A DNA stretch of 64,000 nt from Patescibacteria group bacterium (lineage in GTDB: Bacteria; Patescibacteriota; Patescibacteriia; Magasanikbacterales; GWA2-37-8), in contig SCQK01000014.1 in NCBI GenBank assembly GCA_004321885.1, forward strand, positions 32,001-96,000, read 5' to 3'. Both the position numbers and the translations under genes were made by a program. How positions within the stretch are numbered: position 1 is the stretch's first letter; each line of letters begins with the position of its first letter. Of the stretch, positions 1-64,000 are shown piece by piece. The notes under the pieces are model-generated. The model saw nothing but the letters and a program-made list of their open reading frames with translations. It had not been told where the DNA came from and made no database searches.

Positions 1-15
1 ACGCCTGAAGCGACA

Positions 16-537
16 ATGGGTGCGTCTCTATATTTGGAGTGCCAAAGAAGAAACAATGAATCACGATTTGTTAAGGTGGGGAGAGATAAATGGGCTTTGT
101 CGGAATGGGGTAAAAAAGCTATCCAAGTTGAAATTGAAAAATACGATAAGGCGACTCAAGAAATTCAATTAAAAATTCGTAAAACAATTGTTGGCGATCC
201 GTTAAATTTTGACGGGCTACAATACGCGCCCATAAATGAACAAGGTGTGGTTTTTCTTTTTGGGAAGTTGCATAAGGAGTTGGGGATAATAGTTGAGGCG
301 ATACAAACAGGATTCCCAGATGCAAAGGGACGTAAGAAAATACGAGCCGGTTGGCAAGAGATAGCAATTGAGTTTGAGTATCGCAGTTCTAATTTTTTGT
401 CTCATAAGCACGAGATTCAACACTGTGATTTGATTGTATGTTGGATGCACGATTGGAAAGAGTGCCCGTTAGAAGTAGTTGAGTTGAAGTCAATTATTGA
501 AAAGAAATTAAAAAATGGAGATGAACAAAATTTTTGA
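16..537 (+). CDS. Hypothetical protein, possible winged-helix (Mrr_N/HARE-HTH-like) N-terminus with nuclease-like C-terminus. AT-rich.
   Basis: ATG at 16; 173 aa. N-terminus RFVKVGRDKWALSEWG looks like a winged helix. C-terminal FPDAKG...IAIEFEYR resembles a degenerate PD-(D/E)xK motif. Overlaps the next ORF by 23 nt (operonic). Local GC is well below the window average. Confidence 0.3.
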   Translation: MGASLYLECQRRNNESRFVKVGRDKWALSEWGKKAIQVEIEKYDKATQEIQLKIRKTIVGDPLNFDGLQYAPINEQGVVFLFGKLHKELGIIVEAIQTGFPDAKGRKKIRAGWQEIAIEFEYRSSNFLSHKHEIQHCDLIVCWMHDWKECPLEVVELKSIIEKKLKNGDEQNF

Positions 538-1156
538 AGAAAAATATAGGAAAAGAATTGAAGGAAATATCAAAAGGTTGCTTAATATTAATTTTAGTAT
601 TCTCAAAATTGAACGACCATGGGCTGTTGGAGATTTTTTTGGAAATGACTTTGAAAAAATTTTTGGCAATTTAGGATTAAATTATTCGTTGTCTTTCGCC
701 CGTCGCGCCATGGCCGATTTGGCGTTTACGGATAAAAACGGATTTTATTATGTCGTTGACGTAAAAACGCACCGGCTTGACACAAAATTCAATATGCCCA
801 ATCTGACTTCGGTAGAACGGCTGGCGCGATTTTACGAGGAAGATGCCAATTATTTTTCTATCCTTAAGGTTGATTACCTTGCCAATGGAACGCGGGCTGA
901 AATTAAAAAAGTCACTTTCGCGCCGATTGAATTTTTTGATTGGAGTTGTCTGACTATCGGCACGTTGGGATGGGGCCAAATTCAAATCGCGAACGCGAAT
1001 GTCGTAAAAATAGCACACAAAAACAGTCGGAAAAAATGGATGCTGGATTTATGCGATACGATGTTGGATTTTTATCCAAAGGAGATAGGAAAAATACATG
1101 AGAGGGTAGAACATTTCAAGAAAGTGAGGAAATTTTGGGAGAAGAAGACGAGTTAA
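515..1156 (+). CDS. Putative PD-(D/E)xK nuclease (restriction-endonuclease-like).
   Basis: 213 aa. Motif LAFTD-x10-FYYVVDVKT fits the hPD...(D/E)xK beta-strand signature. AT-rich. Translationally coupled to the upstream ORF. No methyltransferase within the window. Confidence 0.4.
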   Translation: MEMNKIFEEKYRKRIEGNIKRLLNINFSILKIERPWAVGDFFGNDFEKIFGNLGLNYSLSFARRAMADLAFTDKNGFYYVVDVKTHRLDTKFNMPNLTSVERLARFYEEDANYFSILKVDYLANGTRAEIKKVTFAPIEFFDWSCLTIGTLGWGQIQIANANVVKIAHKNSRKKWMLDLCDTMLDFYPKEIGKIHERVEHFKKVRKFWEKKTS

Positions 1157-1172
1157 AAACGGAAATGCCAGT

Positions 1173-3869
1173 ATGAAAGAACTTCCAAAGGCCTACGAGC
1201 CGCGAAAATACGAGGATAAGATATATGAACGTTGGGAAAAGAGCGGGTTGTTCAACCCCGATGTTTGTGTGGAAAAAGGCGTTGCCGATAAGAAGGCGAA
1301 GCCGTTTTCCATTGTCCTGCCTCCGCCCAACGTGACCGGCACCTTGCATTTGGGCCAGGCCTTGATGCTGTCGGTGCAGGATTTGCTGGTTCGTTATCAC
1401 CGCATGAAGAGCGACAAGACCTTGTGGGTGCCGGGCACTGACCACGCGGCAATTGCCACGCAGACCAAAGTGGAGAAATTGCTGATTCAGCAGGGGGTGA
1501 AAGACCCGCGCGCTGAATTGGGCCGGGAAAAATTTTTGAAAGAAGTAAACAAATTCGCGCAGGAATCGCACGATATCATCGTGAACCAGTGCCGCAAAAT
1601 GGGCGCGTCCTTGGATTGGACGCGTGAGGCCTTTACTTTGGACGAGCAAAGAAATCTGGCCGTGCGCACGATGTTCAAGATGATGTACGACGACGGCCTT
1701 ATTTACCGCGGCCATCGCATTGTAAACTGGTGCCCGCGTTGTCATTCCACTCTGGCCGACGACGAGGTGGAGTACAAAGCCCAGGCCGGCAAACTTTACA
1801 CTTTTAGATACGCCGATGATTTTCCTTTTGCCATTTCCACCACCAGGCCCGAAACCAAGCTGGGCGATACGGCCGTGGCCGTAAACCCGAACGACGAGCG
1901 CTATAAAAAATATATCGGCAAAGTTTTTGAAGTAAAAAAATTCGCGGGCGGACCGGATTTGAAAATAAAAGTGATTGCCAGCGAAGACGTGGACACAGAC
2001 TTTGGCACGGGCGCGCTTGGCGTTACTCCGGCGCACAGCTTTGCTGACTATGAAATGGCGCAAAAAAATAAATTGCTGGTGATTAAAGTGATTGATGAAG
2101 ACGGGAAAATTACCAAAGAGGCCGGCAAGCATTATAAGGGGTTCACGGTTTTGGAAGCGCGGGCGCGGGTGCTGGAAAACCTGCGCGAATTGAATTTGCT
2201 GGAAAAAGAGGAAGATGTTTCCAATAATTTATCTGTTTGCTATCGCTGTGAAAGTCCGGTGGAGCCTATTCCCTCCAAGCAGTGGTTCATAGACGTGAAC
2301 AAGAAATTCAGAATCAAGAATGAAGAATTAAGAATAAAGGGATTGAAAGTGAACAGCGAAGTGACGTTGAAACAATTGATGTCGGTCGCGGTGAAAAATG
2401 GACAGATAGAAATTATTCCGGACCGCTTCAACAAAACTTATTTTCATTGGATAGACAATTTGCGCGACTGGTGTATCAGCCGGCAAATTTGGTACGGCCA
2501 CCAGATTCCGGTGTGGTACAAAGGCGAGGAAATTTTCGTGGACGTAGAGGCGCCAAAGGGCGATGGCTGGGCTCAAGACCCAGATACGCTGGATACCTGG
2601 TTCAGCTCTGGCCTGTGGACTTTTTCCACACTTGGCTGGCCCGACAAGACCGATGACTTGAAAAATTTTCATCCCACCTCGGTGATGGAAACCGGTTATG
2701 ATATTTTATTTTTTTGGGTGGCGCGCATGATTTTGATGACGACTTACGCGTTGGGCGATATTCCTTTTGAAAAGGTTTATCTGCACGGTTTGGTGCGCGA
2801 CGAGCAGGGGCGCAAAATGAGCAAATCGTTGGGTAACGCGATTGACCCGCTGGACATGATAAGAGAGTATGGAGCCGACGCCGTCCGCCTGTCGTTGCTT
2901 ATTGGCACCAGCCCGGGCAATGATATGAAGCTGTCGGTGGAAAAAATCGCTGGTTTTCGCAATTTCACCAACAAGCTGTGGAATATCTGCCGGTTTATGC
3001 TGATGAACATCGGCAAGGATGTCATTCTGACCCCGACTCAGTCGGGGGAAGAATCCCTTTCAAAAACCCTGGCCGACAAGTGGATTTTGAATCGGTTGCG
3101 CGCAGTAATTAATATTGTCACAGAAAATATTGAAAAGTTTAATTTTTCTTACGCCGGAGAGCGTCTGCGCGATTTCACCTGGGGCGATTTGGCGGATTGG
3201 TATTTGGAGGTCGCAAAAATAGAAGGTGATAAGTCGGAAATCTTAAATTACATTTTAAGCGTGATTTTGAGACTTTGGCACCCGTTCATGCCCTTTGTCA
3301 CCGAACAAATTTGGCAGGATATTTATGGGAAAGAAAAAATGTTGATGGTGGAAAAATGGCCGGAAAAAATTAAATCGTTAGTTGATTCTTCACTCATCGG
3401 GATGACTGATTTTGATTATGCGAGAAATATAATTTTTCAACTTCGCTCATTGCGAGCTGAATATAAAATTGAACCGACAAAAAAAATAAATGTCGCAATC
3501 AGCGCGGGCGCTAAAGAACAAATTTTGAAGGATAACAAGGAGATGATCGTTAAAATGGCTAAAATTGATAATTTGATAATTGGAAAAGAGGTAAAAAAAC
3601 CGATAAACGCAGTTACATTTTTTGAACCGCCATGTGTTACTGTTTTTATGGACCTGGCTGGTTCGGTGGATTTGGTCAAGGAAAAAGAACGGCTGAAAAA
3701 AGAAATTGAGCAAACGGAAAAATATGTGGAAATACAAAAGAAAAAATTAGCCAACAAAGAATTCGTGGCAAACGCCCCCGCAGAAATCGTGGAAAAAGAA
3801 CAGCAGAAACTTTCTGAATGTGAAGCGAAGCTGGGGAAATTAAAAAATCAATTGAAGAGTCTAAAATGA
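1173..3869 (+). CDS. valS: Valyl-tRNA synthetase
   Basis: 898 aa. HIGH-type motif PPPNVTGTLHLGQA, KMSKS (GRKMSKSLGN), C-terminal coiled coil typical of ValRS. Confidence 0.95.
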   Translation: MKELPKAYEPRKYEDKIYERWEKSGLFNPDVCVEKGVADKKAKPFSIVLPPPNVTGTLHLGQALMLSVQDLLVRYHRMKSDKTLWVPGTDHAAIATQTKVEKLLIQQGVKDPRAELGREKFLKEVNKFAQESHDIIVNQCRKMGASLDWTREAFTLDEQRNLAVRTMFKMMYDDGLIYRGHRIVNWCPRCHSTLADDEVEYKAQAGKLYTFRYADDFPFAISTTRPETKLGDTAVAVNPNDERYKKYIGKVFEVKKFAGGPDLKIKVIASEDVDTDFGTGALGVTPAHSFADYEMAQKNKLLVIKVIDEDGKITKEAGKHYKGFTVLEARARVLENLRELNLLEKEEDVSNNLSVCYRCESPVEPIPSKQWFIDVNKKFRIKNEELRIKGLKVNSEVTLKQLMSVAVKNGQIEIIPDRFNKTYFHWIDNLRDWCISRQIWYGHQIPVWYKGEEIFVDVEAPKGDGWAQDPDTLDTWFSSGLWTFSTLGWPDKTDDLKNFHPTSVMETGYDILFFWVARMILMTTYALGDIPFEKVYLHGLVRDEQGRKMSKSLGNAIDPLDMIREYGADAVRLSLLIGTSPGNDMKLSVEKIAGFRNFTNKLWNICRFMLMNIGKDVILTPTQSGEESLSKTLADKWILNRLRAVINIVTENIEKFNFSYAGERLRDFTWGDLADWYLEVAKIEGDKSEILNYILSVILRLWHPFMPFVTEQIWQDIYGKEKMLMVEKWPEKIKSLVDSSLIGMTDFDYARNIIFQLRSLRAEYKIEPTKKINVAISAGAKEQILKDNKEMIVKMAKIDNLIIGKEVKKPINAVTFFEPPCVTVFMDLAGSVDLVKEKERLKKEIEQTEKYVEIQKKKLANKEFVANAPAEIVEKEQQKLSECEAKLGKLKNQLKSLK
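3031..3047. repeat. Perfect palindrome CCCCGAC-TCA-GTCGGGG inside valS
   Basis: Read directly: ccccgactcagtcgggg, encoding ...TPTQSGEE.... Same CCCCGAC/GTCGGGG arms as the 38-nt element and the pseudo-tRNA hairpin. Confidence 0.6.
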
Positions 3870-3895
3870 TGGGTTTATAAGTTTGGATATTTTTT

Positions 3896-5086
3896 ATGAA
3901 AATCAACACAGACGCCAAAAAAATAGAAGAATTTTTAACGCGGGGAGTGGAGGCGCTCTATCCCAGCAAAGAGGAGTTTAGGAAAATACTTTCTTCCGGA
4001 AAACGATTGCGCGCTTATCAGGGTTTTGACCCGACCGGTCCATATTTGCATGTTGGCCATGCGATTGGCATCCGGGCGCTGCGTATTTTACAGGAGCTGG
4101 GACATGAAGTGATTTTTTTGGTAGGCGATTTTACGGCAACCATAGGAGACCCCGATAAGGATACGACAAGAGAAATGCTTACTGATGAGCAGATTGAAAA
4201 AAATATGTCCGGGTGGAAAAAGCAAGCTTCACAGTTGATTGATTTTAGAGGAAAGAATCCGGTACAATTCAAACGTAATTCGGAATGGCTCGAAAAATTG
4301 CGTTTGAGAGACGTTCTCCGGATGATGTCAAAAACAACTTTACAAAGAACCATGGAAAGAGATTTGTTTGATAGACGTTTGAAAGCTGCGGATCCGATCC
4401 GCTTGCATGAGGTGGCGTATCCCGCGATGCAAGGTTATGACGGAGTGGCGATGGACGTTGACATAGAGATTGGAGGAGCCGATCAGACTTTTAATATGTT
4501 GACTGGTCGTGTTTTGACCAAGGCATATTTAAATAAGGAAAAATTCGTGCGGGCTAATAGAATGATGAACGCGCCGGATAAAATTACAATGAGTAAAACC
4601 AAGGGTAACGGCATAAATTTATCCGATGAACCGAAGGATATGTACGGCAAGGCCATGTCTTATGCTGATAGTGAAATAATTAATGGTTTGGAATTGTTGA
4701 CTGAATTGCCAATGGCTAAAGTTGAAGAAATTAAACAATCTTTAGAAAGAGGAGAGAACCCCATTAAATACAAAAAACTGATGGCTTTTGAGATAGTAAA
4801 AATTATCAAGGGCGAGCAGACGGCTCTGAAAGCCCAGCAACATTTTGAAAGCGTTTTTCAAAGCAAGGCTAAACCGGAAGGGATGCCGGAAGTGAAGCCG
4901 AGCGTTTATGATATTATCGCGGTGCTCGTTGAATCAAAAATATGTCCGAGTAAAGGAGAAGCTCGGCGCGTCATCGCCCAGGGTGGAGTAAAAATAAACG
5001 ACAAAAAAGTTGAAGGGATTGAGGCGAGAGTGAAAGCGGGGGATGTGGTGCAGAAGGGGAGCCGGTGGTTTGTGAGAGTTCTATGA
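3896..5086 (+). CDS. tyrS: Tyrosyl-tRNA synthetase
   Basis: 396 aa. GFDPTGPYLHVGHAIG (HIGH), KMSKTKGN (KMSKS), C-terminal S4-like domain. Confidence 0.9.
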   Translation: MKINTDAKKIEEFLTRGVEALYPSKEEFRKILSSGKRLRAYQGFDPTGPYLHVGHAIGIRALRILQELGHEVIFLVGDFTATIGDPDKDTTREMLTDEQIEKNMSGWKKQASQLIDFRGKNPVQFKRNSEWLEKLRLRDVLRMMSKTTLQRTMERDLFDRRLKAADPIRLHEVAYPAMQGYDGVAMDVDIEIGGADQTFNMLTGRVLTKAYLNKEKFVRANRMMNAPDKITMSKTKGNGINLSDEPKDMYGKAMSYADSEIINGLELLTELPMAKVEEIKQSLERGENPIKYKKLMAFEIVKIIKGEQTALKAQQHFESVFQSKAKPEGMPEVKPSVYDIIAVLVESKICPSKGEARRVIAQGGVKINDKKVEGIEARVKAGDVVQKGSRWFVRVL

Positions 5087-6822
5087 AGATAATTACAGAC
5101 AAAATTGAGAAGTTTTTAACGGAAGCCGGAATCGTCGGTGAAATTAAATTTAAAAAACCCGATCCAAAAATATTGGATGTTTTTGATTACGATATTGCTA
5201 TTCCTTGTTTTAATTTAAAAACGAGGGTGCAAGATAACGCGGAAGGGGTCATGGTTGCGCAAAGGATTGTTGGTAGTTTGAAAAGCGCAAGGACAGAGCT
5301 GCCGTTTTTAGATGAAGTTAAACAAGTAAGTTCATACGTTAATATTACGTTAAATGCAGGCGAAATAGCTAATTTAGTTTTGCGGCAAGCCACAAAAAAA
5401 GATTTTGGCGCCAGCAAAACGGGCAAAGGAAAGAAAGTAATGGTGGAGTTCGCGCATCCCAACACGCACAAGCAATTTCACATCGGCCATTTGCGCAATA
5501 TCTGCACCGGCGAAAGCGTGGCGCGTATTTTGGAAAACGCCGGCCACAAAGTTATCCGCGCGAACTATCAGGGCGATGTGGGGATGCACATTGCAAAATG
5601 CCTGTGGGGCATTTTGAAATTTCCAATTTCCAATTTTCAATTTCCAAAAGCGATTGACGAGCGGGTGAAATTGCTTGGCGAAGCGTACGCGAAAGGGGCG
5701 CTGGCTTACGAAGAAAGCGAACTGGCCAAAAAAGAAATTGAAGTCATCAATGAAAAAATTTATTCTAAAAAAGATAAAGATATAAATAAACTTTACAAAG
5801 AAACGCGCGAATGGAGCTTGGAATATTTTGGTAAAATTTACAAACGAGTCGGCAGTAAGTTTGACCGGCTGTATTTTGAATCAGAGACATTCGCGCCGGG
5901 CAAGGACATAGTGCTGGTCGGTTTGAACAAAGGGATTTTCAAGGAAAGCCAGGGCGCGGTAATTTTTGAGGGAGAAAAATACGGCTTGCACAATCGCGTG
6001 TTTTTGAACAGCCGCGGCTTGCCGGTTTACGAAGCCAAAGATTTGGCGCTGGCGAGACTGCAATTTCAGGAATACAAACCAGAATATATTTTACACGTCG
6101 TGGCCAAAGAACAGACAGATTATTTCAAGGTTGTTTTCAAAGCCATGGAGTTTACTTTGCCCGAGAGCAAAGGCCGGGAAAAGCATTTGGTCTATGGCTG
6201 GGTGAGTTTGAAAGAAGGCAAGATGAGTTCGCGTTCGGGCAACGTGGTTTTGGGCGAGTGGCTTTTGGATGAAGTAAAAAAGAAAGTGGCTGAAGCAATG
6301 AAAGAGCACAATGTGCGGGATAGGGAAGGGGTGCTGGAAAAAGTGGCTATGGCCGCGGTGAAGTATGCTTTCCTGCGAACAAGCATCAGCAACGATATTG
6401 TTTTTGATATAAACCAGTCGGTGAGTTTAACCGGGGACAGCGGGCCGTATCTGCAATACATTGTCGCGCGCATTAGTAGCATCCTCAAAAAAGCAGGCAG
6501 GGGTTCGTTTGGTCTCCCCTTTAGAAGGGGAGATGCCCCGCAAGGGCAGAGGGGTATTGAACCGGCAGAAAAATCACTCCTTCTTTCTCTTTCCGAATTT
6601 CCCGAGGTCGCCCAAAGCGCGGCCGAAGAAACAGACCCGTCCAAAATCGCGCATTATCTGCTGGGACTGGCGCAATCATTCAATAGTTTTTACGGCCAGT
6701 GTCCGGTATTACCGGCCGATGAAGAAATGAAAAAATTCAGATTAGCGATAATTAGGGCGGTAAAAAATGTAATGGAAAAAGGATTGCGTTTGCTCGGCAT
6801 TGAGAGCGTGGAAGAGATGTGA
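5083..6822 (+). CDS. argS: Arginyl-tRNA synthetase
   Basis: VEFAHPNTHKQFHIGHLRN class-I motif, C-terminal DALR-type anticodon-binding region. ATG at 5083 overlaps the tyrS stop (ATGA). The ORF track start 5065 is a GTG extension. Confidence 0.85.
   Translation: MKIITDKIEKFLTEAGIVGEIKFKKPDPKILDVFDYDIAIPCFNLKTRVQDNAEGVMVAQRIVGSLKSARTELPFLDEVKQVSSYVNITLNAGEIANLVLRQATKKDFGASKTGKGKKVMVEFAHPNTHKQFHIGHLRNICTGESVARILENAGHKVIRANYQGDVGMHIAKCLWGILKFPISNFQFPKAIDERVKLLGEAYAKGALAYEESELAKKEIEVINEKIYSKKDKDINKLYKETREWSLEYFGKIYKRVGSKFDRLYFESETFAPGKDIVLVGLNKGIFKESQGAVIFEGEKYGLHNRVFLNSRGLPVYEAKDLALARLQFQEYKPEYILHVVAKEQTDYFKVVFKAMEFTLPESKGREKHLVYGWVSLKEGKMSSRSGNVVLGEWLLDEVKKKVAEAMKEHNVRDREGVLEKVAMAAVKYAFLRTSISNDIVFDINQSVSLTGDSGPYLQYIVARISSILKKAGRGSFGLPFRRGDAPQGQRGIEPAEKSLLLSLSEFPEVAQSAAEETDPSKIAHYLLGLAQSFNSFYGQCPVLPADEEMKKFRLAIIRAVKNVMEKGLRLLGIESVEEM
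6514..6534. repeat. In-frame palindrome TCTCCCC-TTTAGAA-GGGGAGA inside argS
   Basis: Perfect 7-bp arms. Encodes GLPFRRGDA in an ArgRS insertion region. Confidence 0.6.
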
Positions 6823-6928
6823 CATGCCATATAATATTCCTCTCCCTCTTAGGAGGAGGATAGAATAGGGGGTATTTGGGCAATCCACGCCCTTTTTTAA
6901 TTTATCCGCAACTTATCAACTGTACACC

Positions 6929-6957
6929 TTGACAGTACACCTAACGAGGTGTACTAT
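6929..6957 (+). promoter_or_regulatory. Sigma70-like promoter TTGACA-N17-TACTAT with GTACACC operator repeats upstream of the antitoxin gene
   Basis: TTGACA at 6929-6934, 17-nt spacer, TACTAT at 6952-6957. GTACACC occurs twice direct (6922, 6935) and once inverted (GGTGTAC 6948-6954), typical of TA autoregulatory operators. Confidence 0.4.
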
Positions 6958-6963
6958 TTATCT

Positions 6964-7185
6964 ATGAAAATCACTATCCACGGTATGTCTAAGATAATAA
7001 AAGAAGAAGGCGTTGAGAGAGTGACTCTTAAACTACCAAAAAGCGTGGCAGTGTATTTTCGCAAAGCTTTTCCGCACGGGAAGCGCAGCGATTTTGTGGC
7101 GCGGCAAATTTTGCGATACAAGCACGAACGGGAAGTGGGCGAGATTGAAGAAAAATTGCGCGAGGCCAGCGCTGGAAGGCAATAA
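6964..7185 (+). CDS. Ribbon-helix-helix (CopG/RelB-like) antitoxin
   Basis: 73 aa from ATG 6964 (track start 6949 is GTG). ERVTLKLPKSVAVYFRK followed by a helix GKRSDFVARQILR fits the RHH fold. Immediately upstream of the MazF-like toxin. Confidence 0.5.
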   Translation: MKITIHGMSKIIKEEGVERVTLKLPKSVAVYFRKAFPHGKRSDFVARQILRYKHEREVGEIEEKLREASAGRQ

Positions 7186-7191
7186 TAATTT

Positions 7192-7563
7192 ATGACAAAT
7201 GAATCGGAAAATATGTATTGCGGGGCCATAAAAAGGGGCGAGGTTTTTATCTGCGACCTGGCCGGCAAAAAAGCGTGGGCGCTTGTTCTGCAAGACAATG
7301 TTCTAAACGGCTGTTTGCCCACCGTGGTTTGCGCGCCGATAGAGCCGAGAAAAAAGACAGACAGGTTGTATATCAACGAAGTGGTTTTGCCGGGCGTGGA
7401 GACCGGCTTGGGCAAAGACGGCATTTGCCTGCCTTATAAAATAATTAGTATTGACCGCCGGCGGATTATCGCGAAAAAAGGCGAAGTTTCCAAAGAAAAA
7501 ATGGCAGAGGTTTATCAAGCGCTGGATATTACGTTGGGAAGGTTTAGGGATAAAAAATTTTGA
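7192..7563 (+). CDS. MazF/PemK-family toxin endoribonuclease
   Basis: 123 aa. GEVFICDL...ALVLQDNVLN...TVVCAPI...GLGKDGICLPYKIISIDRRRI matches the PemK/MazF/CcdB-like toxin pattern. Confidence 0.7.
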   Translation: MTNESENMYCGAIKRGEVFICDLAGKKAWALVLQDNVLNGCLPTVVCAPIEPRKKTDRLYINEVVLPGVETGLGKDGICLPYKIISIDRRRIIAKKGEVSKEKMAEVYQALDITLGRFRDKKF

Positions 7564-7675
7564 CGTTCTTTCCAGTCGCTCCTTTGATTTTGAGGCTGAA
7601 ATTCGGCGTCAGAATTGAAGGAGCGATTTTTTCGCTCTTTGACAAGTTACACAAACCATCTGGAAGGATGAATAA

Positions 7676-8857
7676 ATGAACCGGGAAAAAAATCTGAAGA
7701 CCATGCCGCGTGCGATTTTCGTATCGCACGCATTGCTCCCCGACTACAAGTCGAGTGAGCTCATCAGCCGCCGGCTCAAAGAACTCGGCCAGGGGTGGCC
7801 GGAAAAGGGGAAAGAGCCGGGGTTTATCCACTGGCTAACCTTCCCGGTGGTTCCGCCCCAGGAGAGTGGCGGTCGGCCGATTCTCGTGGATTTTCTTATC
7901 ATTCCGCTTTTCGCCGACGCCTACTTCAGGGCTATCGCCAGCGGCAAGGCCTATGTTTGGGCCTGCGAGGCTGTGGAAAGGGCCGTTGAGAACGCGCTCT
8001 TGGACGGCGTGTCGCCTGACGATATCTGGGTTGGTTGGGGGGCGTTCACTAAGATAGCCACTCATCACGGGAAGCTATTTTTGGAGAACAACCCCAAGTT
8101 CTCCTCAAATTCAACCCATGGAGACGCTGGCACTGGCGCGTTGGTGATAGAAGCTATCCTAGAAGCCGGCTTCAAGCCTGGCTTTAAGGTAGCGGTAATC
8201 GGCGCCAATGGGGCCATTGGTGACGCGGTTAGTCGCGTTCTTCCTTCCCTATCCCCGGCGAGTATCATGCTTGTGGGCAGGGAAGACGCGCCCGGGCAGG
8301 ACCGCAATTTTCTGCGTCTGCGGGAATTGGGCGTGTGCGTGGCGCAGAAAGTGAACGGCGGCCAAACCAAAGTCACCACGCACCAGGACAAGCGCACGGC
8401 CTGTCTGGAACAGGGAAGCGACCTGGTCATAGTCGCGACAAGCGGCAGTACGGTCGTTCGTCCCACTGAAGTTCCACATGGCGCGCTGGTGCTGGACATC
8501 ACGACGCCGAGCGCGTGCGGAACAGATCCGCGCGGGTGGGAGGGCAAGATGGTAGTTTTGGCCGGTTGCGGACAGTTTCTTCCGGGTGTTCTCCCGCTGG
8601 TCTTCGGCGAGACTGGCGGCGAGCCCATACTTGACGTCGGCGCCGGCGGCGCACTCTGCTTGTGGGGTTGCACGGGCGAAACAATCTCCCGTGCGGTTTT
8701 TGGGGTTCGCGGTCATCTCGCCGGACCCGAGATCCCCTTGGAAGCGGTTACGCAATGCGCCGAGCACTTTAGGGGGCTCGGCTTTGCGCCCCAGCCTTTC
8801 ACGGCGTTCGGAAAGTCCGTCGCGACCGACGCCGTGCGCCAGTTCGTCGCCGCGTAG
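7676..8857 (+). CDS. NAD(P)-binding oxidoreductase, shikimate/quinate-dehydrogenase-like fold. GC-rich gene.
   Basis: 393 aa. THGDAGTGALV...KVAVIGANGAIGDAVSRVL (GxxGxxG Rossmann after an N-terminal substrate domain). GC visibly higher than flanks (long antisense ORFs are a GC artefact). Followed by a strong terminator. Confidence 0.4.
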   Translation: MNREKNLKTMPRAIFVSHALLPDYKSSELISRRLKELGQGWPEKGKEPGFIHWLTFPVVPPQESGGRPILVDFLIIPLFADAYFRAIASGKAYVWACEAVERAVENALLDGVSPDDIWVGWGAFTKIATHHGKLFLENNPKFSSNSTHGDAGTGALVIEAILEAGFKPGFKVAVIGANGAIGDAVSRVLPSLSPASIMLVGREDAPGQDRNFLRLRELGVCVAQKVNGGQTKVTTHQDKRTACLEQGSDLVIVATSGSTVVRPTEVPHGALVLDITTPSACGTDPRGWEGKMVVLAGCGQFLPGVLPLVFGETGGEPILDVGAGGALCLWGCTGETISRAVFGVRGHLAGPEIPLEAVTQCAEHFRGLGFAPQPFTAFGKSVATDAVRQFVAA

Positions 8858-8896
8858 CGGCAGAAAGGGGGGCATTGTCGTTCATTGTGAGAAATG

Positions 8897-8932
8897 GCCT
8901 TGCGACCGTCGTGTCGCAAGGCATTTTTTTTT
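8897..8932 (+). terminator. Rho-independent terminator
   Basis: GCCTTGCGAC-cgtcgt-GTCGCAAGGC stem (10 bp) followed by A then T9. Confidence 0.6.
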
Positions 8933-8960
8933 CAACAAAATTATGTTATAATATCCATGT

Positions 8961-10619
8961 ATGGTTATAGACTTCTATTCAATCCTGCCCCTCACCTGCG
9001 CTATCTTCGTTGCTTCATTCGGCCTTTTTATTTTAGTAAAAGATTTGCGCTCAAGAATGAACCAGTTGCTGTTTGGTTTTAGCATGAGCATGTTTTTCTG
9101 GATGTTTGGCACGTTTATGATGTTCGCGACAAGAGGCGATCTGGCCGCTTCTGTTTTTTGGGATCGTTTTGTTTACGCTGGGGTGGTTTTCATGCCGCCT
9201 TTCATGCATCACTTTAGCCTGCTTTTCACGAAAAAAATCGGTAAACAAAAATTTCTTTTATTTCTAAATTATTTTTTAGCTTTCGTTTTTCTTTTCGCTA
9301 GCAGGACAGAATATTTTGTTGATGGTCTTTATTATTATTCCTGGGGAGTTCATACGCAGGCCAGGATACTTCACCATTTATTTTTAGCGTGGTTTTTTTG
9401 GGGGACAGGTCTGTTCTTTGTGAACATGATGAATTTTTACCGGAAATCAGCCGATGCTTTGGCAAAATTGCAGACAAAATACGTGTTCGTGGCTTTTGGC
9501 TGTGTGATATTTGTCGGCGGCTCGGCCTATCTTTTTGCCTACGGCATAGATACGAAGTTTCCGTTTTCCTATGTTTCCGGCTTGGTATTTCCGATAATGC
9601 TTTTTTACACGGTGAGCAGGCACCATCTTTTAAACACTAAAGTCATTACGACTGAAGTATTGGTTGGTTTGACGGAATTTTTGCTCGTCATGCAGATATT
9701 TTTTTCCAAATCCGCGTTTGATATTTTTGTCAGGGTTGTTTTCTCCTTGATAGTGGCTTTGATAGGCGTGCTGTTGATACAATCGGTGCGTCGGGAAATA
9801 AAACGCCGCGAAGAAGTGGCCAGCCTGGCCTTCTCTCTGGAAAAAGCCAACATCCGCCTCAAAGAGCTGGACCAGCAAAAGACCGAGTTTCTTTCCATCG
9901 CCTCGCACCAGTTGCGCACCCCGCTCACCGTACTCAAGGGTTACGTTGAGTTGGTGATGGATGGCGCTTACGGCAAACCCACCGCCGGCATTAGAAAAGT
10001 GATGGGTGACATAGACACCAGCAATGAACACCTGGTGAAATTGATAGACGAGTTTTTGGATATTTCGCGCATAGAGCAGGGGCGCGCCAAATACAATTTT
10101 GTCGGCGCCGATATGGTCAAAATCGTGGGCGGCATTGTGAACGAACTGCAGGAAAAAGCCAAAGCCAAAAAATTGCGGCTGACCTGGGACCCGGACGGGG
10201 TGAAAGAAAAAATTTGCGTTGACGAGGAAAAAATCAGGCACGTTATCTTTAATTTTGTGGACAACGCCATCAAGTATTCGGACAAGGGAGCAATACAAGT
10301 ATTGCTGGAGCGCGATGACGGCGGCTTGACGGTGAGGGTGCGAGACAGCGGCATCGGTTTCGGCAAAATAGACGAGGCCAGCTTTTTTCAAAAATTTTAT
10401 CGCGGCGAAAACGTGAAAGCTAAAAACGTTACCGGCACCGGCCTGGGCCTCTATGTTTGTCGCAAGTTCATAGAAGCGCACGGCGGCCGCATTTGGGCCG
10501 CGAGCCAAGGGCTGGGCGCGGGTAGCGAGTTCGGGTTCTGGGTTCCGAACAAACGAAAACCCGAAGCACCCGGTCTTAATCCGCAAAATGTAAATGTCAG
10601 TTGCGGTGTCGGCCGGTAG
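8961..10619 (+). CDS. Sensor histidine kinase with multi-TM N-terminal sensor domain
   Basis: 552 aa. N-terminal polytopic membrane region. HisKA SIASHQLRTPLTVLKGY. HATPase_c DNAIKYS...DSGIGF...GTGLGLYVCRKFIEAHGGRIWA. Confidence 0.85.
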   Translation: MVIDFYSILPLTCAIFVASFGLFILVKDLRSRMNQLLFGFSMSMFFWMFGTFMMFATRGDLAASVFWDRFVYAGVVFMPPFMHHFSLLFTKKIGKQKFLLFLNYFLAFVFLFASRTEYFVDGLYYYSWGVHTQARILHHLFLAWFFWGTGLFFVNMMNFYRKSADALAKLQTKYVFVAFGCVIFVGGSAYLFAYGIDTKFPFSYVSGLVFPIMLFYTVSRHHLLNTKVITTEVLVGLTEFLLVMQIFFSKSAFDIFVRVVFSLIVALIGVLLIQSVRREIKRREEVASLAFSLEKANIRLKELDQQKTEFLSIASHQLRTPLTVLKGYVELVMDGAYGKPTAGIRKVMGDIDTSNEHLVKLIDEFLDISRIEQGRAKYNFVGADMVKIVGGIVNELQEKAKAKKLRLTWDPDGVKEKICVDEEKIRHVIFNFVDNAIKYSDKGAIQVLLERDDGGLTVRVRDSGIGFGKIDEASFFQKFYRGENVKAKNVTGTGLGLYVCRKFIEAHGGRIWAASQGLGAGSEFGFWVPNKRKPEAPGLNPQNVNVSCGVGR

Positions 10620-10684
10620 AGCCCGTCCAGTAGCTTTTTTTCAAAAAATGTTGTAAAATATATTAGATTCCAGCGTTCGCTGGA

Positions 10685-11179
10685 ATGACAAGTAAAAATA
10701 TTATGATTTTTCAAAGAACTCCCAAATATCAGGAAGCCGAGGAAAGTTTTCAAAACGAAGAGGCGGCCGCGGGCGCCGATAACGTGGAAACCGTGGTGGG
10801 GCCATCGGTAAACGTGGAGGGCGATTTTTCATCCGAGGGCAATATCGTGGTGAAAGGCACGGTGGCCGGCAGTGTGCACACCAGCAAGCATTTGTCCGTG
10901 GAAGAGGGCGCCAAGATAATGGCCAACGTCAAAGCCGGCAGCGCGCGCGTTGCGGGCGAGGTAAAGGGCAATATGAAAATAAAAGAAACTTTGGAGCTGA
11001 CCGCCTCGGCCCGGGTGCTGGGCGATATTGAGGTGAAGACCATACAGATAGAATCTGGCGCCTTGCTTTACGGGCGAATAATCATGCCCGGCCTGGAGGG
11101 AATGGAACCGAAAACTTCGCGTCAAAAATACACGACCCGCAAGAACGATTCCTTGCCGGCAGAGAGTTTGCTGAATTAA
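10685..11179 (+). CDS. Bactofilin-family cytoskeletal protein
   Basis: 164 aa. Repetitive beta-helix-like VVGPSVNVEGDFSSEGNIVVKGTVAGSVH...ARVAGEVKGNMKIKETLELTASARVLGDIEV pattern typical of bactofilin (DUF583). Confidence 0.6.
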   Translation: MTSKNIMIFQRTPKYQEAEESFQNEEAAAGADNVETVVGPSVNVEGDFSSEGNIVVKGTVAGSVHTSKHLSVEEGAKIMANVKAGSARVAGEVKGNMKIKETLELTASARVLGDIEVKTIQIESGALLYGRIIMPGLEGMEPKTSRQKYTTRKNDSLPAESLLN

Positions 11180-11225
11180 AAAGTTTTTGGAATTTGGTCA
11201 TTGAATTTTGGGGCTTTTCAGTTTT

Positions 11226-11987
11226 ATGTATGTTTACTTGTACGACAACTTTTTGCGCAAAGATAAATTTTCTTCCACAGTCAAAGCCATGGAAGTGCGG
11301 CTGACGGACTATGGCATTGCTGGCAAAATTTTGCGCCTGAACAATTATATAGACGCCAAGCAGGTGGTGGATGACGAAATCAAAAGAGGCGCCAAGACAG
11401 TGGTGATAGCGGGCAACGACGCCACTTTCGGCCAGATACTTTCGCGCAGCGCCACGTGCGACTGTATTTTCGGTTTTTTGCCGGTTGGCCCGGGCAACAC
11501 CATCGCCGAGGTTTTGGGCATCCCAGCCGGAGTAGAAGCCTGCGCAGTACTTTCGCGCCGCCTGAAAGAACGGCTGGACGTGGGCTGGGTAAACAGCCGT
11601 TATTTTGTCTCGCAATTGCACGTGCCGCCGGCCAAAATAGAAGTGATTTACGATGAAAAATTTAAGGTCTCCAGCGTTGATAAGATGGAAGTGGTAGTTT
11701 GCAATTTACAGCCGTATTTTTGGCAAGACGGCAAAAACGCGCCGCGCCGGGTGGTGCATCCGCAAGACGGCAAGTTAGAAGCCTTTTTGCGGCCGTTGAC
11801 AAAAAAGGGCTGGTGGGGGTATAAGTACGAGGAACCGAGCGTTTTTCCCTTTGAGGAAATGGAAATTGTGGGGCGCGAGGCCTTTGCCGTGCGGGCCGAC
11901 GGCAAGGTTTCCAAAGAAGTAAAGGTAAAAATCAAGCTGGCGCGCAACAAGGTGCGGATGATAGTGGGAAGGGAGAGAAAATTTTGA
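11226..11987 (+). CDS. Diacylglycerol-kinase-catalytic-domain (YegS/NAD-kinase-like) family protein, degenerate motifs
   Basis: VVIAGNDATFGQIL and GFLPVGPGNTIAEVLGIP resemble GGDGT...GxxPxGTGNDFAR of DAGK_cat. Start taken at first ATG (track start is TTG). Confidence 0.45.
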   Translation: MYVYLYDNFLRKDKFSSTVKAMEVRLTDYGIAGKILRLNNYIDAKQVVDDEIKRGAKTVVIAGNDATFGQILSRSATCDCIFGFLPVGPGNTIAEVLGIPAGVEACAVLSRRLKERLDVGWVNSRYFVSQLHVPPAKIEVIYDEKFKVSSVDKMEVVVCNLQPYFWQDGKNAPRRVVHPQDGKLEAFLRPLTKKGWWGYKYEEPSVFPFEEMEIVGREAFAVRADGKVSKEVKVKIKLARNKVRMIVGRERKF

Positions 11988-11996
11988 AATAGAGAA

Positions 11997-12083
11997 GCCC
12001 GGGTGGCGAAACTGGAAGACGCATATCCTTGAGGTGGATACGGCCGCAAGGCCTTGGAGGTTCGAGTCCTCTCCCGGGCACCA
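11997..12083 (+). tRNA. tRNA-Leu(GAG), CCA encoded
   Basis: Acceptor GCCCGGG/CCCGGGC, anticodon stem TATCC/GGATA, loop TTGAGGT (anticodon GAG), long variable arm GGCCGCAAGGCC, T-arm GGAGGTTCGAGTCCTCT, terminal ACCA. Confidence 0.85.
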
Positions 12084-12092
12084 AATAAACTT

Positions 12093-12335
12093 ATGCGCAT
12101 CATTATTGGCATCATCATGGCGCTCGCGGGCGTGCTCGTGATAATAAAATCCGAGTGGTTTATCGCGAACTTCGGCGCCAGCGCCTGGGCCGAAGAAAAG
12201 CTGGGCACGAGCGGCGGCACGCGCCTAATGTACAAGCTGTTGGGGCTATCTTTTATTTTTATCGGCTTCCTTTTGATTACAAATTTAATCGGCGGATTTT
12301 TGATGGCGACAGTGGGCAGATTGTTTATCAGATAG
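12093..12335 (+). CDS. Small two-TM membrane protein
   Basis: 80 aa from ATG 12093 (the track ORF start at 12054 is TTG inside the tRNA). Hydrophobic MRIIIGIIMALAGVLVII... and LLGLSFIFIGFLLITNLIGG. Confidence 0.4.
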   Translation: MRIIIGIIMALAGVLVIIKSEWFIANFGASAWAEEKLGTSGGTRLMYKLLGLSFIFIGFLLITNLIGGFLMATVGRLFIR

Positions 12336-12339
12336 TAAT

Positions 12340-14337
12340 ATGATTCTGATAAAAAAAGACGACGAACTTGACATCGCGATAAGGAAAAGTCACAGTTACG
12401 CATTTTCAACGCCCCATAGCGGGTTGCATTTAATTGAAATCGTCGCGAAAGCCAATAGTTGGTGGCAAAATTTGAAAAGTTTTAAGTCATTTTTAAACGA
12501 CGATGATTTGGTGGTGAAAATAGATGAAACGGAATTTCCAAAATTAAGCGGCCGGAAGGGGTTATTCAATGGAGAGGCGGCGTGGAACGGCGACAACCTG
12601 AAAGGAAATCTAAAGACGGGAATATTTTTGGTTAGTTTGGCATCGGGCGCTCACGTGATAAATTTTTTCGCCGATCAAAAGCCGGTGTTAAAAGGTGTAA
12701 GAATTTATAAAATCGAGCAGGGAGAACCGTATGTGCCGGAAAAAAATAATCCGCCACAAGACGGAGACAGGCGGCAGTGGATGACAATCGCCCTGATTGA
12801 TTTGAGTTTGAAAAGTTTGTTTATCAGCGCTGTCGTTGGCGCTCATCAGAGAGATGACAGCGATATCAAGTTGATTGTTGACGGAAAAATTATACAAAAT
12901 GAGCAAAAAAATTCACACAAGAATTGGTTTTGGTGTGGTAATTTATCAAAAGGAGAACCAAGGGAACTCAACAAAGAGTTGAATCTGCCGAAAGGGTTGC
13001 ATTATGTGGAATTATGGGCGGACAAGACGCCAAAGTTATTGGAATTAAGAATCAATGTCGATAAAGATGATTCCAGAATTAAAGCCAAAATTATTTGGCA
13101 AACCGCCGCGTTAAGGAGAGAGCCAAATCAAAAGGCAGATACTGTAGCTGAGATTTCCGAAGGCAAACAAGTAATAATATTAGAAAAGGCGGTTTTGGGG
13201 AAAAGACCCGCGAACGTAAATGGCGTGTTACTTTCTTCCGACCGTTGGCACAAGGTTGAGTATGAAAACAATGTCGGGTATATTTATTCGGAGGCGGTAG
13301 AGATTGAGGGAGAGGATCCAAAAACGATTGAAAAATTTATTTTGAGCAAAGCCGAAGAAGTGGGAGCAGACGGATGCCTGATGGCGGCGATTGCCAAACG
13401 TGAATCGCATTTTTTCCCCTATGCGGTTTCCGGCGCTGACGCGAAGGGTTTGTTTCAAATGGTAAAAACGTCCCTGACCGATGTAAACGATATTTTTGAC
13501 AAAAAAATTGATAATCTTTTTAATATCGCGCAATCTACAGAAGCGGCAATTTTGTATTTTACAATAATTAGAGAAAGATATAAAAATAAGAACGATTTCC
13601 TTAGAAGATGCTTAGCCGCATGGAATTGGGGCAAAGGAAACGTTGATCCAGGTAATTCATTTTTAATGAAAAAATTGCCTGGCGAAACCCGGATATTTAT
13701 CAACGAGGTTCTAAAAAATTATAATGATTGCAAAAGTAGGTCTGTTTTAAAAGGAAAAATAAATTTATTATTCTTATTGATGAGCGGTTTTTTTATTTCC
13801 GCGATATTATTATCGTTTGCCATTTTTTTTGCTTTCGATGACAAAAATTATAAAGAGCCGCCGTCATATTATGGCGACAATTTTGTTTTAGCCGAGCATG
13901 AAATAGACGTGGATGGCGATGGAACAAAAGAAAAACTGGTCGTCATTAGAGACAAATTAAACTCAACATTTGGCATGACAAGAAACATTTTAGTGAGAAG
14001 TAACGGAAGGTTGCGTGAGTTGTCAAAAGAGGAGGGAAATTTTCTTTGGTGGAAGGTGGGCGATTTCAACGATAACGGCAAAGTTGATATCGCAATTCAT
14101 TATGGATATACCGGTAGCGGTGAGTTTGGAAAGTTTTATTTACAAGAGTGGAACGGAAAAGATTTTACGACTGTATTTATCAGAGAAGATGTTGACAATA
14201 AAGTAAATTTTGTTGATTTGAATCACGATGGAATGGAAGAGATTATTTATACTTATCGGCTGTCAAAGTGGAAGCCAGATAGGTATGATATTTATCAGTG
14301 GAATGCTTTTTCTTCCAAATTAATCCTATATAAGTAA
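12340..14337 (+). CDS. Large multidomain protein: unknown N-domain, SH3b-like, SLT lytic transglycosylase, TM helix, FG-GAP/VCBS-like repeats
   Basis: 665 aa. SLT motif AIAKRESHF...AKGLFQM. SH3b-like KADTVAEISEGKQVIILEKA...SDRWHKVEY. TM LLFLLMSGFFISAILLSFAIFFAF. C-terminal DVDGDGTKE / GDFNDNGKVDIAI / DLNHDGMEEII. Strongly AT-rich. Confidence 0.65.
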   Translation: MILIKKDDELDIAIRKSHSYAFSTPHSGLHLIEIVAKANSWWQNLKSFKSFLNDDDLVVKIDETEFPKLSGRKGLFNGEAAWNGDNLKGNLKTGIFLVSLASGAHVINFFADQKPVLKGVRIYKIEQGEPYVPEKNNPPQDGDRRQWMTIALIDLSLKSLFISAVVGAHQRDDSDIKLIVDGKIIQNEQKNSHKNWFWCGNLSKGEPRELNKELNLPKGLHYVELWADKTPKLLELRINVDKDDSRIKAKIIWQTAALRREPNQKADTVAEISEGKQVIILEKAVLGKRPANVNGVLLSSDRWHKVEYENNVGYIYSEAVEIEGEDPKTIEKFILSKAEEVGADGCLMAAIAKRESHFFPYAVSGADAKGLFQMVKTSLTDVNDIFDKKIDNLFNIAQSTEAAILYFTIIRERYKNKNDFLRRCLAAWNWGKGNVDPGNSFLMKKLPGETRIFINEVLKNYNDCKSRSVLKGKINLLFLLMSGFFISAILLSFAIFFAFDDKNYKEPPSYYGDNFVLAEHEIDVDGDGTKEKLVVIRDKLNSTFGMTRNILVRSNGRLRELSKEEGNFLWWKVGDFNDNGKVDIAIHYGYTGSGEFGKFYLQEWNGKDFTTVFIREDVDNKVNFVDLNHDGMEEIIYTYRLSKWKPDRYDIYQWNAFSSKLILYK

Positions 14338-14338
14338 T

Positions 14339-14887
14339 ATGTCTCACTCCGGCACGGCGCTTCTCAATCCATACAAGATTTTCGCGGACATCAAATTGGC
14401 CAAGGGCATGCGCGTGGCTGATTTGGGTTGCGGCCGCACCGGTCATTTTGTTTTTCCGGCGGCCAAGACCGTGGGCGACACCGGCATTGTTTATGGAGTG
14501 GACGTGATGAAGGATGTCCTGGAAAATATTAAGAGCACGGCGCGCGCCGAGGGTTGCGCCAACGTGCAAACTGTCTGGTCCGACCTGGAGCGCGCGGGCA
14601 AGACGCCTCTGCCTCCGGCCAGCGTGGATGCGTGTTTTTTCGTCAATGTTCTGTTCCAGGTAAAAGACAAACGTTCCGCCATTGCCGAAGCGGCCCGCTT
14701 GCTCAAAAAACAGGGCCATCTGGTGATAATTGACTGGCAAAAAAAATTGGGGATGTTGGGTCCCGCGCCAGGGCAAATGTTAATTATTGACACGCTCGTT
14801 GACTTGGCCGGCCAGAGCATGTTAAAATTGGCCAAACAATTTCAGGCCAGCGATTATCATTTCGGCTTAATTTTCGCAAAGGAATAA
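14339..14887 (+). CDS. Class I SAM-dependent methyltransferase
   Basis: Motif I VADLGCGRTG, downstream acidic/aromatic motifs, 182 aa. Confidence 0.7.
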   Translation: MSHSGTALLNPYKIFADIKLAKGMRVADLGCGRTGHFVFPAAKTVGDTGIVYGVDVMKDVLENIKSTARAEGCANVQTVWSDLERAGKTPLPPASVDACFFVNVLFQVKDKRSAIAEAARLLKKQGHLVIIDWQKKLGMLGPAPGQMLIIDTLVDLAGQSMLKLAKQFQASDYHFGLIFAKE

Positions 14888-14939
14888 AACCTCGCCCCAC
14901 CCCTCTTAATCAAGGGGAGTGAGGGGGAGGAGTAAAAAC

Positions 14940-15338
14940 ATGTCTTGGAAAAATTTATTTGATACTCATTATTGGTTCAGCCAGCCTTATATCGCGCATG
15001 GAAAAGCGCTGTGGTTGCTGGTGGGTTTGTGCCTACTACATATTGTAGTAGGCCTATTTTTACGGGCTTTTTCATACTACCAAAAAGATAAAGTCAACGC
15101 TTCTATTTGCAAACGTTTCAGTTCACTGCTCGCGACAACGGGCGTTTTGGGCGTAATCTGGCTGTTTTTACGTCAGGAGCGCATTCCTTTTTTGGCCTGG
15201 CGTTTTTGGCTGCTGATTTTGGCCGGCATATACGTCTGGTGGCTGTCGTCGGTTGTACGTTTTGCTGTAAAAAGAGCGCCGCAAATACGGCAGGAGCAAG
15301 AGCAGCGGGCGCGGTTGGGGAAGTATTTGCCTAATTAG
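14940..15338 (+). CDS. Hypothetical membrane protein
   Basis: About 4 hydrophobic helices. ATG 14940 chosen (track start 14919 is a GTG extension). Confidence 0.4.
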   Translation: MSWKNLFDTHYWFSQPYIAHGKALWLLVGLCLLHIVVGLFLRAFSYYQKDKVNASICKRFSSLLATTGVLGVIWLFLRQERIPFLAWRFWLLILAGIYVWWLSSVVRFAVKRAPQIRQEQEQRARLGKYLPN

Positions 15339-15340
15339 CT

Positions 15341-15697
15341 ATGCCGTCAAGAAATCAGAAACTGGGTCAGTGGGGAGAAGAGCAGGCCTGCGCTTTCCTG
15401 CGCCGAAACGGATTCAGAATCATTGAAAGAAATTTTCACGCCACGGTCGGAGAAATAGACGTCGTCGCCGCGCAGGGCGGCGATTATTATTTTATAGAAG
15501 TAAAGACGCGCGAGACACCGGAGATGGCCACGGATTTGGCGGTGACGGAGCTGAAAAAGCACAAGCTGGAGAAGACCATGCGCCATTATTGCTATCGCCG
15601 CGACATCAAAAATGTTTCGCTCATCATGGCCGGCTTGCTCGTGGAAATCAGGCGGCCGGAAAAGAAGCTGTTTTTTCGTTTTTGCGTGTATTATTGA
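15341..15697 (+). CDS. YraN/UPF0102-family endonuclease
   Basis: EEQACAFLRRNGFRIIERNF...GEIDVVAAQGGDYYFIEVKTRE matches the UPF0102 GEIDLI...FVEVKTR signature. Confidence 0.75.
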   Translation: MPSRNQKLGQWGEEQACAFLRRNGFRIIERNFHATVGEIDVVAAQGGDYYFIEVKTRETPEMATDLAVTELKKHKLEKTMRHYCYRRDIKNVSLIMAGLLVEIRRPEKKLFFRFCVYY

Positions 15698-15753
15698 CGA
15701 AAAAAGTTTTTTCTGTTATGATGGCGTCAAATAATTAAAATAACTTTTTACGT

Positions 15754-16332
15754 ATGGATTTCAAAAAAGAAAAAACATTCGTGATGATAAAACCAGACGG
15801 CGTGAAGAAAGGTCTGATTGGAGAAATAATCGGACGTTTTGAACAGCGCGATTTGAAGGTAGTGGCTTTGGAGATGTTTCAGCCCACGACCGAGCAAATA
15901 GACGAACACTATCCAAAAGAGGAAGCCTGGATAAGGCGTCTGGGCCAAAAAACCTTGAGCACCTATGAAAAATACGGCCTTGACCCGATGAATGATTTGG
16001 GCACGGCCGATGATTTGGCCATCGGCCAAATGGTGCGCAAGTGGGTGATAGACTATATGACTTCGGCCCCGCTCGTGCGCCTGGTGGTGGAAGGCGTGCA
16101 CGCGGTGGATATGGTGCGCAAAATTTGCGGCGTCACTTTGCCGAACTTGGCTGACGCCGGCACTATCCGCGGCGATTACTCGGTGGATTCTCCGGCCGTG
16201 GCCAACATGGAAAAACGCGCGGTCATGAACCTGGTGCACGCGTCCGAAACCGCGGCCGAGGCCGAGCACGAGATAGGGCATTGGTTTGGGAGCAGGGAAG
16301 TGATATTTGACTACAAGAGATTTACCGACTAA
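15754..16332 (+). CDS. ndk: Nucleoside diphosphate kinase (long form)
   Basis: TFVMIKPDGVKKGLIGEIIGRFE, NLVHASETAAEAEHEIGHWF (NxxHxSDS-like active-site region). Confidence 0.8.
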   Translation: MDFKKEKTFVMIKPDGVKKGLIGEIIGRFEQRDLKVVALEMFQPTTEQIDEHYPKEEAWIRRLGQKTLSTYEKYGLDPMNDLGTADDLAIGQMVRKWVIDYMTSAPLVRLVVEGVHAVDMVRKICGVTLPNLADAGTIRGDYSVDSPAVANMEKRAVMNLVHASETAAEAEHEIGHWFGSREVIFDYKRFTD

Positions 16333-16337
16333 AAAAA

Positions 16338-16362
16338 CGGCGCCCAAAGCGCCGCTTTTTTA
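16338..16362 (+). terminator. Rho-independent terminator after ndk
   Basis: CGGCGC-ccaaa-GCGCCG followed by CTTTTTT. Confidence 0.55.
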
Positions 16363-16417
16363 ATTGAAAATAAATAAAGAAGAGAGTATAATGTTTTCAT
16401 AACAGTAACATACGGGT

Positions 16418-17419
16418 ATGCCAAAAAAAGCAAAAATCGCGGTGTTGGGGGCCGGCAATATGGGCACGGCCATGGCCCAGGTGCTGGCCAAAAATGGCCA
16501 TCAAGTGTATCTGTGGAATCACGAGGGCGACCGGGAGCCGCTGGAGCAGATAAAGCGCTGGCGCGAGAACAAAAAATATTCTCCTGGTATAAAGCTGTCG
16601 CCAAAGATTGTGCCGGAGAAAGATTTGCGCGCCGCGGTCGCGGACGCGGAAATTATTTTTTTCGCGGTGCCCAGCAATTTTATGTCGGCTGTGGTCAGGC
16701 GCTCTGTCGCGTTTTTAAAAAAAGACGCGGTTTGCGTGGATGTTTCCAAGGGCCTGGACGAAAAGACCATGACGATAATTCCCCGGGTCATGCAAGGTTG
16801 TTTGCCAAAAAATTTGAATGCCAAAGTGGTTTCTATTTCCGGCCCGGCCATTGCCAACGAGCTCGCCGCGGGCGGGTTCACGGCCATGAATATCGCGGGC
16901 GCGGACAAAGCGGCCGTGGCCAAAGTCAAGCGCGCCATGGAAAGCAAAAATTTGCGCCTGCGCGCCTGCGCGGATATTCTCGGCGTGGAAATCACCGGCT
17001 CTTTCAAGAATGTTTACGCCATTGCCATGGGCGTCTGCGACGGCCTGAAAATGCCGCTCAACACCAAGGCCGCTCTTTTGGTGCTGGCGCTTAAAGAAAT
17101 CGGCCGGCTGATAAAAAAGATGGGCGGCCGGGCCGAGACGGTTTACGATTTGGCGGGCCTGGGCGACGTGGTGGGCACGGGTTTGTCTTACATCAGCCGC
17201 AACCGCAGATTTGGAGAATATCTGGCGCGCGGCTTAGCGGCCAAAAGCGCCCTCAAAAAAGTGGGCCAGACGGTTGAAGGCCTGGGCGCCAGCCGGGCTT
17301 TGATTTGTTTGGCCGGAAAATACCGGTTGAAAATGCCTTTTGCCGAGACAATTTTTCAAATTACCGAGGGCAAGGCGAAAGCGAAAGCGGCAATGGCAAA
17401 ACTGCTGGCGCATTATTGA
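16418..17419 (+). CDS. gpsA: Glycerol-3-phosphate dehydrogenase [NAD(P)+]
   Basis: KIAVLGAGNMGTAMAQVLAKNGHQVYLW N-terminal Rossmann, GpsA-like middle and C-terminal regions, 333 aa. Confidence 0.85.
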   Translation: MPKKAKIAVLGAGNMGTAMAQVLAKNGHQVYLWNHEGDREPLEQIKRWRENKKYSPGIKLSPKIVPEKDLRAAVADAEIIFFAVPSNFMSAVVRRSVAFLKKDAVCVDVSKGLDEKTMTIIPRVMQGCLPKNLNAKVVSISGPAIANELAAGGFTAMNIAGADKAAVAKVKRAMESKNLRLRACADILGVEITGSFKNVYAIAMGVCDGLKMPLNTKAALLVLALKEIGRLIKKMGGRAETVYDLAGLGDVVGTGLSYISRNRRFGEYLARGLAAKSALKKVGQTVEGLGASRALICLAGKYRLKMPFAETIFQITEGKAKAKAAMAKLLAHY

Positions 17420-17432
17420 AAACGTTAAAGCT

Positions 17433-19151
17433 ATGCTCGCAAGGAAAGAAGACCGCTCGTTAAAAATTATTTCCGGTCTTTTGGTTTTGGCGGCCTTGCT
17501 AATTGTTTGGAAGCTCTTTTTACTGCAGATTTTAAGCAATGATTTTTACGCGGCCTTGGCCCAAAACACGCACGAGATTTACCGCCAGCTCAATCCCAAG
17601 CGCGGCAACATTTATTTTTCCGACGCGCGCGGCCGGGCCGAATATCCGGCCGCCATCAGCCGGCTCTATTATCTGGTTTACGGGGTGCCGCGCGATATTT
17701 CCAGAGCCGACGTCGCTTCCACCGCGGTATATTTAGCCGGCTTGCTCAAATTTGACCCCGACGAAGCCAAAGAGCTGGAGGGTAAATTGAAAAAGGCCGA
17801 CGACCCCTACGAACCGATCGCCTCCAAAGTGGAGATGGATGTGGTAGATAAAATTAAAGACGCGAATTTGAAAGGAATTAATTTTGCCGGCCGCGAGTAT
17901 CGCTATTATCCGGAAAAAAACAGCGCGGCGCATGTGCTTGGGTTTGTGGGCGCAAACGATGTCGGCGATTTGACGGGGCGTTATGGCTTGGAGGGCGCGT
18001 GGGACAGCGAGCTGGCCGGAAGGAGCGGATTTTTGGCCGGTAGCGCCGGAGCCCTGGGCGGCTGGATACCCCTGGCCGGCCGCACCTTAAGAAAGGCGGT
18101 CAACGGCACGGATTTTGTTTTAACGGTTGACCGCGCCCTGCAGTATCGCGCCTGCGATAAATTGCGCGCCGGCTTGGAAGAGTTTAAGGCCAAAAGCGCG
18201 GCTTTGGTACTCATGGAAGCGAAAAGCGGGGCCGTGCTGGCCATGTGCAGTTTGCCGGATTTTGACCCGAACGATTATGGCAGCGTGAAAGATGTTTCTT
18301 ATTTTAACAACACGGCGATTTTCACGGCCTATGAACCGGGTTCGGTTTTCAAGCCCGTTACCATGGCCATTGGATTGGAACTGGGCCTGGTGGAGCCGGA
18401 AACGGTTTTTACGGACCCGGGCGAGCGGGTGATAAATGATTTTAAGATACACAACGCCCTGAACAAGAAATACGGCACGGTAAGCATGACAAAAGTTTTG
18501 GAAAATTCCATCAATACAGGCATGATTTGGGTGGAAGAAAAAATTGGCCCGCTCCGGTTCAAGGAATATGTGGAAAAATTCGGCTTTGGCGCGAAGACCG
18601 GCGTAAACCTGGACACCGAGTCGGCCGGCGATATTTCGTCGTTTGACAAGAAGGCCCCGATTTACAATGCCAACGCCTCGTTTGGCCAGGGATTTACGGC
18701 CACGCCCATTCAGTTGGCCGCGGCTTACGCGGCGCTGGCCACCGGCCGTTTGCCCCGACCCAACGTGCTCAAAGAAACGCGGGCCGAGAACGGCAAGATT
18801 GACCGGCCGGAAAGAGAGAGCGCAGCCGTTATATCGGCGCGCACGCAAAAACTCATTACGGCCATGCTGATTTCCGTGGTGGAAAACGGCAGTGGCTACA
18901 AAAAAGCCAAACTAAACGATTATTTCGCGGCCGGCAAAACCGGCACGGCCCAGATAGCGCGTCAGGGCAAATACGGCGAGGAGAGCAACCATACTTTCGC
19001 CGGTTATTTTCCGGCCACTGACCCCCGTTTTGTGCTGGTGGTAAAATACGAAGCCCCGCAAAGGCAATGGGCCGAATCCACCGCCGCGCCGGTCTTTCGC
19101 GAGGTGGCCAAACTCACGCTTGAATATTTCGGAATCGCGCGCGATAAATAA
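17433..19151 (+). CDS. Penicillin-binding protein transpeptidase (PBP2/FtsI-like)
   Basis: N-terminal TM anchor, SxxK (GSVFKP), SxN (ENSINT), KTGT (AGKTGTAQ). ATG 17433 (the track start 17340 overlaps gpsA). Confidence 0.85.
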   Translation: MLARKEDRSLKIISGLLVLAALLIVWKLFLLQILSNDFYAALAQNTHEIYRQLNPKRGNIYFSDARGRAEYPAAISRLYYLVYGVPRDISRADVASTAVYLAGLLKFDPDEAKELEGKLKKADDPYEPIASKVEMDVVDKIKDANLKGINFAGREYRYYPEKNSAAHVLGFVGANDVGDLTGRYGLEGAWDSELAGRSGFLAGSAGALGGWIPLAGRTLRKAVNGTDFVLTVDRALQYRACDKLRAGLEEFKAKSAALVLMEAKSGAVLAMCSLPDFDPNDYGSVKDVSYFNNTAIFTAYEPGSVFKPVTMAIGLELGLVEPETVFTDPGERVINDFKIHNALNKKYGTVSMTKVLENSINTGMIWVEEKIGPLRFKEYVEKFGFGAKTGVNLDTESAGDISSFDKKAPIYNANASFGQGFTATPIQLAAAYAALATGRLPRPNVLKETRAENGKIDRPERESAAVISARTQKLITAMLISVVENGSGYKKAKLNDYFAAGKTGTAQIARQGKYGEESNHTFAGYFPATDPRFVLVVKYEAPQRQWAESTAAPVFREVAKLTLEYFGIARDK

Positions 19152-19162
19152 TTTTATAACTT

Positions 19163-20458
19163 ATGCTCCGTTCCATTGTTCAATATCTTTTACGTTGGTT
19201 CGCCAAGAAAATCGTAAAAAAATACAAACCCGATATCGTCGGCATTACCGGCTCGGTGGGTAAGACCTCGGCCAAGGAAGCGGCCGCGGCCGTGCTGGCG
19301 CGGCGGTTTTCCGTGCGCCGCACTGTCAAAAATTACAACAATGAGATCGGCGTGCCGCTCACGATTTTAGGTTTTGACAAAACCCCGGGCGCTTCGGTTT
19401 GGGGCTGGTTGAAAGTTTTTAGTCGGGCACTGGCCTTGCTTTTCGCGCGCGACAAAAATTATCCGGATATTTTAGTTTTGGAAATGGGCGCGGACAAGCC
19501 GGGCGACGTGCAGTATCTGGTGGACATGGCCCCGTGCAAAGTGGGCGTGCTGACTTTTATTTCCCACGCGCACACCGAGTTTTTTAAGACCATCAAGAAA
19601 ATCGCCCAGGAAAAGAGGATCATTATTTCGCATTTGAACCGCGACGGTTTCGCCGTGCTGAATTTTGACAGCGAACTCGTCATGCAAAACGCCTCCGCCA
19701 CCAAAGCGGAAATTGTCACCTATGGCTACAAAGAAGGGGCGGATTTGCGCGTGACGGATGTAAATTTGATTAAGGATGAAATTACCGGCTGGCCCACAGG
19801 CATGAATTTCAAGGTCATTTTCAAGGGCAGCGTCATTCCGGTTTTTCTGCCGCGCGCCATTGCCAAAAGTCCGCTCATTTCGGCCGCGGCCTGCGGGCTG
19901 GCCATTGGCACGGTGTTTGGGGTGAATTTGATAGAGGGCTCGCAGGCTTTAAGCGAGCTGGAGCCCCTGGCCGGACACATGTGTCTGCTTCCCGGAATCA
20001 AGGAGACTTTGATTGTTGATGATACGTATAATTCCAGCCCCGAGGCCGTCAAAGCCGCGCTGGAATCCTTGGCCCAGATAAGCATTGGGCTGGAAGGGGC
20101 GCGTTATGCTGTTTTAGGCGATATGCTGGAACTGGGCGCGGAAACCGAAAACGCGCACCGCGAACTGGGCTTTCTGGCGGCCGGGTTGGGGATAGACCAT
20201 TTGTTAACAGTCGGCGTGGCGGCCAAGCATATGGCCGCGGCTGCGCGCGAGGCCGGTCTGAACACGGATAAAATTTTCAGTTTTGACCAATCCGGCGAGG
20301 CTGGCAAATTTTTGCAGGAACGGATGAAAAGAGGAGACGTGATTTTAGTCAAGGGTTCGCAAAGCATGCGCATGGAGCGTATTGTTAAAGAAATCATGGC
20401 CGAGCCGGCCCAGGCCGAGAAGCTTTTGGTGCGCCAGGGCAAAGAATGGCAAAATTGA
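19163..20458 (+). CDS. murF: UDP-N-acetylmuramoyl-tripeptide--D-alanyl-D-alanine ligase
   Basis: VGITGSVGKTSAKE P-loop, NNEIGVPLTILG (MurF signature), DDTYNSSPEA. Confidence 0.75.
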   Translation: MLRSIVQYLLRWFAKKIVKKYKPDIVGITGSVGKTSAKEAAAAVLARRFSVRRTVKNYNNEIGVPLTILGFDKTPGASVWGWLKVFSRALALLFARDKNYPDILVLEMGADKPGDVQYLVDMAPCKVGVLTFISHAHTEFFKTIKKIAQEKRIIISHLNRDGFAVLNFDSELVMQNASATKAEIVTYGYKEGADLRVTDVNLIKDEITGWPTGMNFKVIFKGSVIPVFLPRAIAKSPLISAAACGLAIGTVFGVNLIEGSQALSELEPLAGHMCLLPGIKETLIVDDTYNSSPEAVKAALESLAQISIGLEGARYAVLGDMLELGAETENAHRELGFLAAGLGIDHLLTVGVAAKHMAAAAREAGLNTDKIFSFDQSGEAGKFLQERMKRGDVILVKGSQSMRMERIVKEIMAEPAQAEKLLVRQGKEWQN

Positions 20459-20504
20459 CTTTTGCGCTTCCTTAATATAACATTATCTCCATAACATTTC
20501 CCGT

Positions 20505-22589
20505 ATGCAAAAAACATTAACTGGCGCGGTAAAATTTTTTATTTATCTCACTTTTTTCGTGCCGCTCGTGGTCGTGCCCGGTTCGTTTATCTTTCCCTTT
20601 ATCGTGCCCAAGATTTTGCTCTTGCGCTCGCTCATTATTTTGATGCTGGCGGGCTATATGCTGCTTCTGGCCGTGAATTGGTCAGAATTTCGTCCGCGCC
20701 TCACCGTGCTTAACATCGCCCTGTTGGCTTTTTTCATCAGTTTCGCGATTTCCACTTTCACGGGCGCCGACCCCTACCACAGTTTTTGGGACAATCACGA
20801 GCGCATGCTCGGGTTGTTTACTATTTTTCATTATTTCGCCTACTATTATATTTGCTCCGGCGCGTTAAAGTCGTGGACCGATTGGAAATGGGCCATGAGA
20901 ATTTTCTTACTCGCCGGGTCCATTGTGATGATTGTGGGCCTGGTGCAGACCCAGAATCCCAATTTATTGCTTAACCAGGGTTCGGACCGCGTGGCCAGCA
21001 CCCTGGGTAACCCCATCTATGTCAGCGGCTATGGATTGTTTCTGGCCTTTTTGGCTTTTCTGCTTTTGATGAGGGAAAAAAATAAAATTTGGCAATGGAT
21101 AAATTCCGTTCTGCTGGTTATTTCAATATTGGGCATGTTTTACGGCGGCTCGCGCGGCGCAGTGCTCGGCCTGCTGGTCGGCATTGGGGCCGCGGTGCTG
21201 GGCTATATTATTGTGCTGAAAGAATACAAAAAAACGCGCATTAGTTTGGCGGCCATTGGGCTGGCTGTCGTGCTGGCCGTCGTTGTTTTGTACTTAAACC
21301 GGCAGAGCGCGTTTGTGCAAAAAATTCCAGCCGTGGGTAGAACAGTGAACACGACCTTTACTGTGTTGAAAGACACTCCGCGCTGGCTGGCCTGGGAGCT
21401 GGCCATAGAGAGTTTTTTGGACCGCCCGGTGTTCGGCTGGGGGCCCAATAATTTTTTCTACGCTTTCAACTGGCACTTCCGCGCCCGTTCTTTGGAGTAT
21501 GGCTATGGCGAAACCTGGTTTGACAACGCCCACAATATTATCGTCAACACATTGGCTGTGCAGGGCGCTTTCGGCCTGGCCTCTTACTTGTTTATTTTCG
21601 CTGGCGGCTGGTGGACTTTGTGGCGCGCCTACAAGAAAAATAATCTGAACAAGCACGTGGCGGTCGTGGGCTCGGCCTTTTTGGTGGCGCATCTGGTGCA
21701 AAACATCACGGTGTTTGAAAACCCGACCTCGTATTTGTATTTTATGTTTTGGCTGGCCATGCTCAATAGCCTATCCCTTTCAGCCGCGCCGGCCCTGCAG
21801 TCGGCCAAAGCAGCTGCTGGCAGAACTATCGGCATCGGCGCCCTGTCCGCGGCCGGCGTCGCGGTTTTTATCGTCATTTTTATTTTCAACATCCAGCCGG
21901 CGCGCGCCAACACGAGAACCCTAAACGCGCTGAAAGCGATGAGCATGCTGCAAGACGCCAGGCTTTCGGGGGCGCAGATGACCCAGGTGGCGGAGCGGGT
22001 AATAGAAGCGATGGAGAGCGCGTTGTCCTTTCGTTCGCCGCACATAGACGACATCAGAAGCGACATCGGGCGCACGGCCGGCCAGATACTGGGTTCGCAA
22101 TACCAAAAATTGGACAGGTTATCGGCTACCAGGATTTTTGAACTGGCGTATTCCGAGACCGGAAAAAATTTGAACCTGCACCCGCTGGACATTCGCAATC
22201 ATTTGATTATGTCCCAGCTGGCCCAGACCGGCGCGATGATTTACAATGACGGCTCGTATTTTATCCAGGCTGAAAAGGTTTTGGAAGACGCACTGGCCAA
22301 TTCGCCAAAGCGCCAGCAGATAGCATACAATCTCGCCAACATTAAATTTCAAATTGGGAAAAAAGAAGAAGCGGAGGCATTGTTGCGGCAAACAATAACA
22401 GATGACCCAAAAATCGGGGAGGGTTATTGGCGCCTGGCTTATTTATACAAGCTGTCGGGTGAAATGAAAAAAGCTAAGGCTGTGTTCGCGGAAGCCGAGA
22501 AAAATAACGCCATCGGCGAAGGCGACCGCAACGGCATTTGGTCGCAGATATTGGCCGAAGAGAAAAAACCGGCCGCGATAAAGAAATGA
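20505..22589 (+). CDS. Polytopic membrane protein, O-antigen ligase/polymerase-like (Wzy_C) with C-terminal TPR repeats
   Basis: About 12 TM segments, [16 protein letters not shown] region, C-terminal TPR-like [24 protein letters not shown]...[20 protein letters not shown]. Confidence 0.5.
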
Positions 22590-22593
22590 CCCT

Positions 22594-23619
22594 ATGAAAA
22601 AAGCGCTTATTACCGGCATTACGGGCCAAGACGGCTCGTATCTGGCGGAATTGCTTTTGGAAAAAGGCTATGAGGCGCACGGCATTATCCGCCGTTCCAG
22701 TTCTTTTAATACCGGGCGCCTGGACCATATTTATCAAGACCCGCATGAAAAAGGAGCGCGTCTTTTTTTGCATTACGGCGACCTTACCGACGGCAGCAAC
22801 ATCAGCCGGATATTGGACAAGGTGCGGCCCGATGAAATTTATAATCTGGGCGCGCAAAGCCATGTGCGCGTCAGTTTTGAGACCCCGGTTTCCACGGCCA
22901 ACGCCGACGCCCTGGGCCCCTTGCGCCTGCTGGACGCCATCAAAGAGGAGGGCCTGAACGTAAAATTTTATCAGGCCGGTTCATCGGAAATGTTCGGCAA
23001 GGTTTTGGAAACCCCGCAGAGAGAAACCACGCCGTTTTATCCGCGCAGTCCGTACGGCTGCGCCAAGGTTTTTGCCCACCATGTCGCCGTGAATTATCGC
23101 GAGTCGTATGGTATGTTTGTGTGCAACGGCATTTTGTTCAACCACGAAAGTCCCCGCCGCGGCGGCACTTTTGTGACCAAAAAAATCACCAACGGTTTGG
23201 CGAATATAAAAGCGGGCCAACAGGAAAAGCTGTATGTCGGTAACCTGGAAGCCCGGCGCGACTGGGGTTTTGCCAAGGAATACGTGGAGGCGATGTGGCT
23301 GATGCTGCAGCAGGAAAAACCGGATGATTTTGTGATTGCCACCGGCGAATCCCACAGCGTGCGCGAGTTTGCCGAAGAGGCGGCGCGTTATTTTGGCATG
23401 GAATTGGAATGGAGCGGCTCGGGTTTGGCCGAAAAAGGCGTGGACAAAAAAACGGGCCAGACCATAATTGAAATTGACCCGCGTTATTTCCGTCCGGCCG
23501 AGGTGGATTTTCTTCTGGGCGATGCCGCCAAGGCCAAAAGAATTTTGGGCTGGGAGCCGAAAGTCAGGTTCAAGGATTTGGTGAAATTGATGTGCGAAGC
23601 CGAGGTTAGCTCACACTAA
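22594..23619 (+). CDS. gmd: GDP-mannose 4,6-dehydratase
   Basis: [46 protein letters not shown]...LHYGDLTD, a classic Gmd N-terminus. 341 aa. Confidence 0.9.
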
Positions 23620-23631
23620 GCATGTTCGCCA

Positions 23632-23907
23632 TTAGGCGACAATACTAACGTATTTCGCCATCTTTAAGTTGCCGTCAAAACGGCGCCTTTTATGAGCGCT
23701 GAATTTTACTTTGCCGGCGGACAAAGCAAAGAGCGTATCGTCTTTGCCTTGGCCCACGTTTTTGCCTGCGTGAAAGCGCGTGCCGCGCTGGCGTACGATA
23801 ATCATGCCCGGTTTGATAGCCTGGCCGTCGTGCATTTTCACGCCCAGCCGCTGGGCGTTTGAGTCGCGGCCCAGCCGCGTGGAGCCGCCCGCTTTTTTAT
23901 GAGACAT
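23632..23907 (-). CDS. rpmA: 50S ribosomal protein L27
   Basis: [29 protein letters not shown]...[26 protein letters not shown]. Confidence 0.9.
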
Positions 23908-23935
23908 ACAAAGTTATTAAAGTTAATTTTGACTT

Positions 23936-23964
23936 ATTGTAGATAAAAAAAGTGATATTGTCAA
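23936..23964 (-). promoter_or_regulatory. Sigma70-like promoter for rpmA (TTGACA-N17-TACAAT on minus strand)
   Basis: Minus-strand TTGACA (plus 23959-23964), 17-nt spacer, TACAAT (plus 23936-23941), about 29 nt upstream of the rpmA start. Confidence 0.4.
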
Positions 23965-24062
23965 GGGGTCTAAAATTTGATAACATTAATAAATCCCCAA
24001 GTCTCAATGCCTAATGCCAATTCGTTTTGGTCATTGGGGTTTGGTCATTGTAATTTTAAGTT

Positions 24063-24416
24063 ATGTTTTACTCGCTCAAGCTTTACAGCCGCGACCCATG
24101 GATTTTTGTCCCGGCTGTTTTGCTCTTGGCCGCGCAGGCGCTGATTTGGTTTTTCCTGCTGACGAGCATCAAGCCCGATTCCGAGCAGATTTTTTTGCAT
24201 TATAATATAATTTTCGGCATTGACCTGGTGGGGGATTGGTGGAAAATATTTTATTTGCCGCTCGCGGGATTGGGGGCACTGGTGTTGAATTACTGCCTGT
24301 CGTTCGCGTTTTACGGCAAGGATAAATTCGTGGCGCGCCTGCTCGTTGGCTGGGCTGTTTTCATACACGTTTTTCTGCTGCTCGCGGCGATATTGCTGTC
24401 GCGGCTAAACGGCTAA
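24063..24416 (+). CDS. Hypothetical small membrane protein
   Basis: 117 aa, 3-4 hydrophobic helices, immediately upstream of SEDS gene. Confidence 0.35.
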   Translation: MFYSLKLYSRDPWIFVPAVLLLAAQALIWFFLLTSIKPDSEQIFLHYNIIFGIDLVGDWWKIFYLPLAGLGALVLNYCLSFAFYGKDKFVARLLVGWAVFIHVFLLLAAILLSRLNG

Positions 24417-24417
24417 T

Positions 24418-25506
24418 ATGCGTCAACGCACGGACCGTTTTTTTCTGGCTTCGGTATTTGTTTTGGTGATTTTCGGCTTGATGGCGCTTACCTCGGCCTC
24501 GGCGCCTTTGGGTTTTGCCAAATTCAACGACAGCTATTTTTTCATCAAAAAACAACTGTTGTTCGGCCTGGCTCCGGGCGTGTTGCTCTTTTTTTTATTG
24601 GCGCACGCGCGCTATGAGATTTGGAAAAAATTGGCCTGGCTCGTGTACGCGTTCTCTATTATATTATTGCTCTTGGTTTTTATTCCGGGCGTTGGTCTGG
24701 TAATCAATGGCGCGCACAGCTGGCTCGGAATTTTTGGTTATACTTTTCAGCCGGCCGAATTCGCCAAGCTGGCGATGATAATAATGCTGGCCGGTCTGCT
24801 GGCCGAGCCGCGTAAAGACTATGCGGATTTCAAAACCGGACTCCTGCCGATTTTAGCGGTTATCGCGCCCATTCCGCTGCTCATTTTGCTTCAGCCCGAC
24901 GTGGGCACCCTCTCCATTGTGGCGGTGATTATTTTTGGCATGCTGTTTGCGGGCGGCATCAGGCGGGCGCATCTCTTTGTTTTGGGCGTTGTGGCTGTTT
25001 TGGGTCTGGTGGCATTGCTGGTCGCGGCGCCCTACCGTGCCACGCGTCTCACCACCTTTTTGCATCCGGAGCTGGACCCAAAAGGCGTGGGCTACCAAAC
25101 AAACCAGGCGCACCTGGCCATCGGCTCCGGCGGCTGGTGGGGTTTGGGGCTGGGGCATTCGCGGCAAAAGTTCCAATATCTGCCTGAGGTGCACGCTGAT
25201 TCCATTTTCGCCATTATCGGCGAAGAGATGGGTTTTATCGCCACCACGATTTTTGTGGTGTTGCTGGCGGTTATCGGTCTAAAAGGTCTTAAAATCGCCC
25301 AAAGGGCGCCCGACCCATTCGGCCGTTTACTTGTCTCGGGCATTATGGTATGGTTTATGTGGCAGTCTTTTTTGAATATTGGCGGCATGGTGGGGCTCTT
25401 GCCTATCACGGGCGTGCCCCTGCCTTTTGTCAGCAGTGGCGGTTCGGCGCTGGTCGTGGCCCTTGCGGCCATGGGCATTGTGGCGAGCGTCAGCAGAAAT
25501 TCGTAA
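24418..25506 (+). CDS. ftsW: SEDS-family peptidoglycan glycosyltransferase (FtsW/RodA)
   Basis: FQPAEFAKLAMII, PDVGT, GSGGWWGLGLGHSRQKFQYLPEVHADSIFAIIGEEMGFI. Confidence 0.75.
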   Translation: MRQRTDRFFLASVFVLVIFGLMALTSASAPLGFAKFNDSYFFIKKQLLFGLAPGVLLFFLLAHARYEIWKKLAWLVYAFSIILLLLVFIPGVGLVINGAHSWLGIFGYTFQPAEFAKLAMIIMLAGLLAEPRKDYADFKTGLLPILAVIAPIPLLILLQPDVGTLSIVAVIIFGMLFAGGIRRAHLFVLGVVAVLGLVALLVAAPYRATRLTTFLHPELDPKGVGYQTNQAHLAIGSGGWWGLGLGHSRQKFQYLPEVHADSIFAIIGEEMGFIATTIFVVLLAVIGLKGLKIAQRAPDPFGRLLVSGIMVWFMWQSFLNIGGMVGLLPITGVPLPFVSSGGSALVVALAAMGIVASVSRNS

Positions 25507-25508
25507 AT

Positions 25509-26513
25509 ATGCGCGTCTTAGTCACCGGCGGGGCAGGATTCATGGGTTCTCATTTCGTAAAATATTTGTTAAAAAATTACCCGGATTACAAGGTGGTGAA
25601 TTTTGATAAGCTGACCTACGCCGGCAACCCGGACAACTTAAAGGAAGTTGAAAAAAATCCCAATTACGTTTTTGTCAAAGGCGATATCTGCGACGCGGGC
25701 GTTTTGGAAAAGGCGATTAAGGACAATAAGATTGAAGCGATTGTAAATTACGCGGCCGAGACCCACGTGGATCGTTCCATCATGGACCCGACGGTTTTTT
25801 TACGCACCGACATCTTTGGCGTTTACAATTTGCTGGAAGCGGTCAGAAAATTCGGTTTGAAAAAAATGGTGCAGATTTCAACGGACGAAGTGTTTGGCAG
25901 CGCGCGCGAGGGGAGCTTCACCGAGGATTCGCCCTTCGCGCCCAACAGCCCCTACGCTTCTTCCAAGGCCGGCGGCGACCATCTGTGCCGCTCTTATTGG
26001 GTTACTTATCAAACGCCGGCGGTGGTCACCCACAGTTGTAATTTTTACGGTTCCAATCAATTCCCTGAAAAAGTGATTCCCTTGTTTATTACTAATCTTT
26101 TGGAGGGTAAAAAAGCGCCGCTTTACGGCGACGGCCAGAATGTGCGCGAATGGATACACACGAGCGATCATTGCGCGGCCGTGGACGCGGTTTTGCACCA
26201 GGCCGAAGCGGGCGCGGTGTACAACATCGGTTCAGGCGACGAAATCAAGAACATTGAATTGGTGGAAAAGATATTGAAAATAATGGGATTGGGAAAAACG
26301 ATGATTGAATACGTGAAAGATCGGCCGGGTCATGACAGACGCTATTCCATCAATCACAAAAAAATCAGCCAAGAGCTGGGCTGGAAGCCGAAGATGTCTT
26401 TTGATGAAGGGCTTAAAGCCACGATTGACTGGTATCGCGCCAATGAGTGGTGGTGGAAGAAATTGAAGAGCGGGGAGTATCTGGAATATTACAAGAAGCA
26501 ATATAGCGTATGA
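25509..26513 (+). CDS. rfbB: dTDP-glucose 4,6-dehydratase
   Basis: MRVLVTGGAGFMGSHFVKYLL, YAAETHVDRSI, YASSKAGGDHL (YxxxK). ATG 25509; the track ORF 25350 is an upstream extension overlapping ftsW. Confidence 0.85.
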   Translation: MRVLVTGGAGFMGSHFVKYLLKNYPDYKVVNFDKLTYAGNPDNLKEVEKNPNYVFVKGDICDAGVLEKAIKDNKIEAIVNYAAETHVDRSIMDPTVFLRTDIFGVYNLLEAVRKFGLKKMVQISTDEVFGSAREGSFTEDSPFAPNSPYASSKAGGDHLCRSYWVTYQTPAVVTHSCNFYGSNQFPEKVIPLFITNLLEGKKAPLYGDGQNVREWIHTSDHCAAVDAVLHQAEAGAVYNIGSGDEIKNIELVEKILKIMGLGKTMIEYVKDRPGHDRRYSINHKKISQELGWKPKMSFDEGLKATIDWYRANEWWWKKLKSGEYLEYYKKQYSV

Positions 26514-27340
26514 AGATTTTAATCATCGGAAATGGATTTTTAGGAAAGCGATGCGCGCAGGAATGGCCCGACGCTTTTTTGTCCGACAAGTTTATAAAGA
26601 CCACGGAAGATGTTTTGACTTTGCTTGACGAGCACCAGCCCGACTCCGTGCTCAACGCGGCCGGAGTAGTAGGCAAGCCCAACGTGGATTGGTGCGAGAC
26701 GCATCAAACTGAGACCATCGCCGGAAACACTATTTTACCTTTGCTTATCGCCGAGGCCTGCCAGAAAAAAGTCGTGTATTTTTTGCATATGGGTACTGGT
26801 TGCGTGTTTTACGGTAAGTCGCCGAAAAGAGGCGGCTGGCGCGAAAATGACTATGCCAATCCAGTGGCTGTCTACACCCGCACCAAATACGCGGCTGATT
26901 TGGCGCTTTCCACTTTGCCCAACATCGGCATCGCGCGTATACGCATGCCCATAGACAGCGTTCCTTCACCGGCCAATCTCGTCACCAAATTGGCGTCGTT
27001 TGAGCAAGTGGTTGACGTGGAAAACAGCGTGACGGTGGTGGATGACATGATAAAAGCATTTCGCGCGTTGTTGGAAAAAAAAGCGGTCGGGATTTTTCAC
27101 GTTACCAATCCGGGCAGTATTAAACACAAAGAAATAATGGCGATGTATAAAGAATTTGTTGATTCGCGGCATACCAACGGGTGGATAAGCGAGCGTGATT
27201 TGGTAAAAACCGGCATCGCGAAAAAAATGCGTTCCAACAACATAATGGCGTCGGAGAATTTGGAGAAACTGGGGATAAAGATGAGGCCGATAAAAGAGGC
27301 GCTAAGGGATACGTTGAAAAAATATGCAAAAAATTTATAG
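26510..27340 (+). CDS. dTDP-4-dehydrorhamnose-reductase-like NAD-dependent sugar reductase/epimerase
   Basis: ILIIGNGFLG...NAAG...VDWCE...YTRTKYAADLAL pattern similar to RfbD. ATGA overlap with rfbB. Confidence 0.55.
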   Translation: MKILIIGNGFLGKRCAQEWPDAFLSDKFIKTTEDVLTLLDEHQPDSVLNAAGVVGKPNVDWCETHQTETIAGNTILPLLIAEACQKKVVYFLHMGTGCVFYGKSPKRGGWRENDYANPVAVYTRTKYAADLALSTLPNIGIARIRMPIDSVPSPANLVTKLASFEQVVDVENSVTVVDDMIKAFRALLEKKAVGIFHVTNPGSIKHKEIMAMYKEFVDSRHTNGWISERDLVKTGIAKKMRSNNIMASENLEKLGIKMRPIKEALRDTLKKYAKNL

Positions 27341-27352
27341 ATTAATTTTTTT

Positions 27353-28426
27353 ATGCAAAATATTTTAGATAATCTGGAAGAAATAAAAAAAATAGACAGC
27401 CAGAATATGCTGGGGAGTTTGGAATTGTTGGGGAAACAGGTGGCGCAGATAGATGGACACGCCAAAGAGGTAAAGATGCCCAAAGCATACGGAGCAGTCA
27501 AAAATATTGTTATTTTGGGTATGGGTGGTTCGGCTTTGGGTGCTGACATAATAAAAAGCGTTTTTAATGATGAATTGAAAGTCCCACTGGAAGCCGCGCG
27601 CGATTATCATTTGCCGGGTTATGTTGACGCGAATTCGTTTGTAGTTGTTTCCAGCTATTCGGGGACAACGGAAGAATGTTTGGCGGGGCTATCCGAAGCA
27701 AAAAAGAAAAAAGCCAAGCTGGCGATAATTTGTTCCGGAGGGGTATTGGCGCAAGAAGCGAAGAAAAACAAAATACCGGCCCTGGTTTTTTCCACGGAAA
27801 ATAATCCCTGTGGCTCGCCGCGCATGGGTTTGGGCTATTCCATCGTCGGCTTGTTGGTTGTTCTTCATAAAGCCGGTCTGGTTGATCTGAAAAATAGCGA
27901 CATAAAAATGATGAAAGATGTGGTGGATAAATATCAAAAAAAATTCAGCGCCAGTTCGCCGGGTTCGTCCAATTTGGCCAAACAATTCGCCGAGAAAACC
28001 CAACGTAAAAGCGTCTGGTTCGTGGCTTCCGAGCATCTGGCCGGCAATGCCCATGTGGCAGCCAATCAGACCAATGAAAACACCAAACGTTTTGGCGGAT
28101 ACTTTCTTATTCCGGAGTTGAACCACCATCTGATGGAAGGAATGATGAACCCGGAAAGCAACAAAGACAATTTGCTGTTCGTATTTTTTGAATCGCTTTT
28201 GTATGACAAGCGCGTGCAAAAGCGCTACGAGGTGAGCAAAGAGGTATTGAACAAAAATAGTGTTCAATGGGTTTCATACGTTTGCGAGGAGAAAGACAGG
28301 TTGTCGCAGGCATGTGAACTTTTAGTATTCAGCGGTTATTTGAGTTTTTATAGCGCGATGCTGGCGGGCATAGACCCGACCGCCATACCGTTCGTGGATT
28401 ATTTTAAGGAGCAGTTGAAAAAGTAG
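27353..28426 (+). CDS. Bifunctional phosphoglucose/phosphomannose isomerase (SIS domain)
   Basis: NIVILGMGGSALGADIIKSVF...VVVSSYSGTTEECLAGL... two SIS-like halves, 357 aa. Confidence 0.65.
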   Translation: MQNILDNLEEIKKIDSQNMLGSLELLGKQVAQIDGHAKEVKMPKAYGAVKNIVILGMGGSALGADIIKSVFNDELKVPLEAARDYHLPGYVDANSFVVVSSYSGTTEECLAGLSEAKKKKAKLAIICSGGVLAQEAKKNKIPALVFSTENNPCGSPRMGLGYSIVGLLVVLHKAGLVDLKNSDIKMMKDVVDKYQKKFSASSPGSSNLAKQFAEKTQRKSVWFVASEHLAGNAHVAANQTNENTKRFGGYFLIPELNHHLMEGMMNPESNKDNLLFVFFESLLYDKRVQKRYEVSKEVLNKNSVQWVSYVCEEKDRLSQACELLVFSGYLSFYSAMLAGIDPTAIPFVDYFKEQLKK

Positions 28427-28427
28427 T

Positions 28428-29273
28428 ATGGATTTATCGGTAATTACCGTTACCTGGAACGCGGAAAAAGAAATCGCCGAGCAAATTCGCTCGGTGTTTT
28501 CCGGCTGTGAGAAGAGCAGCGTGGAAGAAATTATCGCTGATAATGGTTCGGCCGACCAGACCATACGGCTTATTAAAGAAAATTTTCCGCAAGTAAAACT
28601 GATTGAGAATGGCGCCAATCTGGGTTTTGGCGCGGCCAACAACGCGGGCCTGCGCCTGGCTAACGGCGAGTTCGTGCTTTTTCTCAATCCGGATATGAAG
28701 GTTTTTCCGGGCTCGTTGGATAAAATGGTTGAATGGATGAAGGCGCGTCCGGAAGTCGGGCTGGCTGGATGCAGGTTGGTTGATGAAAACGGCGATTTGA
28801 ATCAAGAGGCCAAGCCGCGACGTTTTCCCGGATTGTGGGACCAACTGGCCTTGGTGTTAAAGATTCCTCATTTATTTCCTTCAATTTTGAACCGCTATCT
28901 GTGGAAAGATTTTAACGGCGACAAAGAACAAGAGGTTGATTCAGTGCGCGGGGCTTTTATGCTGGTGCGGCGCGAGGTCTGCCAGAAACTCGGCTGGGGT
29001 TTTGATCCGCGTTATTTTTTTTGGTTTGAAGATGTTGATTTGTGCCGCGAAGTGAAACGGCTGGGATATAAAGTGATATATACGCCGATCGTTTCTTGCC
29101 TTGACCGCGTGGGGCAGAGTTTCAAAAAACGCGCTTCTCTCTGGAAACAAAAACAATTCACCAAAAGCATGATTCAATATTTTCGCAAGTGGGAACCGTG
29201 GTATAAGTGGATTATAATTGCCGCGTTTAGACCGATTGGTATTGCTTTGGCGTGGTTAGCAAGTCTTGTATGA
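28428..29273 (+). CDS. Family 2 glycosyltransferase
   Basis: LSVITVTWNAEKEI...IIADNGSADQT...ENGANLGFGAANNAGL...FLNPDMKV. Confidence 0.8.
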   Translation: MDLSVITVTWNAEKEIAEQIRSVFSGCEKSSVEEIIADNGSADQTIRLIKENFPQVKLIENGANLGFGAANNAGLRLANGEFVLFLNPDMKVFPGSLDKMVEWMKARPEVGLAGCRLVDENGDLNQEAKPRRFPGLWDQLALVLKIPHLFPSILNRYLWKDFNGDKEQEVDSVRGAFMLVRREVCQKLGWGFDPRYFFWFEDVDLCREVKRLGYKVIYTPIVSCLDRVGQSFKKRASLWKQKQFTKSMIQYFRKWEPWYKWIIIAAFRPIGIALAWLASLV

Positions 29274-30316
29274 CGAAACTCTCCGTGCACCTGGTCGCCT
29301 GGAACGGCGCGAAATATATCCCGCATTTGTTTGAGTCCTTGAGAAAACAGACCTTCAAGGATTGGTTTTTGCTGGTTATAGACAACGGTTCGGAGGACAA
29401 CGCGGTTGAGTTAATTGAAAAAGAGTTGGCGAATTTTGCGCAACCGCACCGTTTGATAAAAAACAAAGAAAACATCGGCTTCGCGGCCGGTCATAATCAG
29501 GCGTTTCGCGAAACCGAGAGCGAATATTTTTTGCCTCTTAACGAAGATATGTATTTGGCGCCCGACTGTTTGGAAAAAATGGTGTTGTTTATGGAACAAA
29601 ACTCCGACGCCGCGGCCGTGGCCCCTCGTTTGATGAGATGGAATTTCCCCACGGCTTTTTCCACCCAAGTGGACGCTTTGGGCATGAAAATTTTGCGCAA
29701 TCACCGGGTGGTGGAGCAATACACACGTCGCGAATGGAGCGAAGCGTATGAATTGGTGAAAAATAAAATTATTAGCCGCGGCAACGAGCGCGTTTTGGAG
29801 GTCTTTGGCGTTTCCGGAGCGTTTCCGCTTTTGCGACGTAGCGCCATAAAAGAAATTTTGCTGGAAGGCCAGATTTTTGACGAAAGTTATCATTCTTATA
29901 AAGAAGACGTGGATTTTGCCTTGCGTTTGGCGTCGGCCGGGCACAAGTCGTTTGTTTTGCCCGATGCCGTGGCCTATCACGACCGTACCGGCGCCGGCCC
30001 GGCCGAGCTAAGCGACGCCGCGGCGCTGGCTAACAAGAAAAAACAGCCCCCCCACGTCCGTTATCACAGCTACAAGAACCATTTGATGTCCTTGTACAAA
30101 AATGAGTACTGGCAGAATTTCACCCTTGATTTTCCTTTCATTTTGTGGTATGAAATCAAGAAGTTCGTTTATTATCTTTTCGCTGAACCAAAGGTTTTAA
30201 CCGGTTTGGCCGAAATCTGGCGCGCCCGGCGCGGTTTGCGGCAGAAAAGGAAAATTATAAAGAGTTTAAGGAAAATTGACTGGCGCGAAATGAGGCGCTG
30301 GTGGACCAAAATGTAG
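29270..30316 (+). CDS. Family 2 glycosyltransferase
   Basis: LSVHLVAWNGAKYIPHL...LVIDNGSEDN...NKENIGFAAGHNQAF. ATGA overlap with the previous gene. Confidence 0.75.
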   Translation: MTKLSVHLVAWNGAKYIPHLFESLRKQTFKDWFLLVIDNGSEDNAVELIEKELANFAQPHRLIKNKENIGFAAGHNQAFRETESEYFLPLNEDMYLAPDCLEKMVLFMEQNSDAAAVAPRLMRWNFPTAFSTQVDALGMKILRNHRVVEQYTRREWSEAYELVKNKIISRGNERVLEVFGVSGAFPLLRRSAIKEILLEGQIFDESYHSYKEDVDFALRLASAGHKSFVLPDAVAYHDRTGAGPAELSDAAALANKKKQPPHVRYHSYKNHLMSLYKNEYWQNFTLDFPFILWYEIKKFVYYLFAEPKVLTGLAEIWRARRGLRQKRKIIKSLRKIDWREMRRWWTKM

Positions 30317-30323
30317 GATAAAT

Positions 30324-30352
30324 GTCATTCCAGTCCGGGAACTGGAATCCAG
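30324..30352. repeat. Intergenic palindromic element GTCATTCC-AGTCCGGGAACT-GGAATCCAG
   Basis: Shares the GTCATTCC...GGAATCCAG ends with elements at 31209 and 34464 (ATTCC-N-GGAAT arms, dRS3-like shape). Confidence 0.55.
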
Positions 30353-30359
30353 TCGCATT

Positions 30360-31202
30360 ATGAAGGACATCAACATTGTTTTCGTGAATTATCTGATGAA
30401 AGACGACATCTTGAATGCCGTTTCCAGTATCTTGAAAGATATCGCGGGCGCTTCTTGTGATGTCCAAATTACGGTTGCTGACAATTCGGAAAATAAAGAC
30501 GGAATCAAGGAAGAGTTGGCGACAAAATTTCCACAAATAAAATACGTGAATAGCGGTGGTAATGTCGGGTTTGGTAAGGGCAATGTCGTGGGATTTAAAG
30601 ATACTCCGGCCCGCTATTATTTCGCTCTTAATCCGGACACGGTTATTCCGGAAAATTCCCAAACAATAGAGCGGATAATTAAATTTATGGATGCCAACCC
30701 AAAAGTAGGTTGTATAGGCCCGAAGATGGTAAATGTCGAGGATAATTCCCTGCAACATTCGTGCTATCGTTTTGATTTGCCGTCCATACTGATAAAACCG
30801 CTCAAGCAGATGAATTTTGACAGAAAATATGAGTGGGTGAAAAAACACGCGGACCGTTTGCTGATGAAAGATTTTGACCACAACGAAACAATGCCCGTGG
30901 ATTGGGTGCTCGGCGCGGCCATGGTGGTGAGAAAAGAAGTGACCGACGCCATTGGCTGGTTTGACGAAAGATATTTCATGTACATGGAGGACTGCGACTG
31001 GTGCCGCGTCATGTGGGAAAATGGCTGGCCGGTTTATTATGTGCACGACATAGTAATCACCCATAAACACGAAAGGGCTTCGGCCAAAGTGCCCGGCGTT
31101 TTCAAGGCCTTTATAAAAAACAAGCTGGCCAGAATACATTTTTACAGCTGGCTCAAGTACATGTGGAAATGGCGCGGCAATCATAAATATTACGCCTATT
31201 AG
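30360..31202 (+). CDS. Family 2 glycosyltransferase
   Basis: NIVFVNYLMKDDI...VADNSENKDG...NVGFGKGNVVGF...ALNPDTVIP. Confidence 0.75.
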   Translation: MKDINIVFVNYLMKDDILNAVSSILKDIAGASCDVQITVADNSENKDGIKEELATKFPQIKYVNSGGNVGFGKGNVVGFKDTPARYYFALNPDTVIPENSQTIERIIKFMDANPKVGCIGPKMVNVEDNSLQHSCYRFDLPSILIKPLKQMNFDRKYEWVKKHADRLLMKDFDHNETMPVDWVLGAAMVVRKEVTDAIGWFDERYFMYMEDCDWCRVMWENGWPVYYVHDIVITHKHERASAKVPGVFKAFIKNKLARIHFYSWLKYMWKWRGNHKYYAY

Positions 31203-31208
31203 TCAACC

Positions 31209-31235
31209 GTCATTCCCGCGAAGGCGGGAATCCAG
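31209..31235. repeat. Intergenic palindromic element GTCATTCCCGCGAAGGCGGGAATCCAG
   Basis: ATTCCCGC-gaag-GCGGGAAT perfect hairpin with the same flanks as the 30324 copy. Confidence 0.55.
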
Positions 31236-31239
31236 GTTT

Positions 31240-32328
31240 ATGCCCAAAGTCGCTATAATATATTTGTCATTCCACTCCGAGCAGTATTTGGATGACGCGG
31301 TCTCGGCCTTGAAAAAAATGACATATCCCAGGGACCGGGCGGCCTTTGTGGTGGTTGACAACCCGCACCCGGAGTATGGTTCGTCCGTGCGCGCAGCGGA
31401 AGAGACCCTGTTGCCTTTGTCCGAGAAAGAAATCCCGCGTGTGGTGATTTTGCCGCAGGAAAAAAATCTTGGGTTCGCCGGGGGCAATAACGTTGGCATG
31501 CAGTGGGCGCTTGACAATGGTTTTGATTTTGTCTTTTTGCACAACGACGACGGTTTTATGGCTTCTGACTGTTTGGAGCGGTTGGTGGAAGTCATGGAAA
31601 AAGACAAAACAATCGGGGCGGCGCAGTCCTTGCTGTTGATGCATCCGGAAACCGAATTGATAAACAGCGACGGCAACTCTTTTCATTATTTGGGTTTTGG
31701 TTTTTGCAATCATTTGCGGGTTCCCAAAAGCGAGATTAAAATTGACTCAATCAAAGATATTGGTTACGCCAGCGGGGCCGCGGTTTTGATGAGGGCGGAT
31801 TTATTAAAACAACATGGCCTGTGGGATGATGATTTTTTCTTGTATCACGAGGACTTGGAATATTCCTTGCGCTTGAAACAACGGGGGTACCGCGTGGTTC
31901 TGGCGCCCGCGTCGGTTTTTTATCACAAATATAACTTCGGGCGAAACACCAGCAAGTATTATTACATGGAGCGCAATCGTTATGGCGTGATGCTGATGTA
32001 CATGAAAATCGCCACTTTGGTCTTGCTTCTGCCAATCGCCCTGGCCGTGGAATTGGGAATACTTTTGCTGGCCGCCAAAAATGGCTGGCTGAAAGAAAAA
32101 ATCAGCGCTTACGGATATTGGCTCAAAGCAACCAGTTGGAAATTATGGCTGAAAAAACGCGTGGCTCGGCAGGGCGCGCGCAAGGTCAAAGACAAAGATA
32201 TTCTGCGCTCGGCCGAGAGTCGTCTGATTTTCGCGGAAAGAAGTTTCCAAAGTCCGCTCCTAAAATATTTTGGCAATCCGATTATGGCCGCCTGCTGGTT
32301 TGTGGCGAAGAAGATAATTTTTTGGTAA
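31240..32328 (+). CDS. Family 2 glycosyltransferase with C-terminal TM region
   Basis: VAIIYLSFHSEQYL...VVVDNPHPEYG...KNLGFAGGNNVGM...HNDDGF. C-terminal hydrophobic helices. Confidence 0.7.
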   Translation: MPKVAIIYLSFHSEQYLDDAVSALKKMTYPRDRAAFVVVDNPHPEYGSSVRAAEETLLPLSEKEIPRVVILPQEKNLGFAGGNNVGMQWALDNGFDFVFLHNDDGFMASDCLERLVEVMEKDKTIGAAQSLLLMHPETELINSDGNSFHYLGFGFCNHLRVPKSEIKIDSIKDIGYASGAAVLMRADLLKQHGLWDDDFFLYHEDLEYSLRLKQRGYRVVLAPASVFYHKYNFGRNTSKYYYMERNRYGVMLMYMKIATLVLLLPIALAVELGILLLAAKNGWLKEKISAYGYWLKATSWKLWLKKRVARQGARKVKDKDILRSAESRLIFAERSFQSPLLKYFGNPIMAACWFVAKKIIFW

Positions 32329-32329
32329 T

Positions 32330-33418
32330 ATGCGCAAGCTCAAAAAAGCGATACTGACCGGCGGCGGACGGGCGACCCGCTTGCGCCCTCTGACCCATAC
32401 CATCAACAAGCATCTTTTGCCTTTGGCCAACAAGCCGATGATTTTTTACGCCATAGAAAAAGCGGTTGAGGCCGGGGTGGAGGAAATTTTTATTAATACC
32501 AATCCGGGGGAAGACCAAATTAAAAAAGTGGTCGGCGACGGCGGGCATTGGGGCGTGAGTATAACCTACTTTGAACAAGAGGGCGGGCCCCAGGGCATAG
32601 CGCACGTGGTAAAGTGCGCCCAGAAGTTCATCGGCGATGAGCCGTTCATGTTTTATTTGTCGGATAATATCGTGCTGGGCAGTTTGCGCCCGCTGTTCGC
32701 GAATTTTGAAAAAAATAACGTTGACTGCCAACTGGCTTTCGCCAAAGTGCCGGACCCGCAAAGATTCGGCGTGCCGGTTTTCGGTCCGGCCGGACAACTG
32801 ATTGACGTGGTGGAAAAACCGGCCGCGCCGGCTTCTGATTTCGCCGTGACCGGCATTTATTTGTTCGGGCCGAAAGTATTTTTTGACGCCTTTACGCGCA
32901 TCAAAAAGAGCGCCCGCGGCGAGTACGAAATAGCGTCTATTTTTTCTTACTTTTTGAAAAACAATTATAAAGTCGGCTACAGCGAAGTCACTGGCTGGTG
33001 GAAAGACACAGGCAAACCCGAAGATCTGATCATGGCCAATCGTTTGCTTTTAGACGAAATGTCTGTTGAAGAATTTAAAATTGAAGGTCAAGCGGATCAG
33101 GGGTCGTTTATCACCGGCAAAGTGCAGGTTGGCATGGGCACCACGATAGACAAGAGCTGTCGTATTGAAGGACCGGTTATAATCGGAGAGAATTGCACGC
33201 TGGAGTCGTGCCAAATTTTACCCTACACCACCATCGGCGCCGGTTCAATCATAAAAAGGGCGCGTATTAGCAACTCCATATTCTTGAACAGCGGTCAGAT
33301 AGATTGCGATTTGACGATAGACGCCAGCATGGTAGGCGCGAACGTGAGTATAATAAAAAACGGTGGAGAGGGTATCCACCGCGTCATTCTGGGAGACAAT
33401 ACGCTGATACAGATTTAG
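32330..33418 (+). CDS. Sugar-1-phosphate nucleotidyltransferase (RmlA-like, long form with C-terminal left-handed beta-helix)
   Basis: KAILTGGGRATRLRPLTHTINKHLLPLANKPMIFYAIE N-terminal NTP-transferase motif. C-terminal hexapeptide-like repeats. Confidence 0.7.
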   Translation: MRKLKKAILTGGGRATRLRPLTHTINKHLLPLANKPMIFYAIEKAVEAGVEEIFINTNPGEDQIKKVVGDGGHWGVSITYFEQEGGPQGIAHVVKCAQKFIGDEPFMFYLSDNIVLGSLRPLFANFEKNNVDCQLAFAKVPDPQRFGVPVFGPAGQLIDVVEKPAAPASDFAVTGIYLFGPKVFFDAFTRIKKSARGEYEIASIFSYFLKNNYKVGYSEVTGWWKDTGKPEDLIMANRLLLDEMSVEEFKIEGQADQGSFITGKVQVGMGTTIDKSCRIEGPVIIGENCTLESCQILPYTTIGAGSIIKRARISNSIFLNSGQIDCDLTIDASMVGANVSIIKNGGEGIHRVILGDNTLIQI

Positions 33419-34017
33419 TCCGCGTGCGCGCCGCGCACGATAACTTCGGCTTTTTTGTCGCGAGCCAGGTAGCCCACCAGGCGCAGAATTTCTTCCTGCG
33501 CTTTTTTGTTGGCAGCCTCCAGCGCCGCGGTGGTGGCCGATGCCAGCTCGGCTTGTTTGGTTAGTTCGGCGATGGCTTTGTTGTAGCCGTCGTCTTTTTC
33601 CAGCAAACGTTTCAAAATTCCCTGTTTGTTTTCCACGTTCACGTCGCCGGCCACGCGCGAGTTAAAAATCTCGGCTTGAGGCATGTATATTGTTATTTTG
33701 TTCGCGGCAACTCGCACATCGTTGGCCGTCATTTTTTTCAAATCCACGCCCACGTTCACTTCCACCACGGCCTGCGCGCGCACTACCTGGCCCCACAAAA
33801 GTTTTTGCCAAAATGTCTGCTCGCCGCTGTCTATTTTCACGCTTTGGTTGATGATATTTGTTTGGGTCACCAAAAACCCGCGCTCGCGCAGGGCTTCCAA
33901 AATTGTTTGGCTGGTGATAGCCGCCGGTTGGCTTTTTTTATTTATTTTCCAACCCAAAAATATACCCAGGCCGAAGATGGCGAGAAAGAGTATTAAAATT
34001 GTGACGAATTTTTTCAT
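33415..34017 (-). CDS. Membrane-anchored hypothetical protein (DUF4230-like)
   Basis: ATG at 34017 (MKKFVTILILFLAIFGLGIFLGW TM anchor). The track start 34068 would run into tRNA-Pro. Confidence 0.4.
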   Translation of the reverse strand: MKKFVTILILFLAIFGLGIFLGWKINKKSQPAAITSQTILEALRERGFLVTQTNIINQSVKIDSGEQTFWQKLLWGQVVRAQAVVEVNVGVDLKKMTANDVRVAANKITIYMPQAEIFNSRVAGDVNVENKQGILKRLLEKDDGYNKAIAELTKQAELASATTAALEAANKKAQEEILRLVGYLARDKKAEVIVRGAHAD

Positions 34018-34035
34018 GTCAATATTTGTTACGAG

Positions 34036-34108
34036 TCGGGCTGGCGGGACTTGAACCCGCGGCCTCATGGTCCCGAACCATGCGCGCTACCAACTGCGCT
34101 ACAGCCCG
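34036..34108 (-). tRNA. tRNA-Pro(CGG)
   Basis: Minus-strand CGGGCTG-TA-GCGC-AGTTGGTA-GCGC-G-CATGG-TTCGGGA-CCATG-AGGCC-GCGGG-TTCAAGT-CCCGC-CAGCCCG-A. Anticodon CGG. Confidence 0.85.
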
Positions 34109-34117
34109 AATTATTAC

Positions 34118-34384
34118 TTATTTCGTTTTGATTAGTTTATCATTAATAATTTTTTCAATATAGTCTCTTCTTTTTAATCTTTTAAGTTTGAGTTCAATTC
34201 GTCTCGCTTCCGTCGTTGTTTCGTAGTGCTGTTTAAATTTTATTATCCATGGGCCTTTATTTTTTGTTGAAGGTGTCTCCCCATTATTGTGTTCAATCAG
34301 CCGGTTTTCCGGATTGTTTGAAGACCCTATATAATACATTCCTGATTTAAGACTTTGCAAGATATAAACGTAAAAACCCTCCAT
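34118..34384 (-). CDS. Small free-standing GIY-YIG nuclease-domain protein
   Basis: 88 aa from MEGFYVYILQSLKSGMYYIGSSNNPENRLIEHN (GIY...YIG...R...E.N). Extremely AT-rich. Sits between tRNA-Pro and a partial tRNA-Pro copy. Confidence 0.7.
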   Translation of the reverse strand: MEGFYVYILQSLKSGMYYIGSSNNPENRLIEHNNGETPSTKNKGPWIIKFKQHYETTTEARRIELKLKRLKRRDYIEKIINDKLIKTK

Positions 34385-34400
34385 AATTGACTTTTTAATA

Positions 34401-34459
34401 GAACCCGCGGCCTCCCCGACGTACCGTCGGGGCGCGCTACCAACTGCGCTACAGCCCGA
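34401..34459 (-). pseudogene. Partial tRNA-Pro copy (acceptor 5' strand + D-arm + T-arm start) with anticodon arm replaced by CCCCGAC-GTACC-GTCGGGG hairpin
   Basis: 28 nt (34432-34459) identical to the 5' portion of tRNA-Pro (34082-34109) and gaacccgcggcc (34401-34412) identical to 34055-34066. No 3' acceptor strand. Confidence 0.6.
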
Positions 34460-34463
34460 TTGT

Positions 34464-34509
34464 ATGGATTCCCGCTTTCCCGCCAAAGGCGGGCAGGCGC
34501 GGGAATGAT
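34464..34509. repeat. Third GTCATTCCCGC...GCGGGAATCCA palindromic element (inverted orientation) with nested CCCGCC-AAAG-GCGGG hairpin
   Basis: Reverse complement reads ATCATTCCCGCgcctgCCCGCCTTTGGCGGGaaaGCGGGAATCCA. Confidence 0.5.
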
Positions 34510-34620
34510 ACCGACAGTAGGGTATCACGTTTTTTTGCGCTTTTCAAGGGGTAAAATTTGTGATAGAATATGCCCTGTCCGCTGGATTACCAGCGACAGA
34601 TAATTTTTACCCCCACCCAA

Positions 34621-34643
34621 CCTCCCCCTTTTAAGGGGGGAGG
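34621..34643. repeat. GC-rich palindrome CCTCCCCC-TTTTAA-GGGGGGAGG upstream of pilT start
   Basis: Member of the CTCCCC-TTAxAAA-GGGGAG family. Lies in the N-terminal extension of the track ORF before MNIESY. Confidence 0.55.
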
Positions 34644-34656
34644 GGAGGAGAAACCT

Positions 34657-35688
34657 ATGAACATAGAATCATATTTCAAGGAAGCCATAAAACAGGACGC
34701 GTCGGATTTGCATTTGGTGGGCGGGGAACTGCCGCGCCTGCGCGTGGAAGGCGAGCTCAAAGAGCTTTCCGACAAGCCGCTGAATAATAAAGAACTGGAG
34801 ACCGCGATTTACACTCTCATCTCCAAAGCCCAGCAAGATAGGTATGAGGAAGACAAGGAACTGGACTTTAGCTATTCCGTGGACCAGACCCGCTTCCGCG
34901 TGAACTTGCACCAGCAGGAAGAAAACATCGGCCTGGCCGCCCGCCTGATTCCCAAAACCATTCCCAAACCAGAAGACTTGCACTTTGAACCAACGCTCTC
35001 CGAACTCACCAAACTGATGGACGGTTTGATACTGGTCACCGGTCCCACGGGTTGCGGCAAATCCACCACCATTGCCAGCCTGATTGAAGAGATAAACAAA
35101 AGCCGCCAGGCGCACATTGTGACCGTGGAAGACCCGATAGAATTTTTGTTTGAAGATAAAAAAAGTTTGATAGAACAGCGCGAGGTGGGCACGGACACGA
35201 AATCGTTTGCCAACGCCCTGAAGTATGTGCTGCGCCAGGACCCGAACGTGATATTCGTGGGCGAAATGCGCGACCCCGAGACAATTTCCACGGTGCTGAC
35301 CGCGGCCGAAACCGGCCACCTGGTTTTTTCTACCCTGCACACGCCCAGCGCGGCCGAGGCCGTGGAGCGCATTGTGGACGTGTTTGAGGGCGGCCGGCAA
35401 AAACAGGTTTTGATTCAGCTGTCGTCGGTACTGCGGGCCGTGGTGGCCCAGCAATTACTGCCGGCCAAAGACGGCGGCCGCGTGCCGGCGCGCGAGATTT
35501 TGATAAACAATTCGGCCGTTTCCAACCTCATCCGCGAAAACAATATCAACCAGATAAAATCTTCCATCCAAACCGGCGCCAAAGACGGCATGGTGACCAT
35601 GGAAAATTCCATCAAGCAATTGCTGAAAGAGGGCTGGATTACCGAGGATACAGCCGAGAAAAGAGCGGGCAAGGCGCGGAGGGTGTAA
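34657..35688 (+). CDS. pilT: Type IV pilus retraction ATPase PilT
   Basis: LILVTGPTGCGKSTT (Walker A), PilT-type Asp box, His box, 343 aa from MNIESYFKEAIKQDASDLHL. Confidence 0.8.
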   Translation: MNIESYFKEAIKQDASDLHLVGGELPRLRVEGELKELSDKPLNNKELETAIYTLISKAQQDRYEEDKELDFSYSVDQTRFRVNLHQQEENIGLAARLIPKTIPKPEDLHFEPTLSELTKLMDGLILVTGPTGCGKSTTIASLIEEINKSRQAHIVTVEDPIEFLFEDKKSLIEQREVGTDTKSFANALKYVLRQDPNVIFVGEMRDPETISTVLTAAETGHLVFSTLHTPSAAEAVERIVDVFEGGRQKQVLIQLSSVLRAVVAQQLLPAKDGGRVPAREILINNSAVSNLIRENNINQIKSSIQTGAKDGMVTMENSIKQLLKEGWITEDTAEKRAGKARRV

Positions 35689-35802
35689 ATGGATATGGAG
35701 ATGGAAATAAGTTACTCGTGAAAATTGTATTTGGGTTTGTATTTTGGTATAATGAAAGCAGAGGGGAGTTTTAATTTACCGCCAGTGGCGGGTAAAAAAT
35801 AT

Positions 35803-36312
35803 ATGCGCTTGAGAGTCATAATTTTGGCGTTGGTTTTGTTGGTCGCGGGGTTGCTGGCGGTTTTCGCTGGTTATGGATGGTTTTGGGAAAAGCAAAAACG
35901 GGTGGCGGCCGGCACGGCGCGGCCCACGTTTCCATACGGCGATTATTCGCTGGAAGAATTGGCGAAATTGTACCCGCAGACCGTGAACGAGAACGTGCCC
36001 ACCAAACAGGCGCCCGAGGAAACGCACGCGAAGTTTGTGTCTGCGTTGAAAGCGGGAAAAATTGATGAGGCAGTGGAGTGTTGTTTTAGGAAAGGGGATT
36101 GGGGGAAGATGAAAGAAGGATTGAAGAGGGTGAGGGATAAAGGCGAAATGGGCCAGATGATTAAGGATTTGGATGCGGCGATTAAACCTGATTTTGTAGG
36201 AGATACAAAGGCGAGTTATACCTATATCGTTTTAGAGAACGGAAAAAAGATTGGTAATGTTATGACTTTTATAAAAAACATTCAGGGTATCTGGTTGATA
36301 GAGTCATTGTAA
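35803..36312 (+). CDS. Hypothetical membrane-anchored protein
   Basis: MRLRVIILALVLLVAGLLAVFAGYGWFW N-terminal TM. No recognisable domain. Confidence 0.35.
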   Translation: MRLRVIILALVLLVAGLLAVFAGYGWFWEKQKRVAAGTARPTFPYGDYSLEELAKLYPQTVNENVPTKQAPEETHAKFVSALKAGKIDEAVECCFRKGDWGKMKEGLKRVRDKGEMGQMIKDLDAAIKPDFVGDTKASYTYIVLENGKKIGNVMTFIKNIQGIWLIESL

Positions 36313-36361
36313 TTACCCATTCTTAATCCTCCCCTTGTAAAGAGGAGGGTAATACAGCAAT

Positions 36362-39300
36362 ATGCGAAGAGCGAAAATAATATTTTTCATTATTATCTTC
36401 GCCGCGTTCAGCTCGGCCGCCTTTGGCGGTCGTGTTTTGTCTTTTGACACCAATATCGCTCATCCAAACATCGCGACATTGGCCGTAAAGCTTTACAATG
36501 AGAATTTTGACCCGGATTTAACCGAGGAACAGACGCGTTGGATAGAGCAGGGAGCTGTTGCCGAGGACACGCCCAACCGGTGGTACAACCATTTTTACGA
36601 CCCGGTCTACAATCGTGGCATCTGGTTTGGCAAACAACATTTATCAGCCAAAAATTGGGCTGTTAATCCCCGAGCTCAAACTGGTTTTGCCTTGGGCGAC
36701 AAGAGCTGGCAAAGAGCGCTTGATGATTTTAGAAATAGTGATGAGGAAAAGGCATACAGGGCCCTGGGGCATATTATTCACCTTATTTCAGATATGGCTG
36801 TGCCGGCGCATACCCGAGACGACATTCATCCGCTCGGCGATTCGTTTGAGCAATTTGTGAAAAAGAATTGGGCCAGCGCGACAAAGAATTTGCGCTATGG
36901 AATGATATCTGTATCTGATTTAGATTCAGCTTTTGATTCTGTGGCCAATTATTCAAACAATAATTTTTATAGTGATGATACGATTGAAAATAAAAAATAT
37001 CAGAATCCAGATTTGAATCACATTATACTAAAATATGTGGAAGTTGGAAATGGCATTTCTTATAAATTTTTAGTCAATTCAGTTGGTGGTCAAGAAAGTT
37101 TGCTTTGTAGAACTAATAGCAATAAGAATTGGTTAGACACTCTTGGGGATGACATTCTAAAAGAGTGCAAAGTTGGTGATGATCTCGTTCTCACCGACTA
37201 CTCCCGCCACCTGCTCCCAAAAGCCATCGGTTACAGCGCCGGAATTATTAAACTATTTTTTGACCAAGCCAAGAGTGATAAGGAAGTGGGTAATTTGCCC
37301 GGCAAAAGAACTAGTTTTTCCGGATACCTTGATCAATTTCTTGGTTTCGCTGTCTCGGGAGCGGAAAAATTATACAGCGTGATTAAGATAGCGTTAGGAA
37401 TAGAGCCGGCTTATTCCGAGGGAAGCGCGGAGATTGAGGAACAAGCGCCCTCCCTCCCGCCAGAGGCAGGCAAGCATCAAGGGGAGGGAACGACCACAAC
37501 CACACCAACCACGCCAACCACGACCAACGTCGCGCAGACCACGACCAAACCCAAACCCCCCGCCACCATAAAAAAAGCGGTCGGGAGAAAGACCGGGGCG
37601 TCTGGCGCGCCGGTCGCTGGCTCCATAGTCCCCGACTTAGTCGGGGCTGTGGAGCCCAATGCCAGCACCCTGGCTCCACAGCCTCCTGCGGGGGACAATG
37701 GAGCCAGCCAAGAAGGAACGACGACCACGCCTGTGTATTTTCCTCCATCGTCAAGAGACGGGGGAGCGTATCCGCCAAATACCCCTCCCCTAATAGGGGA
37801 GGGAGATGTTGTGCCTACCACCACCCCGACACCCACCACCACCCCGTCTTCTACAACTACCCCTTCGTCCACCACCACCCCAACCCCCTCCCCCACCACC
37901 ACTCCCACCAGCACTCCGGCTCTGCCACCGCCACCGCTCGTCATCAGCGAAATCGCCTGGGCCGGCACCTCGGCCGCCAGGTCCAACAACGAATGGCTGG
38001 AGCTTTACAACAACTCCACCTCGTCAATAGATTTCACCTCGGGCTGGAAAATTTTTGTTTCCGGCGCCCAGCTCAACATCTCCAATTTTGTTAATCCAGT
38101 CATTTTACCAAAAACATATTACCTGTTGGAACGCACCGACGATTTTACGGTCAAAGAAATTTCCGCGGACGCGATTTACACCGGCGCCCTAAACAATAAT
38201 GGCGCGAAAGTGGAACTCGTCAATCCAAGCGGAGAAACCATAGACACCGTGGACGGCTCCTCGGGCTGGTTCGCGGGTCAGGCCAGTCCCAGTTACGCTA
38301 GTATGGAAAGAAAAGACCTCACCGCCAGCGGTACGAGTCCCGGCAACTGGCAATCCAGCATTGGCGGGCGCGCCACTGGCACGAGCGATGAAATGCCGCC
38401 CAAGCCCATCATGGGCTCGCCCAAACGCCCCAATTTCGGCTACATTGTGCTTACTGGTACCCAAGCCCAAACCACCCGCACACTCACCACAGACAACAGT
38501 CCCTATCTTTTGTGGAGTTACACTATTCCAGCCGGCTTTACATTAAACATCAATCCCGGCGTGGTGATAAAAAGTTACACCCAAAGCGCGGTGATGATTG
38601 TAGATGGGACGCTGAATGTTGGCGGGGGAGACAATAAAGTCATCTTCACCTCGGGCAAAGACCAGTCTTTCACCAGTCCCGACCTCAACCTGATAGACAT
38701 CAATTATCTTTGGACAACTCCCGGGCCGGCTGAAAAAGATTGGCAGGGGCTGTGGTTCAAGCCCGGCTCCCAGGGCAACATCGCCAATACAGAAATCAGA
38801 TACGCGGGCAAAGAGTTTTACCCCACCGGAGGCCCGGCCATGTCCCAGGGCATTCGCGCCGAATCCGGGCTTTCCCTATCAAACTCCACCATCGCCAACT
38901 CCGGCTCCGCGCTTATCTTTCTCCAAAATGCTTCTTCCACCATTACTAACACCAACTTCACCGGCTCCGATCTGGCCATAGAAGCCAACAATTCCCGGCT
39001 CACAATCAACGGCGCGCACTTCACGGGCTTTGGCTCACAGGGCCCTTTGCAAATCAAAGACGCCTGGCCCGAATTTTCCAATCTCACCTACACCACCGGC
39101 ACTGTGCCTTATGCCCGTTTGTACATGGTAAAAACCAGCGCCCCGCAGACCACGGCCAAAAAAGAAATCAATTACCTCTTTGACAACATTGAAGTGGCGT
39201 CTTCCACCACCTTAAACATTGAACCCGGCGCCAACGTCAAAATGACCAACAGCTCCATACTCACGGTCAATGGCGTTCTCAATGCCAATGGCACGCCCAC

Positions 39301-39805
39301 CGACCCCGTCAGTATCGGTCAATTTACCCCGGCCATTCCCAATACTTTATGGGGTTCACTCTACTTCACGGGCAATACTTCCACCATCAAATACACCAAC
39401 ATCTCTGGCGGCGGGCACATACCATCGGGCAGTGGCGTATTCGGCGCCATCACGGCGCAAAATGCCGAAGTCATCATTGAAAACAGCGCCATAAAAAACA
39501 CGGAACAGCCGGGCAATGCCATACAATCCGCCAACGCAGTCATTAGAATAAAGAACAGCGAGATTTCCAATGACACCAAGACGCGCGAAGACCCGCCCGC
39601 GGGCCCGTCGCCTTACAATATCGGGGTCAGCATCGGCGGCGGCAGTCTTCACCTGGACAACACCCTGTTCAAAAATCTCAACATCGGCTTGCAGGGAACA
39701 TACATATCTGGTAGTTTGCCACAGGTGGAGCTGGTCAACATGAATACATCCACTGCGTATTTTCAGAATGTGGGGCGGGTGATGAATCCGTTGGTATGGT
39801 TTTAG
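36362..39805 (+). CDS. Giant secreted surface protein: N-terminal Zn-phospholipase-C/S1-P1-like domain, P/T-rich linkers, lamin-tail domain, parallel beta-helix repeats
   Basis: Signal peptide MRRAKIIFFIIIFAAFSSAAFG. TTTTPTTPTTT and TPTPTTTPSSTTTPSSTTTPTPSPTTTPTSTP linkers. LTD motif EWLELYNNSTSSIDF...NNNGAKVELVNPSGETIDTVD. NxTIxNSGS beta-helix repeats. Confidence 0.6.
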   Translation: MRRAKIIFFIIIFAAFSSAAFGGRVLSFDTNIAHPNIATLAVKLYNENFDPDLTEEQTRWIEQGAVAEDTPNRWYNHFYDPVYNRGIWFGKQHLSAKNWAVNPRAQTGFALGDKSWQRALDDFRNSDEEKAYRALGHIIHLISDMAVPAHTRDDIHPLGDSFEQFVKKNWASATKNLRYGMISVSDLDSAFDSVANYSNNNFYSDDTIENKKYQNPDLNHIILKYVEVGNGISYKFLVNSVGGQESLLCRTNSNKNWLDTLGDDILKECKVGDDLVLTDYSRHLLPKAIGYSAGIIKLFFDQAKSDKEVGNLPGKRTSFSGYLDQFLGFAVSGAEKLYSVIKIALGIEPAYSEGSAEIEEQAPSLPPEAGKHQGEGTTTTTPTTPTTTNVAQTTTKPKPPATIKKAVGRKTGASGAPVAGSIVPDLVGAVEPNASTLAPQPPAGDNGASQEGTTTTPVYFPPSSRDGGAYPPNTPPLIGEGDVVPTTTPTPTTTPSSTTTPSSTTTPTPSPTTTPTSTPALPPPPLVISEIAWAGTSAARSNNEWLELYNNSTSSIDFTSGWKIFVSGAQLNISNFVNPVILPKTYYLLERTDDFTVKEISADAIYTGALNNNGAKVELVNPSGETIDTVDGSSGWFAGQASPSYASMERKDLTASGTSPGNWQSSIGGRATGTSDEMPPKPIMGSPKRPNFGYIVLTGTQAQTTRTLTTDNSPYLLWSYTIPAGFTLNINPGVVIKSYTQSAVMIVDGTLNVGGGDNKVIFTSGKDQSFTSPDLNLIDINYLWTTPGPAEKDWQGLWFKPGSQGNIANTEIRYAGKEFYPTGGPAMSQGIRAESGLSLSNSTIANSGSALIFLQNASSTITNTNFTGSDLAIEANNSRLTINGAHFTGFGSQGPLQIKDAWPEFSNLTYTTGTVPYARLYMVKTSAPQTTAKKEINYLFDNIEVASSTTLNIEPGANVKMTNSSILTVNGVLNANGTPTDPVSIGQFTPAIPNTLWGSLYFTGNTSTIKYTNISGGGHIPSGSGVFGAITAQNAEVIIENSAIKNTEQPGNAIQSANAVIRIKNSEISNDTKTREDPPAGPSPYNIGVSIGGGSLHLDNTLFKNLNIGLQGTYISGSLPQVELVNMNTSTAYFQNVGRVMNPLVWF
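37619..37656. mobile_element. 38-nt palindromic element GGCTCCATAGTCCCCGACTTAGTCGGGGCTGTGGAGCC inserted in frame (encodes [13 protein letters not shown])
   Basis: 100% identical, in inverse orientation, to 62514-62551 inside guaA. Both are read in the same frame by the host genes. Confidence 0.7.
37783..37803. repeat. In-frame palindrome CCCTCCCC-TAATA-GGGGAGGG
   Basis: Perfect 8-bp arms. Encodes PPLIGEG in the surface protein. Confidence 0.55.
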
Positions 39806-41298
39806 ATAAAATTTTCAAAAAAATTCAGGCAGTGGCCCAAAAAAATAAGACCCCGTGCTATGTGGTGGGCGGTTTTGTGCGCGATATGCTGATGGACAAG
39901 GCGCGGGAAAAAGACGTGGATTTTGTGATTTTGGGAAGCGGGCTGGGGTTTGCCAAAAAATTTGACCAGGCCATGAAGCAAGAGGGGAGTTTAATTGAGT
40001 TTCCGGATTTTGACACGGCGCGGTATATTTTGACCCCTTCTAAATCCTCCCCTTATCAAGGGGAGGATAACGAGCAAATCGTGCTGGAGTTCGCGGGCGC
40101 GCGAGGGGAAGAATATGACGAGAAAAGCCGCAAGCCCAGGGTAAAGCCGGCCACGTTAAAACAAGATTTAGAGCGCCGCGATTTTACCATCAACGCGATG
40201 GCCATGAGTATTGACGACTACCCCTCCGGCCGTCCGCCACAGGGCGGACGGCCGCCTCCCCTTATAAAGGGGAGGCTGATAGACCCGTTCGGCGGGCAGG
40301 AAGATTTGAAAAATAAAATTCTGCGCACGCCGCTTGACCCGGACAAAATATTTTCCGAGGACCCTTTGCGCATGATGCGCGCCGCGCGCTTCGCGGGCCA
40401 GCTTGGTTTTGCCATAGACACTTTTGCTTTGCAGGCCATTTACCGCAACCGCGAGCGCCTGAAAATCGTTTCGGCCGAGCGCGTGCAAGAGGAGCTGTTA
40501 AAAATGCTTTCCACGCCCGAGCCATCTATTTGTCTGGCTCTGCTTTTTCAAACCCACCTGTTGGATTTGGTGTTGCCAGAGGTGGCCAAGCTGGACGGGG
40601 TGGAAGAAATTTACGGCCACCAGCACAAAAACAATTTATCACACACCTTTAAAGTGGTGGACAATATCGCCGAGCGCTCGCCCAAAGTCATGTTGCGCTT
40701 TGCCGGCCTGCTGCACGACATCGGCAAGGCGTCCACTAAAAAATTTATTCCGCGTCAGGGCTGGACTTTTTACCAGCACGAGCACATGGGCAAAAAAATG
40801 GTTTATCAAATCGGCAAGCGCCTGCGCTTGTCCACGGACCACACGGATTATTTGGCCAAAATGGTGCGCTGGCACCAGCAGCCGATAAGCCTGATGGACA
40901 AGGGCATCACGGATTCGGCGGTGCGTCGCCTGATTGTGAATTTGGGTGATGAGTTGGAAGATTTGTTGATACTTGGCCGGAGCGACATTACCACGGGCAA
41001 TCCGTTGAAAAAAGAAAAACGCCTGGGCAATTACGACCGACTGGAAAAGCGCATTGCCGAGGTTTTGGAAAAAGATAAATTGCGCGCCTTTCAGTCGCCG
41101 GTGCGCGGGGAAGAAATCATGAAAGAGTGCGGCTTGAAAGCCGGGCCGACAGTGGGAAAAATAAAAGACGCGATAGAGGAGGCCATTCTTGACGGAATCA
41201 TACCAAATGAGTATGATAAAGCGAGGGAGTACTTGTTTGAAATTAAGAATAAGTATCTGGAAAAAGCCCAGGATTGGGAAAGAGTGAAAAATATATGA
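39796..41298 (+). CDS. cca: CCA-adding tRNA nucleotidyltransferase with HD domain
   Basis: VVGGFVRDMLM...DVDFV (PolyA_pol head), C-terminal HD motif FAGLLHDIGK. Contains two adjacent palindromic inserts. Confidence 0.8.
   Translation: MVLDKIFKKIQAVAQKNKTPCYVVGGFVRDMLMDKAREKDVDFVILGSGLGFAKKFDQAMKQEGSLIEFPDFDTARYILTPSKSSPYQGEDNEQIVLEFAGARGEEYDEKSRKPRVKPATLKQDLERRDFTINAMAMSIDDYPSGRPPQGGRPPPLIKGRLIDPFGGQEDLKNKILRTPLDPDKIFSEDPLRMMRAARFAGQLGFAIDTFALQAIYRNRERLKIVSAERVQEELLKMLSTPEPSICLALLFQTHLLDLVLPEVAKLDGVEEIYGHQHKNNLSHTFKVVDNIAERSPKVMLRFAGLLHDIGKASTKKFIPRQGWTFYQHEHMGKKMVYQIGKRLRLSTDHTDYLAKMVRWHQQPISLMDKGITDSAVRRLIVNLGDELEDLLILGRSDITTGNPLKKEKRLGNYDRLEKRIAEVLEKDKLRAFQSPVRGEEIMKECGLKAGPTVGKIKDAIEEAILDGIIPNEYDKAREYLFEIKNKYLEKAQDWERVKNI
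40046..40068. repeat. In-frame palindrome TCCTCCCC-TTATCAA-GGGGAGGA in cca
   Basis: Perfect 8-bp arms, encodes SSPYQGED. Confidence 0.6.
40227..40276. repeat. Tandem in-frame palindromes CGGCCGTCCGCC-acag-GGCGGACGGCCG + GCCTCCCC-TTATAAA-GGGGAGGC in cca
   Basis: 12-bp and 8-bp perfect stems sharing one G. Encode SGRPPQGGRPPPLIKGRL between conserved Cca blocks. Confidence 0.6.
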
Positions 41299-43022
41299 AA
41301 AGAAAATATTGGATTATCGGGGGAATAGTCGTGTTGGCCATCGGCGGCCTGGTTTATCGCGGCTACAAAAAAAGCCATCCGCCGGCGCAATACGAAACAG
41401 TGAAAATTCAGCGCGGGGATTTGAAACAGACCGTGGAGGTAACCGGCAAGGTGGAGGCAAACGATGATTTGTCTTTGCGTTTTGAGGTGCCTGGCACAGT
41501 GGGCAATGTGGCGGTAAAAGAAGGGCAGAAGGTTAAAAAAGGGCAGACACTGGCGTCTTTGCGTCTGGCCGACCTCAACGCGGCCGTGGCCCAGGCCGCG
41601 GCCAATTTGAACCAAAAATTAGCCGGCGCCACGCAGTCGGAACGGGATTATTACAAGGCCGTGATGGAACAGGCCCAGGCCGACTGGGATAAGGCCAAAG
41701 TGGACACGGCCGCCAGTATTGCCACAGCCGAGTCCGCGTACATCACCGCCAAAAATAATCTTAAGCTGGCCGAGGGCGGGGAAAACAGCCTCATTGTAAA
41801 TAACGCCTACGACAACGCCATCATCACGGCTCAAACTTCCCTTTCGGTTTTAGACGACGGCCTCACCCAGGCCGACAATATCTTGGGCATAGACAACACT
41901 CTGGCCAACGACAGTTTTGAAAGTTATTTATCTTTGCTTGACCTAAACAAATTAAATTTAGCAAAATCCTCTTATGCCACTGCCAAAGAAGCCAAGGCCG
42001 CGGCGCGCGCCGCGATTTCGGCTCTGGCCGTAAAAGTTTCCAGTCATAGCGATGTGGACAGCGCGCTCGTCAAAGCCGCCGATGCCGCGACCAGGATGAA
42101 TACCTTGCTTTCGCAGGTCTCGGAAGTTTTATACAACACCGCGCCCATGGGTTCGCTGACACAAGCCTCTTTGGACGCCAAAAAAACTACTATTGAAACC
42201 ACGCGCGCCAGCGTCAATGCCCAGTATAAAAAAATAGTGGAGGCCCAGCAGGCTATCGTGGACGCCAAGAGCAGTTATTCAAACTACCAGGTGGCCTATG
42301 ATAAAGCGGCCAAAGATTTAGCTGATGCCAAAGCCGCCGCCGAGAGCGCCCTTAAAATAAAAGAAGCGCTGTACAACCAGGCGTACGCGAATTGGCAGAA
42401 TAAAACTAGCCCCACCCGCGCCGTGGACGTGGCCGCCTATCGCGCCGCTCTGGCCCAGGCCGCGGCCAACAGAAACAAGGCTATCATCGCCGCGCCCATA
42501 GACGGCCAGGTGGCCAAGATAAACAAAAAAGTCGGCGAGCTGGTAACCTCGGCCGACGTGATGATAAATTTGATATCCCCGCATTTTGTGATAAAGGTGG
42601 ATGTGCCCGAGACCGATGTTTCCAAGCTGACCGTGGGCGACCAGGCGGCGATAACCTTGGACGCCTGGGGCAGTGACACAAAATTTTCCGGCGGGGTAAC
42701 GGCAATAGAATCCAATTCCACCGAGATTCAGGATGTGGTTTATTACAAGGTTAAAATTCGCATCATGCCGGCCAGCGCGCCGGTTAAAGCCGGCATGACC
42801 GCGAATATTACCGTGGACACGGATGCGCGCGCCGGAGTTTTGTTTGTGCCCCTACGCTCGGTGCGCACCGATGTGGAAGACAAGCGCTTTGTGAAGGTGT
42901 TAGAGAACGGCGAAGAGAAAGACGTGTACGTGAGATTGGGTTTGAAAGCGAATGAGGGGAAGGTGGAAATTTTAGAGGGGCTGACCGAGGGGCAGGAAGT
43001 GATTCTCTCCATAAAAAAATAA
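41295..43022 (+). CDS. HlyD/MacA-family periplasmic adaptor (membrane fusion protein) with long coiled coil
   Basis: N-terminal TM, biotinyl/lipoyl-like VKIQRGDL...GKVEA...GQKVKKGQTLASL, extended Ala/Gln-rich coiled coil, C-terminal beta-barrel. ATG 41295 overlaps the cca stop. Confidence 0.75.
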   Translation: MKRKYWIIGGIVVLAIGGLVYRGYKKSHPPAQYETVKIQRGDLKQTVEVTGKVEANDDLSLRFEVPGTVGNVAVKEGQKVKKGQTLASLRLADLNAAVAQAAANLNQKLAGATQSERDYYKAVMEQAQADWDKAKVDTAASIATAESAYITAKNNLKLAEGGENSLIVNNAYDNAIITAQTSLSVLDDGLTQADNILGIDNTLANDSFESYLSLLDLNKLNLAKSSYATAKEAKAAARAAISALAVKVSSHSDVDSALVKAADAATRMNTLLSQVSEVLYNTAPMGSLTQASLDAKKTTIETTRASVNAQYKKIVEAQQAIVDAKSSYSNYQVAYDKAAKDLADAKAAAESALKIKEALYNQAYANWQNKTSPTRAVDVAAYRAALAQAAANRNKAIIAAPIDGQVAKINKKVGELVTSADVMINLISPHFVIKVDVPETDVSKLTVGDQAAITLDAWGSDTKFSGGVTAIESNSTEIQDVVYYKVKIRIMPASAPVKAGMTANITVDTDARAGVLFVPLRSVRTDVEDKRFVKVLENGEEKDVYVRLGLKANEGKVEILEGLTEGQEVILSIKK

Positions 43023-43028
43023 ACCCCA

Positions 43029-43067
43029 CCCTGCCACCACACCAAAGATTTTGGTGTGGTGGCAGGG
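43029..43067. repeat. Strong intergenic hairpin CCCTGCCACCACACCAAA-gat-TTTGGTGTGGTGGCAGGG
   Basis: 18-bp perfect stem between the adaptor and ABC ATPase genes. Shares the CACACCAA/TTGGTGTG core with the inverted repeats bounding the tRNA-Gly intervening sequence. Confidence 0.55.
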
Positions 43068-43081
43068 GGAGGGGTATTTTT

Positions 43082-43804
43082 ATGTCGCTCATAGATGTTA
43101 AGAATTTGAGCAAAGAATACAGAAACGGAGAAGTGGTAACGCCGGTCTTGCGCGGGCTTAATTTTGCCATCCAAAAAGGCGAGTTCGCGGCCATTATGGG
43201 GCCGAGCGGTTCGGGCAAATCCACCCTAATGCATATCTTGGGGTTTTTGGACACGCTTTCCTCCGGCCAATATATTTTTGACGGCCGCGACGTTAGCACG
43301 CTTTCCGAAGACGAGCTGGCGGAGATGCGCAGCTGCTCGGTTGGTTTTGTTTTTCAATCCTTTAATTTACTGCCGCGCACCACTGTGCTTGATAACGCCA
43401 TTCTGCCTTTGATGTATACCAAAGACAAGCGCCCGGAGTGGTCGGCCAAAGCCAAAGCGGCGCTTGAAAGCGTGGGCCTGGGCCACCGCCTGCACCACAT
43501 GTCCGACCAGCTCTCGGGCGGGGAAAAACAGCGCGTGGCCATCGCGCGGGCGCTGATAAACAAGCCCGAGCTCATTTTTGCCGACGAGCCCACAGGCAAT
43601 CTTGATTCCAAATCCGGCTTGCAGGTCATGAAAATTTTTCAGGACTTGAACGCGCAAGGCCATACTGTAATTCTGGTAACGCACGAAAAATACACGGCCG
43701 AGCACGCCCAGCGCATTTTGCGCCTCAAGGACGGTGCGTTGGTGGGCGATGAGAAGGTGAGAGACCGCCAGCTCGCGGACGGAAACGGCGAATTGAGGAA
43801 ATGA
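43082..43804 (+). CDS. ABC transporter ATP-binding protein (MacB/LolD-like)
   Basis: [10 protein letters not shown] Walker [16 protein letters not shown] signature, [10 protein letters not shown] Walker B. Confidence 0.9.
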
Positions 43805-43823
43805 ATAGTGAAGGGAATACCTT

Positions 43824-45062
43824 ATGCACTACGGCAACAGCATGCATTGTTCGTGGAAAACGCTCGCGGCTAATAAGGCGCGTTCTTTTTTGTCTATGCT
43901 CGGCGTGATTATCGGCGTGATGGTCGTCATTATCATTATTTCCGTGGGCGCGGGCGCGCAAAGCTTGATTTTGAATCAGATCAAGAGTTTGGGCTCAAAT
44001 TTAGTCGGGGTTTTGCCCGGCCAGTCCGAGGAAAAAGGCCCGCCCGTGGCCGCCCTGGGCGTGGTTATCACCACTTTGAAATATGAAGACGGCAAAGCCA
44101 TTGCCCAGTCTGGCAATCCGCATATCATTGGCGTGGCCTCTTATGTGCGCGGCATTGATACGGTTGTTGTTGGAGATAAAAAAACAGATACGAATTTTTT
44201 GGGCACTACGGCCAGCTATATCAATGTGGAAGACGCGAACGTGGAAACCGGCAGATTTTTTACCGAGGAAGAAGAGCGGGCCATGGGCCGGGTGGCGGCG
44301 CTGGGCAGCCAAGTGGCGCAGGATTTGTTTGGCAATGATGACCCGCTCGGCAAACAAATAAAAATTAAGCGCACGCCGTTTACGATTATCGGCGTGATGA
44401 AAGCGCGCGGGGTGAGCGGTTTTCAAAACCAGGATAATCAGATTTTTGTGCCCCTGCCCGCGGCGCAAAAATTACTGCTCGGCATCAATCATGTCAGTTT
44501 TATGCGCGTAAAAGTTGACAGCGGCGAGTATGTGGACAGCGCCATGGATTTCGTGAAACAGATTTTGCGCGCAGAGCACGGCATTACGAACGCGGCTGAC
44601 GATGACTTTACCGTGCGCTCGGCCACCGATGGTTTGGCCGCGCTCACTCAAATTACCAATGCCCTGCGTTTTTTCCTGGCCGCGGTGGCCAGCATCGCGC
44701 TGGTGGTGGGCGGATTTGGCATAATGAATATCATGCTGGCGGCTGTTACCGAGCGCACCCGCGAAATCGGTTTGCGCAAAGCAGTCGGGGCGCGTCACAG
44801 CGATATCACGCGTCAGTTTTTGGTGGAGACCGTTACCATTACTTTGTCCGGCGGCATTATCGGGGCGCTGTTTGGCATTTTGCTCTCGGTAATCGCGGCC
44901 ACGGTGGCGCAAAATTTGGGCTATAAATGGGATTTGGTCGTCACGTTTTCCTCGGTGCTCTTTGCCGGCGCGGTGTCTGTCGCCATCGGACTTATTTTTG
45001 GCATTGTGCCGGCCCGCCGCGCCAGCCGCCTCAATCCGATAGAAGCCTTGCGGTACGAGTAA
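43824..45062 (+). CDS. ABC transporter permease, MacB_PCD + FtsX domains
   Basis: N-terminal TM, periplasmic domain, C-terminal FtsX-type 3-TM bundle with conserved AAVTERTREIGLRKAVGA. Confidence 0.8.
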   Translation: MHYGNSMHCSWKTLAANKARSFLSMLGVIIGVMVVIIIISVGAGAQSLILNQIKSLGSNLVGVLPGQSEEKGPPVAALGVVITTLKYEDGKAIAQSGNPHIIGVASYVRGIDTVVVGDKKTDTNFLGTTASYINVEDANVETGRFFTEEEERAMGRVAALGSQVAQDLFGNDDPLGKQIKIKRTPFTIIGVMKARGVSGFQNQDNQIFVPLPAAQKLLLGINHVSFMRVKVDSGEYVDSAMDFVKQILRAEHGITNAADDDFTVRSATDGLAALTQITNALRFFLAAVASIALVVGGFGIMNIMLAAVTERTREIGLRKAVGARHSDITRQFLVETVTITLSGGIIGALFGILLSVIAATVAQNLGYKWDLVVTFSSVLFAGAVSVAIGLIFGIVPARRASRLNPIEALRYE

Positions 45063-45065
45063 CTT

Positions 45066-46310
45066 ATGAATAAAACCATTTTTCAATTAGCCATTACTGC
45101 TTTGCGGCGCCAGAAAACGCGCGCCATTTTAACCATGGTCGCCATCAGCATTGGCATCGCGGCTGTCGTGGTAATGTCTGCGGCCGGCAAGGGGCTGGAA
45201 AAAATGGTCATTAGCGAGCTTGATGTTTTTGGGCCCAATACGATTGAAATAGAAGTAAAGGTGCCGAGCGTGAAAAAAACTTCTAGCGAAAACGCCATGG
45301 GTCTTTCCACGGGCATTACCATTACCACGCTTAAGGACCGCGACATTGATTCGGTGCGCCAGCATCCCAACATTGAATACGCCAACGGCTCGGTGATGGG
45401 GCAGGAATCGGTGAGCTACGGCGGGCAAATAAAAAAAGTGGTGCTGATGGGGCACGGCTGGGAGCAGGCACTGATAGACGACGTGAAATTTGCCAGCGGC
45501 CGTTTTTTTACCAAAGAAGAAGAAGAGTCGCTGAATTCGGTGGCGGTGCTGGGCAACGCGGTCAAGCAAAAAATGTTTGGCGATGACGAGGCAATCGGCA
45601 AAACCATTTACGTGAAAGGCAAGCCTTTCAAGGTGGTGGGCGTGATGGCCAAGCGCGGGGCCGCTTTTTTCTTTGACATAGACAACATGGTTACCCTGCC
45701 CACCAAAACAATGCAAAAAAAACTTTTAGGCATCAATTATGTCATGTACATCATGGCCAAGATGAAAGACCGTACGCAAGCCAAGCAGACCGCGGTCGAG
45801 CTCACGGAAATAATTCGCGCCAATCACGGCATCACGGACCCGGACAAAGATGATTTCGCTGTCAATACCATGGAAGAGGCCAAAGCCATTTTGAAAACCA
45901 TTATCGGCGCGCTGACCCTGCTTCTCATCGCGCTGGTGTGCATTTCGCTGGTGGTGGGCGGGGTGGGTATTATGAATATAATGTATGTGTCCGTGGCCGA
46001 GCGTAAATTTGAAATCGGCCTGCGCAAATCCGTGGGCGCCAGGCGTCAGGATATTTTATGGCAATTTTTGGACGAAGCTGTCATTCTCACCACCGGCGGA
46101 GGAGTGCTGGGAATTGTTTTGGGCGCCCTGCTCGCGTTTGTCATCTACATTGTGGCAATATCCTACGGCTTCAAATGGTCGTATATTTTGCCGTTCTCTT
46201 CCATTTTATTATCCCTCGGCTTCTCGGCCTTTATCGGCATTCTTTTTGGTGTTTACCCGGCCAAAAAAGCCGCCTCACTAAACCCCATTGAGGCCTTGCG
46301 CCGGGAGTAA
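45066..46310 (+). CDS. Second ABC transporter permease, MacB_PCD + FtsX domains
   Basis: Paralogous architecture. VSVAERKFEIGLRKSVGA. Confidence 0.8.
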   Translation: MNKTIFQLAITALRRQKTRAILTMVAISIGIAAVVVMSAAGKGLEKMVISELDVFGPNTIEIEVKVPSVKKTSSENAMGLSTGITITTLKDRDIDSVRQHPNIEYANGSVMGQESVSYGGQIKKVVLMGHGWEQALIDDVKFASGRFFTKEEEESLNSVAVLGNAVKQKMFGDDEAIGKTIYVKGKPFKVVGVMAKRGAAFFFDIDNMVTLPTKTMQKKLLGINYVMYIMAKMKDRTQAKQTAVELTEIIRANHGITDPDKDDFAVNTMEEAKAILKTIIGALTLLLIALVCISLVVGGVGIMNIMYVSVAERKFEIGLRKSVGARRQDILWQFLDEAVILTTGGGVLGIVLGALLAFVIYIVAISYGFKWSYILPFSSILLSLGFSAFIGILFGVYPAKKAASLNPIEALRRE

Positions 46311-46332
46311 GAGCTTGGTATGCTATGCCCGT

Positions 46333-48147
46333 ATGACCGACACTCAAGCCATCAAAGACCGGCTGGATATTGTGCAAATCATCGGCGAATATCTGCAGTT
46401 GAAAAAAGCCGGGGCCAACTGGAAGGCCAACTGCCCATTTCATCAGGAGAAAACCCCGTCTTTTATGGTGCACCCGGAAAAGCAGATATTTCATTGCTTT
46501 GGCTGCGGCAAAGGCGGGGATGTTTTTACCTTTGTGCAGGAAATGGAAGGGTTTGATTTTCCCGAAGCCCTGAAATTTTTGGCTGACCGCGCCGGGGTGA
46601 AGATAGACACGTATCGCAGTGAAATAGACAAAAGCCAGCGCAACCGGATTTTGGAAATCAACAACAAGGCCGCGTATTTTTTTCATCATTTTTTACTGGA
46701 AATGCCCGGGGCGCAAAAGGCCCGCGATTATTTAACGGAAAGAAAATTAAAACCCGAAACAATAGAAGAATGGCAGGTGGGCTTTGTGCCTGACCAGTGG
46801 GACTTGCTTACGCAATATTTATTAAAAAAAGGATTTGGCATAGATGATTTGGTTTTAGCGGGGTTGACCATAAAAAGAGAAGGGGCCAGCTTGTACTCGG
46901 GCAAGGGTTTTTACGACCGTTTTCGCGGTCGCATCATGTTTCCCATTTGGGACGCGCACGATAATGTCGTCGGTTTTACGGGCAGGATTTTGGTGGAAAC
47001 CGAACATTCCGGCGGCAAGTACGTCAATACTCCCCAAACCCTGGTTTATGATAAGTCACGCGTGCTTTACGGCATAAACAAGGCCAAACAAGAAATAAAA
47101 GCCAAAGATTTGGCTGTGCTAGTGGAAGGACAAATGGACGTCATCGCTTGCCATCAGGCCGGCATGAAAAATGTCTTCGCGGTTTCGGGCACGGCCCTGA
47201 CTGCGGAGCAGATAAAATTAATAAAGCGATACACCAACAACGCGGCCTTTGCTTTTGACGTGGACGCGGCCGGGCAAAACGCGGCCAAGCGAGGGATAGA
47301 CGCGGCCATAGAACAAGGCTTGAACACAAAAATTGTTCAACTACCCGAAGGCGCCGGCAAAGACGCGGATGAGTGTATAAAAGCAAATTCACAAATTTGG
47401 TTCAAGGCTGTGGAACAAGCCAAGGATGTGATGCAATGGCTGTTTGAAAAAAATTTGGCCGGGGTGGATATAGTCGACCCCAAGCAAAAACAGAGAGCCG
47501 GGCACAATTTACTCATAGAAATCAGCCGTTTGCCTTATGCTTTGGAACGCGACCATTGGCTAAAAGTATTGGCTGAGCGCCTGCGTGTGGACGAGGAAGT
47601 ATTGAGAGAAGAAATGAAGAGCGCGGCCAAAGACGCGGCCAAAGAAGACAGGCGCGGCGGTTCCCCTCCCATTGATAAGAAGAGGGATGGGGAGGGGTCT
47701 GTGAACACATTAGTTGTTCAAACCCGCTATGACCTGCTCCTGCAGAATCTGTGGGCTTTGCTTCTTAAATACCCCTCGCTCATTAGCGCGTTTTGGAGCT
47801 CGCTGAAAGAGGACTATTTTTCCGGCACAGGGTTTGGATTGCTTTACGATTTGGCGAAAAAGAGGTATAATACCGGCAGTGTGTCGCCCGAGGATTTGAG
47901 GGCTGATTTTGGCAACCAAGAGCAAAATTTTATTGATGTTTTATTGCTCAAGGCAGACACCATTTATGGCGATTACAAAGAGAGTGAGAGCGCGAAAGAA
48001 ATTGAATTGATTTTGGCCGAGTTAAATAAAAGCTGGGTGAAAAACAAGCGTGAACAGCTGATGGAAAAATTGAAAGAAGCGCAAAAAAACGGGGATTTGG
48101 GCGAGGTTAAAGATATTTTGTATAAAATTATTGAGTTAAACGAATAA
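46333..48147 (+). CDS. dnaG: DNA primase
   Basis: Zn-finger CPFHQEKTPSFMVHPEKQIFHCFGCGKGGD, TOPRIM EGQMDV...SGTALT. ATG 46333 (the track start 46288 overlaps the upstream gene). Confidence 0.85.
   Translation: MTDTQAIKDRLDIVQIIGEYLQLKKAGANWKANCPFHQEKTPSFMVHPEKQIFHCFGCGKGGDVFTFVQEMEGFDFPEALKFLADRAGVKIDTYRSEIDKSQRNRILEINNKAAYFFHHFLLEMPGAQKARDYLTERKLKPETIEEWQVGFVPDQWDLLTQYLLKKGFGIDDLVLAGLTIKREGASLYSGKGFYDRFRGRIMFPIWDAHDNVVGFTGRILVETEHSGGKYVNTPQTLVYDKSRVLYGINKAKQEIKAKDLAVLVEGQMDVIACHQAGMKNVFAVSGTALTAEQIKLIKRYTNNAAFAFDVDAAGQNAAKRGIDAAIEQGLNTKIVQLPEGAGKDADECIKANSQIWFKAVEQAKDVMQWLFEKNLAGVDIVDPKQKQRAGHNLLIEISRLPYALERDHWLKVLAERLRVDEEVLREEMKSAAKDAAKEDRRGGSPPIDKKRDGEGSVNTLVVQTRYDLLLQNLWALLLKYPSLISAFWSSLKEDYFSGTGFGLLYDLAKKRYNTGSVSPEDLRADFGNQEQNFIDVLLLKADTIYGDYKESESAKEIELILAELNKSWVKNKREQLMEKLKEAQKNGDLGEVKDILYKIIELNE
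47663..47697. repeat. In-frame imperfect palindrome CCCCTCCC...GGGGAGGGG in dnaG
   Basis: Encodes GGSPPIDKKRDGEGS in the DnaG C-terminal linker. Confidence 0.45.
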
Positions 48148-48153
48148 CGCGTT

Positions 48154-49482
48154 ATGTCTAGAAAAAGAGGGAAAAAGGTTTTGGCGCGAAAAAAATTGAA
48201 GGTTACGAAGCGCCAAGCGCCAAAGCGCGCCGTAAAAAAAATCAAGCGGGTCAAGAAAAAAGCGCGCGCCTCCAAAGGCCGCAAAATAAAAAAGACGTTT
48301 AGGTCCGCGAAAAAGCCTGCCCATGCGGCAGGCAGGCCTGTTTTTGTTAAAGGTAAAAAATCCATACCGCCGCTGGAAGTTATCGCCGAGCCGACCGGCG
48401 AGCAAATTTGGGCGCTCATTGCCAAGGGGCGCAACCGCGGTTTTATCACCCAGATGGAATTGGAGCAGTTATTCTCTCGTCCCGAGCGCTATTTAGATTT
48501 GTACGAGGGTTTTATAGAAACGTTGGATAAAAACGGGGTCTCGCTGGTAGAGCACGTCGGCGGTCTTTTGGCCGACAAAAAAGACAAGCAGATAGTTTTG
48601 AAACAATTTCAGGGAGAACAACCGGACATGGATTCACCTTTTGATTTAGGGCAAATTTCTTCGGATTCAATTCAGATGTACTTGCGCGAAATCGGCAAGA
48701 TTCCGTTGCTTACCGGCGAGGAAGAAGTGTCTTTAGCCAAGCGTAAAGAGCGCGGCGATAAAGAGGCCGAGCAGAAATTAATTTCGGCCAATTTGCGCCT
48801 GGTGGTTTCTATTGCTAAAAAATTTATCGGCAAATCCCTGTCTTTGCTGGATTTGATTCAGGAAGGCAACATCGGCCTGTTTCGCGCCGTCAAAAAATTT
48901 GACTACCGCAAGGGCTATAAATTTTCCACCTACGCCACCTGGTGGATTCGTCAGGCCATTACCCGCGCCTTGGCGGACCAGAGTCGCACTATCCGCATTC
49001 CGGTGCACATGGTGGAAACCATCAACCGCTTCCAGCAGGTGCAGAGGCGGCTGTTGCAGGATTTGGGGCGCGACCCCACGCCCGAAGAATTGGCCGCCGA
49101 GATGGGCGAAGAGGTGGGCAAGATAAATCACATCATCAAAATTTCGCAGGAGACCGTGTCTTTGGAAATGTCCGTGGGCGACGACGATGACGATGATTCG
49201 TCTTTGCAGGATTTTGTGGAGGACGTGAAAAACTTGTCGCCGGACCGCGTGGCCGGCATGGAGATTTTGCGCGATTATGTCAAAGACGCCATCAAAGACC
49301 TGTCCCCGCGCGAGCAGAAAATTTTGGAAATGCGCTTTGGCCTCACCGACGGCGTAACCCACACCCTGGAAGAAGTGGGCAAGGAATTTGACGTGACCCG
49401 CGAGCGCATCCGCCAGATAGAAGCCAAGGCCCTGGAAAAAATCAAAGCCATGGGCATTATCAGCAAGTTGAGGGATTATTAA
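48154..49482 (+). CDS. rpoD: RNA polymerase sigma factor RpoD (sigma-70) with K/R-rich N-terminus
   Basis: Region 2 [39 protein letters not shown]. Region 4 [15 protein letters not shown]...[24 protein letters not shown]. Confidence 0.9.
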
Positions 49483-49498
49483 TCACAAACCTGTCAAT

Positions 49499-51106
49499 AT
49501 GGCAGAGAAACCGTCGCCCTTGTATTTACACAAGGAAAGCAGGGCTCTTGAACAACTGAGAGACGCTTCTTTGAGTAAGGAAAAATTAACATCCGAAGAT
49601 GTTAAGGAATATGTTGACGGGGTTTTGGATGAAATAAAAACCGCCACCAGTAAAAGAAAAAAAGAAAGTATTTTGGCGAAGGCTTTGGATAAAGAAATCG
49701 TCTTGCGATATTTAAGTACGGAAGAAAGTATTTTTGATGAACAATCTAAGGATGAAATTGAGGCCAAGGCCGATGTCGACGTCAGGACAATGGTTGCCGA
49801 GCGTCTTTTGAAGGCGATAATGGAAGAATTCCAGAAGAGGGGCGAGCACGATATTAATCTTTATACTCTATTGCATGGCAGAGGGATGATTAGCAGACTG
49901 GAAAGAACAGGGGGCGTTAATAGGATATACAAAGAGCATTTAACCAAGAGAGAAGGCATGCAGGAAGCAGACAAGCAGGCAAAGTATGGCGAAGGCCTGG
50001 AGGCGGCTAAAAAGACCATGCAAAAGTATATGCGCATGCCGAAAAGCGAGCATTTATTGCATGTATTCAAATTTGATCCTGACACCATGGCAGTGATAGT
50101 TCCGGAAATTCCGAATTATACCACTTTGGCGGATGTTGCTGATTTTCCAGAAAGAAATAAGTTAGCGGAGGCGTTGAAGATTTTGCTTGGAGGGATTGAA
50201 GGCGTGGAAGAATTAAGGAGGGCGGGCTTTATCATGCAGGATATCAAGGGGCTCAATATCGTAAAAATAGAGATTGTTAGAGAAGTAGAGGATACAGAGG
50301 GCAAAAAGACAATCATAAAAGAAACAAGCGGCGCGCTTCCCGATCTTGACGGTCTCACCCGAGAAAAAGATATTAAGAAAAATACGCGGTTATTTTTTGG
50401 AACACCGGGGCACGTGCCGCCGGAACTGGGAGAGGAAAAACAAACGCGAACAGCCGAAACCGGGCAGACCGTTTCTTTGGAGAGTCCGCCGATGGCTATA
50501 GCTGATGATGAAAGTGGTCGGGTCGATTCAGGGGATACCGAAATCAATGCCGCGCCGTCGACTACAGCAGAAGACGTCGCTCCCGGCGGTATTGATAAAG
50601 GGCAGGAAAATAAAGATATTTCTCGCGACCGCACGGTATTGGCTCCGACAGCGGCCATTTCTCCGGAAGATAGCAGTCATTTAAGGCCTAAGGTTATTTC
50701 CGAATTTAACCAAGGCGGTTACAAAGAAGAGGTTTTTCAATTAGGGAGATGTCTTGAGGATATCGTGGTTGCTTTACCGCATGAAATGGAAGACAAAAAC
50801 GCGGCTTCTCGCTTAAAGGATAATTATGCGGATCTAAAGGGTTTGCCTGGGAAAGACAGGAGGTCATTTATGGCGGAACTTTCTTCTTTATATCTAAAAA
50901 TGAAACAGAGGGACCCAAAAAAAAGGCCGAATTTAGAAGAGGTTAGCGCGATTTTAAGCGGTCTCATCAGGCGGTTGGAAAGTCGAGGCGCTGATACGCA
51001 GGCAATTGCCGAAATCTCAAGAAGAATTGAAGAGATGACGCCAACTGTTTCTGATACGACGAAGACGGCGATTGTTGACACAAAAATAGTAAAAAAAGCC
51101 GCATGA
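49499..51106 (+). CDS. Divergent Hanks-type Ser/Thr protein-kinase-like protein
   Basis: Gly-loop-like HGRGMISRL...RIYK, catalytic loop QDIKGLN (DxKxxN), DLDG (DFG-like), GTPGHVPPE (GTPxYxAPE), YKEEVFQLGRCLEDIV (subdomain IX), DPKKRPNLEEV (subdomain XI), with a long acidic insert. Confidence 0.5.
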   Translation: MAEKPSPLYLHKESRALEQLRDASLSKEKLTSEDVKEYVDGVLDEIKTATSKRKKESILAKALDKEIVLRYLSTEESIFDEQSKDEIEAKADVDVRTMVAERLLKAIMEEFQKRGEHDINLYTLLHGRGMISRLERTGGVNRIYKEHLTKREGMQEADKQAKYGEGLEAAKKTMQKYMRMPKSEHLLHVFKFDPDTMAVIVPEIPNYTTLADVADFPERNKLAEALKILLGGIEGVEELRRAGFIMQDIKGLNIVKIEIVREVEDTEGKKTIIKETSGALPDLDGLTREKDIKKNTRLFFGTPGHVPPELGEEKQTRTAETGQTVSLESPPMAIADDESGRVDSGDTEINAAPSTTAEDVAPGGIDKGQENKDISRDRTVLAPTAAISPEDSSHLRPKVISEFNQGGYKEEVFQLGRCLEDIVVALPHEMEDKNAASRLKDNYADLKGLPGKDRRSFMAELSSLYLKMKQRDPKKRPNLEEVSAILSGLIRRLESRGADTQAIAEISRRIEEMTPTVSDTTKTAIVDTKIVKKAA

Positions 51107-51137
51107 AAATATCCAAAGATATTTTCATGATTCGTTC

Positions 51138-51166
51138 GGAAATAGCCGCTTACAGCGGCTATTTCC
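51138..51166. repeat. 12-bp perfect hairpin GGAAATAGCCGC-ttaca-GCGGCTATTTCC
   Basis: Intergenic before murG. Preceded by a second hairpin at 51105-51126. No U-tract. Confidence 0.5.
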
Positions 51167-51176
51167 CTCACTCATT

Positions 51177-52256
51177 ATGAAAATAATGTTTTCCGGCGGG
51201 GGGACTTTGGGGCCGGTGACGCCGCTTTTGGCGGTGCACGAGATTTATCGCCGCCGCAATCCGGGGGCGAAATTTGTGTGGGTGGGCACAAAGCGCGGCC
51301 CAGAGAAAAAAATTTTGGAAAAATATAACATAGTTTTTTACGCGGTCACATCGTGCAAGTGGCGCCGCTATTTTTCTTTGCGCAACATCATAGACGCGAT
51401 TAAATTCGGCGTTGCTTTTTTCCAGTGTTTGATTTTGCTGTGGATAGAAACGCCCGACCTGCTTGTTTCCGCCGGCGGGTTCGTGAGCGTGCCTTTGCAT
51501 TGGGCCGGCGCCCTGCTGGGCATACCGGCCTGGGTTCATCAGCAAGACCCGAGCGTGGGATTGGCCAACAAATTGAACGCGCGTTTTGCCAAGAAAATTA
51601 CCACGGCCCTGCGCGACACCGCGCGATTTTTTCCCGAGAAAAAAACCGAATGGCTGGGCAACCCGGTGCGCGACCTGACAGTGGGCGATGCGCAAGCGGC
51701 GCGCGGGCGTTTGGGTTTGCCGCTGACCGGCCCGGTTATTTTTGCCTTGGGCGGCGGCACCGGGGCCTCAAAATTAAACGAGCTGGTGTTGCAATCCTTG
51801 GCTTCTCTGCCCAAGGATTGGCAGGTCATTCATCTGCTCGGCGACAGACCCATGGAAATGGCCGAGCGGGCCGCGCAGACATTTACCAATTACCATCCGC
51901 GCCAATTTTTTACTCACGAGATGAAAGACGCCTACGCGGCGGCTGATGTGGTTATCGCGCGCGCCGGTTTTGGCACCATCAGCGAGCTGGCGGCCCTGGG
52001 CAAGGCCGCGGTCATAATTCCTATGCCCGGCTCGCATCAGGAAGAAAACGCGAAATTGCTTTCAGCCAACAAAGCGGCCATCGTGCTCCGCGAAGAAACA
52101 GCTAACGGAATGAAGCTGGCGCATATCGTGGATGAGATTGCGCGCTATCCGGAATTCAAAGATTATCTCGGCAACCGCTTGCGCTCTATTTTACCGCCGG
52201 CTAGGCCCGAGAGGGTCGTGGAAATTATTGAAGAACTTACAGAATCAAAGAAATAA
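51177..52256 (+). CDS. murG: UDP-GlcNAc:undecaprenyl-PP-MurNAc-pentapeptide GlcNAc transferase
   Basis: MKIMFSGGGTLGPVTPLLAV N-terminal G-loop, C-terminal GT-B domain, 359 aa. Confidence 0.85.
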   Translation: MKIMFSGGGTLGPVTPLLAVHEIYRRRNPGAKFVWVGTKRGPEKKILEKYNIVFYAVTSCKWRRYFSLRNIIDAIKFGVAFFQCLILLWIETPDLLVSAGGFVSVPLHWAGALLGIPAWVHQQDPSVGLANKLNARFAKKITTALRDTARFFPEKKTEWLGNPVRDLTVGDAQAARGRLGLPLTGPVIFALGGGTGASKLNELVLQSLASLPKDWQVIHLLGDRPMEMAERAAQTFTNYHPRQFFTHEMKDAYAAADVVIARAGFGTISELAALGKAAVIIPMPGSHQEENAKLLSANKAAIVLREETANGMKLAHIVDEIARYPEFKDYLGNRLRSILPPARPERVVEIIEELTESKK

Positions 52257-52299
52257 AAATTTGAACGGTGAATCGCTCGGAGAATTTGGGATTCAATGT

Positions 52300-53631
52300 T
52301 CAAATTTTTATTTCTTTGATTTTATTTTGTAAAGTTTGTTTTGATTTTACTCGCACCCGCACAAATTCCGGCGTATATCCCGCGAAGTAGCCGGATTTTT
52401 TTTGTTCAAACAGTACTGGGCGGGTTTTGCCGGTGAATTTGGCCGCGAATTTTTTGGCCTCGGCTTTGGAAATTTTGAGCAGTTTTTTTACGCGTTCGGT
52501 TTTGATTTTGTCCTGCACTTGGTTTGGCATTTTGGCCGCGGCAGTGCCAGGGCGCGGAGAAAAAGGGAAAACGTGTATTTTGGCAAAGCCCCCGCCAAAG
52601 GCGGGTCCGTCTTGGGCGGACATTTTTTTTACAAACGCGCAGGTCTCGGTGAATTCTTTTTCGGTCTCGCCCGGGAAGCCGACGATAATGTCGGTGGTAA
52701 AAGAAAACAGGGGATTGGCCTGGCGCAGTTTTTGAACAATTCCAAGATATTGTTTCGCGTTATATCCGCGCCGCATCCGTTTGAGCATTGTGTCCGAGCC
52801 CGATTGCAAGGACAAATGCCAATGCGGCATCAATCTGTTTTGTCCCCCCTTTTTAAGGGGGGAATAAAAGGGGGGTAAGAATAATTTTATTAATTTTTCC
52901 GAAATCAGCCGCGGGTCCAGCGAACCGAGCCGGATGCGCTCTATTTTTGTTTCTCGTAAAATTTTTTTCAGCAGTTCGGCCAAGTCTCCCCCACTGCCAG
53001 AGGGGGGGACGAAGGGGGGGTGGGAGCTGTCTTTGTATTGGCAAATATTTACTCCGGTCAGTACCGCTTCTTTATAGCCGTCTTTTTCCGCTTCTTTGAT
53101 TTTTTTTATCACCGCCTCGGATGGCACACTTCGCGTTCGGCCGCGGAAAGATGGAATAATACAATAGGCGCAGTTAAAATTACAGCCGGTTTGGATTTTG
53201 ATGAGAGTGCGTGTTCTATCATTGCGTAGCCGAGCGGTCGGATGTGTTCGTAGCGCCTTATGCCGCCGCAGCGGCATGGCCGAGGCCTCGCGGCCGAGGG
53301 AAGCGAGAACACATCCGACCGCTCCTCTGCGAGCTTCGCAATGGCTCACAACTTCCTCATTCCCTCTCGCCACAAAATCAATCTCGGGCAAATCCTTGTT
53401 TTCCAGACAGCCAACCGCGATTACGTACGCCCCGCGCCGTTTGGCCCGCCGAATCATCTCGCGCGTGGTCTGACTGGCGTCCACGGTCACTCCGCAGGCG
53501 CGCACCACGGCTACGTCTTCGTGCGCGCCAAAAAGCACGACAGAAAAACCTCGCTGTACGAGGTCTTTTTTCAGTTCTTCTGTCTCGGCTTGATTCAATT
53601 TGCACCCCAGGGTGTGGAATGAAATTTTCAC
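52300..53631 (-). CDS. Radical-SAM methylthiotransferase, MiaB/RimO/MtaB family (MtaB-like) carrying palindromic inserts
   Basis: N-terminal MTTase ISFHTLGCKLNQAETE, radical SAM IQTGCNFNCAYCIIP, C-terminal TRAM. 443 aa, inflated by inserts. Confidence 0.75.
   Translation of the reverse strand: MKISFHTLGCKLNQAETEELKKDLVQRGFSVVLFGAHEDVAVVRACGVTVDASQTTREMIRRAKRRGAYVIAVGCLENKDLPEIDFVARGNEEVVSHCEARRGAVGCVLASLGREASAMPLRRHKALRTHPTARLRNDRTRTLIKIQTGCNFNCAYCIIPSFRGRTRSVPSEAVIKKIKEAEKDGYKEAVLTGVNICQYKDSSHPPFVPPSGSGGDLAELLKKILRETKIERIRLGSLDPRLISEKLIKLFLPPFYSPLKKGGQNRLMPHWHLSLQSGSDTMLKRMRRGYNAKQYLGIVQKLRQANPLFSFTTDIIVGFPGETEKEFTETCAFVKKMSAQDGPAFGGGFAKIHVFPFSPRPGTAAAKMPNQVQDKIKTERVKKLLKISKAEAKKFAAKFTGKTRPVLFEQKKSGYFAGYTPEFVRVRVKSKQTLQNKIKEIKI
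52843..52863. repeat. In-frame palindrome TCCCCCC-TTTTTAA-GGGGGGA in the MtaB-like gene
   Basis: Encodes (minus strand) FYSPLKKGG. A second imperfect one at about 52985-53010 encodes HPPFVPPSGSGG. Confidence 0.5.
53220..53344. mobile_element. About 125-bp highly structured palindromic insertion with 18-bp perfect terminal inverted repeats inside the MtaB-like coding sequence
   Basis: GAGCGGTCGGATGTGTTC (53232-53249) and its exact reverse complement (53307-53324). Outer CATTGCG/CGCAATG. Internal ATGCCGC-cgca-GCGGCAT. GC-rich. Translated as a 40-aa insert between the MTTase and radical-SAM domains. Confidence 0.55.
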
Positions 53632-53632
53632 G

Positions 53633-54277
53633 CTATTCCATTAAAATGTAAGACCGAAAGCCGCCTCCATAACTCGATTCCGCGAATTGTTTTACAAAGT
53701 CATTCATCACCCTTCTGGTTGGTTCGTCTTTGATGTTTTCGTGCTGTTTGATCAGGTTGTTCAGCACGAATTTGTCCCTAAAGTCGCCTTTGCTGTTTAG
53801 GTTGGTATTGCCTATGTTGTAATGTTCAAAGAAAAATTGGTGGTCCATCTGGTCTATTATTCTTGCCACTTTCGTCTCGTCCGAATCCCCGTGTTCAAAT
53901 TCGTTGAACAGTTCCTTGAGTTCGCGTCCATCCGGTTCTTCCAGGTAGCCGGCCAAAAGCTCCATCGCTTTTTCTCCAATTTTGTTTTTATATTCGGTAA
54001 GTTCTGGGTAGCGGCGGTGCAAGGGCGCAGAGATATCACCTCCGAAAAGTTCACCCAAATCATGCACCAAGAGCATGGACATTATTTTTTCGCCGTCAAT
54101 TTTTCCGCCCTCCCTCTTTATTTTTTTCAGTAAAAAATAGGCGATAATGCAGGCGCCATAATGATGCTCGGCCAGGGTTTCAACCTCGTGCAGGCGGATG
54201 CCGCCCAAAAGATAGCCGGTGAGCGGCTGTTCTTTGGTGAGTTGTAAGATGGAAAAAAGTTTGACGAGATTTTGCAT
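53633..54277 (-). CDS. HD-domain phosphohydrolase
   Basis: 214 aa from MQNLVKLF... H...HD...D pattern (EHHYGACIIAY...LLVHDLGELFGGD). Confidence 0.6.
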   Translation of the reverse strand: MQNLVKLFSILQLTKEQPLTGYLLGGIRLHEVETLAEHHYGACIIAYFLLKKIKREGGKIDGEKIMSMLLVHDLGELFGGDISAPLHRRYPELTEYKNKIGEKAMELLAGYLEEPDGRELKELFNEFEHGDSDETKVARIIDQMDHQFFFEHYNIGNTNLNSKGDFRDKFVLNNLIKQHENIKDEPTRRVMNDFVKQFAESSYGGGFRSYILME

Positions 54278-54278
54278 A

Positions 54279-54298
54279 TTTGTGACCCGGCTGGGATT
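54279..54298 (-). repeat. 20-nt direct duplicate of tRNA-Lys 3' end (T-loop to trailer)
   Basis: tttgtgacccggctgggatt identical to 54470-54489 at the 3' end of tRNA-Lys, 191 bp away. Degenerate similarity continues a few nt beyond. Confidence 0.6.
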
Positions 54299-54473
54299 TG
54301 GCCTCGCCTCTCGCTCGCTTCCGCTCGCTCGGGCTGGCCACCGCCTCGCGGTTTGGCTCGCCCATAAGCTCGCCAAACATCGCTCCGGCGTTCGAATCCC
54401 ACCGCGAGCAAAACTATTTGCTCGCTGCCGGTTCCCAAAATTCAAATCCGCCTAATTGCGGATTTTAATTTTG

Positions 54474-54546
54474 TGACCCGGCTGGGATTCGAACCCAGGA
54501 CCTCTTCCTTAAAAGGGAATTGCTCTACCAACTGAGCTACCGGGCC
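54474..54546 (-). tRNA. tRNA-Lys(UUU)
   Basis: Minus-strand GGCCCGG-TA-GCTC-AGTTGGTA-GAGC-A-ATTCC-CTTTTAA-GGAAG-AGGTC-CTGGG-TTCGAAT-CCCAG-CCGGGTC-A. Anticodon TTT. Confidence 0.85.
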
Positions 54547-54634
54547 GTCACTTCACTTTTAACTTATTAAATGATATACTAAATTCACAAGAAAATCAAG
54601 AGTCTGGCGTCGTTAAGACGCTATATTACGTATT

Positions 54635-55207
54635 ATGCTCAATAAAAAGTATTTTCAAAAAGTCCGGGGAGATTTGTTAAATTATGCCGGCGTGCACCGT
54701 GAGGTGATAAAAATTTGCGGTGATGCCCAGCATTTAGCCAAAAAAGCCATTTTTGCCATGCAAAGAGACGGGGGCAAAGACGCGGACAAGCTTTTGGAGC
54801 AGGCGCGCGCGCTTTTGGCCGGTCTGCAAAAAAAGCACGCCAAAGACAGCCGCGTGTTTGACGAGGGCGCCTACAAAGCGGCTATGGAGGAGTTCGCGGA
54901 AGCGGCGCTGTTTTCGGAATATTTGCGGGGCGAAGAAATGGGTGAAATAAAAAATTTAAACGTCAGTTCGGAAAGTTTCGTCGGCGGTTTGTGTGATGTG
55001 CCGGGCGAACTCTTGCGTTATGCCATCAAGTCGGCCACGGAAAAGGATTTCAAAAAAGTAAAAAAATGTTTTGACGCGGCCGATGCTGTTTTGCGTGAAT
55101 TAATGGACATGGACTTGACCGGATACAACCGCCAGAAATTTGACCAGGCCAAACAGGCCTGGTACAAGCTGGAGCAGGTGGCGTATGAGGTGAGCATGAA
55201 GGGGTGA
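54635..55207 (+). CDS. Hypothetical all-helical protein, possible translin-family
   Basis: 190 aa. C-terminus YKLEQVAYEVSMKG and GAYKAAMEEFAEAALFSEYLRGEE resemble translin C-terminal motifs. Weak. Confidence 0.35.
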   Translation: MLNKKYFQKVRGDLLNYAGVHREVIKICGDAQHLAKKAIFAMQRDGGKDADKLLEQARALLAGLQKKHAKDSRVFDEGAYKAAMEEFAEAALFSEYLRGEEMGEIKNLNVSSESFVGGLCDVPGELLRYAIKSATEKDFKKVKKCFDAADAVLRELMDMDLTGYNRQKFDQAKQAWYKLEQVAYEVSMKG

Positions 55208-55209
55208 GT

Positions 55210-56499
55210 ATGAAGAGAATGTTTCATTTGTTAATCGCGTGGCTGGCCTATTGGTTTTACGGCCGGCCGGCGAGAAAATTGATTGTGGTGGGCGTTACCG
55301 GCACCAAGGGTAAATCCACCGCCTGCCGGCTCATCGCTTCGGTGATGGAAGCCGGCGGGCACAAAGTCGGTCTGCTTACCACGGTGGAGTTTCAAATAGC
55401 GGACAAGCGCTGGGCCAATGACAAAAAAATGACCATGCTCGGGCGCGGGCAGATTCAAAAAATGCTGGCGGAAATGGTGAAAGCTGGTTGCCGCTATGCC
55501 GTGGTAGAGACATCGTCAGAGGGAATTTTGCAATTTCGGCATTATGGTTTGAATTACGACATCGCCGTGTTCATGAATTTGGGCGAAGAGCACAGCGAAC
55601 GTCACGGCGGATTTGCCAATTTGAAACGTGATAAGGGAAAAATGTTCGCCGGTCTGAACCGGGCGCGCCGCAAAATTATCGGCGGCAAATCAGTGCCTAA
55701 AGTTATCGTGGCAAACGTTGACGATGAAAACGCGAAATACTACATGTCTTTCGCGGCTGATGAAAAATACGAATTTGGAATGCGCGACGCGAACATTACA
55801 AAGAGCGATGAAAGCGGCGTGGAGTTCGCGGCGCAAAATGTAAAATACAAAATAAATTTAGTGGGTGAGTTCAATGTTTATAACGCCTTGGCCGCGATAG
55901 CCGTGGGCAAGTCGCAAGGAATAAGCGAAGCGCAAATCGCGGCCGGATTGGCGAGCGTGAAACTGGTGCCGGGCAGGATGGAGTTTATAAACGAAGGGCA
56001 GGATTTCAAAGTGGTGGTTGACTACGCTCATGAGCCGATGAGTTTGACCGAACTATTCAAAACTTTGCGCCGGCTGATTGGGCCGCAGAACAAAATTATC
56101 GCCGTGGTCGGCTCGGACGGCGGCGGCCGCGACAAAGGCAAGCGCGCTAAAATGGGCGAGATAGCGGGCCGGCTCACCGACCGCGTGGTTATCACTGATG
56201 TAAATTGTTTTGATGAAGATCCCAAGTCCATTGCCGAGATGCTCGCGGCCGGGGCGCGCGCGGCCGGCAAAACAGAGAGCATTGATTTGTTTATAGAGCT
56301 GGACCGTGCCAAGGCGATGGAAAAAGCAATGTCGCTGGCCGGCGCTGGCGACGCCGTGGTTATCACGGCCAAAGGCACCGAGCAGTGGATTGCCGTGGCC
56401 AAGGGCAAGAAAATTCCGTGGGACGACAGAGAAGTGGCGCGAAAAATTTTGAATCAAATACCCAGCCCAAGCAAGTGTATTAGTGTGATTAGTGAATAA
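55210..56499 (+). CDS. murE: UDP-N-acetylmuramoyl-L-alanyl-D-glutamate--2,6-diaminopimelate (or L-Lys) ligase
   Basis: VGVTGTKGKSTACRLI P-loop, DYAHEPMSL, GSDGGGRDKGKR. Confidence 0.7.
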   Translation: MKRMFHLLIAWLAYWFYGRPARKLIVVGVTGTKGKSTACRLIASVMEAGGHKVGLLTTVEFQIADKRWANDKKMTMLGRGQIQKMLAEMVKAGCRYAVVETSSEGILQFRHYGLNYDIAVFMNLGEEHSERHGGFANLKRDKGKMFAGLNRARRKIIGGKSVPKVIVANVDDENAKYYMSFAADEKYEFGMRDANITKSDESGVEFAAQNVKYKINLVGEFNVYNALAAIAVGKSQGISEAQIAAGLASVKLVPGRMEFINEGQDFKVVVDYAHEPMSLTELFKTLRRLIGPQNKIIAVVGSDGGGRDKGKRAKMGEIAGRLTDRVVITDVNCFDEDPKSIAEMLAAGARAAGKTESIDLFIELDRAKAMEKAMSLAGAGDAVVITAKGTEQWIAVAKGKKIPWDDREVARKILNQIPSPSKCISVISE

Positions 56500-56512
56500 G
56501 ATTAGTGGTTCT

Positions 56513-57151
56513 ATGTCTCTCATTAAAAAAATCCAGCCGCGCGAGGGCGAGCTCGTGGTGCGCGCGGTCTATCGCTACCAGCTGACAAACTGGTGGAAGT
56601 ACATGCTGGGTTTCGCGCTCTTGTTCGCGGCCTCGTTTTTCATGTTTCGGTTTTTTTCCTGGGGGCTTTTCGGTTACGGGCTTTTCGGCGTTTGTGTTCT
56701 TGTCGGTGCCATGTTCATTTTAAGAACATACATATTCAATCGCACGAATTGCCTTGTTATCACCGACCAGAGGGTCGTTGACATCAATCGCGTCAGCATG
56801 TTTGACGAGGTGATTTCTTCGGTCGGGCATCATGATATTTTGGACGTTTCAGCCAGGCGCAACGGCATTTTGGAAAATATTTTCAATTACGGCGGCATCA
56901 GCATTCATACCAAAAACAGCCAGTTCGCGCTGGATATCGTGAAAGTGCGCCGTCCGATTGACGTGCAGGCTGTCATTTTGGAGCTGGGCGACCGCCACTT
57001 GCGCGCCCGCGCCGCGAGCGATTCGGCCGCCGTTTGCCGCGGCTTTATCAAAATAATTCCCGAACTCTCGCAGAAAGACCTTATAGCTATCGGCAATTTG
57101 ATAAATGAACAGATAGATAAGGTTTCGCCTTTCGGAGAGCGTCAAATATGA
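56513..57151 (+). CDS. Membrane protein with bacterial PH-like domain (DUF304/YdbS-like)
   Basis: Two TM helices followed by LVITDQRVVDINRV...GGISIHTKNSQFALDIV. ATG 56513 (the track start is GTG inside the murE stop region). Confidence 0.45.
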   Translation: MSLIKKIQPREGELVVRAVYRYQLTNWWKYMLGFALLFAASFFMFRFFSWGLFGYGLFGVCVLVGAMFILRTYIFNRTNCLVITDQRVVDINRVSMFDEVISSVGHHDILDVSARRNGILENIFNYGGISIHTKNSQFALDIVKVRRPIDVQAVILELGDRHLRARAASDSAAVCRGFIKIIPELSQKDLIAIGNLINEQIDKVSPFGERQI

Positions 57152-57570
57152 CGAGACAAGATCGGGGCTGGAAAAAAATTTTTAATTCGCGCTTGTTTTT
57201 GTTCGCTTTGACAGGCGCGGCCGTGTTTGTAATTTTTGTTTACGTCAAAACTTATTATCAGGACTTCTTGGTGCGCCAGGAAATAGCGCGCCTGCAGGAA
57301 AGCGCCGCTGTTTTGCAGGCCAGAAAATTGGAATTGGCCCAGGCCTTGCAATACGCCAAATCCAGCTCTTTTGTGGAGGAAAAAGCGCGCACCGAGCTGA
57401 ATATGGCCAAGCCGGGCGAGCGCGTTTTGATTATCCCGGATGCCGCGGCCGGTCCGGCCGGCGTTAACGGGGAAAGCGGACAAAAAATTTATGGACAAGC
57501 CGGGAAAACTGTGGTACAATCGTCAAACGAATCAAATTTTTACAAGTGGTGGAAATTTTTTACAAGATAA
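57148..57570 (+). CDS. Septum-formation-initiator-like protein (FtsB/DivIC/FtsL family)
   Basis: N-terminal TM, coiled coil EIARLQESAAVLQARKLELAQ..., ...EEKARTELNMAKPGERVLIIPD. Confidence 0.5.
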   Translation: MTRQDRGWKKIFNSRLFLFALTGAAVFVIFVYVKTYYQDFLVRQEIARLQESAAVLQARKLELAQALQYAKSSSFVEEKARTELNMAKPGERVLIIPDAAAGPAGVNGESGQKIYGQAGKTVVQSSNESNFYKWWKFFTR

Positions 57571-57580
57571 AAATTAAATT

Positions 57581-58594
57581 ATGCAAGAGCAAAACATGTC
57601 AGGAGGAGCGGAAAATTTTAATCAGGAGAAAAAATTTAACGGCAAAATGTTTTTGCTGGGTCTCTTGGGATTTTTGGCTTTGGCTTTGGCCGCGGCGCTG
57701 GCCGTGGGCATTTACCGCGTTTACGCCAAGGCGGCCACAGACGGCTTTACCCTGACCGTGGCCAGGGTTTTACGTTTGCCCGCGTTTAAGGCGGATGACA
57801 AGGCCGTGCTGTACGTGGATTATGCCGATGACCTGCGCGCCATTCGCGCGATGAGAGACTTTGACAAGAAAAATAACGGCGAAAACGCCGAGCTCACGGA
57901 CCAGCAGATGTCGGACCAGGTTTTGTGGCGACTGCTGAATAATGTTTTGCTGGACAAAGCCGCCAAAACATATAATTTGAAAGTGCAGGAAAGCGATTTG
58001 CGCGATTTGAAGCGCCAGGTGATGCAGAATTTCAAGAATGAAGACGAAGCGAATAAGGAAATTAAAGAAAGATACGGCTGGGATTTTGCCACCTATCAAA
58101 AAAAGGTGATGAGCCAGTATGTCTTGCAAAGCAAGCTTGACCAGGAGGTGCAGGGGGATAAAAAATTGCTTGACGAACAGTTTGTTTTGGCGAATAAAGT
58201 ACTGACCGAGGTAAAGGGCGGGGCGGATTTTGCCGAGCTGGCGAAAAAATACGGGCAGGACGGCACGGCCGCGGCCGGGGGCGATTTGGGCTGGTTTGCC
58301 AAAGGCGAAATGGTGCCGGCGTTTGAAACCGCCGCGTTCGCGCTAAAGAAAGGCGAGCTGGCCAAAGACCCGGTAGAAACCGAATTTGGTTTTCATGTTT
58401 TGAAAGTGACTGACAAGAAAACCGAGAAGAAAAAAGACGCCAAGGGCAAGACAACCTCGGTGGCGCAAGTGCGAGCCAGTCATATTCTTTTCCGTCGGCC
58501 CAACGCGTCGCAATATCTGGACAAGCTGGCGCGGCAGGCCAATTTACATTTATATATAGCCGTGCACGACCCGTTTGCCGGGTTGAAGAAATAA
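57581..58594 (+). CDS. Parvulin-type peptidyl-prolyl isomerase (PrsA/SurA-like)
   Basis: N-terminal TM, rotamase domain GGDLGWFAKGEMVPAFETAAFALKKGEL...TEFGFHVLKV. Confidence 0.75.
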   Translation: MQEQNMSGGAENFNQEKKFNGKMFLLGLLGFLALALAAALAVGIYRVYAKAATDGFTLTVARVLRLPAFKADDKAVLYVDYADDLRAIRAMRDFDKKNNGENAELTDQQMSDQVLWRLLNNVLLDKAAKTYNLKVQESDLRDLKRQVMQNFKNEDEANKEIKERYGWDFATYQKKVMSQYVLQSKLDQEVQGDKKLLDEQFVLANKVLTEVKGGADFAELAKKYGQDGTAAAGGDLGWFAKGEMVPAFETAAFALKKGELAKDPVETEFGFHVLKVTDKKTEKKKDAKGKTTSVAQVRASHILFRRPNASQYLDKLARQANLHLYIAVHDPFAGLKK

Positions 58595-58595
58595 T

Positions 58596-58787
58596 TGGAG
58601 CGGGATACGAGAATCGAACTCGCATCTCTTGCTTGCCCCCACACCAATAATATTGAGCGGACGATGGGAATCGAACCCACGCCTCAACCTTGGGAAGGTC
58701 GCATACTACCATTATACTACGCCCGCGTATCGCACTATTGGTGTGGGGGCTTGGGAAGCAAGCATACTGCCACTGTACTAATCCCGC
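58596..58787 (-). tRNA. Split tRNA-Gly(CCC) gene: 5' half 58787-58751 and 3' half 58632-58596 (CCA encoded), interrupted at position 37/38 by a 118-nt intervening sequence
   Basis: Halves join to GCGGGAT-TA-GTAC-AGTGGCA-GTAT-G-CTTGC-TTCCCAA-GCAAG-AGAT-GCGAG-TTCGATT-CTCGT-ATCCCGC-T-CCA with perfect acceptor and anticodon stems. Intervening sequence is bounded by 15-bp inverted repeats GCCCCCACACCAATA/TATTGGTGTGGGGGC. Confidence 0.55.
58656..58726 (-). tRNA. tRNA-Gly(CCC), intact, nested inside the split tRNA-Gly intervening sequence
   Basis: GCGGGCG-TA-GTAT-AATGGTA-GTAT-G-CGACC-TTCCCAA-GGTTG-AGGC-GTGGG-TTCGATT-CCCAT-CGTCCGC-T. Confidence 0.8.
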
Positions 58788-58792
58788 GATTG

Positions 58793-58865
58793 AGCCGACC
58801 ATGGGACTCGGACCCATAACCTACGGTTTACGATACCGTTGCTCTACCAGTTGAGCTAGGTCGGC
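58793..58865 (-). tRNA. tRNA-Thr(CGU)
   Basis: GCCGACC-TA-GCTC-AACTGGTA-GAGC-A-ACGGT-ATCGTAA-ACCGT-AGGTT-ATGGG-TCCGAGT-CCCAT-GGTCGGC-T. Confidence 0.85.
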
Positions 58866-58913
58866 GTTACTGCATACATTTTGCCAGAAAAACTGGCGCG
58901 GGTCAATGACCTG

Positions 58914-58922
58914 TGGTATAAT
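58914..58922 (+). promoter_or_regulatory. Extended -10 promoter element TGgTATAAT upstream of ftsE
   Basis: TATAAT at 58917-58922 preceded by TGG. About 17 nt upstream of the ftsE ATG. Confidence 0.3.
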
Positions 58923-58938
58923 ATCGTCATCCCGTCGT

Positions 58939-59619
58939 ATGATTACCATCAGCGGAGTGACAAAAATTTATCCCACCGGCACGCCCGCTTTGCGCAACGT
59001 GAACCTGCATATCAATGCGGGCGATTTTGTTTCTATCGTGGGCCAGAGCGGCACCGGCAAATCCACGCTGGTGAAATTGATGATTGCCGAAGAAAAGCCG
59101 TCCAAGGGCACGATAGACATCGGCGGCTGGGATATCACGCGCATCAGGCGCGGCGACGTGCCGTTTTTCCGCCGGCAAATCGGCGTGGTCTTTCAGGATT
59201 ACAAGCTTCTGCCGAAAAAGACCGCCTACGAAAACATTGCCTTTGCTTTGGAAGTGGCCGGCGAAACTTATCGCCGCATTCACAAAATCATTCCGCAGGT
59301 GCTTGACATCGTTGGTCTCTCGCACAAGCACAACAGCTATCCTTTTCAGCTTTCCGGCGGTGAACAACAGCGCATCGCCATCGCGCGTTCTTTGGTGCAC
59401 CGGCCTAAAATCATCGTGGCCGACGAGCCCACGGGAAATTTAGACGCCATCAACGCGGCCGAGATTGTTTCTATCCTCAAAAAAATAAACGAATTCGGCA
59501 CCACGGTTTTACTGGTCACGCACAACCGCGAAATCGTCAATCATTTGCGCCGCCGCGTCATCACCCTGCACGGCGGAGAAATCGTCAACGACGAACAGGA
59601 AGGAAAATACCGTTTATAG
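58939..59619 (+). CDS. ftsE: Cell-division ABC ATPase FtsE
   Basis: [35 protein letters not shown]. 226 aa from MITISGV. Confidence 0.85.
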   Translation: MITISGVTKIYPTGTPALRNVNLHINAGDFVSIVGQSGTGKSTLVKLMIAEEKPSKGTIDIGGWDITRIRRGDVPFFRRQIGVVFQDYKLLPKKTAYENIAFALEVAGETYRRIHKIIPQVLDIVGLSHKHNSYPFQLSGGEQQRIAIARSLVHRPKIIVADEPTGNLDAINAAEIVSILKKINEFGTTVLLVTHNREIVNHLRRRVITLHGGEIVNDEQEGKYRL

Positions 59620-59620
59620 T

Positions 59621-60529
59621 ATGCTCGCTCTACTGCGCATCATCAAATACGCCCTGCAAGACATTTGGCGCAACATCAGTCTGTCGTTCATGACGGTTTT
59701 TATTTTGGTGCTGATGCTACTTTCGGTAAACACCCTGTGGTCACTGGATGTTTTAACCAAAGAAGCCGTGGGCCTGGTGAAAAAACAGGTTGACGTCAGC
59801 TTTTATTTTTACGCCGGCGCCAATCCCAAAGACGTGGCCGAGATAAAAAAATATCTGGGCTCGTTTCCCGAAGTGGTTTCAGTGGCGGTGCAGTCGCCCG
59901 AGGACGTGCTGAAATCTTTTAAGGAGCGGCACAAAGACGAAAGCGACGTGGAAAACGCTCTGACCGAATTGGGCGAAAATCCGTTCGGTCCCACGCTCAC
60001 CGTGAAAACCAAAGAGCCGAAGGATTACCAGAAAATAATGACGGCGATGAACGTGCCTGAGTACAAAAATTTGATAGAAAAGCGCAGTTTTGAGAATCAC
60101 GAGGCGGCCATAGAACGTTTGCAAAACATTATCAACCGCATAGAAAAAATCGTGCTGGGCCTCACCGCCATGTTCGCCATTATTTCTTTCTTGATTATTT
60201 TCAACACCATCCGCGTGGCCATCAACACCCAGCGCGTGGAAATCAGCATCAAGCGCCTGGTGGGAGCCAGCAATTGGTTTATCCGCGGGCCGTATATAGT
60301 GGAGTCGTTTTTATTTACCTGCCTAAGCGTGGCGGCCACCGTCTTTTTGGTTTTTTTCGCTTTGCAATACCTGGACCCTTATTTGGCCGCTGTTTTGCCC
60401 GCGGGTTCATCCTTGACAAATTACTACAATTCGCATATATTCGTCCTGTTCGGCGTGCAAACAACGGCCGTGCTCCTGCTTACTATCGCTTCCAGCGTTT
60501 TGGCGATGAGGAAGCAGTTGAAGGTGTAA
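59621..60529 (+). CDS. ftsX: Cell-division permease FtsX
   Basis: 4 TM, FtsX C-terminal bundle, follows ftsE by 1 nt. Confidence 0.8.
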   Translation: MLALLRIIKYALQDIWRNISLSFMTVFILVLMLLSVNTLWSLDVLTKEAVGLVKKQVDVSFYFYAGANPKDVAEIKKYLGSFPEVVSVAVQSPEDVLKSFKERHKDESDVENALTELGENPFGPTLTVKTKEPKDYQKIMTAMNVPEYKNLIEKRSFENHEAAIERLQNIINRIEKIVLGLTAMFAIISFLIIFNTIRVAINTQRVEISIKRLVGASNWFIRGPYIVESFLFTCLSVAATVFLVFFALQYLDPYLAAVLPAGSSLTNYYNSHIFVLFGVQTTAVLLLTIASSVLAMRKQLKV

Positions 60530-60530
60530 T

Positions 60531-60601
60531 TCCGGGGTCGTCCAATGGCAAGACAGAGGCCTTTGAAGCCTCTTATCCAGGTCCGAATCCTGGCCCCGGA
60601 A
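60531..60601 (+). tRNA. tRNA-Gln(UUG)
   Basis: TCCGGGG-TC-GTC-CAATGGCAA-GAC-A-GAGGC-CTTTGAA-GCCTC-TTAT-CCAGG-TCCGAAT-CCTGG-CCCCGGA-A. U1-A72 pair typical of tRNA-Gln. Confidence 0.8.
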
Positions 60602-60658
60602 CACAGTTAATTGTGCAGTCGCTTTTAAGGCGGCTTTTTGGTATAATGCCAGAATCGT

Positions 60659-61111
60659 ATGGAAATTAATTATTCAAGAGCCAACAGGCGCGATAAGCAA
60701 GATGTTTATGAGCTTAGCTTGTTGTTGAACAAAGGGGACGATACCAAAACAACCAAAGACATAGAAGAATCTGTTAATAGGGCGCTGAAAAATAATTTGG
60801 TGTGGTCGGCGAAAGACGAAGACAGAATCATCGGTTATGTTCTTTGTGAATTGTTTGATGAGACCCAATTGAATTTTCCGAACTCAATTTTTATTTCCGA
60901 ACTTTATGTAGTTGACGCGTTTCGCAAGCAAGGAGTTGGTAAAGAGCTCGTTAAAATGGTGCTATCCAATAAATTTCCAAAAAAGTATTACTATTTTTCC
61001 GTAACACACGATCCTAAGGCGTTTTATTTAACTGATTTTTATAAATCCTGCGGGTTTGAAGAAAAGGGCATAACGAATGCGGGAAATATAAAATTAACGA
61101 GAAAAATATAA
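60659..61111 (+). CDS. GNAT-family N-acetyltransferase
   Basis: Motif A FRKQGVGKELVKMV, 150 aa, AT-rich. Confidence 0.7.
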   Translation: MEINYSRANRRDKQDVYELSLLLNKGDDTKTTKDIEESVNRALKNNLVWSAKDEDRIIGYVLCELFDETQLNFPNSIFISELYVVDAFRKQGVGKELVKMVLSNKFPKKYYYFSVTHDPKAFYLTDFYKSCGFEEKGITNAGNIKLTRKI

Positions 61112-61128
61112 TTAACATCAAAAATAAT

Positions 61129-61968
61129 ATGGAGAAAACAAAAATCGCAATTTTTAAGGGCAAAAAAGTTCGCAAGATTCTATTTCAAAAAGAGTGGTGG
61201 TTTGTCATAAATGATGTCATTGAAATGTTGACGGATTCAGGTGATCCAGCCCAATACTTTAAGAGATTAAAAGAAAGAGACGAGGAGCTGGCAAAAATCG
61301 TAGACAAAGGGGGGGTACAATTTGTACCACCCCTCATGCTTGTTGTAGAAACTGCCGGTGGCAAGCAAAAAATGTATTGCTGGAATACTGAGGGTATTTT
61401 TCGTCTTGTACAATCAATCCCGTCGCCAAAAGCCGAGCCATTTAAGCGCTGGCTGGCCAGGGTGGGCTATGAGCGTGTGCAGGAAATTGAGAACCCGGAA
61501 TTGGCCACTAAACGAACGCGGATGTTATACAAGTTAAAAGGCTATCCTGATAGTTGGATAGAAAAACGAATGCGCGGCATTGAAGTGCGCGAAACCCTGA
61601 CTGACCAGTGGCAAAAACACGAAGTGAAACTGCAAAAAGAGTACGAAATACTAACCGCCGAAATCGCCCGTGCCACTTTCGGCCTTACTCCAAGCCAGCA
61701 TAAAAAAGTTAAAGGTTTAAAAAGAGAAAATCTGCGCGACCACATGAACGACTTGGAGTTGATTTTTTCCATGCTTGGCGAAGCCGCCACCACGGAAATC
61801 GTCCGCAACGAACATCCGCTTGGATTTGTGAAAAATAAAAAAGTTGCCAAACGCGGCGGCGGCGTGGCCGGTTTGGCCAGAAAGAAGATGGAAATAGAAA
61901 CCGGTAAAAAAGTAGTGAGCAAAGAAAATTATCTGCCGCTGATAAAAAGAAAAAAGCGGTTAAAATAA
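61129..61968 (+). CDS. Bro-N-domain / DNA-damage-inducible-protein-D (DinD)-like protein
   Basis: IFKGKKVRKILFQKEWWFVINDVIEML resembles the Bro-N F.G..VR.I...G..WFVA.DV..LG motif. Length matches DinD. Basic C-terminus. Confidence 0.45.
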   Translation: MEKTKIAIFKGKKVRKILFQKEWWFVINDVIEMLTDSGDPAQYFKRLKERDEELAKIVDKGGVQFVPPLMLVVETAGGKQKMYCWNTEGIFRLVQSIPSPKAEPFKRWLARVGYERVQEIENPELATKRTRMLYKLKGYPDSWIEKRMRGIEVRETLTDQWQKHEVKLQKEYEILTAEIARATFGLTPSQHKKVKGLKRENLRDHMNDLELIFSMLGEAATTEIVRNEHPLGFVKNKKVAKRGGGVAGLARKKMEIETGKKVVSKENYLPLIKRKKRLK

Positions 61969-61972
61969 TTTT

Positions 61973-63802
61973 TTACTCCCACTCAATAGTTCCGGGTGGT
62001 TTGTTGGTGAGGTCGTAGAAGATGAAGTCCACGGCGTTTAGAGCGTGGATTTTTTTGATGATTTTTTTCAGAGTGGGCGAGGGTATGACGCCAAACGAGA
62101 CGGTCATCGCTTCTTCTGATTCCACGGGTCGCAGGACAATTGATTCGCCGTGCTTGTGCCCAAACGGCACGAGCACCGTGGGCATTTGCCAGATTTTTTG
62201 GCATTGCTTGTCGGTCAAAATGGCGCTGTCGGCGATGTCATCTATTTTTCGCAAAAGGTCCAGCCGTTTTTTGGTAAGATACGCTTTTTTCAGCGTGGCT
62301 TTTGGCAATGATTTTTTGTCGCCGGAAACAAGCAGTAGAACGCGGTTGATGTCTTTGTGGGCGTTGGTGATTTTAGGAGAAAGGGATTGATAATACCCCC
62401 ACCCGGCCTCCCCCTTATAAAGGGGGAGGGGACCTGTGATAACGGCGGGGTGGGCGTAGGAGCGCTCGTCGCCTTGCACGCCCACGGATTTGATGGGGAG
62501 ACGCCAAATTGTTGGCTCCACAGCCCCGACTAAGTCGGGGACTATGGAGCCAGCGTCGTTTGATCCTTCCGAGCACAGACAGCGAATGGCCAGGCCCGGG
62601 CCCGGAAAGGGATGGCGGTTTATCAATTTTTGCGGCAGACCGAGCTTAAGGCCGATGGCGCGCACTTCGTCTTTGTACAAATCCTTAATCGGCTCTATGA
62701 TTTTTCCTTCGGCGATCATTTGTTTTATCCGCGGTACGCGATTGTGATGCGTTTTTATGACGTCGGCGTTTTTGGTGCCGCCCGATTCAATAGTGTCGGG
62801 ATAAATGGTGCCTTGGCCGACCAACCATTTGTCTCCGGTCAATTTTTTTCTACCAGACCCGCCTTTGGCGGGTTCGGCCATTACTTTGTCCACAATATCC
62901 AAAAACAAATCGCCGATGATTTTTCTTTTTTGTTCCGGATCAGACACGCCTTTGAGCGCGGATAAAAATTCTTTTTCGGCGTTATACACCCGCAAGTTGT
63001 CTCCCAGTCGCTTCAGAGCCGCTATGATTTTTTTTGTCTCATCCAACCGCATCAGGCCGCTGTCAATGTGCAAGCCGAAAACCCTTTTTTCGCCAAGCAC
63101 TTTTCGCAATAGGGCGAAACAAACCGTGGAATCAACGCCGCCGGAGACGAGCAAGAAAACATTTTTACCGCCCGCTTCCTTTTTTATATTTTTTTCAATT
63201 TGATCCAGCATTGTCTCTGTCGTCCAGTTTTTTTCCGCCCCGCAAATATTTAAAATAAAATTGGCCAGAATTTTTTTTCCTTCTTTCGTGTGATTTACTT
63301 CCGGATGAAACTGAAAGCCGAAGAACTTTTTTGATAAATTTTGCATGGCCGCCACCGAACGGTTGCCGGTTGAAGCGATTGGCGTAAAACCGAACGGCAG
63401 TTTGTCCACGTGATCGCCGTGGCTCATCCAGACAACGGTATTTTTACTTACGCCCGAAAAAATCGGCGAGGCGCTGACGGATAATTTCGCCAAACCGTAT
63501 TCACGCGCCTTGCCCGATTCAACGCGCCCGCCAAAAAAATCTGCCATCAACTGATGCCCGTAGCACAGACCCAAAATCGGCGCGCTGAGCGTAAAAATTT
63601 TTTTATCAAAAGGCAAACGCGCGTCGCGCACCAGCGAACGCGGACCGCCGGAAAGGATGATTCCACACGCGTTTTTCAATCGTTCGGCTTTGACGTTATT
63701 CGGGTAAATACGTGAAATAACGCCCAGTTCGCGCACGCGACGGGCGATGAGATGGGTGTACTGGGAACCGAAATCAAGGATGGCGATTTCACTTTTTGGC
63801 AT
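61973..63802 (-). CDS. guaA: GMP synthase (glutamine-hydrolysing), with in-frame palindromic inserts
   Basis: GATase [22 protein letters not shown]...GLCYGHQLM...HGDHV. ATP-PPase [14 protein letters not shown]-terminal dimerisation domain. ATG 63802. Confidence 0.85.
62407..62429. repeat. In-frame palindrome CCTCCCCC-TTATAAA-GGGGGAGG in guaA
   Basis: Encodes (minus strand) [11 protein letters not shown]. Confidence 0.55.
62514..62551. mobile_element. Second copy of the 38-nt palindromic element (encodes [13 protein letters not shown] in guaA)
   Basis: Reverse complement is identical (38/38) to 37619-37656. The flanking CGCTGG is also shared. Confidence 0.7.
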
Positions 63803-63857
63803 ACTTGCAATAAAATCGGCTATACTATACCATACAACCAATTTACAGCCAATATTT

Positions 63858-64000
63858 ATGCGTGAAACACTTACATTTGATGATGTTTTGCTGGTGCCGC
63901 AGAAGTCCGACGTTCTGCCCAAAGACGCCCATCTGACCAGTTTTTTAACACACGAAATCAAATTGAATTTGCCGTTTTTGAGCGCGCCCATGGACACGGT
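63858..64000 (+). CDS. guaB: IMP dehydrogenase, 5' end (partial, runs off window)
   Basis: [48 protein letters not shown] matches the GuaB N-terminus. Divergent from guaA. Confidence 0.75.

Follow-up and report, generated by a model that had tools for sequence, protein, structure and literature searches.

What are the short C- and G-rich hairpins that recur through this stretch of a Patescibacteria genome, and how did they come to lie within its conserved genes? The 64-kb window, i.e. the whole stretch of DNA analyzed here, carries about ten copies of a hairpin repeat of 21–38 nt with a C arm followed by a G arm, most of them in frame within genes for housekeeping enzymes. We counted eight clear members, with stems of 7–11 bp that are perfect or contain one mismatch, and two to three degenerate or doubtful ones. 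Together with a second hairpin family, the features are as follows.

6513–6533, minus strand: clear first-family hairpin TCTCCCC-TTTAGAA-GGGGAGA in argS, peptide LPFRRGD
14899–14926, plus strand: degenerate first-family copy, intergenic
34607–34643, plus strand: full composite unit TTACCCCCACCCAA + CCTCCCCC-TTTTAA-GGGGGGAGG in the pilT 5' leader, with a clear first-family hairpin at 34621–34643
36313–36348, plus strand: composite unit TTACCCATTCTTAAT + CCTCCCC-TTGTAAA-GAGGAGG, 13 nt 5' of the ATG of a 1147-aa ORF, with a clear first-family hairpin at 36328–36348
37619–37656, plus strand: second family, 38-nt palindrome GGCTCCATAGTCCCCGACTTAGTCGGGGCTGTGGAGCC in the 1147-aa ORF, 14-aa peptide
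37672–37705: related second-family copy in the 1147-aa ORF
37783–37803, plus strand: clear first-family hairpin CCCTCCCC-TAATA-GGGGAGGG inside the 1147-aa LTD/beta-helix ORF, peptide PPLIGEG
40030–40066, plus strand: composite unit TTGACCCCTTCTAAAT + CCTCCCC-TTATCAA-GGGGAGG at cca site 1, with a clear first-family hairpin at 40046–40066
40227–40254, plus strand: separate perfect 12-bp hairpin CGGCCGTCCGCC-ACAG-GGCGGACGGCCG in cca, peptide GRPPQGGRP
40255–40275, plus strand: clear first-family hairpin with the exact consensus CCTCCCC-TTATAAA-GGGGAGG at cca site 2, peptide PPLIKGR
47663–47697, plus strand: doubtful member in the dnaG linker, 8-bp arms and 19-nt loop
52843–52878, minus strand: composite unit TTACCCCCC-TTTTAT-TCCCCCC-TTAAAAA-GGGGGGA (gene strand) in mtaB, peptide LPPFYSPLKKGG, with a clear first-family hairpin at 52843–52863
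52987–53009, minus strand: degenerate first-family copy in mtaB, region DSSHPPFVPPSGSGG
62394–62429, plus strand: composite unit TACCCCCACCCGG + CCTCCCCC-TTATAAA-GGGGGAGG inside guaA (gene on the minus strand), 12-aa peptide, with a clear first-family hairpin at 62407–62429
62514–62551, minus strand: second-family palindrome in guaA, same 14-aa peptide as the copy in the 1147-aa ORF

The analysis confirmed that the family is real. Under a strict rule (a 7-nt arm of C and T only with at least five C, and its exact reverse complement 3–11 nt downstream), the window gave seven matches against a mean of 0.047 in dinucleotide shuffles (maximum one in 300), while the mirror class with the G arm first gave none in the window. 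The consensus with up to three mismatches was found at four loci against 0.00 expected; since it is a palindrome, these loci yield six strand matches. Counting every type of perfect hairpin with a stem of 8 bp or more gave 28, compared with 8.9 ± 3.0 in shuffled sequence. A simple C4..G4 regular expression was only weakly enriched (11 versus 5.7), so the stricter rules were adopted. All hairpin sequences named in the original prediction are present, and its density of about one per 6 kb is correct; the argS copy, which it had placed at 6514–6534, lies at 6513–6533, one base off. Its view of a dispersed family, in frame in conserved genes and in 5' regions and unlike CRISPR, is supported by the shuffles, where an equal frequency would have spoken against it (seven observed versus about 0.05), and by the orthologue alignments described below.

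The host genes argS, pilT, cca, dnaG, mtaB and guaA were confirmed with NCBIfam, and every coding copy lies within an open reading frame. Seven of the ten copies in the window are intragenic and all are singlets; about five to six units lie on the plus strand and two on the minus strand, numbers too small to judge a strand bias. Predicted RNA folding energies range from −15 to −22 kcal/mol. Rfam returned five tRNAs and nothing else for the window at the gathering threshold, and no family at the hairpins of the eight loci searched with an E-value threshold. Intrinsic terminators, likewise discounted before, were rejected, as most copies are located inside ORFs or just 5' of start codons and no T-run follows them. 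As a separate observation, GGGGAGGGTTAGGGTGGGG has putative G-quadruplex or i-motif potential.

The originally proposed length of 21–25 nt describes the hairpin itself, but the full repeat is longer owing to a C-rich extension at its 5' side. This asymmetric composite unit of about 36 nt, T(T)ACCCCnCC(C)..(T)AAn + CCTCCCC + a TTATAAA-like loop + GGGGAGG, is common to five window copies and to loci of six other phyla. At ~36 nt and with its asymmetry, it does not fit the definition of a MITE (TIRs with target-site duplication, 50–500 bp, relationship to an IS), and no direct repeats flank the clean insertions in cca or mtaB.

The insertion calls are based on orthologue alignments of 50–120 sequences. 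At cca site 1, positions 40033–40059 (TPSKSSPYQ) form a 27-nt insertion, a clean gain of nine residues among 120 orthologues. Similarly, the mtaB unit at 52843–52878 adds a clean 11–12 aa relative to about 100 orthologues. The second mtaB site (52987–53009) is about 11–12 aa longer than in most orthologues, which suggests an older insertion, because it is partly shared with the nearest relative P0241. In argS, the linker exceeds that of the closest representative, P0361, by 6–7 aa and the hairpin folds at −15.6 kcal/mol; in guaA, the copy at 62394–62429 folds at −21.5 kcal/mol and the protein gains 6–9 aa over its orthologues. Peptides shared with orthologues would have argued for ancestral sequence; instead, they are absent from relatives at cca site 1, both mtaB sites, guaA, argS and the pilT leader. 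These alignments show the coding copies in cca, mtaB (both), guaA and argS to be lineage-specific insertions into variable loops. The different hairpins or heptamer repeats that other lineages have in these loops likewise speak for insertion over ancestral sequence.

Not every site is a simple insertion. At cca site 2 and guaA site A, the hairpins represent net replacements within variable loops. The in-frame hairpin described for cca site 2 is indeed there; what alignment reveals, however, is a net replacement (+4 aa) with two abutting hairpins rather than a single clean insertion, since the 12-bp hairpin at 40227–40254 directly adjoins the first-family copy at 40255 and the pair folds at −46.3 kcal/mol (z −8.4). 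At this position, PPATPLKGGL, PPRAPLRGG or IPPLRKGS is found in other orthologues. In an AlphaFold2 model of the cca product, the sole long stretches with pLDDT below 50 (residues 86–92 and 144–156) overlap both hairpin-encoded segments, and homologues with solved structures have gaps at these positions. The sequence assigned to dnaG is likewise present, but its membership is doubtful given the 8-bp stem, the 19-nt loop and a hypervariable linker in which 12 orthologues revealed no clean insertion.

Two further copies are located in front of genes. In the pilT leader, the G arm merges into GGAGGAG, 8 nt 5' of the true pilT ATG at 34657, and homology to pilT begins at residue 30 of the ORF. The hairpin is absent from 20 relatives, whose leaders are AT-rich; this comparison shows the pilT copy as an insertion into the 5' leader. 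Shine–Dalgarno sequences are rare in the window, with a weak match at 9/51 starts, and its three true GGAGG motifs are all hairpin-derived. The copies before pilT and the 1147-aa ORF supply the only strong GGAGG in a genome nearly free of Shine–Dalgarno sequences and, partly sequestered in the stem, could therefore affect translation. A switch based on Shine–Dalgarno sequestration was rejected as the main explanation, as the copies are mostly intragenic and Shine–Dalgarno sequences are seldom used.

The members of the second family fold at −36.5 kcal/mol (z −5.8) for 37619–37656 and −34.8 kcal/mol (z −7.6) for 62514–62551.

Beyond what the original prediction described, the repeat is not private to this genome: the family is spread over many phyla and tied to DUF559 genes. 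The composite unit also occurs in Nostoc, Chamaesiphon, Microcoleus, Nitrospirae, Deferribacteres, Deltaproteobacteria, Spirochaetes, Photobacterium and other Patescibacteria. The exact 21-mer was found at more than 118 genome loci versus ~0.5 by chance (estimated from the size of the collection), including dozens of contigs of Nostoc, Desmonostoc, Scytonema and Dolichospermum. Nearly all of these loci carry the 5' extension, although the search did not require it. Elsewhere, 118/123 copies lie outside long ORFs; inverted doublets are frequent there, as in Nostoc, Pseudanabaena and Sinorhizobium, and Photobacterium shows clusters. This almost base-for-base identity among cyanobacteria, Nitrospirae, Deferribacteres, spirochaetes, proteobacteria and Patescibacteria asks for a common machinery or vector. 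With respect to a viral vector, IMG/VR held one exact match and no more. Related Patescibacteria loci (about 900 kb) contain few such hairpins and no DUF559; the closest relative in one metagenome scan shares about 70% protein identity, and at this distance no exact empty site, target duplication or recent movement could be made out. Look-ups of exact proteins yielded nothing beyond short Logan contigs from the same sample, SRR8426592.

When all ORFs within 2.5 kb of about 120 copies were clustered all-against-all, mostly generic families appeared (kinases, TPR/WD40, NRPS, ABC), and DUF559 alone stood out. In other genomes, C-arm/G-arm hairpins flank DUF559 genes at 17 loci: five found via the hairpin or guaA, and 12/12 sampled independently. 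In the hairpin-selected loci, 4/4 DUF559 genes lie within 200 nt of a hairpin, in three phyla, and a DUF559 gene neighboring guaA in Patescibacteria shows the same arrangement. All of the 12 sampled loci lie on plasmids from nine genera; their hairpins are at most about 150 nt from the gene, usually on either side of it, and have lineage-specific arms. Viewed over 40 kb, the hairpins cluster around the DUF559 gene. The 64-kb window itself contains no recognizable DUF559 gene, tyrosine transposase or other transposase, nor any hairpin-bracketed DUF559 locus. None of the papers searched links DUF559 to repeats, and a search with the sequence string gave only unrelated eukaryotic papers. The Vsr/DUF559 clan does include a group I intron homing endonuclease (PMC3424549), and predicted inversion targets, i.e. 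genes between inverted repeats, show a 14-fold enrichment in DUF559 (PMC9881135).

Altogether, we favor with moderate confidence the reading that the hairpins are solo copies of a REP-like element, mobile or formerly mobile, with a DUF559-linked autonomous form. Against it count the lack of a DUF559 gene in the window and in the related Patescibacteria loci, as well as the scarcity of hairpins in the latter. The element would belong to a superfamily of poly-C/poly-G-armed hairpins across bacteria. By analogy, the bracketed gene for a DUF559 (Vsr/PD-(D/E)xK-like) endonuclease resembles a REPtron in which DUF559 takes the place of the tyrosine transposase, and it may constitute the autonomous form. 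The nuclease might nick or cut DNA that resembles the element, or DNA next to it, and repair could then copy the hairpin from another copy into the break via microhomology. Two sites in the window offer candidate microhomologies, cca with an ancestral GGG GAG G and guaA with GGN TGG GG, and these may be a coincidence of alignment. DUF559 may thus mobilize the hairpins; their adjacency does not reveal which mobilizes which. In a compact genome, about 93% coding, neutral landing sites are few, and surviving copies therefore sit in 5' leaders or at in-frame positions in variable surface loops. Read in frame, CCN and GGN codons yield Pro...Lys/Arg-Gly...Gly/Glu loops, and frames in which the hairpin loop gives a stop codon (TAA) were removed by selection. 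The copies in the window are solo, probably inert and tolerated as Pro/Gly loops.

The alternative that survives best, though we regard it as improbable, is that these are REP/REPIN elements moved by a tyrosine (Y1/HUH) transposase (RAYT or an IS200/IS605 TnpA) elsewhere in the genome, with DUF559 genes merely landing in, or persisting beside, REP clusters. Size, palindromic form, the inverted doublets of Nostoc and Sinorhizobium and the Photobacterium clusters all match REP/REPIN anatomy, and the T(T)AC shared at the 5' edge is reminiscent of TTAC, the target of IS608. The Chamaesiphon copies lie within long palindromes, GCGTAG...CTACGC (locus L074), like GTAG-tagged REPs, and intragenic REPs are documented (PMC3733652); REPs are also known as insertion hot spots. 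However, the copies in the window and most others have no GTAG or CGTC tag, the neighborhoods of the roughly 120 copies hold no conserved transposase-like gene and DUF559 as the sole recurrent small one, and no Y1/HUH transposase was seen among the ten unassigned ORFs of the window.

It is considerably less likely that the hairpins are immobile, are created locally where template switching or quasi-palindrome correction acts on codon runs rich in C or G, and converge through mutation bias or a Shine–Dalgarno/anti-Shine–Dalgarno-like constraint. The G arm of cca site 1 does fall on ancestral G-E-(G/D) codons, and in guaA CCCCACCC shares bases with the codon of a Trp that orthologues conserve. 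The same loops in cca, guaA and mtaB hold different hairpins or heptamer repeats in other lineages, including slippage-type heptamer arrays that fill the same cca loop in relatives. But local copying fails to account for an asymmetric 36-nt unit with the same extension, loop (TTATAAA/TTATCAA) and arms at five window sites and in six phyla, for the clean 36-nt mtaB insertion, or for the copy in an AT-rich pilT leader. Least probable of all is retention for a host function (DNA uptake signals for competence or type IV pili, RNA structures for translation or mRNA decay, or useful protein loops), to which the stable folds, the two GGAGG-carrying copies directly 5' of start codons and the presence of pilT in the window would lend themselves, but which conflicts with unrelated host proteins and sites, peptides in low-confidence loops, relatives that lack the hairpins, an identical 21-mer in many phyla where uptake sequences are species-specific, and a genome that hardly uses Shine–Dalgarno sequences.

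Selfish DNA within protein genes is familiar from Rickettsia and a few bacteria rich in REPs; a DUF559-linked, REP-like element would add the Candidate Phyla Radiation to these, and it is a candidate source of the many small lineage-specific loop insertions in housekeeping proteins of Patescibacteria. The close and repeated bracketing offers a testable role for a widespread family of unknown function and a candidate partner for REPs without a RAYT. In annotation, the hairpins account for spurious extensions at N-termini and for ‘hypothetical proteins’ with many P...KG..G motifs. A broader and rather speculative proposal is that DUF559 proteins are the missing mobilizing nucleases of the whole poly-C/poly-G-armed REP-like superfamily, including REPs without a tyrosine transposase, and act by nicking or cutting with microhomology-templated repair rather than by transposition, thereby remodeling surface loops of essential enzymes in compact Patescibacteria.

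What appears new is the link to DUF559 and the occurrence in Patescibacteria; the kind of element is known from intragenic REPs, Rickettsia palindromic elements (RPEs) and Nostoc small dispersed repeats (SDRs). Elhai et al. in 2008 reportedly described SDRs as hairpin-forming repeats of 21–27 nt, in eight named families, inside MITE-like units and beside heptamer tandem repeats. The present repeat agrees with this in being a hairpin of such a size dispersed in heterocystous cyanobacteria, and the exact 21-mer of the window is abundant in Nostoc. To our knowledge, SDRs have been described in cyanobacteria only, and with neither a DUF559 partner nor copies placed in frame within essential genes. 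RPEs, described by Ogata et al. 2000, are, according to PMC10969869 and PMC3184786, palindromic selfish DNA lying in frame in unrelated housekeeping genes of a reduced genome and tolerated as an extra surface peptide. The in-frame palindromes in conserved protein genes of the window correspond to this; however, RPEs measure ~100–150 bp (30–50 aa) and occur in Rickettsia only, whereas the present units are 21–38 nt long (7–12 aa), cross phyla and sit in a Patescibacteria host. PMC3424549 lists, together with DUF559, free-standing homing endonucleases of the Vsr-like EDxHD type; these likewise involve a small PD-(D/E)xK gene as a selfish insert, and a break with templated repair could copy its flanks; yet they copy themselves into one cognate site, whereas the product here would be many short hairpins and the cleavage is putative. 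Finally, REP/REPIN elements and REPtrons (Di Nocera et al. 2013, PMC3733652) share palindromes of 20–40 nt in many dispersed copies, as singlets, inverted doublets and clusters, some in-frame copies in conserved genes, including those for replication and repair, and a small nuclease gene bracketed by its own repeats. The present elements differ in the C-rich 5' extension T(T)ACCCCnCCC, in their poly-C/poly-G arms and in lacking, apart from Chamaesiphon, the GTAG/CGTC tag. Whereas REPs are mostly extragenic, most copies in this genome are intragenic, extragenic copies and inverted doublets being features of the other phyla; and where a REPtron brackets an HUH tyrosine transposase, the hairpins in other genomes bracket DUF559, a Vsr-like PD-(D/E)xK protein.

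The window has 49% G+C, is ~93% coding, with almost every gene on the + strand, and contains a dispersed family of short hairpins with a C-rich 5' and a G-rich 3' arm (family 1; consensus CCTCCCC-TTATAAA-GGGGAGG). All hairpin sequences listed in the original prediction are present, the argS copy lying one base off, at 6513-6533. A strict rule (7-nt arm of C and T only, at least five C, exact reverse complement 3–11 nt downstream) yielded seven copies, compared with a mean of 0.047 and a maximum of 1 in 300 dinucleotide-preserving shuffles, and no mirror palindrome with the G arm first. The consensus with up to three mismatches occurs at four loci, with none expected. Perfect hairpins of any kind of at least 8 bp number 28 (expected 8.9 ± 3), one quarter belonging to family 1. 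Single hairpins fold as RNA at -15 to -22 kcal/mol, and no Rfam family matches them. The sequence proposed as a dnaG copy (47663) exists, but its loop measures 19 nt and its membership is doubtful.

Hairpins and palindromes in the window (single positions are starts)
6513, family 1, clear, argS
34621, family 1, clear, pilT leader
36328, family 1, clear, upstream of the 1147-aa ORF
37783, family 1, clear, inside the 1147-aa ORF
40046, family 1, clear, cca site 1
40255, family 1, clear, cca site 2
52843, family 1, clear, mtaB site B
62407, family 1, clear, guaA
52987, family 1, degenerate, mtaB site A
14899, family 1, degenerate
37619-37656, 37672-37705 and 62514-62551, family 2
3031-3047, family 2, core only, valS

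Identities of argS, pilT, cca, dnaG, mtaB, guaA and valS were confirmed by NCBIfam; all close homologues are from Patescibacteria, for the most part Magasanikbacteria, and Logan contigs of SRR8426592 contain the window DNA. As predicted, every coding copy is in frame; the frames used avoid the stop codon of the loop. Comparison with orthologues revealed lineage-specific insertion rather than ancestral sequence, with extra residues in cca site 1, both mtaB sites, guaA and argS. At cca site 1, most of 120 orthologues (65–72% identity) read (V/I)(L/I)-GE(G/D)EEQIV, and the window has nine additional residues, TPSKSSPYQ, before GE (27 nt, 40033-40059). About 11–12 residues are added at each mtaB site; the insertion at site B is one complete 36-nt unit, while that at site A is in part common to the nearest relative and looks older. 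guaA is 6–9 residues longer than its nearest relatives at the family-1 site, the argS linker 6–7 longer than in the best representative, and cca site 2 shows a net gain of 4 aa from two abutting hairpins (joint fold -46 kcal/mol). The true start of pilT is the ATG at 34657, and the leaders of 20 relatives are short, AT-rich and without the element. The dnaG linker is hypervariable and uninformative on insertion.

In an AlphaFold2 model of the cca product (mean pLDDT 84.5), the only long stretches below 50 (86-92 and 144-156) both lie in loops and overlap hairpin-encoded parts, where homologues with solved structures have gaps. Other lineages carry different small inserts in the same loops, including P..L.(K/R)G-type peptides (PPATPLKGGL, SPLLRGR, LPPRRGE), GC hairpins and heptamers in tandem (e.g. 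CAAAGTC), which makes the loops landing sites used time and again. At cca site 1, the loci L122, L136, L140, L158, L182 and L135 have tandem heptamer arrays (AAAGTCN, ATAAAGTT, AAAATTC, AGGAGTA) whose three frames are read in turn, e.g. QSPKSKV. These recall the reported heptamer association of SDRs, the very small hairpin repeats that Elhai reportedly described in Nostoc in 2008. In the same loops, the proteins P0184, P0168 and P0243 and several cca homologues show a recurrent, widespread peptide type (...RGVKRRGDP..GLLRF(A/S)RND..., ...SLSLRMT...), probably the translation of another cross-phylum palindromic repeat.

Alignment of the copies together with their flanks showed each hairpin to form the 3' portion of an extended, asymmetric unit, T(T)ACCCCnCC(C)-(T)AAn + CCTCCCC + TTATAAA/TTATCAA + GGGGAGG, whose 5' extension occurs in five window copies (pilT leader, upstream of the 1147-aa ORF, cca site 1, mtaB site B and guaA-B, 62394-62429). 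This composite unit is common to several phyla. Scanning one genome per species with CCTCCCCTTATMAAGGGGAGG gave at least 118 loci, against a chance expectation that we estimate at ~0.5. The matches listed are mostly from Nostoc, Chamaesiphon, Microcoleus and other cyanobacteria, further ones from Nitrospirae, Nitrospinales, Deferribacteres, Deltaproteobacteria, Turneriella and other Spirochaetota, one planctomycete, one Flavobacteriaceae MAG, Serratia, Falkowbacteria and Magasanikbacteria. Almost all listed copies are preceded by TTACCCCACCC(T/C)AAC/AGC, which was not part of the query, and many are arranged as inverted doublets or in X-Y-Y'-X-X'-Y' arrays. Among the matches listed, 5 of 123 copies lie within ORFs of at least 250 aa, so the intragenic habit is special to the compact genome of the window. 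Related Patescibacteria loci (~900 kb around cca) hold scattered hairpin relatives only, and IMG/VR one copy.

ORF clustering around the copies found no common neighbour gene except a small DUF559 ORF (Pfam PF04480; Vsr-like, PD-(D/E)xK fold). Within the at least 118 loci, DUF559 genes occur at four among the matches listed (Falkowbacteria L045, Nostoc L062 and L100, Nitrospiraceae L012), each less than 200 nt from a hairpin. Units on both sides bracket the gene in the Nostoc and Falkowbacteria loci. The Patescibacteria protein P0163, a guaA homologue, has a DUF559 fused upstream of it, and this DUF559 is flanked likewise. For an independent sample, plasmid records were searched with the Nostoc DUF559 protein and 12 loci taken (Synechocystis and Pseudanabaena, two each; Picosynechococcus, Deinococcus, Azospirillum, Photobacterium, E. 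coli, Neisseria, Sphingobium and Sinorhizobium). All 12 carry C-arm/G-arm hairpins within ~150 nt of the gene, mostly on both sides and built as 'C-tract, C-tract, hairpin'; the E. coli hairpin is degenerate. Their arms are lineage-specific (CCTCCCCC, CCCCTCTCCC, TCCCCCA, CCCCCTTCTCCC, ATCTCCCCC), and the Photobacterium hairpin is the window's own type (TAACCCCACCTAG-CCTCCCCCTT-GAA-AAGGGGGAGG). Over 40 kb, the share of hairpins lying no more than 300 nt from the DUF559 gene was 6/11 in Pseudanabaena, 2/5 in Azospirillum and 1/3 in Deinococcus; in Photobacterium, a 15-hairpin array starts ~70 nt past the gene.

DUF559 coding annotations are frequently stretched over flanking hairpins, and several DUF559 genes of cyanobacterial plasmids (L203, L205, L206) lie inside defence loci (BREX PglX, DUF1156 methylase). 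In a Deltaproteobacteria MAG (L013) and beside DUF559 on the Sphingobium plasmid (L213), a module (A/C)CCATGCGAAGCATGG(T/G) sits between C/G-armed hairpins, which suggests that composite units are assembled from shared modules.

In the most likely reading, the window copies would be solo descendants of an element associated with DUF559. They would have been spread via nuclease-initiated, microhomology-templated copying and would be mostly inert now; the 64-kb window itself has no DUF559 gene. One unit end coincides with ancestral codons at two sites, cca G-E-G/D (GGG GAG G) and the conserved Trp of guaA (GGN TGG GG), and these two cases hint at insertion adjoining, or by way of, microhomology. 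The Photobacterium plasmid (L218) has arrays of 14–15 family-1-type hairpins at 55–190 nt spacing (20404-21952 and 36606-39937), a BIME-like cluster. It is less likely that a tyrosine transposase mobilises the hairpins and that DUF559 simply lodges in REP clusters. Alternatively, DUF559 might home into the hairpins instead of moving them. In published work, a group I intron homing endonuclease belongs to the Vsr/DUF559 group (PMC3424549), and predicted inversion targets show a 14-fold enrichment of DUF559 genes (PMC9881135). By title and abstract, none of 25 papers that mention DUF559 concerns dispersed repeats. An origin of the hairpins in place through template switching is very improbable.

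Even a weak Shine-Dalgarno match precedes only 9 of 51 window gene starts, and the genome is essentially Shine-Dalgarno-free. The true GGAGG motifs are three, one each before pilT, before the 1147-aa ORF and before the gene that lies at 43082; all are hairpin-derived, and a side effect on translation of these genes is possible. A host function as the hairpins' explanation is very improbable. One of the three stems from a perfect, terminator-like 18-bp hairpin (43029-43067) between HlyD-like and ABC ATPase genes, followed by GGAGGGGTATTTTT-ATG. Relatives have promoter-like TGnTATAAT boxes near gene starts. A third hairpin type, ATTCC(A/C)G(C/T)-loop-(A/G)C(T/G)GGAAT, stands 10–50 nt past gene ends (10667-10686, 30327-30348, 31212-31231) and probably represents the transcription terminators of this genome; ATCCCCGC-GAAA-GCGGGGAT has a similar role in the relatives L124 and L135.

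Family 2 is an in-frame palindrome, GGCTCCATAGTCCCCGACTTAGTCGGGGCTGTGGAGCC (38 nt, ~-35 kcal/mol), encoding an identical 14-residue peptide in the 1147-aa ORF and guaA; valS has the core CCCCGACTCAGTCGGGG only. Its outer arms, GGCTCCA(T/C)AG..C(T/A)(G/A)TGGAGCC, are found again in Falkowbacteria L045, next to the cluster of DUF559 and hairpins. At 40227-40254, cca contains a perfect 12-bp hairpin, CGGCCGTCCGCC-ACAG-GGCGGACGGCCG (peptide GRPPQGGRP), and similar GTCCGCC..GGCGGAC hairpins adjoin family-1 units in L013 and a further locus, L107. In nine relatives cca directly follows pilT; in the window, a 195-aa ORF without Pfam match and the 1147-aa ORF (lamin-tail domain, weak beta-helix; probably a surface protein) intervene (35725-39805). 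The related loci contain no homologue of either ORF, and the interval is a lineage-specific 4.1-kb insertion, itself with 3–4 hairpin units.

In-frame palindromic repeats are already known as RPEs (reviewed in PMC10969869, PMC3184786), as are GTAG/CGTC REPs inside genes (PMC3733652). The window family differs from REPs in the tag and from RPEs in size, and is most suitably classed as a REP-like variant. Three features appear to be new, as far as checked: the Patescibacteria host with most copies within essential genes, a unit that is nearly identical from phylum to phylum, and its partnership with DUF559. The hairpin-bracketed loci have the same architecture as the REPtron, but with the RAYT replaced by DUF559.

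Follow-up and report, generated by a model that had tools for sequence, protein, structure and literature searches.

The locus raises the question of why a peptidoglycan-cleaving enzyme that lacks an export signal is joined, through one transmembrane (TM) helix, to a domain of extracellular type, and on which side of the membrane each half acts. The gene lies in a 64,000-nt stretch of DNA (the window) from a patescibacterium; the earlier note assumed a CPR-type organism, which homologues and relatives bear out. It is an intact ORF with no in-frame start further upstream, and its product is identical to the NCBI entry 'hypothetical protein EPN28_04000 [Patescibacteria group bacterium]'. The protein consists of an enzyme half (aa 1-465), a TM helix and a C-terminal domain (C-domain), with the following features.

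12340..14337, + strand: whole ORF, 665 aa, EPN28_04000
12340..13074, + strand: N-module, aa 1-245; two tandem jelly-roll beta-sandwiches (~aa 1-125 and 145-241), CBM6/35/22-like
13105..13299, + strand: SH3b-like domain, aa 256-320, Pfam SH3_3 (PF08239)
13351..13647, + strand: SLT lytic transglycosylase domain, aa 338-436, Pfam PF01464, E=1.9e-14
13759..13836, + strand: single TM helix, aa 474-499, predicted internal signal-anchor; N-flank KSRSVLKGK, C-flank DDKNYKE
13837..14334, + strand: C-domain, aa 500-665, three-blade FG-GAP-type partial beta-propeller
13906-13923, 14062-14079 and 14215-14232, + strand: DxDxDG-like loops, aa 523-528, 575-580 and 626-631
~aa 587-596, + strand: conserved hairpin loop YGYTGSGEFG

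The N-module has no Pfam match but is modelled with confidence; it was missing from the earlier description of the protein as SH3b, SLT, TM helix and FG-GAP repeats. The SLT domain and the helix of that description stand. The SH3b and FG-GAP profiles fall below cut-off in the query, though homologues and structure prediction suggest that both domains are present. SH3_3 scores 22.6 bits in the query against a cut-off of 27, and 28.6-38.6 bits, above the cut-off, in the aligned region of homologues. FG-GAP_3 reaches 21.8 bits over aa 575-636 (cut-off 26.9), which leaves the query outside profiles PF13517 and PF01839; one family member (P0032) exceeds the FG-GAP cut-off with 30.9 bits.

The SLT domain scores 53.7 bits against a gathering cut-off of 21.3, which places it in family 1, and aligns as MltC-like. 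It contains the expected set of motifs: R-E355-S356 with the catalytic glutamate (13402-13404), GLFQM at aa 370 and AAWNWG at aa 426. E355, G370, Q373 and Y406 are invariant across 25 homologues. Judged by its sequence, the domain is solid and probably active.

The absence of an N-terminal signal peptide, already remarked on in the earlier note, is confirmed. Structure prediction assigns residues 2-24 to beta-strands of the first jelly-roll with a pLDDT of 96-98, and N-terminal Kyte-Doolittle hydrophobicity windows do not exceed 0.4. A cryptic signal peptide is thereby ruled out, because these residues, from residue 2 onward, belong to a folded domain. None of 186 family members examined has an N-terminal signal, and 69 of them have no hydrophobic segment whatever. 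The query contains one strong hydrophobic stretch, aa 474-499 (Kyte-Doolittle 2.44). In 99 of the 186 members the two halves are fused, with a TM helix at the corresponding place; the K+R flank bias of these 99 is 4.14 on the N side versus 2.20 on the C side, and the N-side charge is the larger in 76 (Wilcoxon p=1.6e-12). Hydrophobicity, flank charge statistics and the split forms described below predict that the enzyme is inside and the C-domain outside. The puzzle of an SLT domain and FG-GAP repeats on opposite sides of the membrane is real and conserved across the family. The picture of a surface enzyme with adhesion-type repeats is unlikely, because flanking charges and natural split forms put the enzyme half inside and the repeats outside.

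A frameshift near 13750 that joins two genes had been suspected, and the natural split versions in other lineages would be in keeping with such a sequencing or assembly artefact. However, the identical protein is present in a second, independent assembly, the fused layout recurs in the 99 members mentioned above, and full-length homologues share 32-49% identity with the query. The probability of an artefact is negligible.

A promoter-like site lies at 13697-13725, inside the ORF; chance sites of this kind are frequent in AT-rich DNA. A separate C-domain product from an internal promoter and start is not favoured, given this chance frequency and an internal Met that is not conserved.

The C-domain forms about three blades in 165 aa, rather than a closed seven-blade propeller. 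Its blades, DxDxDG calcium-type loops and best structural match, integrin-alpha FG-GAP propellers (Foldseek E=7e-4), identify an FG-GAP fold, and its strongest fold matches are integrins, lectins and adhesins. A single-sequence search of the PDB with the C-domain gave no match; a profile search gave FG-GAP/VCBS propellers, with XAC2610 (4qtq) at E=0.25. The C-domain shares fold and size with the propeller-type inhibitors of peptidoglycan hydrolases PliI, XAC2610 and Tsi1, and also, like them, a predicted extracytoplasmic location and genetic linkage to a signal-less peptidoglycan hydrolase. Unlike members of the PliI and XAC2610 families, the query scores below their sequence cut-offs (10.2 bits against 27 for PF16743, and 18.4 bits against 35 for NF047539). 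The likeness is at the level of fold or superfamily only. The periplasmic lysozyme inhibitor PliI (PDB 3od9) has 10-14% identity to the C-domain, which differs in being membrane-anchored and in carrying three FG-GAP calcium-type loops.

The N-module defines a family of at least 320 clusters that is apparently restricted to CPR, and is always found at the extreme N-terminus. The literature on CPR lytic transglycosylases, immunity proteins, endolysins and holins contains no description of it. At least four classes of glycan-cleaving domain are joined to the N-module in mosaic fashion, and its nearest neighbour shares the catalytic class in only 76 of 147 cases. A conserved N-terminal region with swapped C-terminal toxin domains, the pattern by which polymorphic toxins are recognised, is therefore present. 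The distribution of the family is sporadic, with paralogues, and the surroundings of homologues are variable islands with TA, AbiE, Fic and transposase genes.

In other lineages the two halves are separate genes. Each of the nine complete short genes, taken from independent genome loci, has an ORF of 138-225 aa downstream of it at a distance of -16 to +13 nt, and all nine of these ORFs carry an N-terminal hydrophobic segment. At two loci (L010 and L038) the partner is homologous to fused C-domains (blastp 7e-11 and 3e-12). The split form is equivalent to the fused one. The earlier note had envisaged a split into a secreted SLT enzyme and a separate membrane protein; a split version does exist in nature, but as a signal-less enzyme and a separately exported partner.

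The class of the partner tracks that of the enzyme. Hydrolase_2 pairs only with the C3 class, in eight of eight fused proteins and, as the best match, in four of five split forms, the fifth being without a match. SLT pairs with the FG-GAP-like class C1 (40 fused proteins and both split forms), and Tse3-like domains pair with TM+DUF218 in two of two cases (E=8e-27 and 1e-13). C1 is shared by two enzyme classes, SLT and a divergent lysozyme-like class, 'LysX'. In one case the partner is a membrane protein of the multipass kind that weakly matches OatA-type Acyl_transf_3. These associations suggest cognate pairing, and joint inheritance could be part of the cause of the co-variation. A candidate immunity gene, its immunity function putative, lies immediately downstream in all nine split forms and matches the enzyme in class. 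The C-domain behaves as the cognate partner of the lytic domain rather than as a generic adhesin.

We infer that a function as effector and immunity protein is the most likely one. As a serious but tentative proposal, the protein would be a membrane-spanning cell-wall-lysis module in which a bacteriolysin or effector is paired with an immunity-like domain. Residues 1-465 would form a signal-less muralytic enzyme with two wall- or glycan-binding CBM-like jelly-rolls, SH3b and SLT, made in the cytoplasm and remaining at the cytoplasmic face of the membrane. The helix would act as a type-II signal-anchor that carries the C-domain to the cell surface. The two halves would be cognate partners, encoded in other lineages as a signal-less enzyme gene translationally coupled to a following gene for an exported partner. 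The membrane would shield the producer's own wall, and the enzyme would meet target walls (of a host, a competitor or a sibling) only once set free, be it through lysis of the producer, cleavage of the linker or some other export route. At the surface, the C-domain would then block enzyme arriving at the wall of the producer or its kin, as the propeller-type inhibitors PliI, Tsi1 and XAC2610 do. Against this proposal, fusion holds the enzyme at the wrong face of the membrane, and no release route was found. To our knowledge, a toxin covalently fused to its own immunity protein has not been described.

Among the closest known systems are pairs of a muralytic effector and an inhibitor. XAC2610, Tsi1 and PliI have a common propeller-type topology and insert a loop into the active site of the peptidoglycan hydrolase; how the signal-less effector XAC2609 gets to the wall is not known, but the cognate immunity protein guards against the cis-intoxication that results (PMC10933484). 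The arrangement here resembles that of the Xanthomonas T4SS pair X-Tfe(XAC2609)/X-Tfi(XAC2610) and of Tse1/Tsi1 of the T6SS, in which the gene of a signal-less muralytic effector precedes one for an exported cognate immunity protein. As with XAC2610 and Tsi1, the partner is coupled to the enzyme; here it is class-matched and an FG-GAP partial propeller. The differences are that no T4SS or T6SS genes and no XVIPCD-like signal are present here, that the organism is a single-membrane (CPR) one, and that most members are fused via a TM helix.

Bacteriocins offer a second comparison. Pesticin with Pim and colicin M with Cmi are signal-less modular toxins with N-terminal binding modules and a C-terminal wall-targeting activity domain; their immunity proteins face the exterior of the cytoplasmic membrane, their release is by producer lysis and their genes are mobile. 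The modular order, the predicted outward-facing partner and the horizontal mobility are alike. Unlike them, the present protein needs no outer-membrane translocation domain, and fusion into a single polypeptide is not known there.

Phage lysis, too, typically involves modular muralytic enzymes that lack a signal, and the SH3b and SLT region, though no other part of the protein, is matched by endolysin and lytic-tail families of PHROG (E=1e-14). The enzyme could build up inside the cell, with the TM helix and C-domain, or the downstream membrane protein of split forms, serving as a holin-like trigger for programmed lysis, abortive infection or release of cell contents. The tight coupling of the enzyme gene to a downstream membrane-protein gene and the occurrence of the family in islands with TA/Abi genes are consistent with this. 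The holin T of phage T4 combines a single TM helix with a large external domain of about the same size. KZ144, a modular phage endolysin, has an N-terminal wall-binding domain and a C-terminal lytic transglycosylase, and endolysins of its type likewise combine a lack of signal peptide with a binding module followed by an SLT-type domain. They differ from the present protein in its lack of phage context, unique tandem CBM-like N-module, extra TM helix and exported domain. Several observations argue against endolysin-type autolysis. No relative of the N-module is present in 2.9 million viral contigs (IMG/VR), and no phage genes occur in any inspected context, where neighbours are core genes or TA/transposase islands. 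PADLOC gave no match to a known defence system. The partners are diverse folded domains (FG-GAP, PD40-like, DUF218) that track enzyme class, which is unexpected for hole-formers. The sole holin-sized gene nearby (12093-12335) is a core gene in relatives without the enzyme, leaving no dedicated holin. We regard autolysis as unlikely.

A further alternative, along the lines of the earlier note, is that the first 470 aa leave the cell by a route other than Sec, such as the type IV secretion system or pilus machinery of CPR, and act as a surface-bound or delivered host-wall effector with the helix as an anchor. CBM-like, SH3b and SLT domains all usually act outside the cell, and trafficked polymorphic toxins show the same combination of a conserved N-terminal module with toxin-like domains that vary. 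T4SS occur widely among Patescibacteria, and one species cannot grow epibiotically without muralytic enzymes encoded near virB4 (PMC12102498). In a mobile element, the gene of one homologue immediately follows that of a TraG/VirD4-like coupling protein. However, a T4CP-like neighbour was found in only this 1 of ~10 homologue contexts, and no T4SS genes in the window or in about 10 other contexts; the N-module Pfam search and the inspected contexts revealed no recognised trafficking domain or conserved secretion-system neighbour. Moreover, the charge bias predicts that the N-terminus is inside, separately encoded C-domains bear their own N-terminal export signal, the calcium-loop repeats of the C-domain are typical of extracellular proteins, and there is no known mechanism for exporting a folded 470-aa region that precedes a TM helix. 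Export of the enzyme half by such a route is distinctly unlikely. The VirB1-like T4SS transglycosylases PrgK, TraG of pIP501 and CwlT resemble the present protein in combining an SLT-type domain with a TM segment in a single-membrane bacterium, and the homologue beside the T4CP-like gene adds to the likeness. In contrast to the present protein, they have an N-terminal TM segment or signal, an enzyme outside and T4SS operons; here the helix follows the enzyme and the gene is not located in a T4SS cluster.

Little is known of how ultrasmall CPR episymbionts attack or open host and rival walls. The locus points to a family whose N-module is unannotated and whose lytic domains are exchanged freely, each accompanied by a built-in cognate surface partner. 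Should that partner be an inhibitor, the family would offer ready-made enzyme/inhibitor pairs for biochemistry and a rare fusion of toxin and immunity across a membrane. It would also pose the defined question of how bacteria with minimal secretion machinery export a protein that lacks a signal. A broader and somewhat doubtful extension of the effector and immunity proposal is that CPR carry undescribed mobile polymorphic wall-lytic weapons, with toxin inside and antidote outside as one polypeptide, with the toxin released in some new way, for instance by regulated cleavage, by the lysis of a subpopulation that is sacrificed, or by delivery where symbiont and host touch. Such weapons may be a main tool by which episymbionts breach the walls of hosts or competitors.

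The position of the gene in the chromosome bears on its origin. The relevant features of the locus are as follows.

11997-12083: tRNA-Leu(GAG)
12093-12335: small upstream ORF, 80 aa, true start 12093
12334..12342, + strand: direct repeat AGTAATATG, 9 nt, left copy; insertion junction of 80-aa gene stop codon, T, ATG
14333..14341, + strand: direct repeat AGTAATATG, 9 nt, right copy; ORF stop codon, T, methyltransferase ATG

A TTG start of the small ORF at 12054 was discarded because it falls within the tRNA. The methyltransferase gene starts directly 3' of the ORF, and the surroundings include division and wall genes (bactofilin, PBP). The AT skew pointed out earlier is borne out: GC is 38.5% in the gene versus 49% in the window, and GC3 is 0.41 versus 0.52-0.69 in neighbouring genes. 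In Magasanikbacteria relatives without the gene the site is empty at the same synteny, and the 80-aa membrane gene is retained there with 60-71% identity. Two conserved core genes flank the gene, which is a clean low-GC insertion of a single ORF that this genome acquired horizontally. No long att-like repeats were found at the locus and no paralogues of the ORF elsewhere within the window.

The tRNA-Leu and the small membrane protein, which the earlier note places ahead of the gene, are unrelated neighbours, because the same synteny occurs in relatives without the gene; this rules out the former as an integration site and the latter as a holin or partner. Close relatives with identical synteny and no gene also argue against a housekeeping autolysin that remodels the wall or separates daughter cells and has a regulatory partner spanning the membrane. 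SLT enzymes commonly remodel the cell's own wall, and the gene does lie among division and wall genes, but its GC3 is atypical, the catalytic domains of the family are mosaically swapped, and the family is sporadic, with paralogues and in variable islands, so that a housekeeping role is highly improbable. The empty and occupied sites document a recent single-gene gain in a reduced genome.

The 665-aa ORF at 12340–14337 (+) is intact and lacks an earlier in-frame start. Its product, the query, is identical to an NCBI 'hypothetical protein' from a Patescibacteria MAG, and full-length homologues of 32–49% identity share its layout; that it is an artefact is hardly credible. The protein comprises the following parts.

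aa 1–245: N-module, two tandem CBM-like jelly-rolls
aa 256–320: SH3_3 match, sub-threshold in Pfam (22.6 bits vs 27)
aa 338–436: SLT lytic transglycosylase (Pfam, E=1.9e-14, 53.7 bits vs a cut-off of 21.3)
aa 474–499: single strong hydrophobic segment (Kyte-Doolittle score 2.44)
aa 575–636: FG-GAP_3 match, sub-threshold in Pfam (21.8 bits vs 26.9)

The earlier note had described SLT, SH3b and FG-GAP-like parts, a mid-protein TM helix, no N-terminal signal and an AT skew. All are borne out, the SH3b and FG-GAP matches being sub-threshold in the query; SH3_3 exceeds its threshold in several full-length homologues. The Kyte-Doolittle scan detects no N-terminal hydrophobic segment (scores ≤0.4). 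MltC structures align with the SLT region over the catalytic E-S motif, the motifs GLFQM and AAWNWG are present, and E355, G370, Q373, and Y406 do not vary among 25 homologues. The enzyme half looks like an active, signal-less, multi-module muralytic enzyme. The gene has a GC content of 38.5% vs 49% for the window, and its GC3 is 0.41 vs 0.52–0.69 in adjoining genes, so the bias lies at the nucleotide level and is not merely one of amino-acid composition.

Searched exhaustively with HMMER, the N-module alone matches 320 representative clusters (50% identity), 247 of them with E≤1e-10, and the module forms the extreme N terminus of nearly all proteins listed. No Pfam model matched the N-module, and no member of the family was found among 2.9 million viral contigs scanned. 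None of 186 members examined has an N-terminal hydrophobic segment. Sixty-nine have no hydrophobic segment anywhere, and 99 contain one TM helix at about aa 400–500, followed by a C-domain of median 196 aa. When one genome per species was scanned, 38 loci turned up. They lie in Parcubacteria, Moranbacteria, Magasanikbacteria, Kuenenbacteria, Falkowbacteria, Gottesmanbacteria, Nomurabacteria, MAGs labelled Saccharibacteria, and a few short MAG contigs that bear Gammaproteobacteria or Bdellovibrionales labels, which we suspect reflect mis-binning. Tandem or multiple paralogues occur in some genomes (L014, L039; L017 and L019 on one Moranbacteria contig; L042 and L043 in one MAG).

The earlier note raised the puzzle that the helix would place the SLT and FG-GAP parts on opposite sides of the membrane. 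The puzzle is real and reflects a property conserved across the family. Averaged over the 99 members with a TM helix, K+R number 4.14 in the 15 residues before it vs 2.20 in those after it. K+R are richer on the N side in 76 members and on the C side in 16 (Wilcoxon p=1.6e-12, somewhat inflated by relatedness); the query flanks are KSRSVLKGK and DDKNYKE, respectively. By the positive-inside rule and the lack of a signal, the helix is predicted to be a type-II signal-anchor, with the enzyme half in the cytoplasm and the C-domain (aa 500–665) outside. Non-Sec export yielding a surface enzyme, as the earlier note proposed, would require the enzyme half to lie opposite to its predicted side; we regard it as quite unlikely. 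C464 (13729–13731), about 10 residues N-terminal of the helix, is kept in the SLT/FG-GAP subfamily (motif N/E-x-C-K; alignment columns ~640–650).

The split forms independently support the C-out topology. Every short member inspected has a small gene immediately downstream. For three of them (P0034, P0039, and P0027), the next gene encodes 212–224 aa and starts −11 to +33 nt from the stop. In an independent genome set, an ORF of 138–225 aa whose product has an N-terminal hydrophobic segment comes −16 to +13 nt after each of the nine complete short genes (375–430 aa, without TM). At loci L010 and L038 the short enzyme is of the SLT type; its partner has FG-GAP-like loops and shows homology to C-domains of the fused proteins (blastp 7e-11, 3e-12). 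The query therefore joins, as a Rosetta-stone fusion, an enzyme gene and a partner gene whose product is elsewhere exported separately. The C-domain region by itself (aa 467–665) returned no match in a word-indexed homology search, not even the parent protein, which reflects the sensitivity limit of the tool and not biology. A promoter-like site lies within the ORF (13697–13725, TTATCA-17-TATAAT, 10/12 matches), just upstream of in-frame TTG/ATG codons in the helix (L480/M481, 13777–13782). These could give a separate exported C-domain product, but M481 is not kept in homologues and chance promoter-like sites are common in AT-rich DNA.

At least four catalytic classes are joined to the N-module, and the partner class follows the enzyme class in fused and split forms alike.

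Catalytic classes joined to the N-module and their partners
SLT: 71 members; FG-GAP-like C1 (40 fused, 2/2 split) or C2 (10 fused)
LysX (divergent lysozyme-like, ES...MQVG motifs): 41 members; C1, C4 or C6
Hydrolase_2 (SleB-like): 34 members; 'WSPD/CGTSC' C3 domain (8/8 fused; best match in 4/5 split, the fifth without a match)
Tse3-like/DUF1402: 5 members; TM+DUF218 (2/2; Pfam E=8e-27, 1e-13)

The catalytic class is the same as that of the nearest N-module neighbour in only 76 of 147 cases. This indicates that domains have been exchanged repeatedly behind a conserved head, as in polymorphic toxins. The TM+DUF218 partners of the Tse3-like short members (L042:5289–5897, L048:5354–5947) contain no propeller, which hints at a different protective mechanism; DUF218 is a Pfam family that includes SanA/ElyC/YdcF. 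P0027, of one further enzyme type, is paired with a multipass membrane protein (L012:7270–7941) that matches Acyl_transf_3 weakly (OatA-type O-acetyltransferase, E=3.6e-4, below cut-off) and may protect by wall modification. Because the partners are diverse in kind, envelope-tied and enzyme-class-specific, a protective or immunity role would fit better than a generic adhesin or hole-former. An endolysin/holin-like autolysis module, which would likewise pair a signal-less muralytic enzyme with a membrane partner, is unlikely.

The evidence thus comprises a signal-less muralytic enzyme, an internal signal-anchor, an FG-GAP-type cognate genetic partner that is predicted to be exported, and mosaic mobile evolution. 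Our preferred, though tentative, reading is that the enzyme half and the exported C-domain would act as a bacteriolysin or effector with its own immunity protein. The enzyme half might leave the cytoplasm by producer lysis, linker cleavage or another export route. There is precedent for such a pair: the propeller-type inhibitors XAC2610, Tsi1, and PliI block PG hydrolases by plugging their active sites, and the effector XAC2609, which lacks a signal, gets to the wall by a route that is unknown but independent of secretion systems, immunity being needed against its cis-intoxication (PMC10933484). The literature searched yielded no published description of the family. Its parts are of known kinds; what is new is that a polymorphic family restricted to CPR conserves a fusion, across the membrane, of a muralytic enzyme to the exported partner cognate to it.

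No neighbour gene is conserved across the homologue contexts inspected. Many homologues adjoin toxin-antitoxin, AbiE-like, Fic, transposase or mobile-element genes, and one directly follows a TraG/VirD4-like gene; a housekeeping autolysin, which the muralytic domain alone would allow, is improbable. Many members of the family have toxin-antitoxin or Abi genes at their flanks; close upstream of P0003 (49% identity; L052:751–2503) are an Amidase_2 gene, a 90-aa ORF, and an MNT/HEPN toxin-antitoxin pair. Two genes precede the query.

11997–12083: tRNA-Leu(GAG)
12093–12335: 80-aa membrane protein gene, 2–3 TM helices

The second was listed as a 93-aa ORF (12054–12335), but that TTG start falls inside the tRNA, so ATG 12093 is taken as the start. 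The 80-aa protein is a strongly conserved CPR membrane protein (60–71% identity in Magasanikbacteria-type genomes), and its gene always follows tRNA-Leu(GAG). Two Magasanikbacteria-type relatives carry the intact block histidine kinase, bactofilin, DAGK, tRNA-Leu(GAG), 80-aa gene, methyltransferase, 134-aa gene, YraN, NDK, and PBP, with no gene between the 80-aa gene and the methyltransferase. Both tRNA-Leu and the small membrane protein, which the earlier note mentions as preceding the gene, are thus bystanders. In the window, the 665-aa ORF fills exactly this junction and is exactly flanked by the 9-nt direct repeat AGTAATATG (stop codon, T, ATG; 12334–12342 and 14333–14341). The empty sites (L053:4230–4260, L055:4230–4250) show the same junction, e.g. 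AAATAATATG, without a gene. The gene is therefore a recent single-ORF insertion that came from a lower-GC source, and the repeat suggests insertion or replacement via stop/start microhomology.

A 393-aa ORF at 7676–8857 has an unusually high GC of 0.607 and no Pfam match. Other low-GC genes lie among core genes (16–1156, 34118–34528, 60659–61968): two unassigned ORFs (GC 0.377), a GIY-YIG nuclease (0.414), and a GNAT acetyltransferase (0.358) adjoining a Bro-N protein (0.439). They are probably further small insertions.

Follow-up and report, generated by a model that had tools for sequence, protein, structure and literature searches.

The locus considered here raises the question of how a small GIY-YIG nuclease gene came to sit between a broken and a complete copy of tRNA-Pro, and whether such an arrangement marks a mobile cassette that takes tRNA genes as its target or landing pad, as a reading made from the letters alone (the sequence-only reading) had proposed. 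The window, i.e., the whole stretch of Patescibacteria DNA analyzed, is 64,000 nucleotides long, and within it the unit of interest spans 424 nt, flanked by T2SSE ATPase and DUF4230 housekeeping genes. On balance, and with some reservation, we favor the explanation that the window holds one copy of a widespread selfish cassette that resides within the tRNA genes of Patescibacteria (CPR) and of a small number of other lineages.

The tRNA-Pro locus of the window

Read along the minus strand, the unit consists of a 5' tRNA-Pro fragment (34458-34401), the GIY-YIG gene (34384-34118) and a complete tRNA-Pro(CGG) (34108-34035), with the following features:

34459..34486, minus strand: promoter-like site, TTGGCG-16 nt-TACAAT, from a consensus scan (9/12 matches, weak evidence alone), ending one base before the pseudo-tRNA
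34433..34458, minus strand: pseudo-tRNA-Pro positions 1-26, acceptor 5' strand and whole D arm, identical to the intact gene
34414..34432, minus strand: family hairpin CCCCGACG-GTA-CGTCGGGG, substituted for the anticodon arm at positions 27-43, from alignment
34401..34413, minus strand: pseudo-tRNA-Pro positions 44-56, covering the variable loop, the 5' strand of the T-stem and T-loop TTC, identical to the intact gene
34385..34400, minus strand: AT-rich 16-nt leader (TATTAAAAAGTCAATT) from the pseudo-tRNA to the start codon, read from the sequence
34118..34384, minus strand: GIY-YIG nuclease gene, 88 aa plus stop, UPF0213/SLX1 branch, from Pfam PF01541 and conserved catalytic positions
34109..34117, minus strand: 9-nt spacer from the nuclease stop codon to the tRNA, read from the sequence
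34035..34108, minus strand: intact tRNA-Pro(CGG), from ARAGORN and Rfam RF00005 (72.6 bits)

The tRNA fragment, its hairpin, the ORF and the intact tRNA are present where the sequence-only reading had placed them, apart from minor corrections, among them the end of the intact tRNA, which ARAGORN sets at 34035 rather than 34036. The anticodon arm of the tRNA-Pro fragment has been exchanged for CCCCGACGGTACGTCGGGG, i.e., a 17-nt arm has been swapped for a 19-nt palindrome (34432-34414). On either side of the swap, tRNA positions 1-27 (34458-34432) are identical to the intact gene at 27/27 nucleotides, or 28 when the count takes in the T at 34459, which precedes position 1 in both copies (BLAST E 2e-10), and positions 43-56 (34414-34401) at 14/14, including G43 (BLAST E 0.013), such that the 28 + 12 identical nucleotides first reported stand in the first block by that count and become 14 in the second. 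The pseudo-tRNA copy breaks off in the T-loop after GGTTC. Because it is identical to the intact tRNA outside the replaced arm, resident and cargo copies are indistinguishable at this locus, and the gene at 34035..34108 is the functional tRNA-Pro copy, be it the cargo of a cassette or a resident gene restored by one.

The ORF fills 267/292 nt between the two tRNA-Pro copies and is strongly AT-rich, just as described at the outset (31.8% GC vs. 49.0% for the window). No obvious Shine-Dalgarno sequence was seen in its 16-nt leader. The mechanical ORF list runs the gene out to a GTG at 34528, straight through the pseudo-tRNA, for a product of 136 aa; homologues begin at the ATG. The promoter-like site is probably the original tRNA-Pro promoter, now driving the pseudo-tRNA, the nuclease gene and the tRNA, and many related loci have TATAAT-like boxes upstream of the pseudo-tRNA. 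The sole match in an Rfam scan of the locus was the intact tRNA, with no family matched by the pseudo-tRNA or the hairpin. With no intron model matched and the downstream tRNA complete, the original view that this is not an intron is upheld.

The GIY-YIG protein

An HMM search of the 88-aa protein confirmed its proposed family, with Pfam PF01541 matching residues 4-73 at 57.3 bits against a curated cut-off of 22.6 (E 1.9e-15). Among 35 sequences, Y18, G20, R28 and E64 are invariant and Y7 and H32 near-invariant (at least 90%); all are present in the window protein, and these residues align with the same motifs in BH0048 and Slx1. Nuclease activity is predicted. The AF2 model (pLDDT 92.5) has the element order E-E-H-E-H-H, which fits an alpha/beta fold with a three-stranded sheet, and Foldseek matched it with probability 1.00 to 1zg2 and to Slx1 (TM 0.62). 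The ranking of fold matches agrees with that of the PDB profile searches (BH0048, E 2e-12; EF2693, 3e-8; SLX1, 6e-6; I-TevI, 8.5e-4) in placing UPF0213 and SLX1 ahead of I-TevI. By profile and predicted structure, then, the protein belongs to the UPF0213/SLX1 branch, nearer than to the UvrC or I-TevI branches. In bacteria, UPF0213 genes occur in single copy, their role is unknown, and no tie of theirs to tRNA genes or hairpin repeats is known.

The best sequence and fold match is the group of SLX1, YhbQ of E. coli and YazA of B. subtilis (UPF0213; PDB 1zg2, 1ywl, 7cq2; PMC7017083), which has the motifs vYil, YiGst, R..eHn and E in common with the cassette protein. SLX1 is a structure-specific nuclease (PMC7017083), a property that, by analogy, fits a hairpin or cruciform substrate. 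SLX1 proper has a PHD/RING zinc finger and an SLX4 partner; in contrast, the cassette protein ends at residue 88 in a basic helix, lacks the PHD/RING zinc-finger domain and has no known SLX4-like partner. As such, it resembles the short bacterial UPF0213 members and not SLX1 itself. The "group I intron endonuclease" profile TIGR01453 scored 20 bits against a cut-off of 56, over profile positions 4-38 only, and this score together with the lack of a DNA-binding domain makes sequence-specific homing by the protein alone doubtful. The label of a homing-endonuclease-type gene therefore calls for refinement: the protein is a catalytic domain only, of the UPF0213/SLX1 branch and not of the Seg/I-TevI type.

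Coupling to tRNA genes and entry into resident copies

Related loci, given below by L numbers, were collected with a peptide pattern blind to tRNAs, which yielded 80 unrelated genomes with a homologue. A same-strand tRNA starts between -45 and +70 nt from the stop codon in 66/80 genome loci, and in 23 loci the distance is exactly -10, such that the stop codon is the tRNA's own T8-A9-G10. Six further loci have an intact tRNA 0-60 nt upstream, and tRNA adjacency was found in 5/5 extra metagenome loci. The amino acid of the tRNA is common to the nearest protein neighbor in 31/69 loci, as compared to 10.8% by chance. The sequence-only reading had suggested looking for GIY-YIG copies beside other tRNAs; tblastn found no second copy in the window, but in other genomes homologues adjoin tRNAs of 11 identities. 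The compact architecture is repeated in about 70 loci. Within the 120 nt upstream of the gene there is almost always a fragment of the same tRNA, broken by conserved CCGAY...RTCGG hairpins.

These hairpins lie inside fragments of the local tRNA, with a density of 12.55 per kb in the 120 nt upstream vs. 0.05-0.09 per kb in distal flanks (beyond 500-700 nt). A YCCGAYG..CRTCGGR hairpin occupies the same tRNA position as in the window in L002, L004, L006, L007, L011, L028, L029, L034, L039, L040, L077, L079 and L086, and the two outer stem pairs covary, being Watson-Crick in 174/190 and 159/190 cases with CG, TA, GC and AT pairs. The hairpin is not incidental but a conserved signature of the whole family, which refines the first reading. 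In the window, CCCCGAC-N3-9-GTCGGGG occurs 4 times vs. 0 in 100 shuffles; in the remaining three, at 3031, 37630 and 62524, the loop measures 3 nt and the pattern is part of a longer palindrome inside an ORF. The likeness drawn earlier between the anticodon-arm hairpin and these in-frame elements extends to their common 7-nt arms, but the designs are not identical.

Evidence for insertion into resident tRNA genes comes from excision in silico. In L012 and L064, the removal of about 445-450 nt gives perfect tRNA-Ile(UAU) cloverleaves that agree with the intact tRNA within the insert at only 50/75 and 55/80 positions. In L035, a tRNA-Val(GAC) is rejoined once about 486 nt are taken out, and its acceptor strand reads GCGCGCG vs. 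GCATGTG in the intact copy. The segment removed from these three (about 450-490 nt) comprises hairpins, gene, intact tRNA and hairpins. Automated excision over all loci was noisy, and only these three are taken as cases in which resident and internal tRNA differ; two loci of related architecture, L031 and L074, were left out of the excision evidence. The gene and its tRNA travel together, with gene-following tRNAs being 74-89% identical across four genomes and only 62-72% identical to the disrupted resident copies. The proposal of a small mobile cassette with the tRNA as its target or landing pad is supported by this and by the family-wide tRNA adjacency, with the refinement that, on these sequence comparisons, the intact tRNA is cassette cargo in at least some lineages rather than an untouched target.

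Variation between loci bears on the form seen in the window. Between L011 and L029, whose proteins are 96% identical, there is a 117-nt indel with 33-nt direct repeats at its ends; it consists of the spacer and a right-hand pseudo-tRNA with the same hairpin, which explains forms like the window copy. In L004, L057, L062 and L089, a tandem or second copy lies no more than a few kb away, and degenerate copies are present in L036 and L010.

In its full form, the cassette measures about 450 nt and carries GC-rich hairpins at its ends, whose CCGAY/RTCGG core is invariant, a gene for a catalytic-domain-only GIY-YIG nuclease (UPF0213/SLX1 type) and, immediately following, an intact tRNA with the specificity of the invaded gene. 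Entry is at an arm of the cloverleaf, either its base or its loop, i.e., in the D region at 10/11 or 15-17, or by replacement of the anticodon arm at 27-43. We propose that, as the resident 5' fragment retains its promoter, a single transcript would carry the pseudo-tRNA with its hairpin, the mRNA of the nuclease and the functional tRNA, and that, with the resident gene destroyed, the host would rely on the cassette-linked tRNA. The nuclease would start movement by cutting DNA, and host recombinational repair would copy the cassette with the tRNA sequence serving as homology, which would be homing in a broad sense. Recombination between the repeated tRNA pieces would later trim the structure, and the window copy would be such a trimmed form, with pseudo-tRNA 1-26, hairpin, 44-56, nuclease gene and intact tRNA-Pro kept and the right-hand piece lost. 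The sequences show the anatomy and its recurrence, the entry into resident tRNAs, the joint travel of gene and tRNA, and purifying selection; we infer the nuclease activity, what is cut, homing, co-transcription and how mobile the window copy may now be. One consideration counts against this explanation: if the nuclease cut naive tRNA genes, the adjoining intact tRNA should be a target too. Cargo and resident tRNAs have no consistent difference at the 10/11 insertion point, and immunity by sequence was rejected for that reason.

The gene is under purifying selection, with dN/dS of 0.12-0.18 in six pairs (a further pair, L003/L008, was left out for a nonsensical value, probably a frame problem), and its GC content lies under that of its flanks in 78/78 loci, with a mean gap of 11 points. 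The strength of this selection and the association of lineage with tRNA would also fit a long-resident, largely vertically inherited gene. The family comprises 2,614 clusters at 50% identity (E<=1e-10). Many of the MAG taxon labels, such as "Gammaproteobacteria" and "Planctomycetales", may be unreliable, and cross-phylum spread is therefore not established. Several contigs stop just beyond the gene.

At the window locus, searches found neither presence/absence polymorphism nor an empty site. An identical contig occurs in sample SRR8426592. Identity to the flanking DUF4230 protein does not exceed 60% in any of its homologues (nearest 55-60%), four contigs with such homologues showed no synteny with tRNA-Pro or the T2SSE ATPase, and exact-match scans of metagenome contigs returned neither the predicted empty junction nor a tRNA/DUF4230 junction. 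In one of the DUF4230-homologue contigs (L083), DUF4230 adjoins another GIY-YIG gene and a tRNA-Gln. No viral relatives were found in 2.9 million viral contigs (IMG/VR), so no vector is known, and no family in PHROGs or PADLOC was matched; with no match in any of the three, a phage origin was rejected.

Competing explanations and known systems

A second explanation, which we entertain tentatively, is that the locus represents a new class of mobile element guided by DNA shape and not by sequence, with the SLX1-like nuclease recognizing the stem-loops of tRNA genes and of CCGAY hairpins. The nuclease would cut at the bases or loops of stem-loops, repair would exchange tRNA arms for the hairpins of the element, and the spare tRNA carried by the element would make the host dependent on it. 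Such a system would cover the replacement of arms by hairpins, the nesting of hairpins and long hairpin duplications, and the three in-ORF CCCCGAC palindromes of the window would derive from it.

Less likely still, we consider that the CCGAY hairpins themselves are the mobile entities, spread into stem-loops by a GIY-YIG protein that, as a structure-specific nuclease of the SLX1/UPF0213 type, cuts hairpin or cruciform DNA, in analogy to REPs with their RAYT transposase. Here, tRNA arms would be natural landing sites, the gene would stay where its substrates gather, and the extra tRNAs would be by-products of break repair rather than cargo. Several features of the hairpins favor this: whole arms are replaced (the anticodon arm in ~20 loci, the T arm in L071 and L046), with D-loop insertion elsewhere; hairpins nest in L022, L037, L042, L054, L066 and L075; the D-region insertions form a two-fold symmetric pair, CCGACG..GTCGG then CCGAC..CGTCGG; and G-T mispairs in the stems do not outnumber A-C mispairs, in line with a structure that serves both DNA strands and not one RNA. 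The in-ORF hairpins of the window, with their matching arms, and the closest solved relatives being UPF0213 and Slx1, a structure-specific nuclease family (PMC7017083), point the same way. However, the hairpins are ~150-250 times rarer away from the gene, unlike genome-wide REPs, and strand transfer is beyond a hydrolytic nuclease alone. Left unexplained are the stop codon welded to the tRNA 5' end in most loci and the gene-following tRNA, which is nearer to the corresponding tRNAs of other genomes than to the resident one.

We find it improbable that nothing at the locus is mobile and that a housekeeping UPF0213-type nuclease for repair or RNA/DNA processing is simply expressed from CPR tRNA operons, with the hairpin pseudo-tRNA as a structured 5' leader that controls expression or guards the tRNA from misfolding and with the tandem pieces arising by slippage. 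The low dN/dS, the promoter-like sites upstream of the pseudo-tRNA, the lack of matches in PADLOC, PHROGs and viral contigs, and the broad conservation of the UPF0213 family in bacteria (PMC7017083) would all suit such a gene. Against it stand the 11 tRNA partners with no synteny, the split resident tRNAs that excision restores and that differ from the internal tRNA, the indel polymorphism in near-identical loci, the tandem or second copies, and the degenerate copies. Moreover, hairpins occur in both orientations relative to the transcript, and the leader of the window folds no better than shuffled sequence (z = -0.9); with no G-U excess in the stems either, an RNA-structure reading of the leader was rejected.

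That the locus is instead the scar of a tyrosine-integrase element that entered tRNA-Pro and left an att duplicate with the GIY-YIG gene as a leftover passenger is very improbable and already contradicted by the anatomy of the locus, for although integrative elements usually target tRNA genes and are typically marked by a partial repeat of the tRNA, and small inserts with tRNA 3'-end duplication exist in the source genome and its relatives, att repeats copy the tRNA 3' end and here the 5' 56 nt are duplicated with the repeat upstream, no integrase or island gene lies in the 424-nt unit, and the same compact architecture recurs across the family.

Similar to tRNA-targeting integrative elements, which bring a stretch of tRNA that restores the gene, the favored cassette invades a tRNA gene and leaves a working tRNA and a partial tRNA duplicate. 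Those elements rely on an integrase of the tyrosine or serine type, and it is the 3' end that they duplicate; in contrast, the cassette has no recombinase, duplicates the 5' part or splits the D/anticodon region, and brings a whole tRNA. Free-standing GIY-YIG homing endonucleases such as T4 SegB (PMC2330249) likewise lie among tRNA genes without an intron, with their spread tied to neighboring tRNA sequence. Seg proteins and I-TevI, however, have a DNA-binding domain and a defined cut in the gene-less allele, whereas the cassette protein is an 88-aa catalytic domain. Pseudo-tRNA copies, conserved hairpins or a replacement tRNA are not reported for SegB (PMC2330249), and SegB belongs to phage T4, whereas the cassette family was not found in the viral contigs searched. 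REP/RAYT systems (REPtrons) resemble the cassette in combining a small nuclease-type gene with flanking hairpins that have an invariant motif and covarying stems, but RAYT is of the HUH/Y1 type with REPs dispersed intergenically, and here the nuclease is GIY-YIG with hairpins concentrated at the gene and in tRNA-derived sequence. Non-intron insertions with GIY-YIG ORFs in CPR rRNA genes (PMC11270868) share the bacterial group, the structural RNA gene as host and the lack of group I or II identity. Group I introns in Patescibacteria tRNA genes (PMC13011429) are ribozymes interrupting a single tRNA; the window locus matches no intron family. Full-text literature searches turned up no account of GIY-YIG cassettes linked to tRNAs, nor any of the hairpin; SegB, the CPR rRNA insertions and the CPR tRNA group I introns were the nearest topics.

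The cassette has consequences for the annotation of these genomes. Gene callers overextend the ORF through the pseudo-tRNA, as in the window, and many database entries are 110-150 aa long; hairpin-bearing pseudogenes may be called as odd tRNAs, e.g., "Leu(taa)" in L040; some contigs break at cassettes; and CPR tRNA gene counts can be wrong. For UPF0213/YhbQ, long uncharacterized, the link to hairpins and tRNA genes offers a concrete, testable substrate. If the explanation is true, an abundant selfish element (2,614 clusters at 50% identity) would be added to the bacteria with the smallest genomes, one that invades essential single-copy tRNA genes and compensates for the damage with a tRNA of its own, by means of an 88-aa nuclease so small that DNA structure or the conserved hairpins may determine which targets it takes.

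Anatomy of the window locus and its nuclease

A partial tRNA-Pro, a GIY-YIG ORF and an intact tRNA-Pro had been read in that order on the minus strand from the sequence alone, and this arrangement was borne out with only one-base and two-base details off.

Features of the window locus
ends at 34459, minus strand: promoter-like site TTGGCG-16-TACAAT, from a consensus scan
34458-34401, minus strand: tRNA-Pro look-alike (pseudo-tRNA), from alignment to the intact gene
between pseudo-tRNA and ORF, minus strand: AT-rich leader of 16 nt
34384-34118, minus strand: GIY-YIG ORF of 88 codons
between ORF and intact tRNA, minus strand: spacer of 9 nt
34108-34035, minus strand: complete tRNA-Pro(CGG) (ARAGORN; Rfam, 72.6 bits)

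When aligned, the pseudo-tRNA is identical to the intact tRNA-Pro at positions 1-27 and 43-56 and breaks off inside the T-loop, past GGTTC. Its 17-nt anticodon arm is swapped for a 19-nt palindrome, CCCCGACG-GTA-CGTCGGGG, which agrees with the hairpin replacement that the sequence-only reading had described, and the AT-richness claimed for the ORF also holds (31.8% GC vs 49.0% for the whole window). The pattern CCCCGAC...GTCGGGG occurs four times within the window vs zero times in 100 shuffles. A DUF4230 gene starts 14-16 nt past the tRNA-Pro. The window comes from a Patescibacteria MAG, and the identical protein is present on a 159-kb NCBI contig and on a 4-kb contig of run SRR8426592; no empty site for the window locus was found among relatives of the flanking DUF4230 gene or in exact-match scans of metagenome contigs. 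Directly 5' of the pseudo-tRNA, a nested GC-rich hairpin, TTCCCGC-GCCTG-CCCGCC-TTT-GGCGGG-AAA-GCGGGAA (34470-34516, minus strand), overlaps the -35 box of the promoter-like site, and CCGCC/GGCGG hairpins also lie within the pseudo-tRNA D loops of three homologous loci from other genomes (L009, L010 and L033; L numbers denote such loci throughout).

The HMM search against GIY-YIG families that had been proposed for the 88-aa protein gave a Pfam GIY-YIG match far over threshold, and the protein fell well under the cut-off of the NCBI intron-endonuclease model. A profile of 35 homologues best matched BH0048 (2e-12) and EF2693, both UPF0213 proteins, next SLX1, with I-TevI not appearing before 8.5e-4. 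The AlphaFold model of the window protein (pLDDT 92.5) superposed best on BH0048 and Slx1, with UvrC and I-TevI behind. Tyr, Tyr, Arg, His and Glu at the catalytic positions show little or no variation, and the family evolves under purifying selection (dN/dS of 0.12-0.18 in six pairwise comparisons). Because of these profile and fold matches, conserved positions and dN/dS values, the window protein is very probably an active nuclease, and it is a catalytic domain alone, from the branch of SLX1, a structure-specific nuclease, and the uncharacterised bacterial proteins YhbQ/YazA (PMC7017083). The earlier label of a homing-endonuclease-type gene thus stands as regards the GIY-YIG nuclease family, but not as regards the classical type with a DNA-binding module, the protein falling in the SLX1/UPF0213 branch instead. 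The family comprises 2,614 clusters at 50% identity with E<=1e-10; many database members carry a false N-terminal extension because gene callers read on through the upstream pseudo-tRNA, and a mechanical ORF list makes the same over-extension in the window.

Recurrence at tRNA genes and the co-travelling tRNA

Eighty loci were taken from 80 species-level genomes by a peptide pattern blind to tRNAs. A same-strand tRNA starts at -45 to +70 nt relative to the stop codon in 66 of the 80, and at exactly -10 in 23, where the stop codon is T8-A9-G10 of the tRNA itself; in another six, an intact tRNA lies upstream instead, at 0-60 nt. Five additional metagenome-assembly loci show the same adjacency. 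The nuclease gene has a higher AT content than its flanks in 78/78 loci, and several contigs end just past it. The partner tRNAs are of eleven kinds (Thr, Pro, Val, Ala, Arg, His, Ile, Asn, Phe, Asp and Gly), and a protein and its nearest relative have the partner amino acid in common in 31/69 cases vs a chance expectation of 10.8%; lineages therefore keep to one tRNA and occasionally switch.

At L012 and L064, an upstream fragment (positions 1-10) and a downstream fragment (11-76) belong to one tRNA, and in silico deletion of about 445-450 nt restores a perfect cloverleaf of tRNA-Ile(UAU), its acceptor stem paired throughout. The deleted stretch has hairpins at both ends and, between them, the nuclease gene followed by an intact tRNA-Ile(UAU), with a few tRNA-like bases ahead of the gene and a few more bases behind the tRNA; the restored tRNA is identical to the intact one within the insert at only 50/75 and 55/80 positions, respectively. 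The tRNA-Val(GAC) of L035 follows the same pattern, with a split-gene acceptor of GCGCGCG vs GCATGTG in the intact copy. Across four Ile(UAU) loci, the tRNAs after the nuclease gene share 74-89% identity with one another but 62-72% with the disrupted residents in those genomes, so the tRNA travels as a pair with the nuclease gene. The proposal of a mobile cassette using the tRNA as target or landing pad is supported and considerably extended by the adjacency in 66 of 80 loci and by the resident tRNAs rejoined on deletion.

Where the anticodon arm is replaced and both junctions are kept (L006, L029, L034 and L079), the hairpin and adjoining tRNA bases form a direct repeat around gene plus tRNA. 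L011 and L029 (96% protein and about 97% DNA identity) are distinguished by an indel of 117 nt, which matches the spacer and right-hand pseudo-tRNA exactly and has a 33-nt repeat of the 3' part of the tRNA at its boundaries; loss of the right-hand piece by the same route accounts for the window form, in which DUF4230 comes right after the tRNA. A minority (L031, L033, L038, L044, L051, L054 and L071) has the intact tRNA before the gene and the hairpin-bearing copy after, and in each arrangement one tRNA copy is intact and the other disabled.

Partial tRNA copies that each contain the family hairpin form tandem arrays, partly masked by runs of N, at L033 2400-2915 (upstream, four or more 5' copies of tRNA-Val) and L006 3460-3620 (downstream, two or more 3' copies of tRNA-Pro spaced 79 nt apart). 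At L089 1-482 and L062 2638-3331, a nuclease gene, a hairpin-bearing pseudo-tRNA-His, a second nuclease gene and tRNA-His stand in tandem; that of L089 may be a repeat-induced assembly end, since the identical protein in L088 has a normal promoter flank. At L083 4254-4581, a GIY-YIG gene of 82 aa, more distantly related, adjoins a DUF4230 homologue, with tRNA-Gln(TTG) 5 nt after it and a degenerate copy of tRNA-Gln positions about 18-45, lacking the CCGAY hairpin, before it; tRNA coupling may therefore reach past the hairpin-bearing subfamily.

The window also holds a second class of small element targeting tRNA T-loops or 3' ends. Behind a tRNA-Lys(TTT) (54546-54473, minus strand) comes a GC-rich non-coding insert of 174 nt (54472-54299), and then a second copy of the final 17 nt of that tRNA (54298-54282; whole 54282-54546). 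The insert matched no Rfam family and is homologous to one after the tRNA-Pro of L007 (common motifs GGAyTyGAACGyCGGAGCGAT and CGCGAGrCGGTGGyCAG); similar tRNA 3'-end duplications occur in L002 and L057.

The family hairpin

Within 120 nt upstream of the start codon, almost all loci have a fragment of the local tRNA broken by at least one GC-rich hairpin with the core CCGAY...RTCGG. A symmetric hairpin, YCCGAYG-loop-CRTCGGR, precisely replaces the anticodon arm in about 20 loci, among them the window, L002, L004, L006, L007, L011, L028, L029, L034, L039, L040, L077, L079 and L086; in L071 and L046 the T arm is replaced as well. In about 40 loci, the D region is interrupted after position 10 or 15-17 by an inserted pair of hairpins (first CCGACG...GTCGG, second CCGAC...CGTCGG) that reads identically on either strand. 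Hairpins are frequently nested within each other's loops, and long "loops" tend toward additional variable stems. The five pairs of the core do not vary, and covariation is seen at the two outer ones (174/190 and 159/190 Watson-Crick, with CG, TA, GC and AT all used), G-T mispairs being no more frequent than A-C. This covariation without G-T excess points to a hairpin with a role in DNA, or in both strands, and not solely in mRNA, and the window leader, which folds no better than shuffled sequence, is consistent with that.

A REP/RAYT-like system, in which mobility resides in the hairpins and the tRNA copies are by-products, would suit the nesting and symmetry, but hairpin density drops steeply off the gene (12.55 per kb in the 120 nt upstream, falling to 2.0 per kb over the 435 nt downstream of it and to 0.05-0.09 per kb at greater distances) and the tRNA co-travels with the nuclease gene, so we regard it as unlikely.

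CCCCGAC-TNA-GTCGGGG hairpins also lie within long ORFs of the window (3031-3047, 37630-37646 and 62524-62540), two of them, oppositely oriented, inside a 38-nt palindrome, GGCTCCAYAG-(T)-CCCCGAC TNA GTCGGGG-CTRTGGAGCC. Its outer arm, GGCTCCAYAG, resembles tRNA positions 1-10 (acceptor strand plus TAG), a place of hairpin insertion in many pseudo-tRNAs; the three are possibly derivatives of the cassette system. At L028 (about 3346-3385) and L069 (about 1740-1775), CCGAC-type hairpins with T runs behind them resemble ordinary intrinsic terminators (e.g., ACCCCCGACTTAGTCGGGGGTATTTTTTT after tRNA-Ala), and in these genomes the motif may serve as, or derive from, terminators. At L040 3855-3930, about 600 nt from the nuclease gene, ARAGORN's "tRNA-Leu(taa)" is an isolated full-length tRNA-like sequence with the family hairpin TCCCGACGTAACGTCGGGG where the anticodon arm would be; pseudo-tRNAs of this sort can end up in tRNA annotations as contaminants.

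A probable selfish tRNA-invading cassette

The cassette sits in a former tRNA gene whose promoter-side fragment lies upstream with promoter-like boxes, and the nuclease gene is welded to a tRNA 5' end. We consider a selfish tRNA-invading cassette the probable general reading. A housekeeping gene would fit the purifying selection, but not the eleven tRNA partners, the split resident tRNAs, the indel in near-identical loci or the tandem copies (L062, L089), and is improbable; an integrase scar is hardly credible given duplication on the 5' side and no recombinase at all.

The cassette acts like free-standing homing-endonuclease cassettes, such as T4 SegB in a phage tRNA cluster (PMC2330249), and like tRNA-targeting islands that restore the invaded gene. 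Unlike these, it has neither DNA-binding domain nor integrase, comes from another GIY-YIG branch and carries a conserved hairpin system; it belongs to neither group. GIY-YIG ORFs have been noted in non-intron insertions of CPR (Patescibacteria) rRNA genes, with tRNAs unmentioned (PMC11270868), and a survey of Patescibacteria tRNA introns reports group I introns at 35/36, with GIY-YIG unmentioned (PMC13011429). The full-text literature searched, with incomplete coverage, held no description of a tRNA-linked GIY-YIG/hairpin system, and prior description elsewhere is possible.

For the selfish cassette, a classical cut in a naive tRNA gene agrees poorly with the adjoining intact tRNA and the absent DNA-binding domain. 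A cut at stem-loops, either tRNA arms or the cassette's own hairpins, fits the enzyme family, the arm-for-hairpin swaps, the nesting and the two-fold symmetry, and we advance this structure-guided version tentatively. Pseudo-tRNA, nuclease mRNA and tRNA would form a single transcript, and RNase P cleavage at the tRNA would terminate the nuclease mRNA; in the 23 overlap loci it would also remove the stop codon, holding nuclease levels low. The nuclease would make the initiating cut and host recombination would copy the cassette through tRNA homology. Once the resident gene is split, the host would depend on the cassette-linked tRNA.
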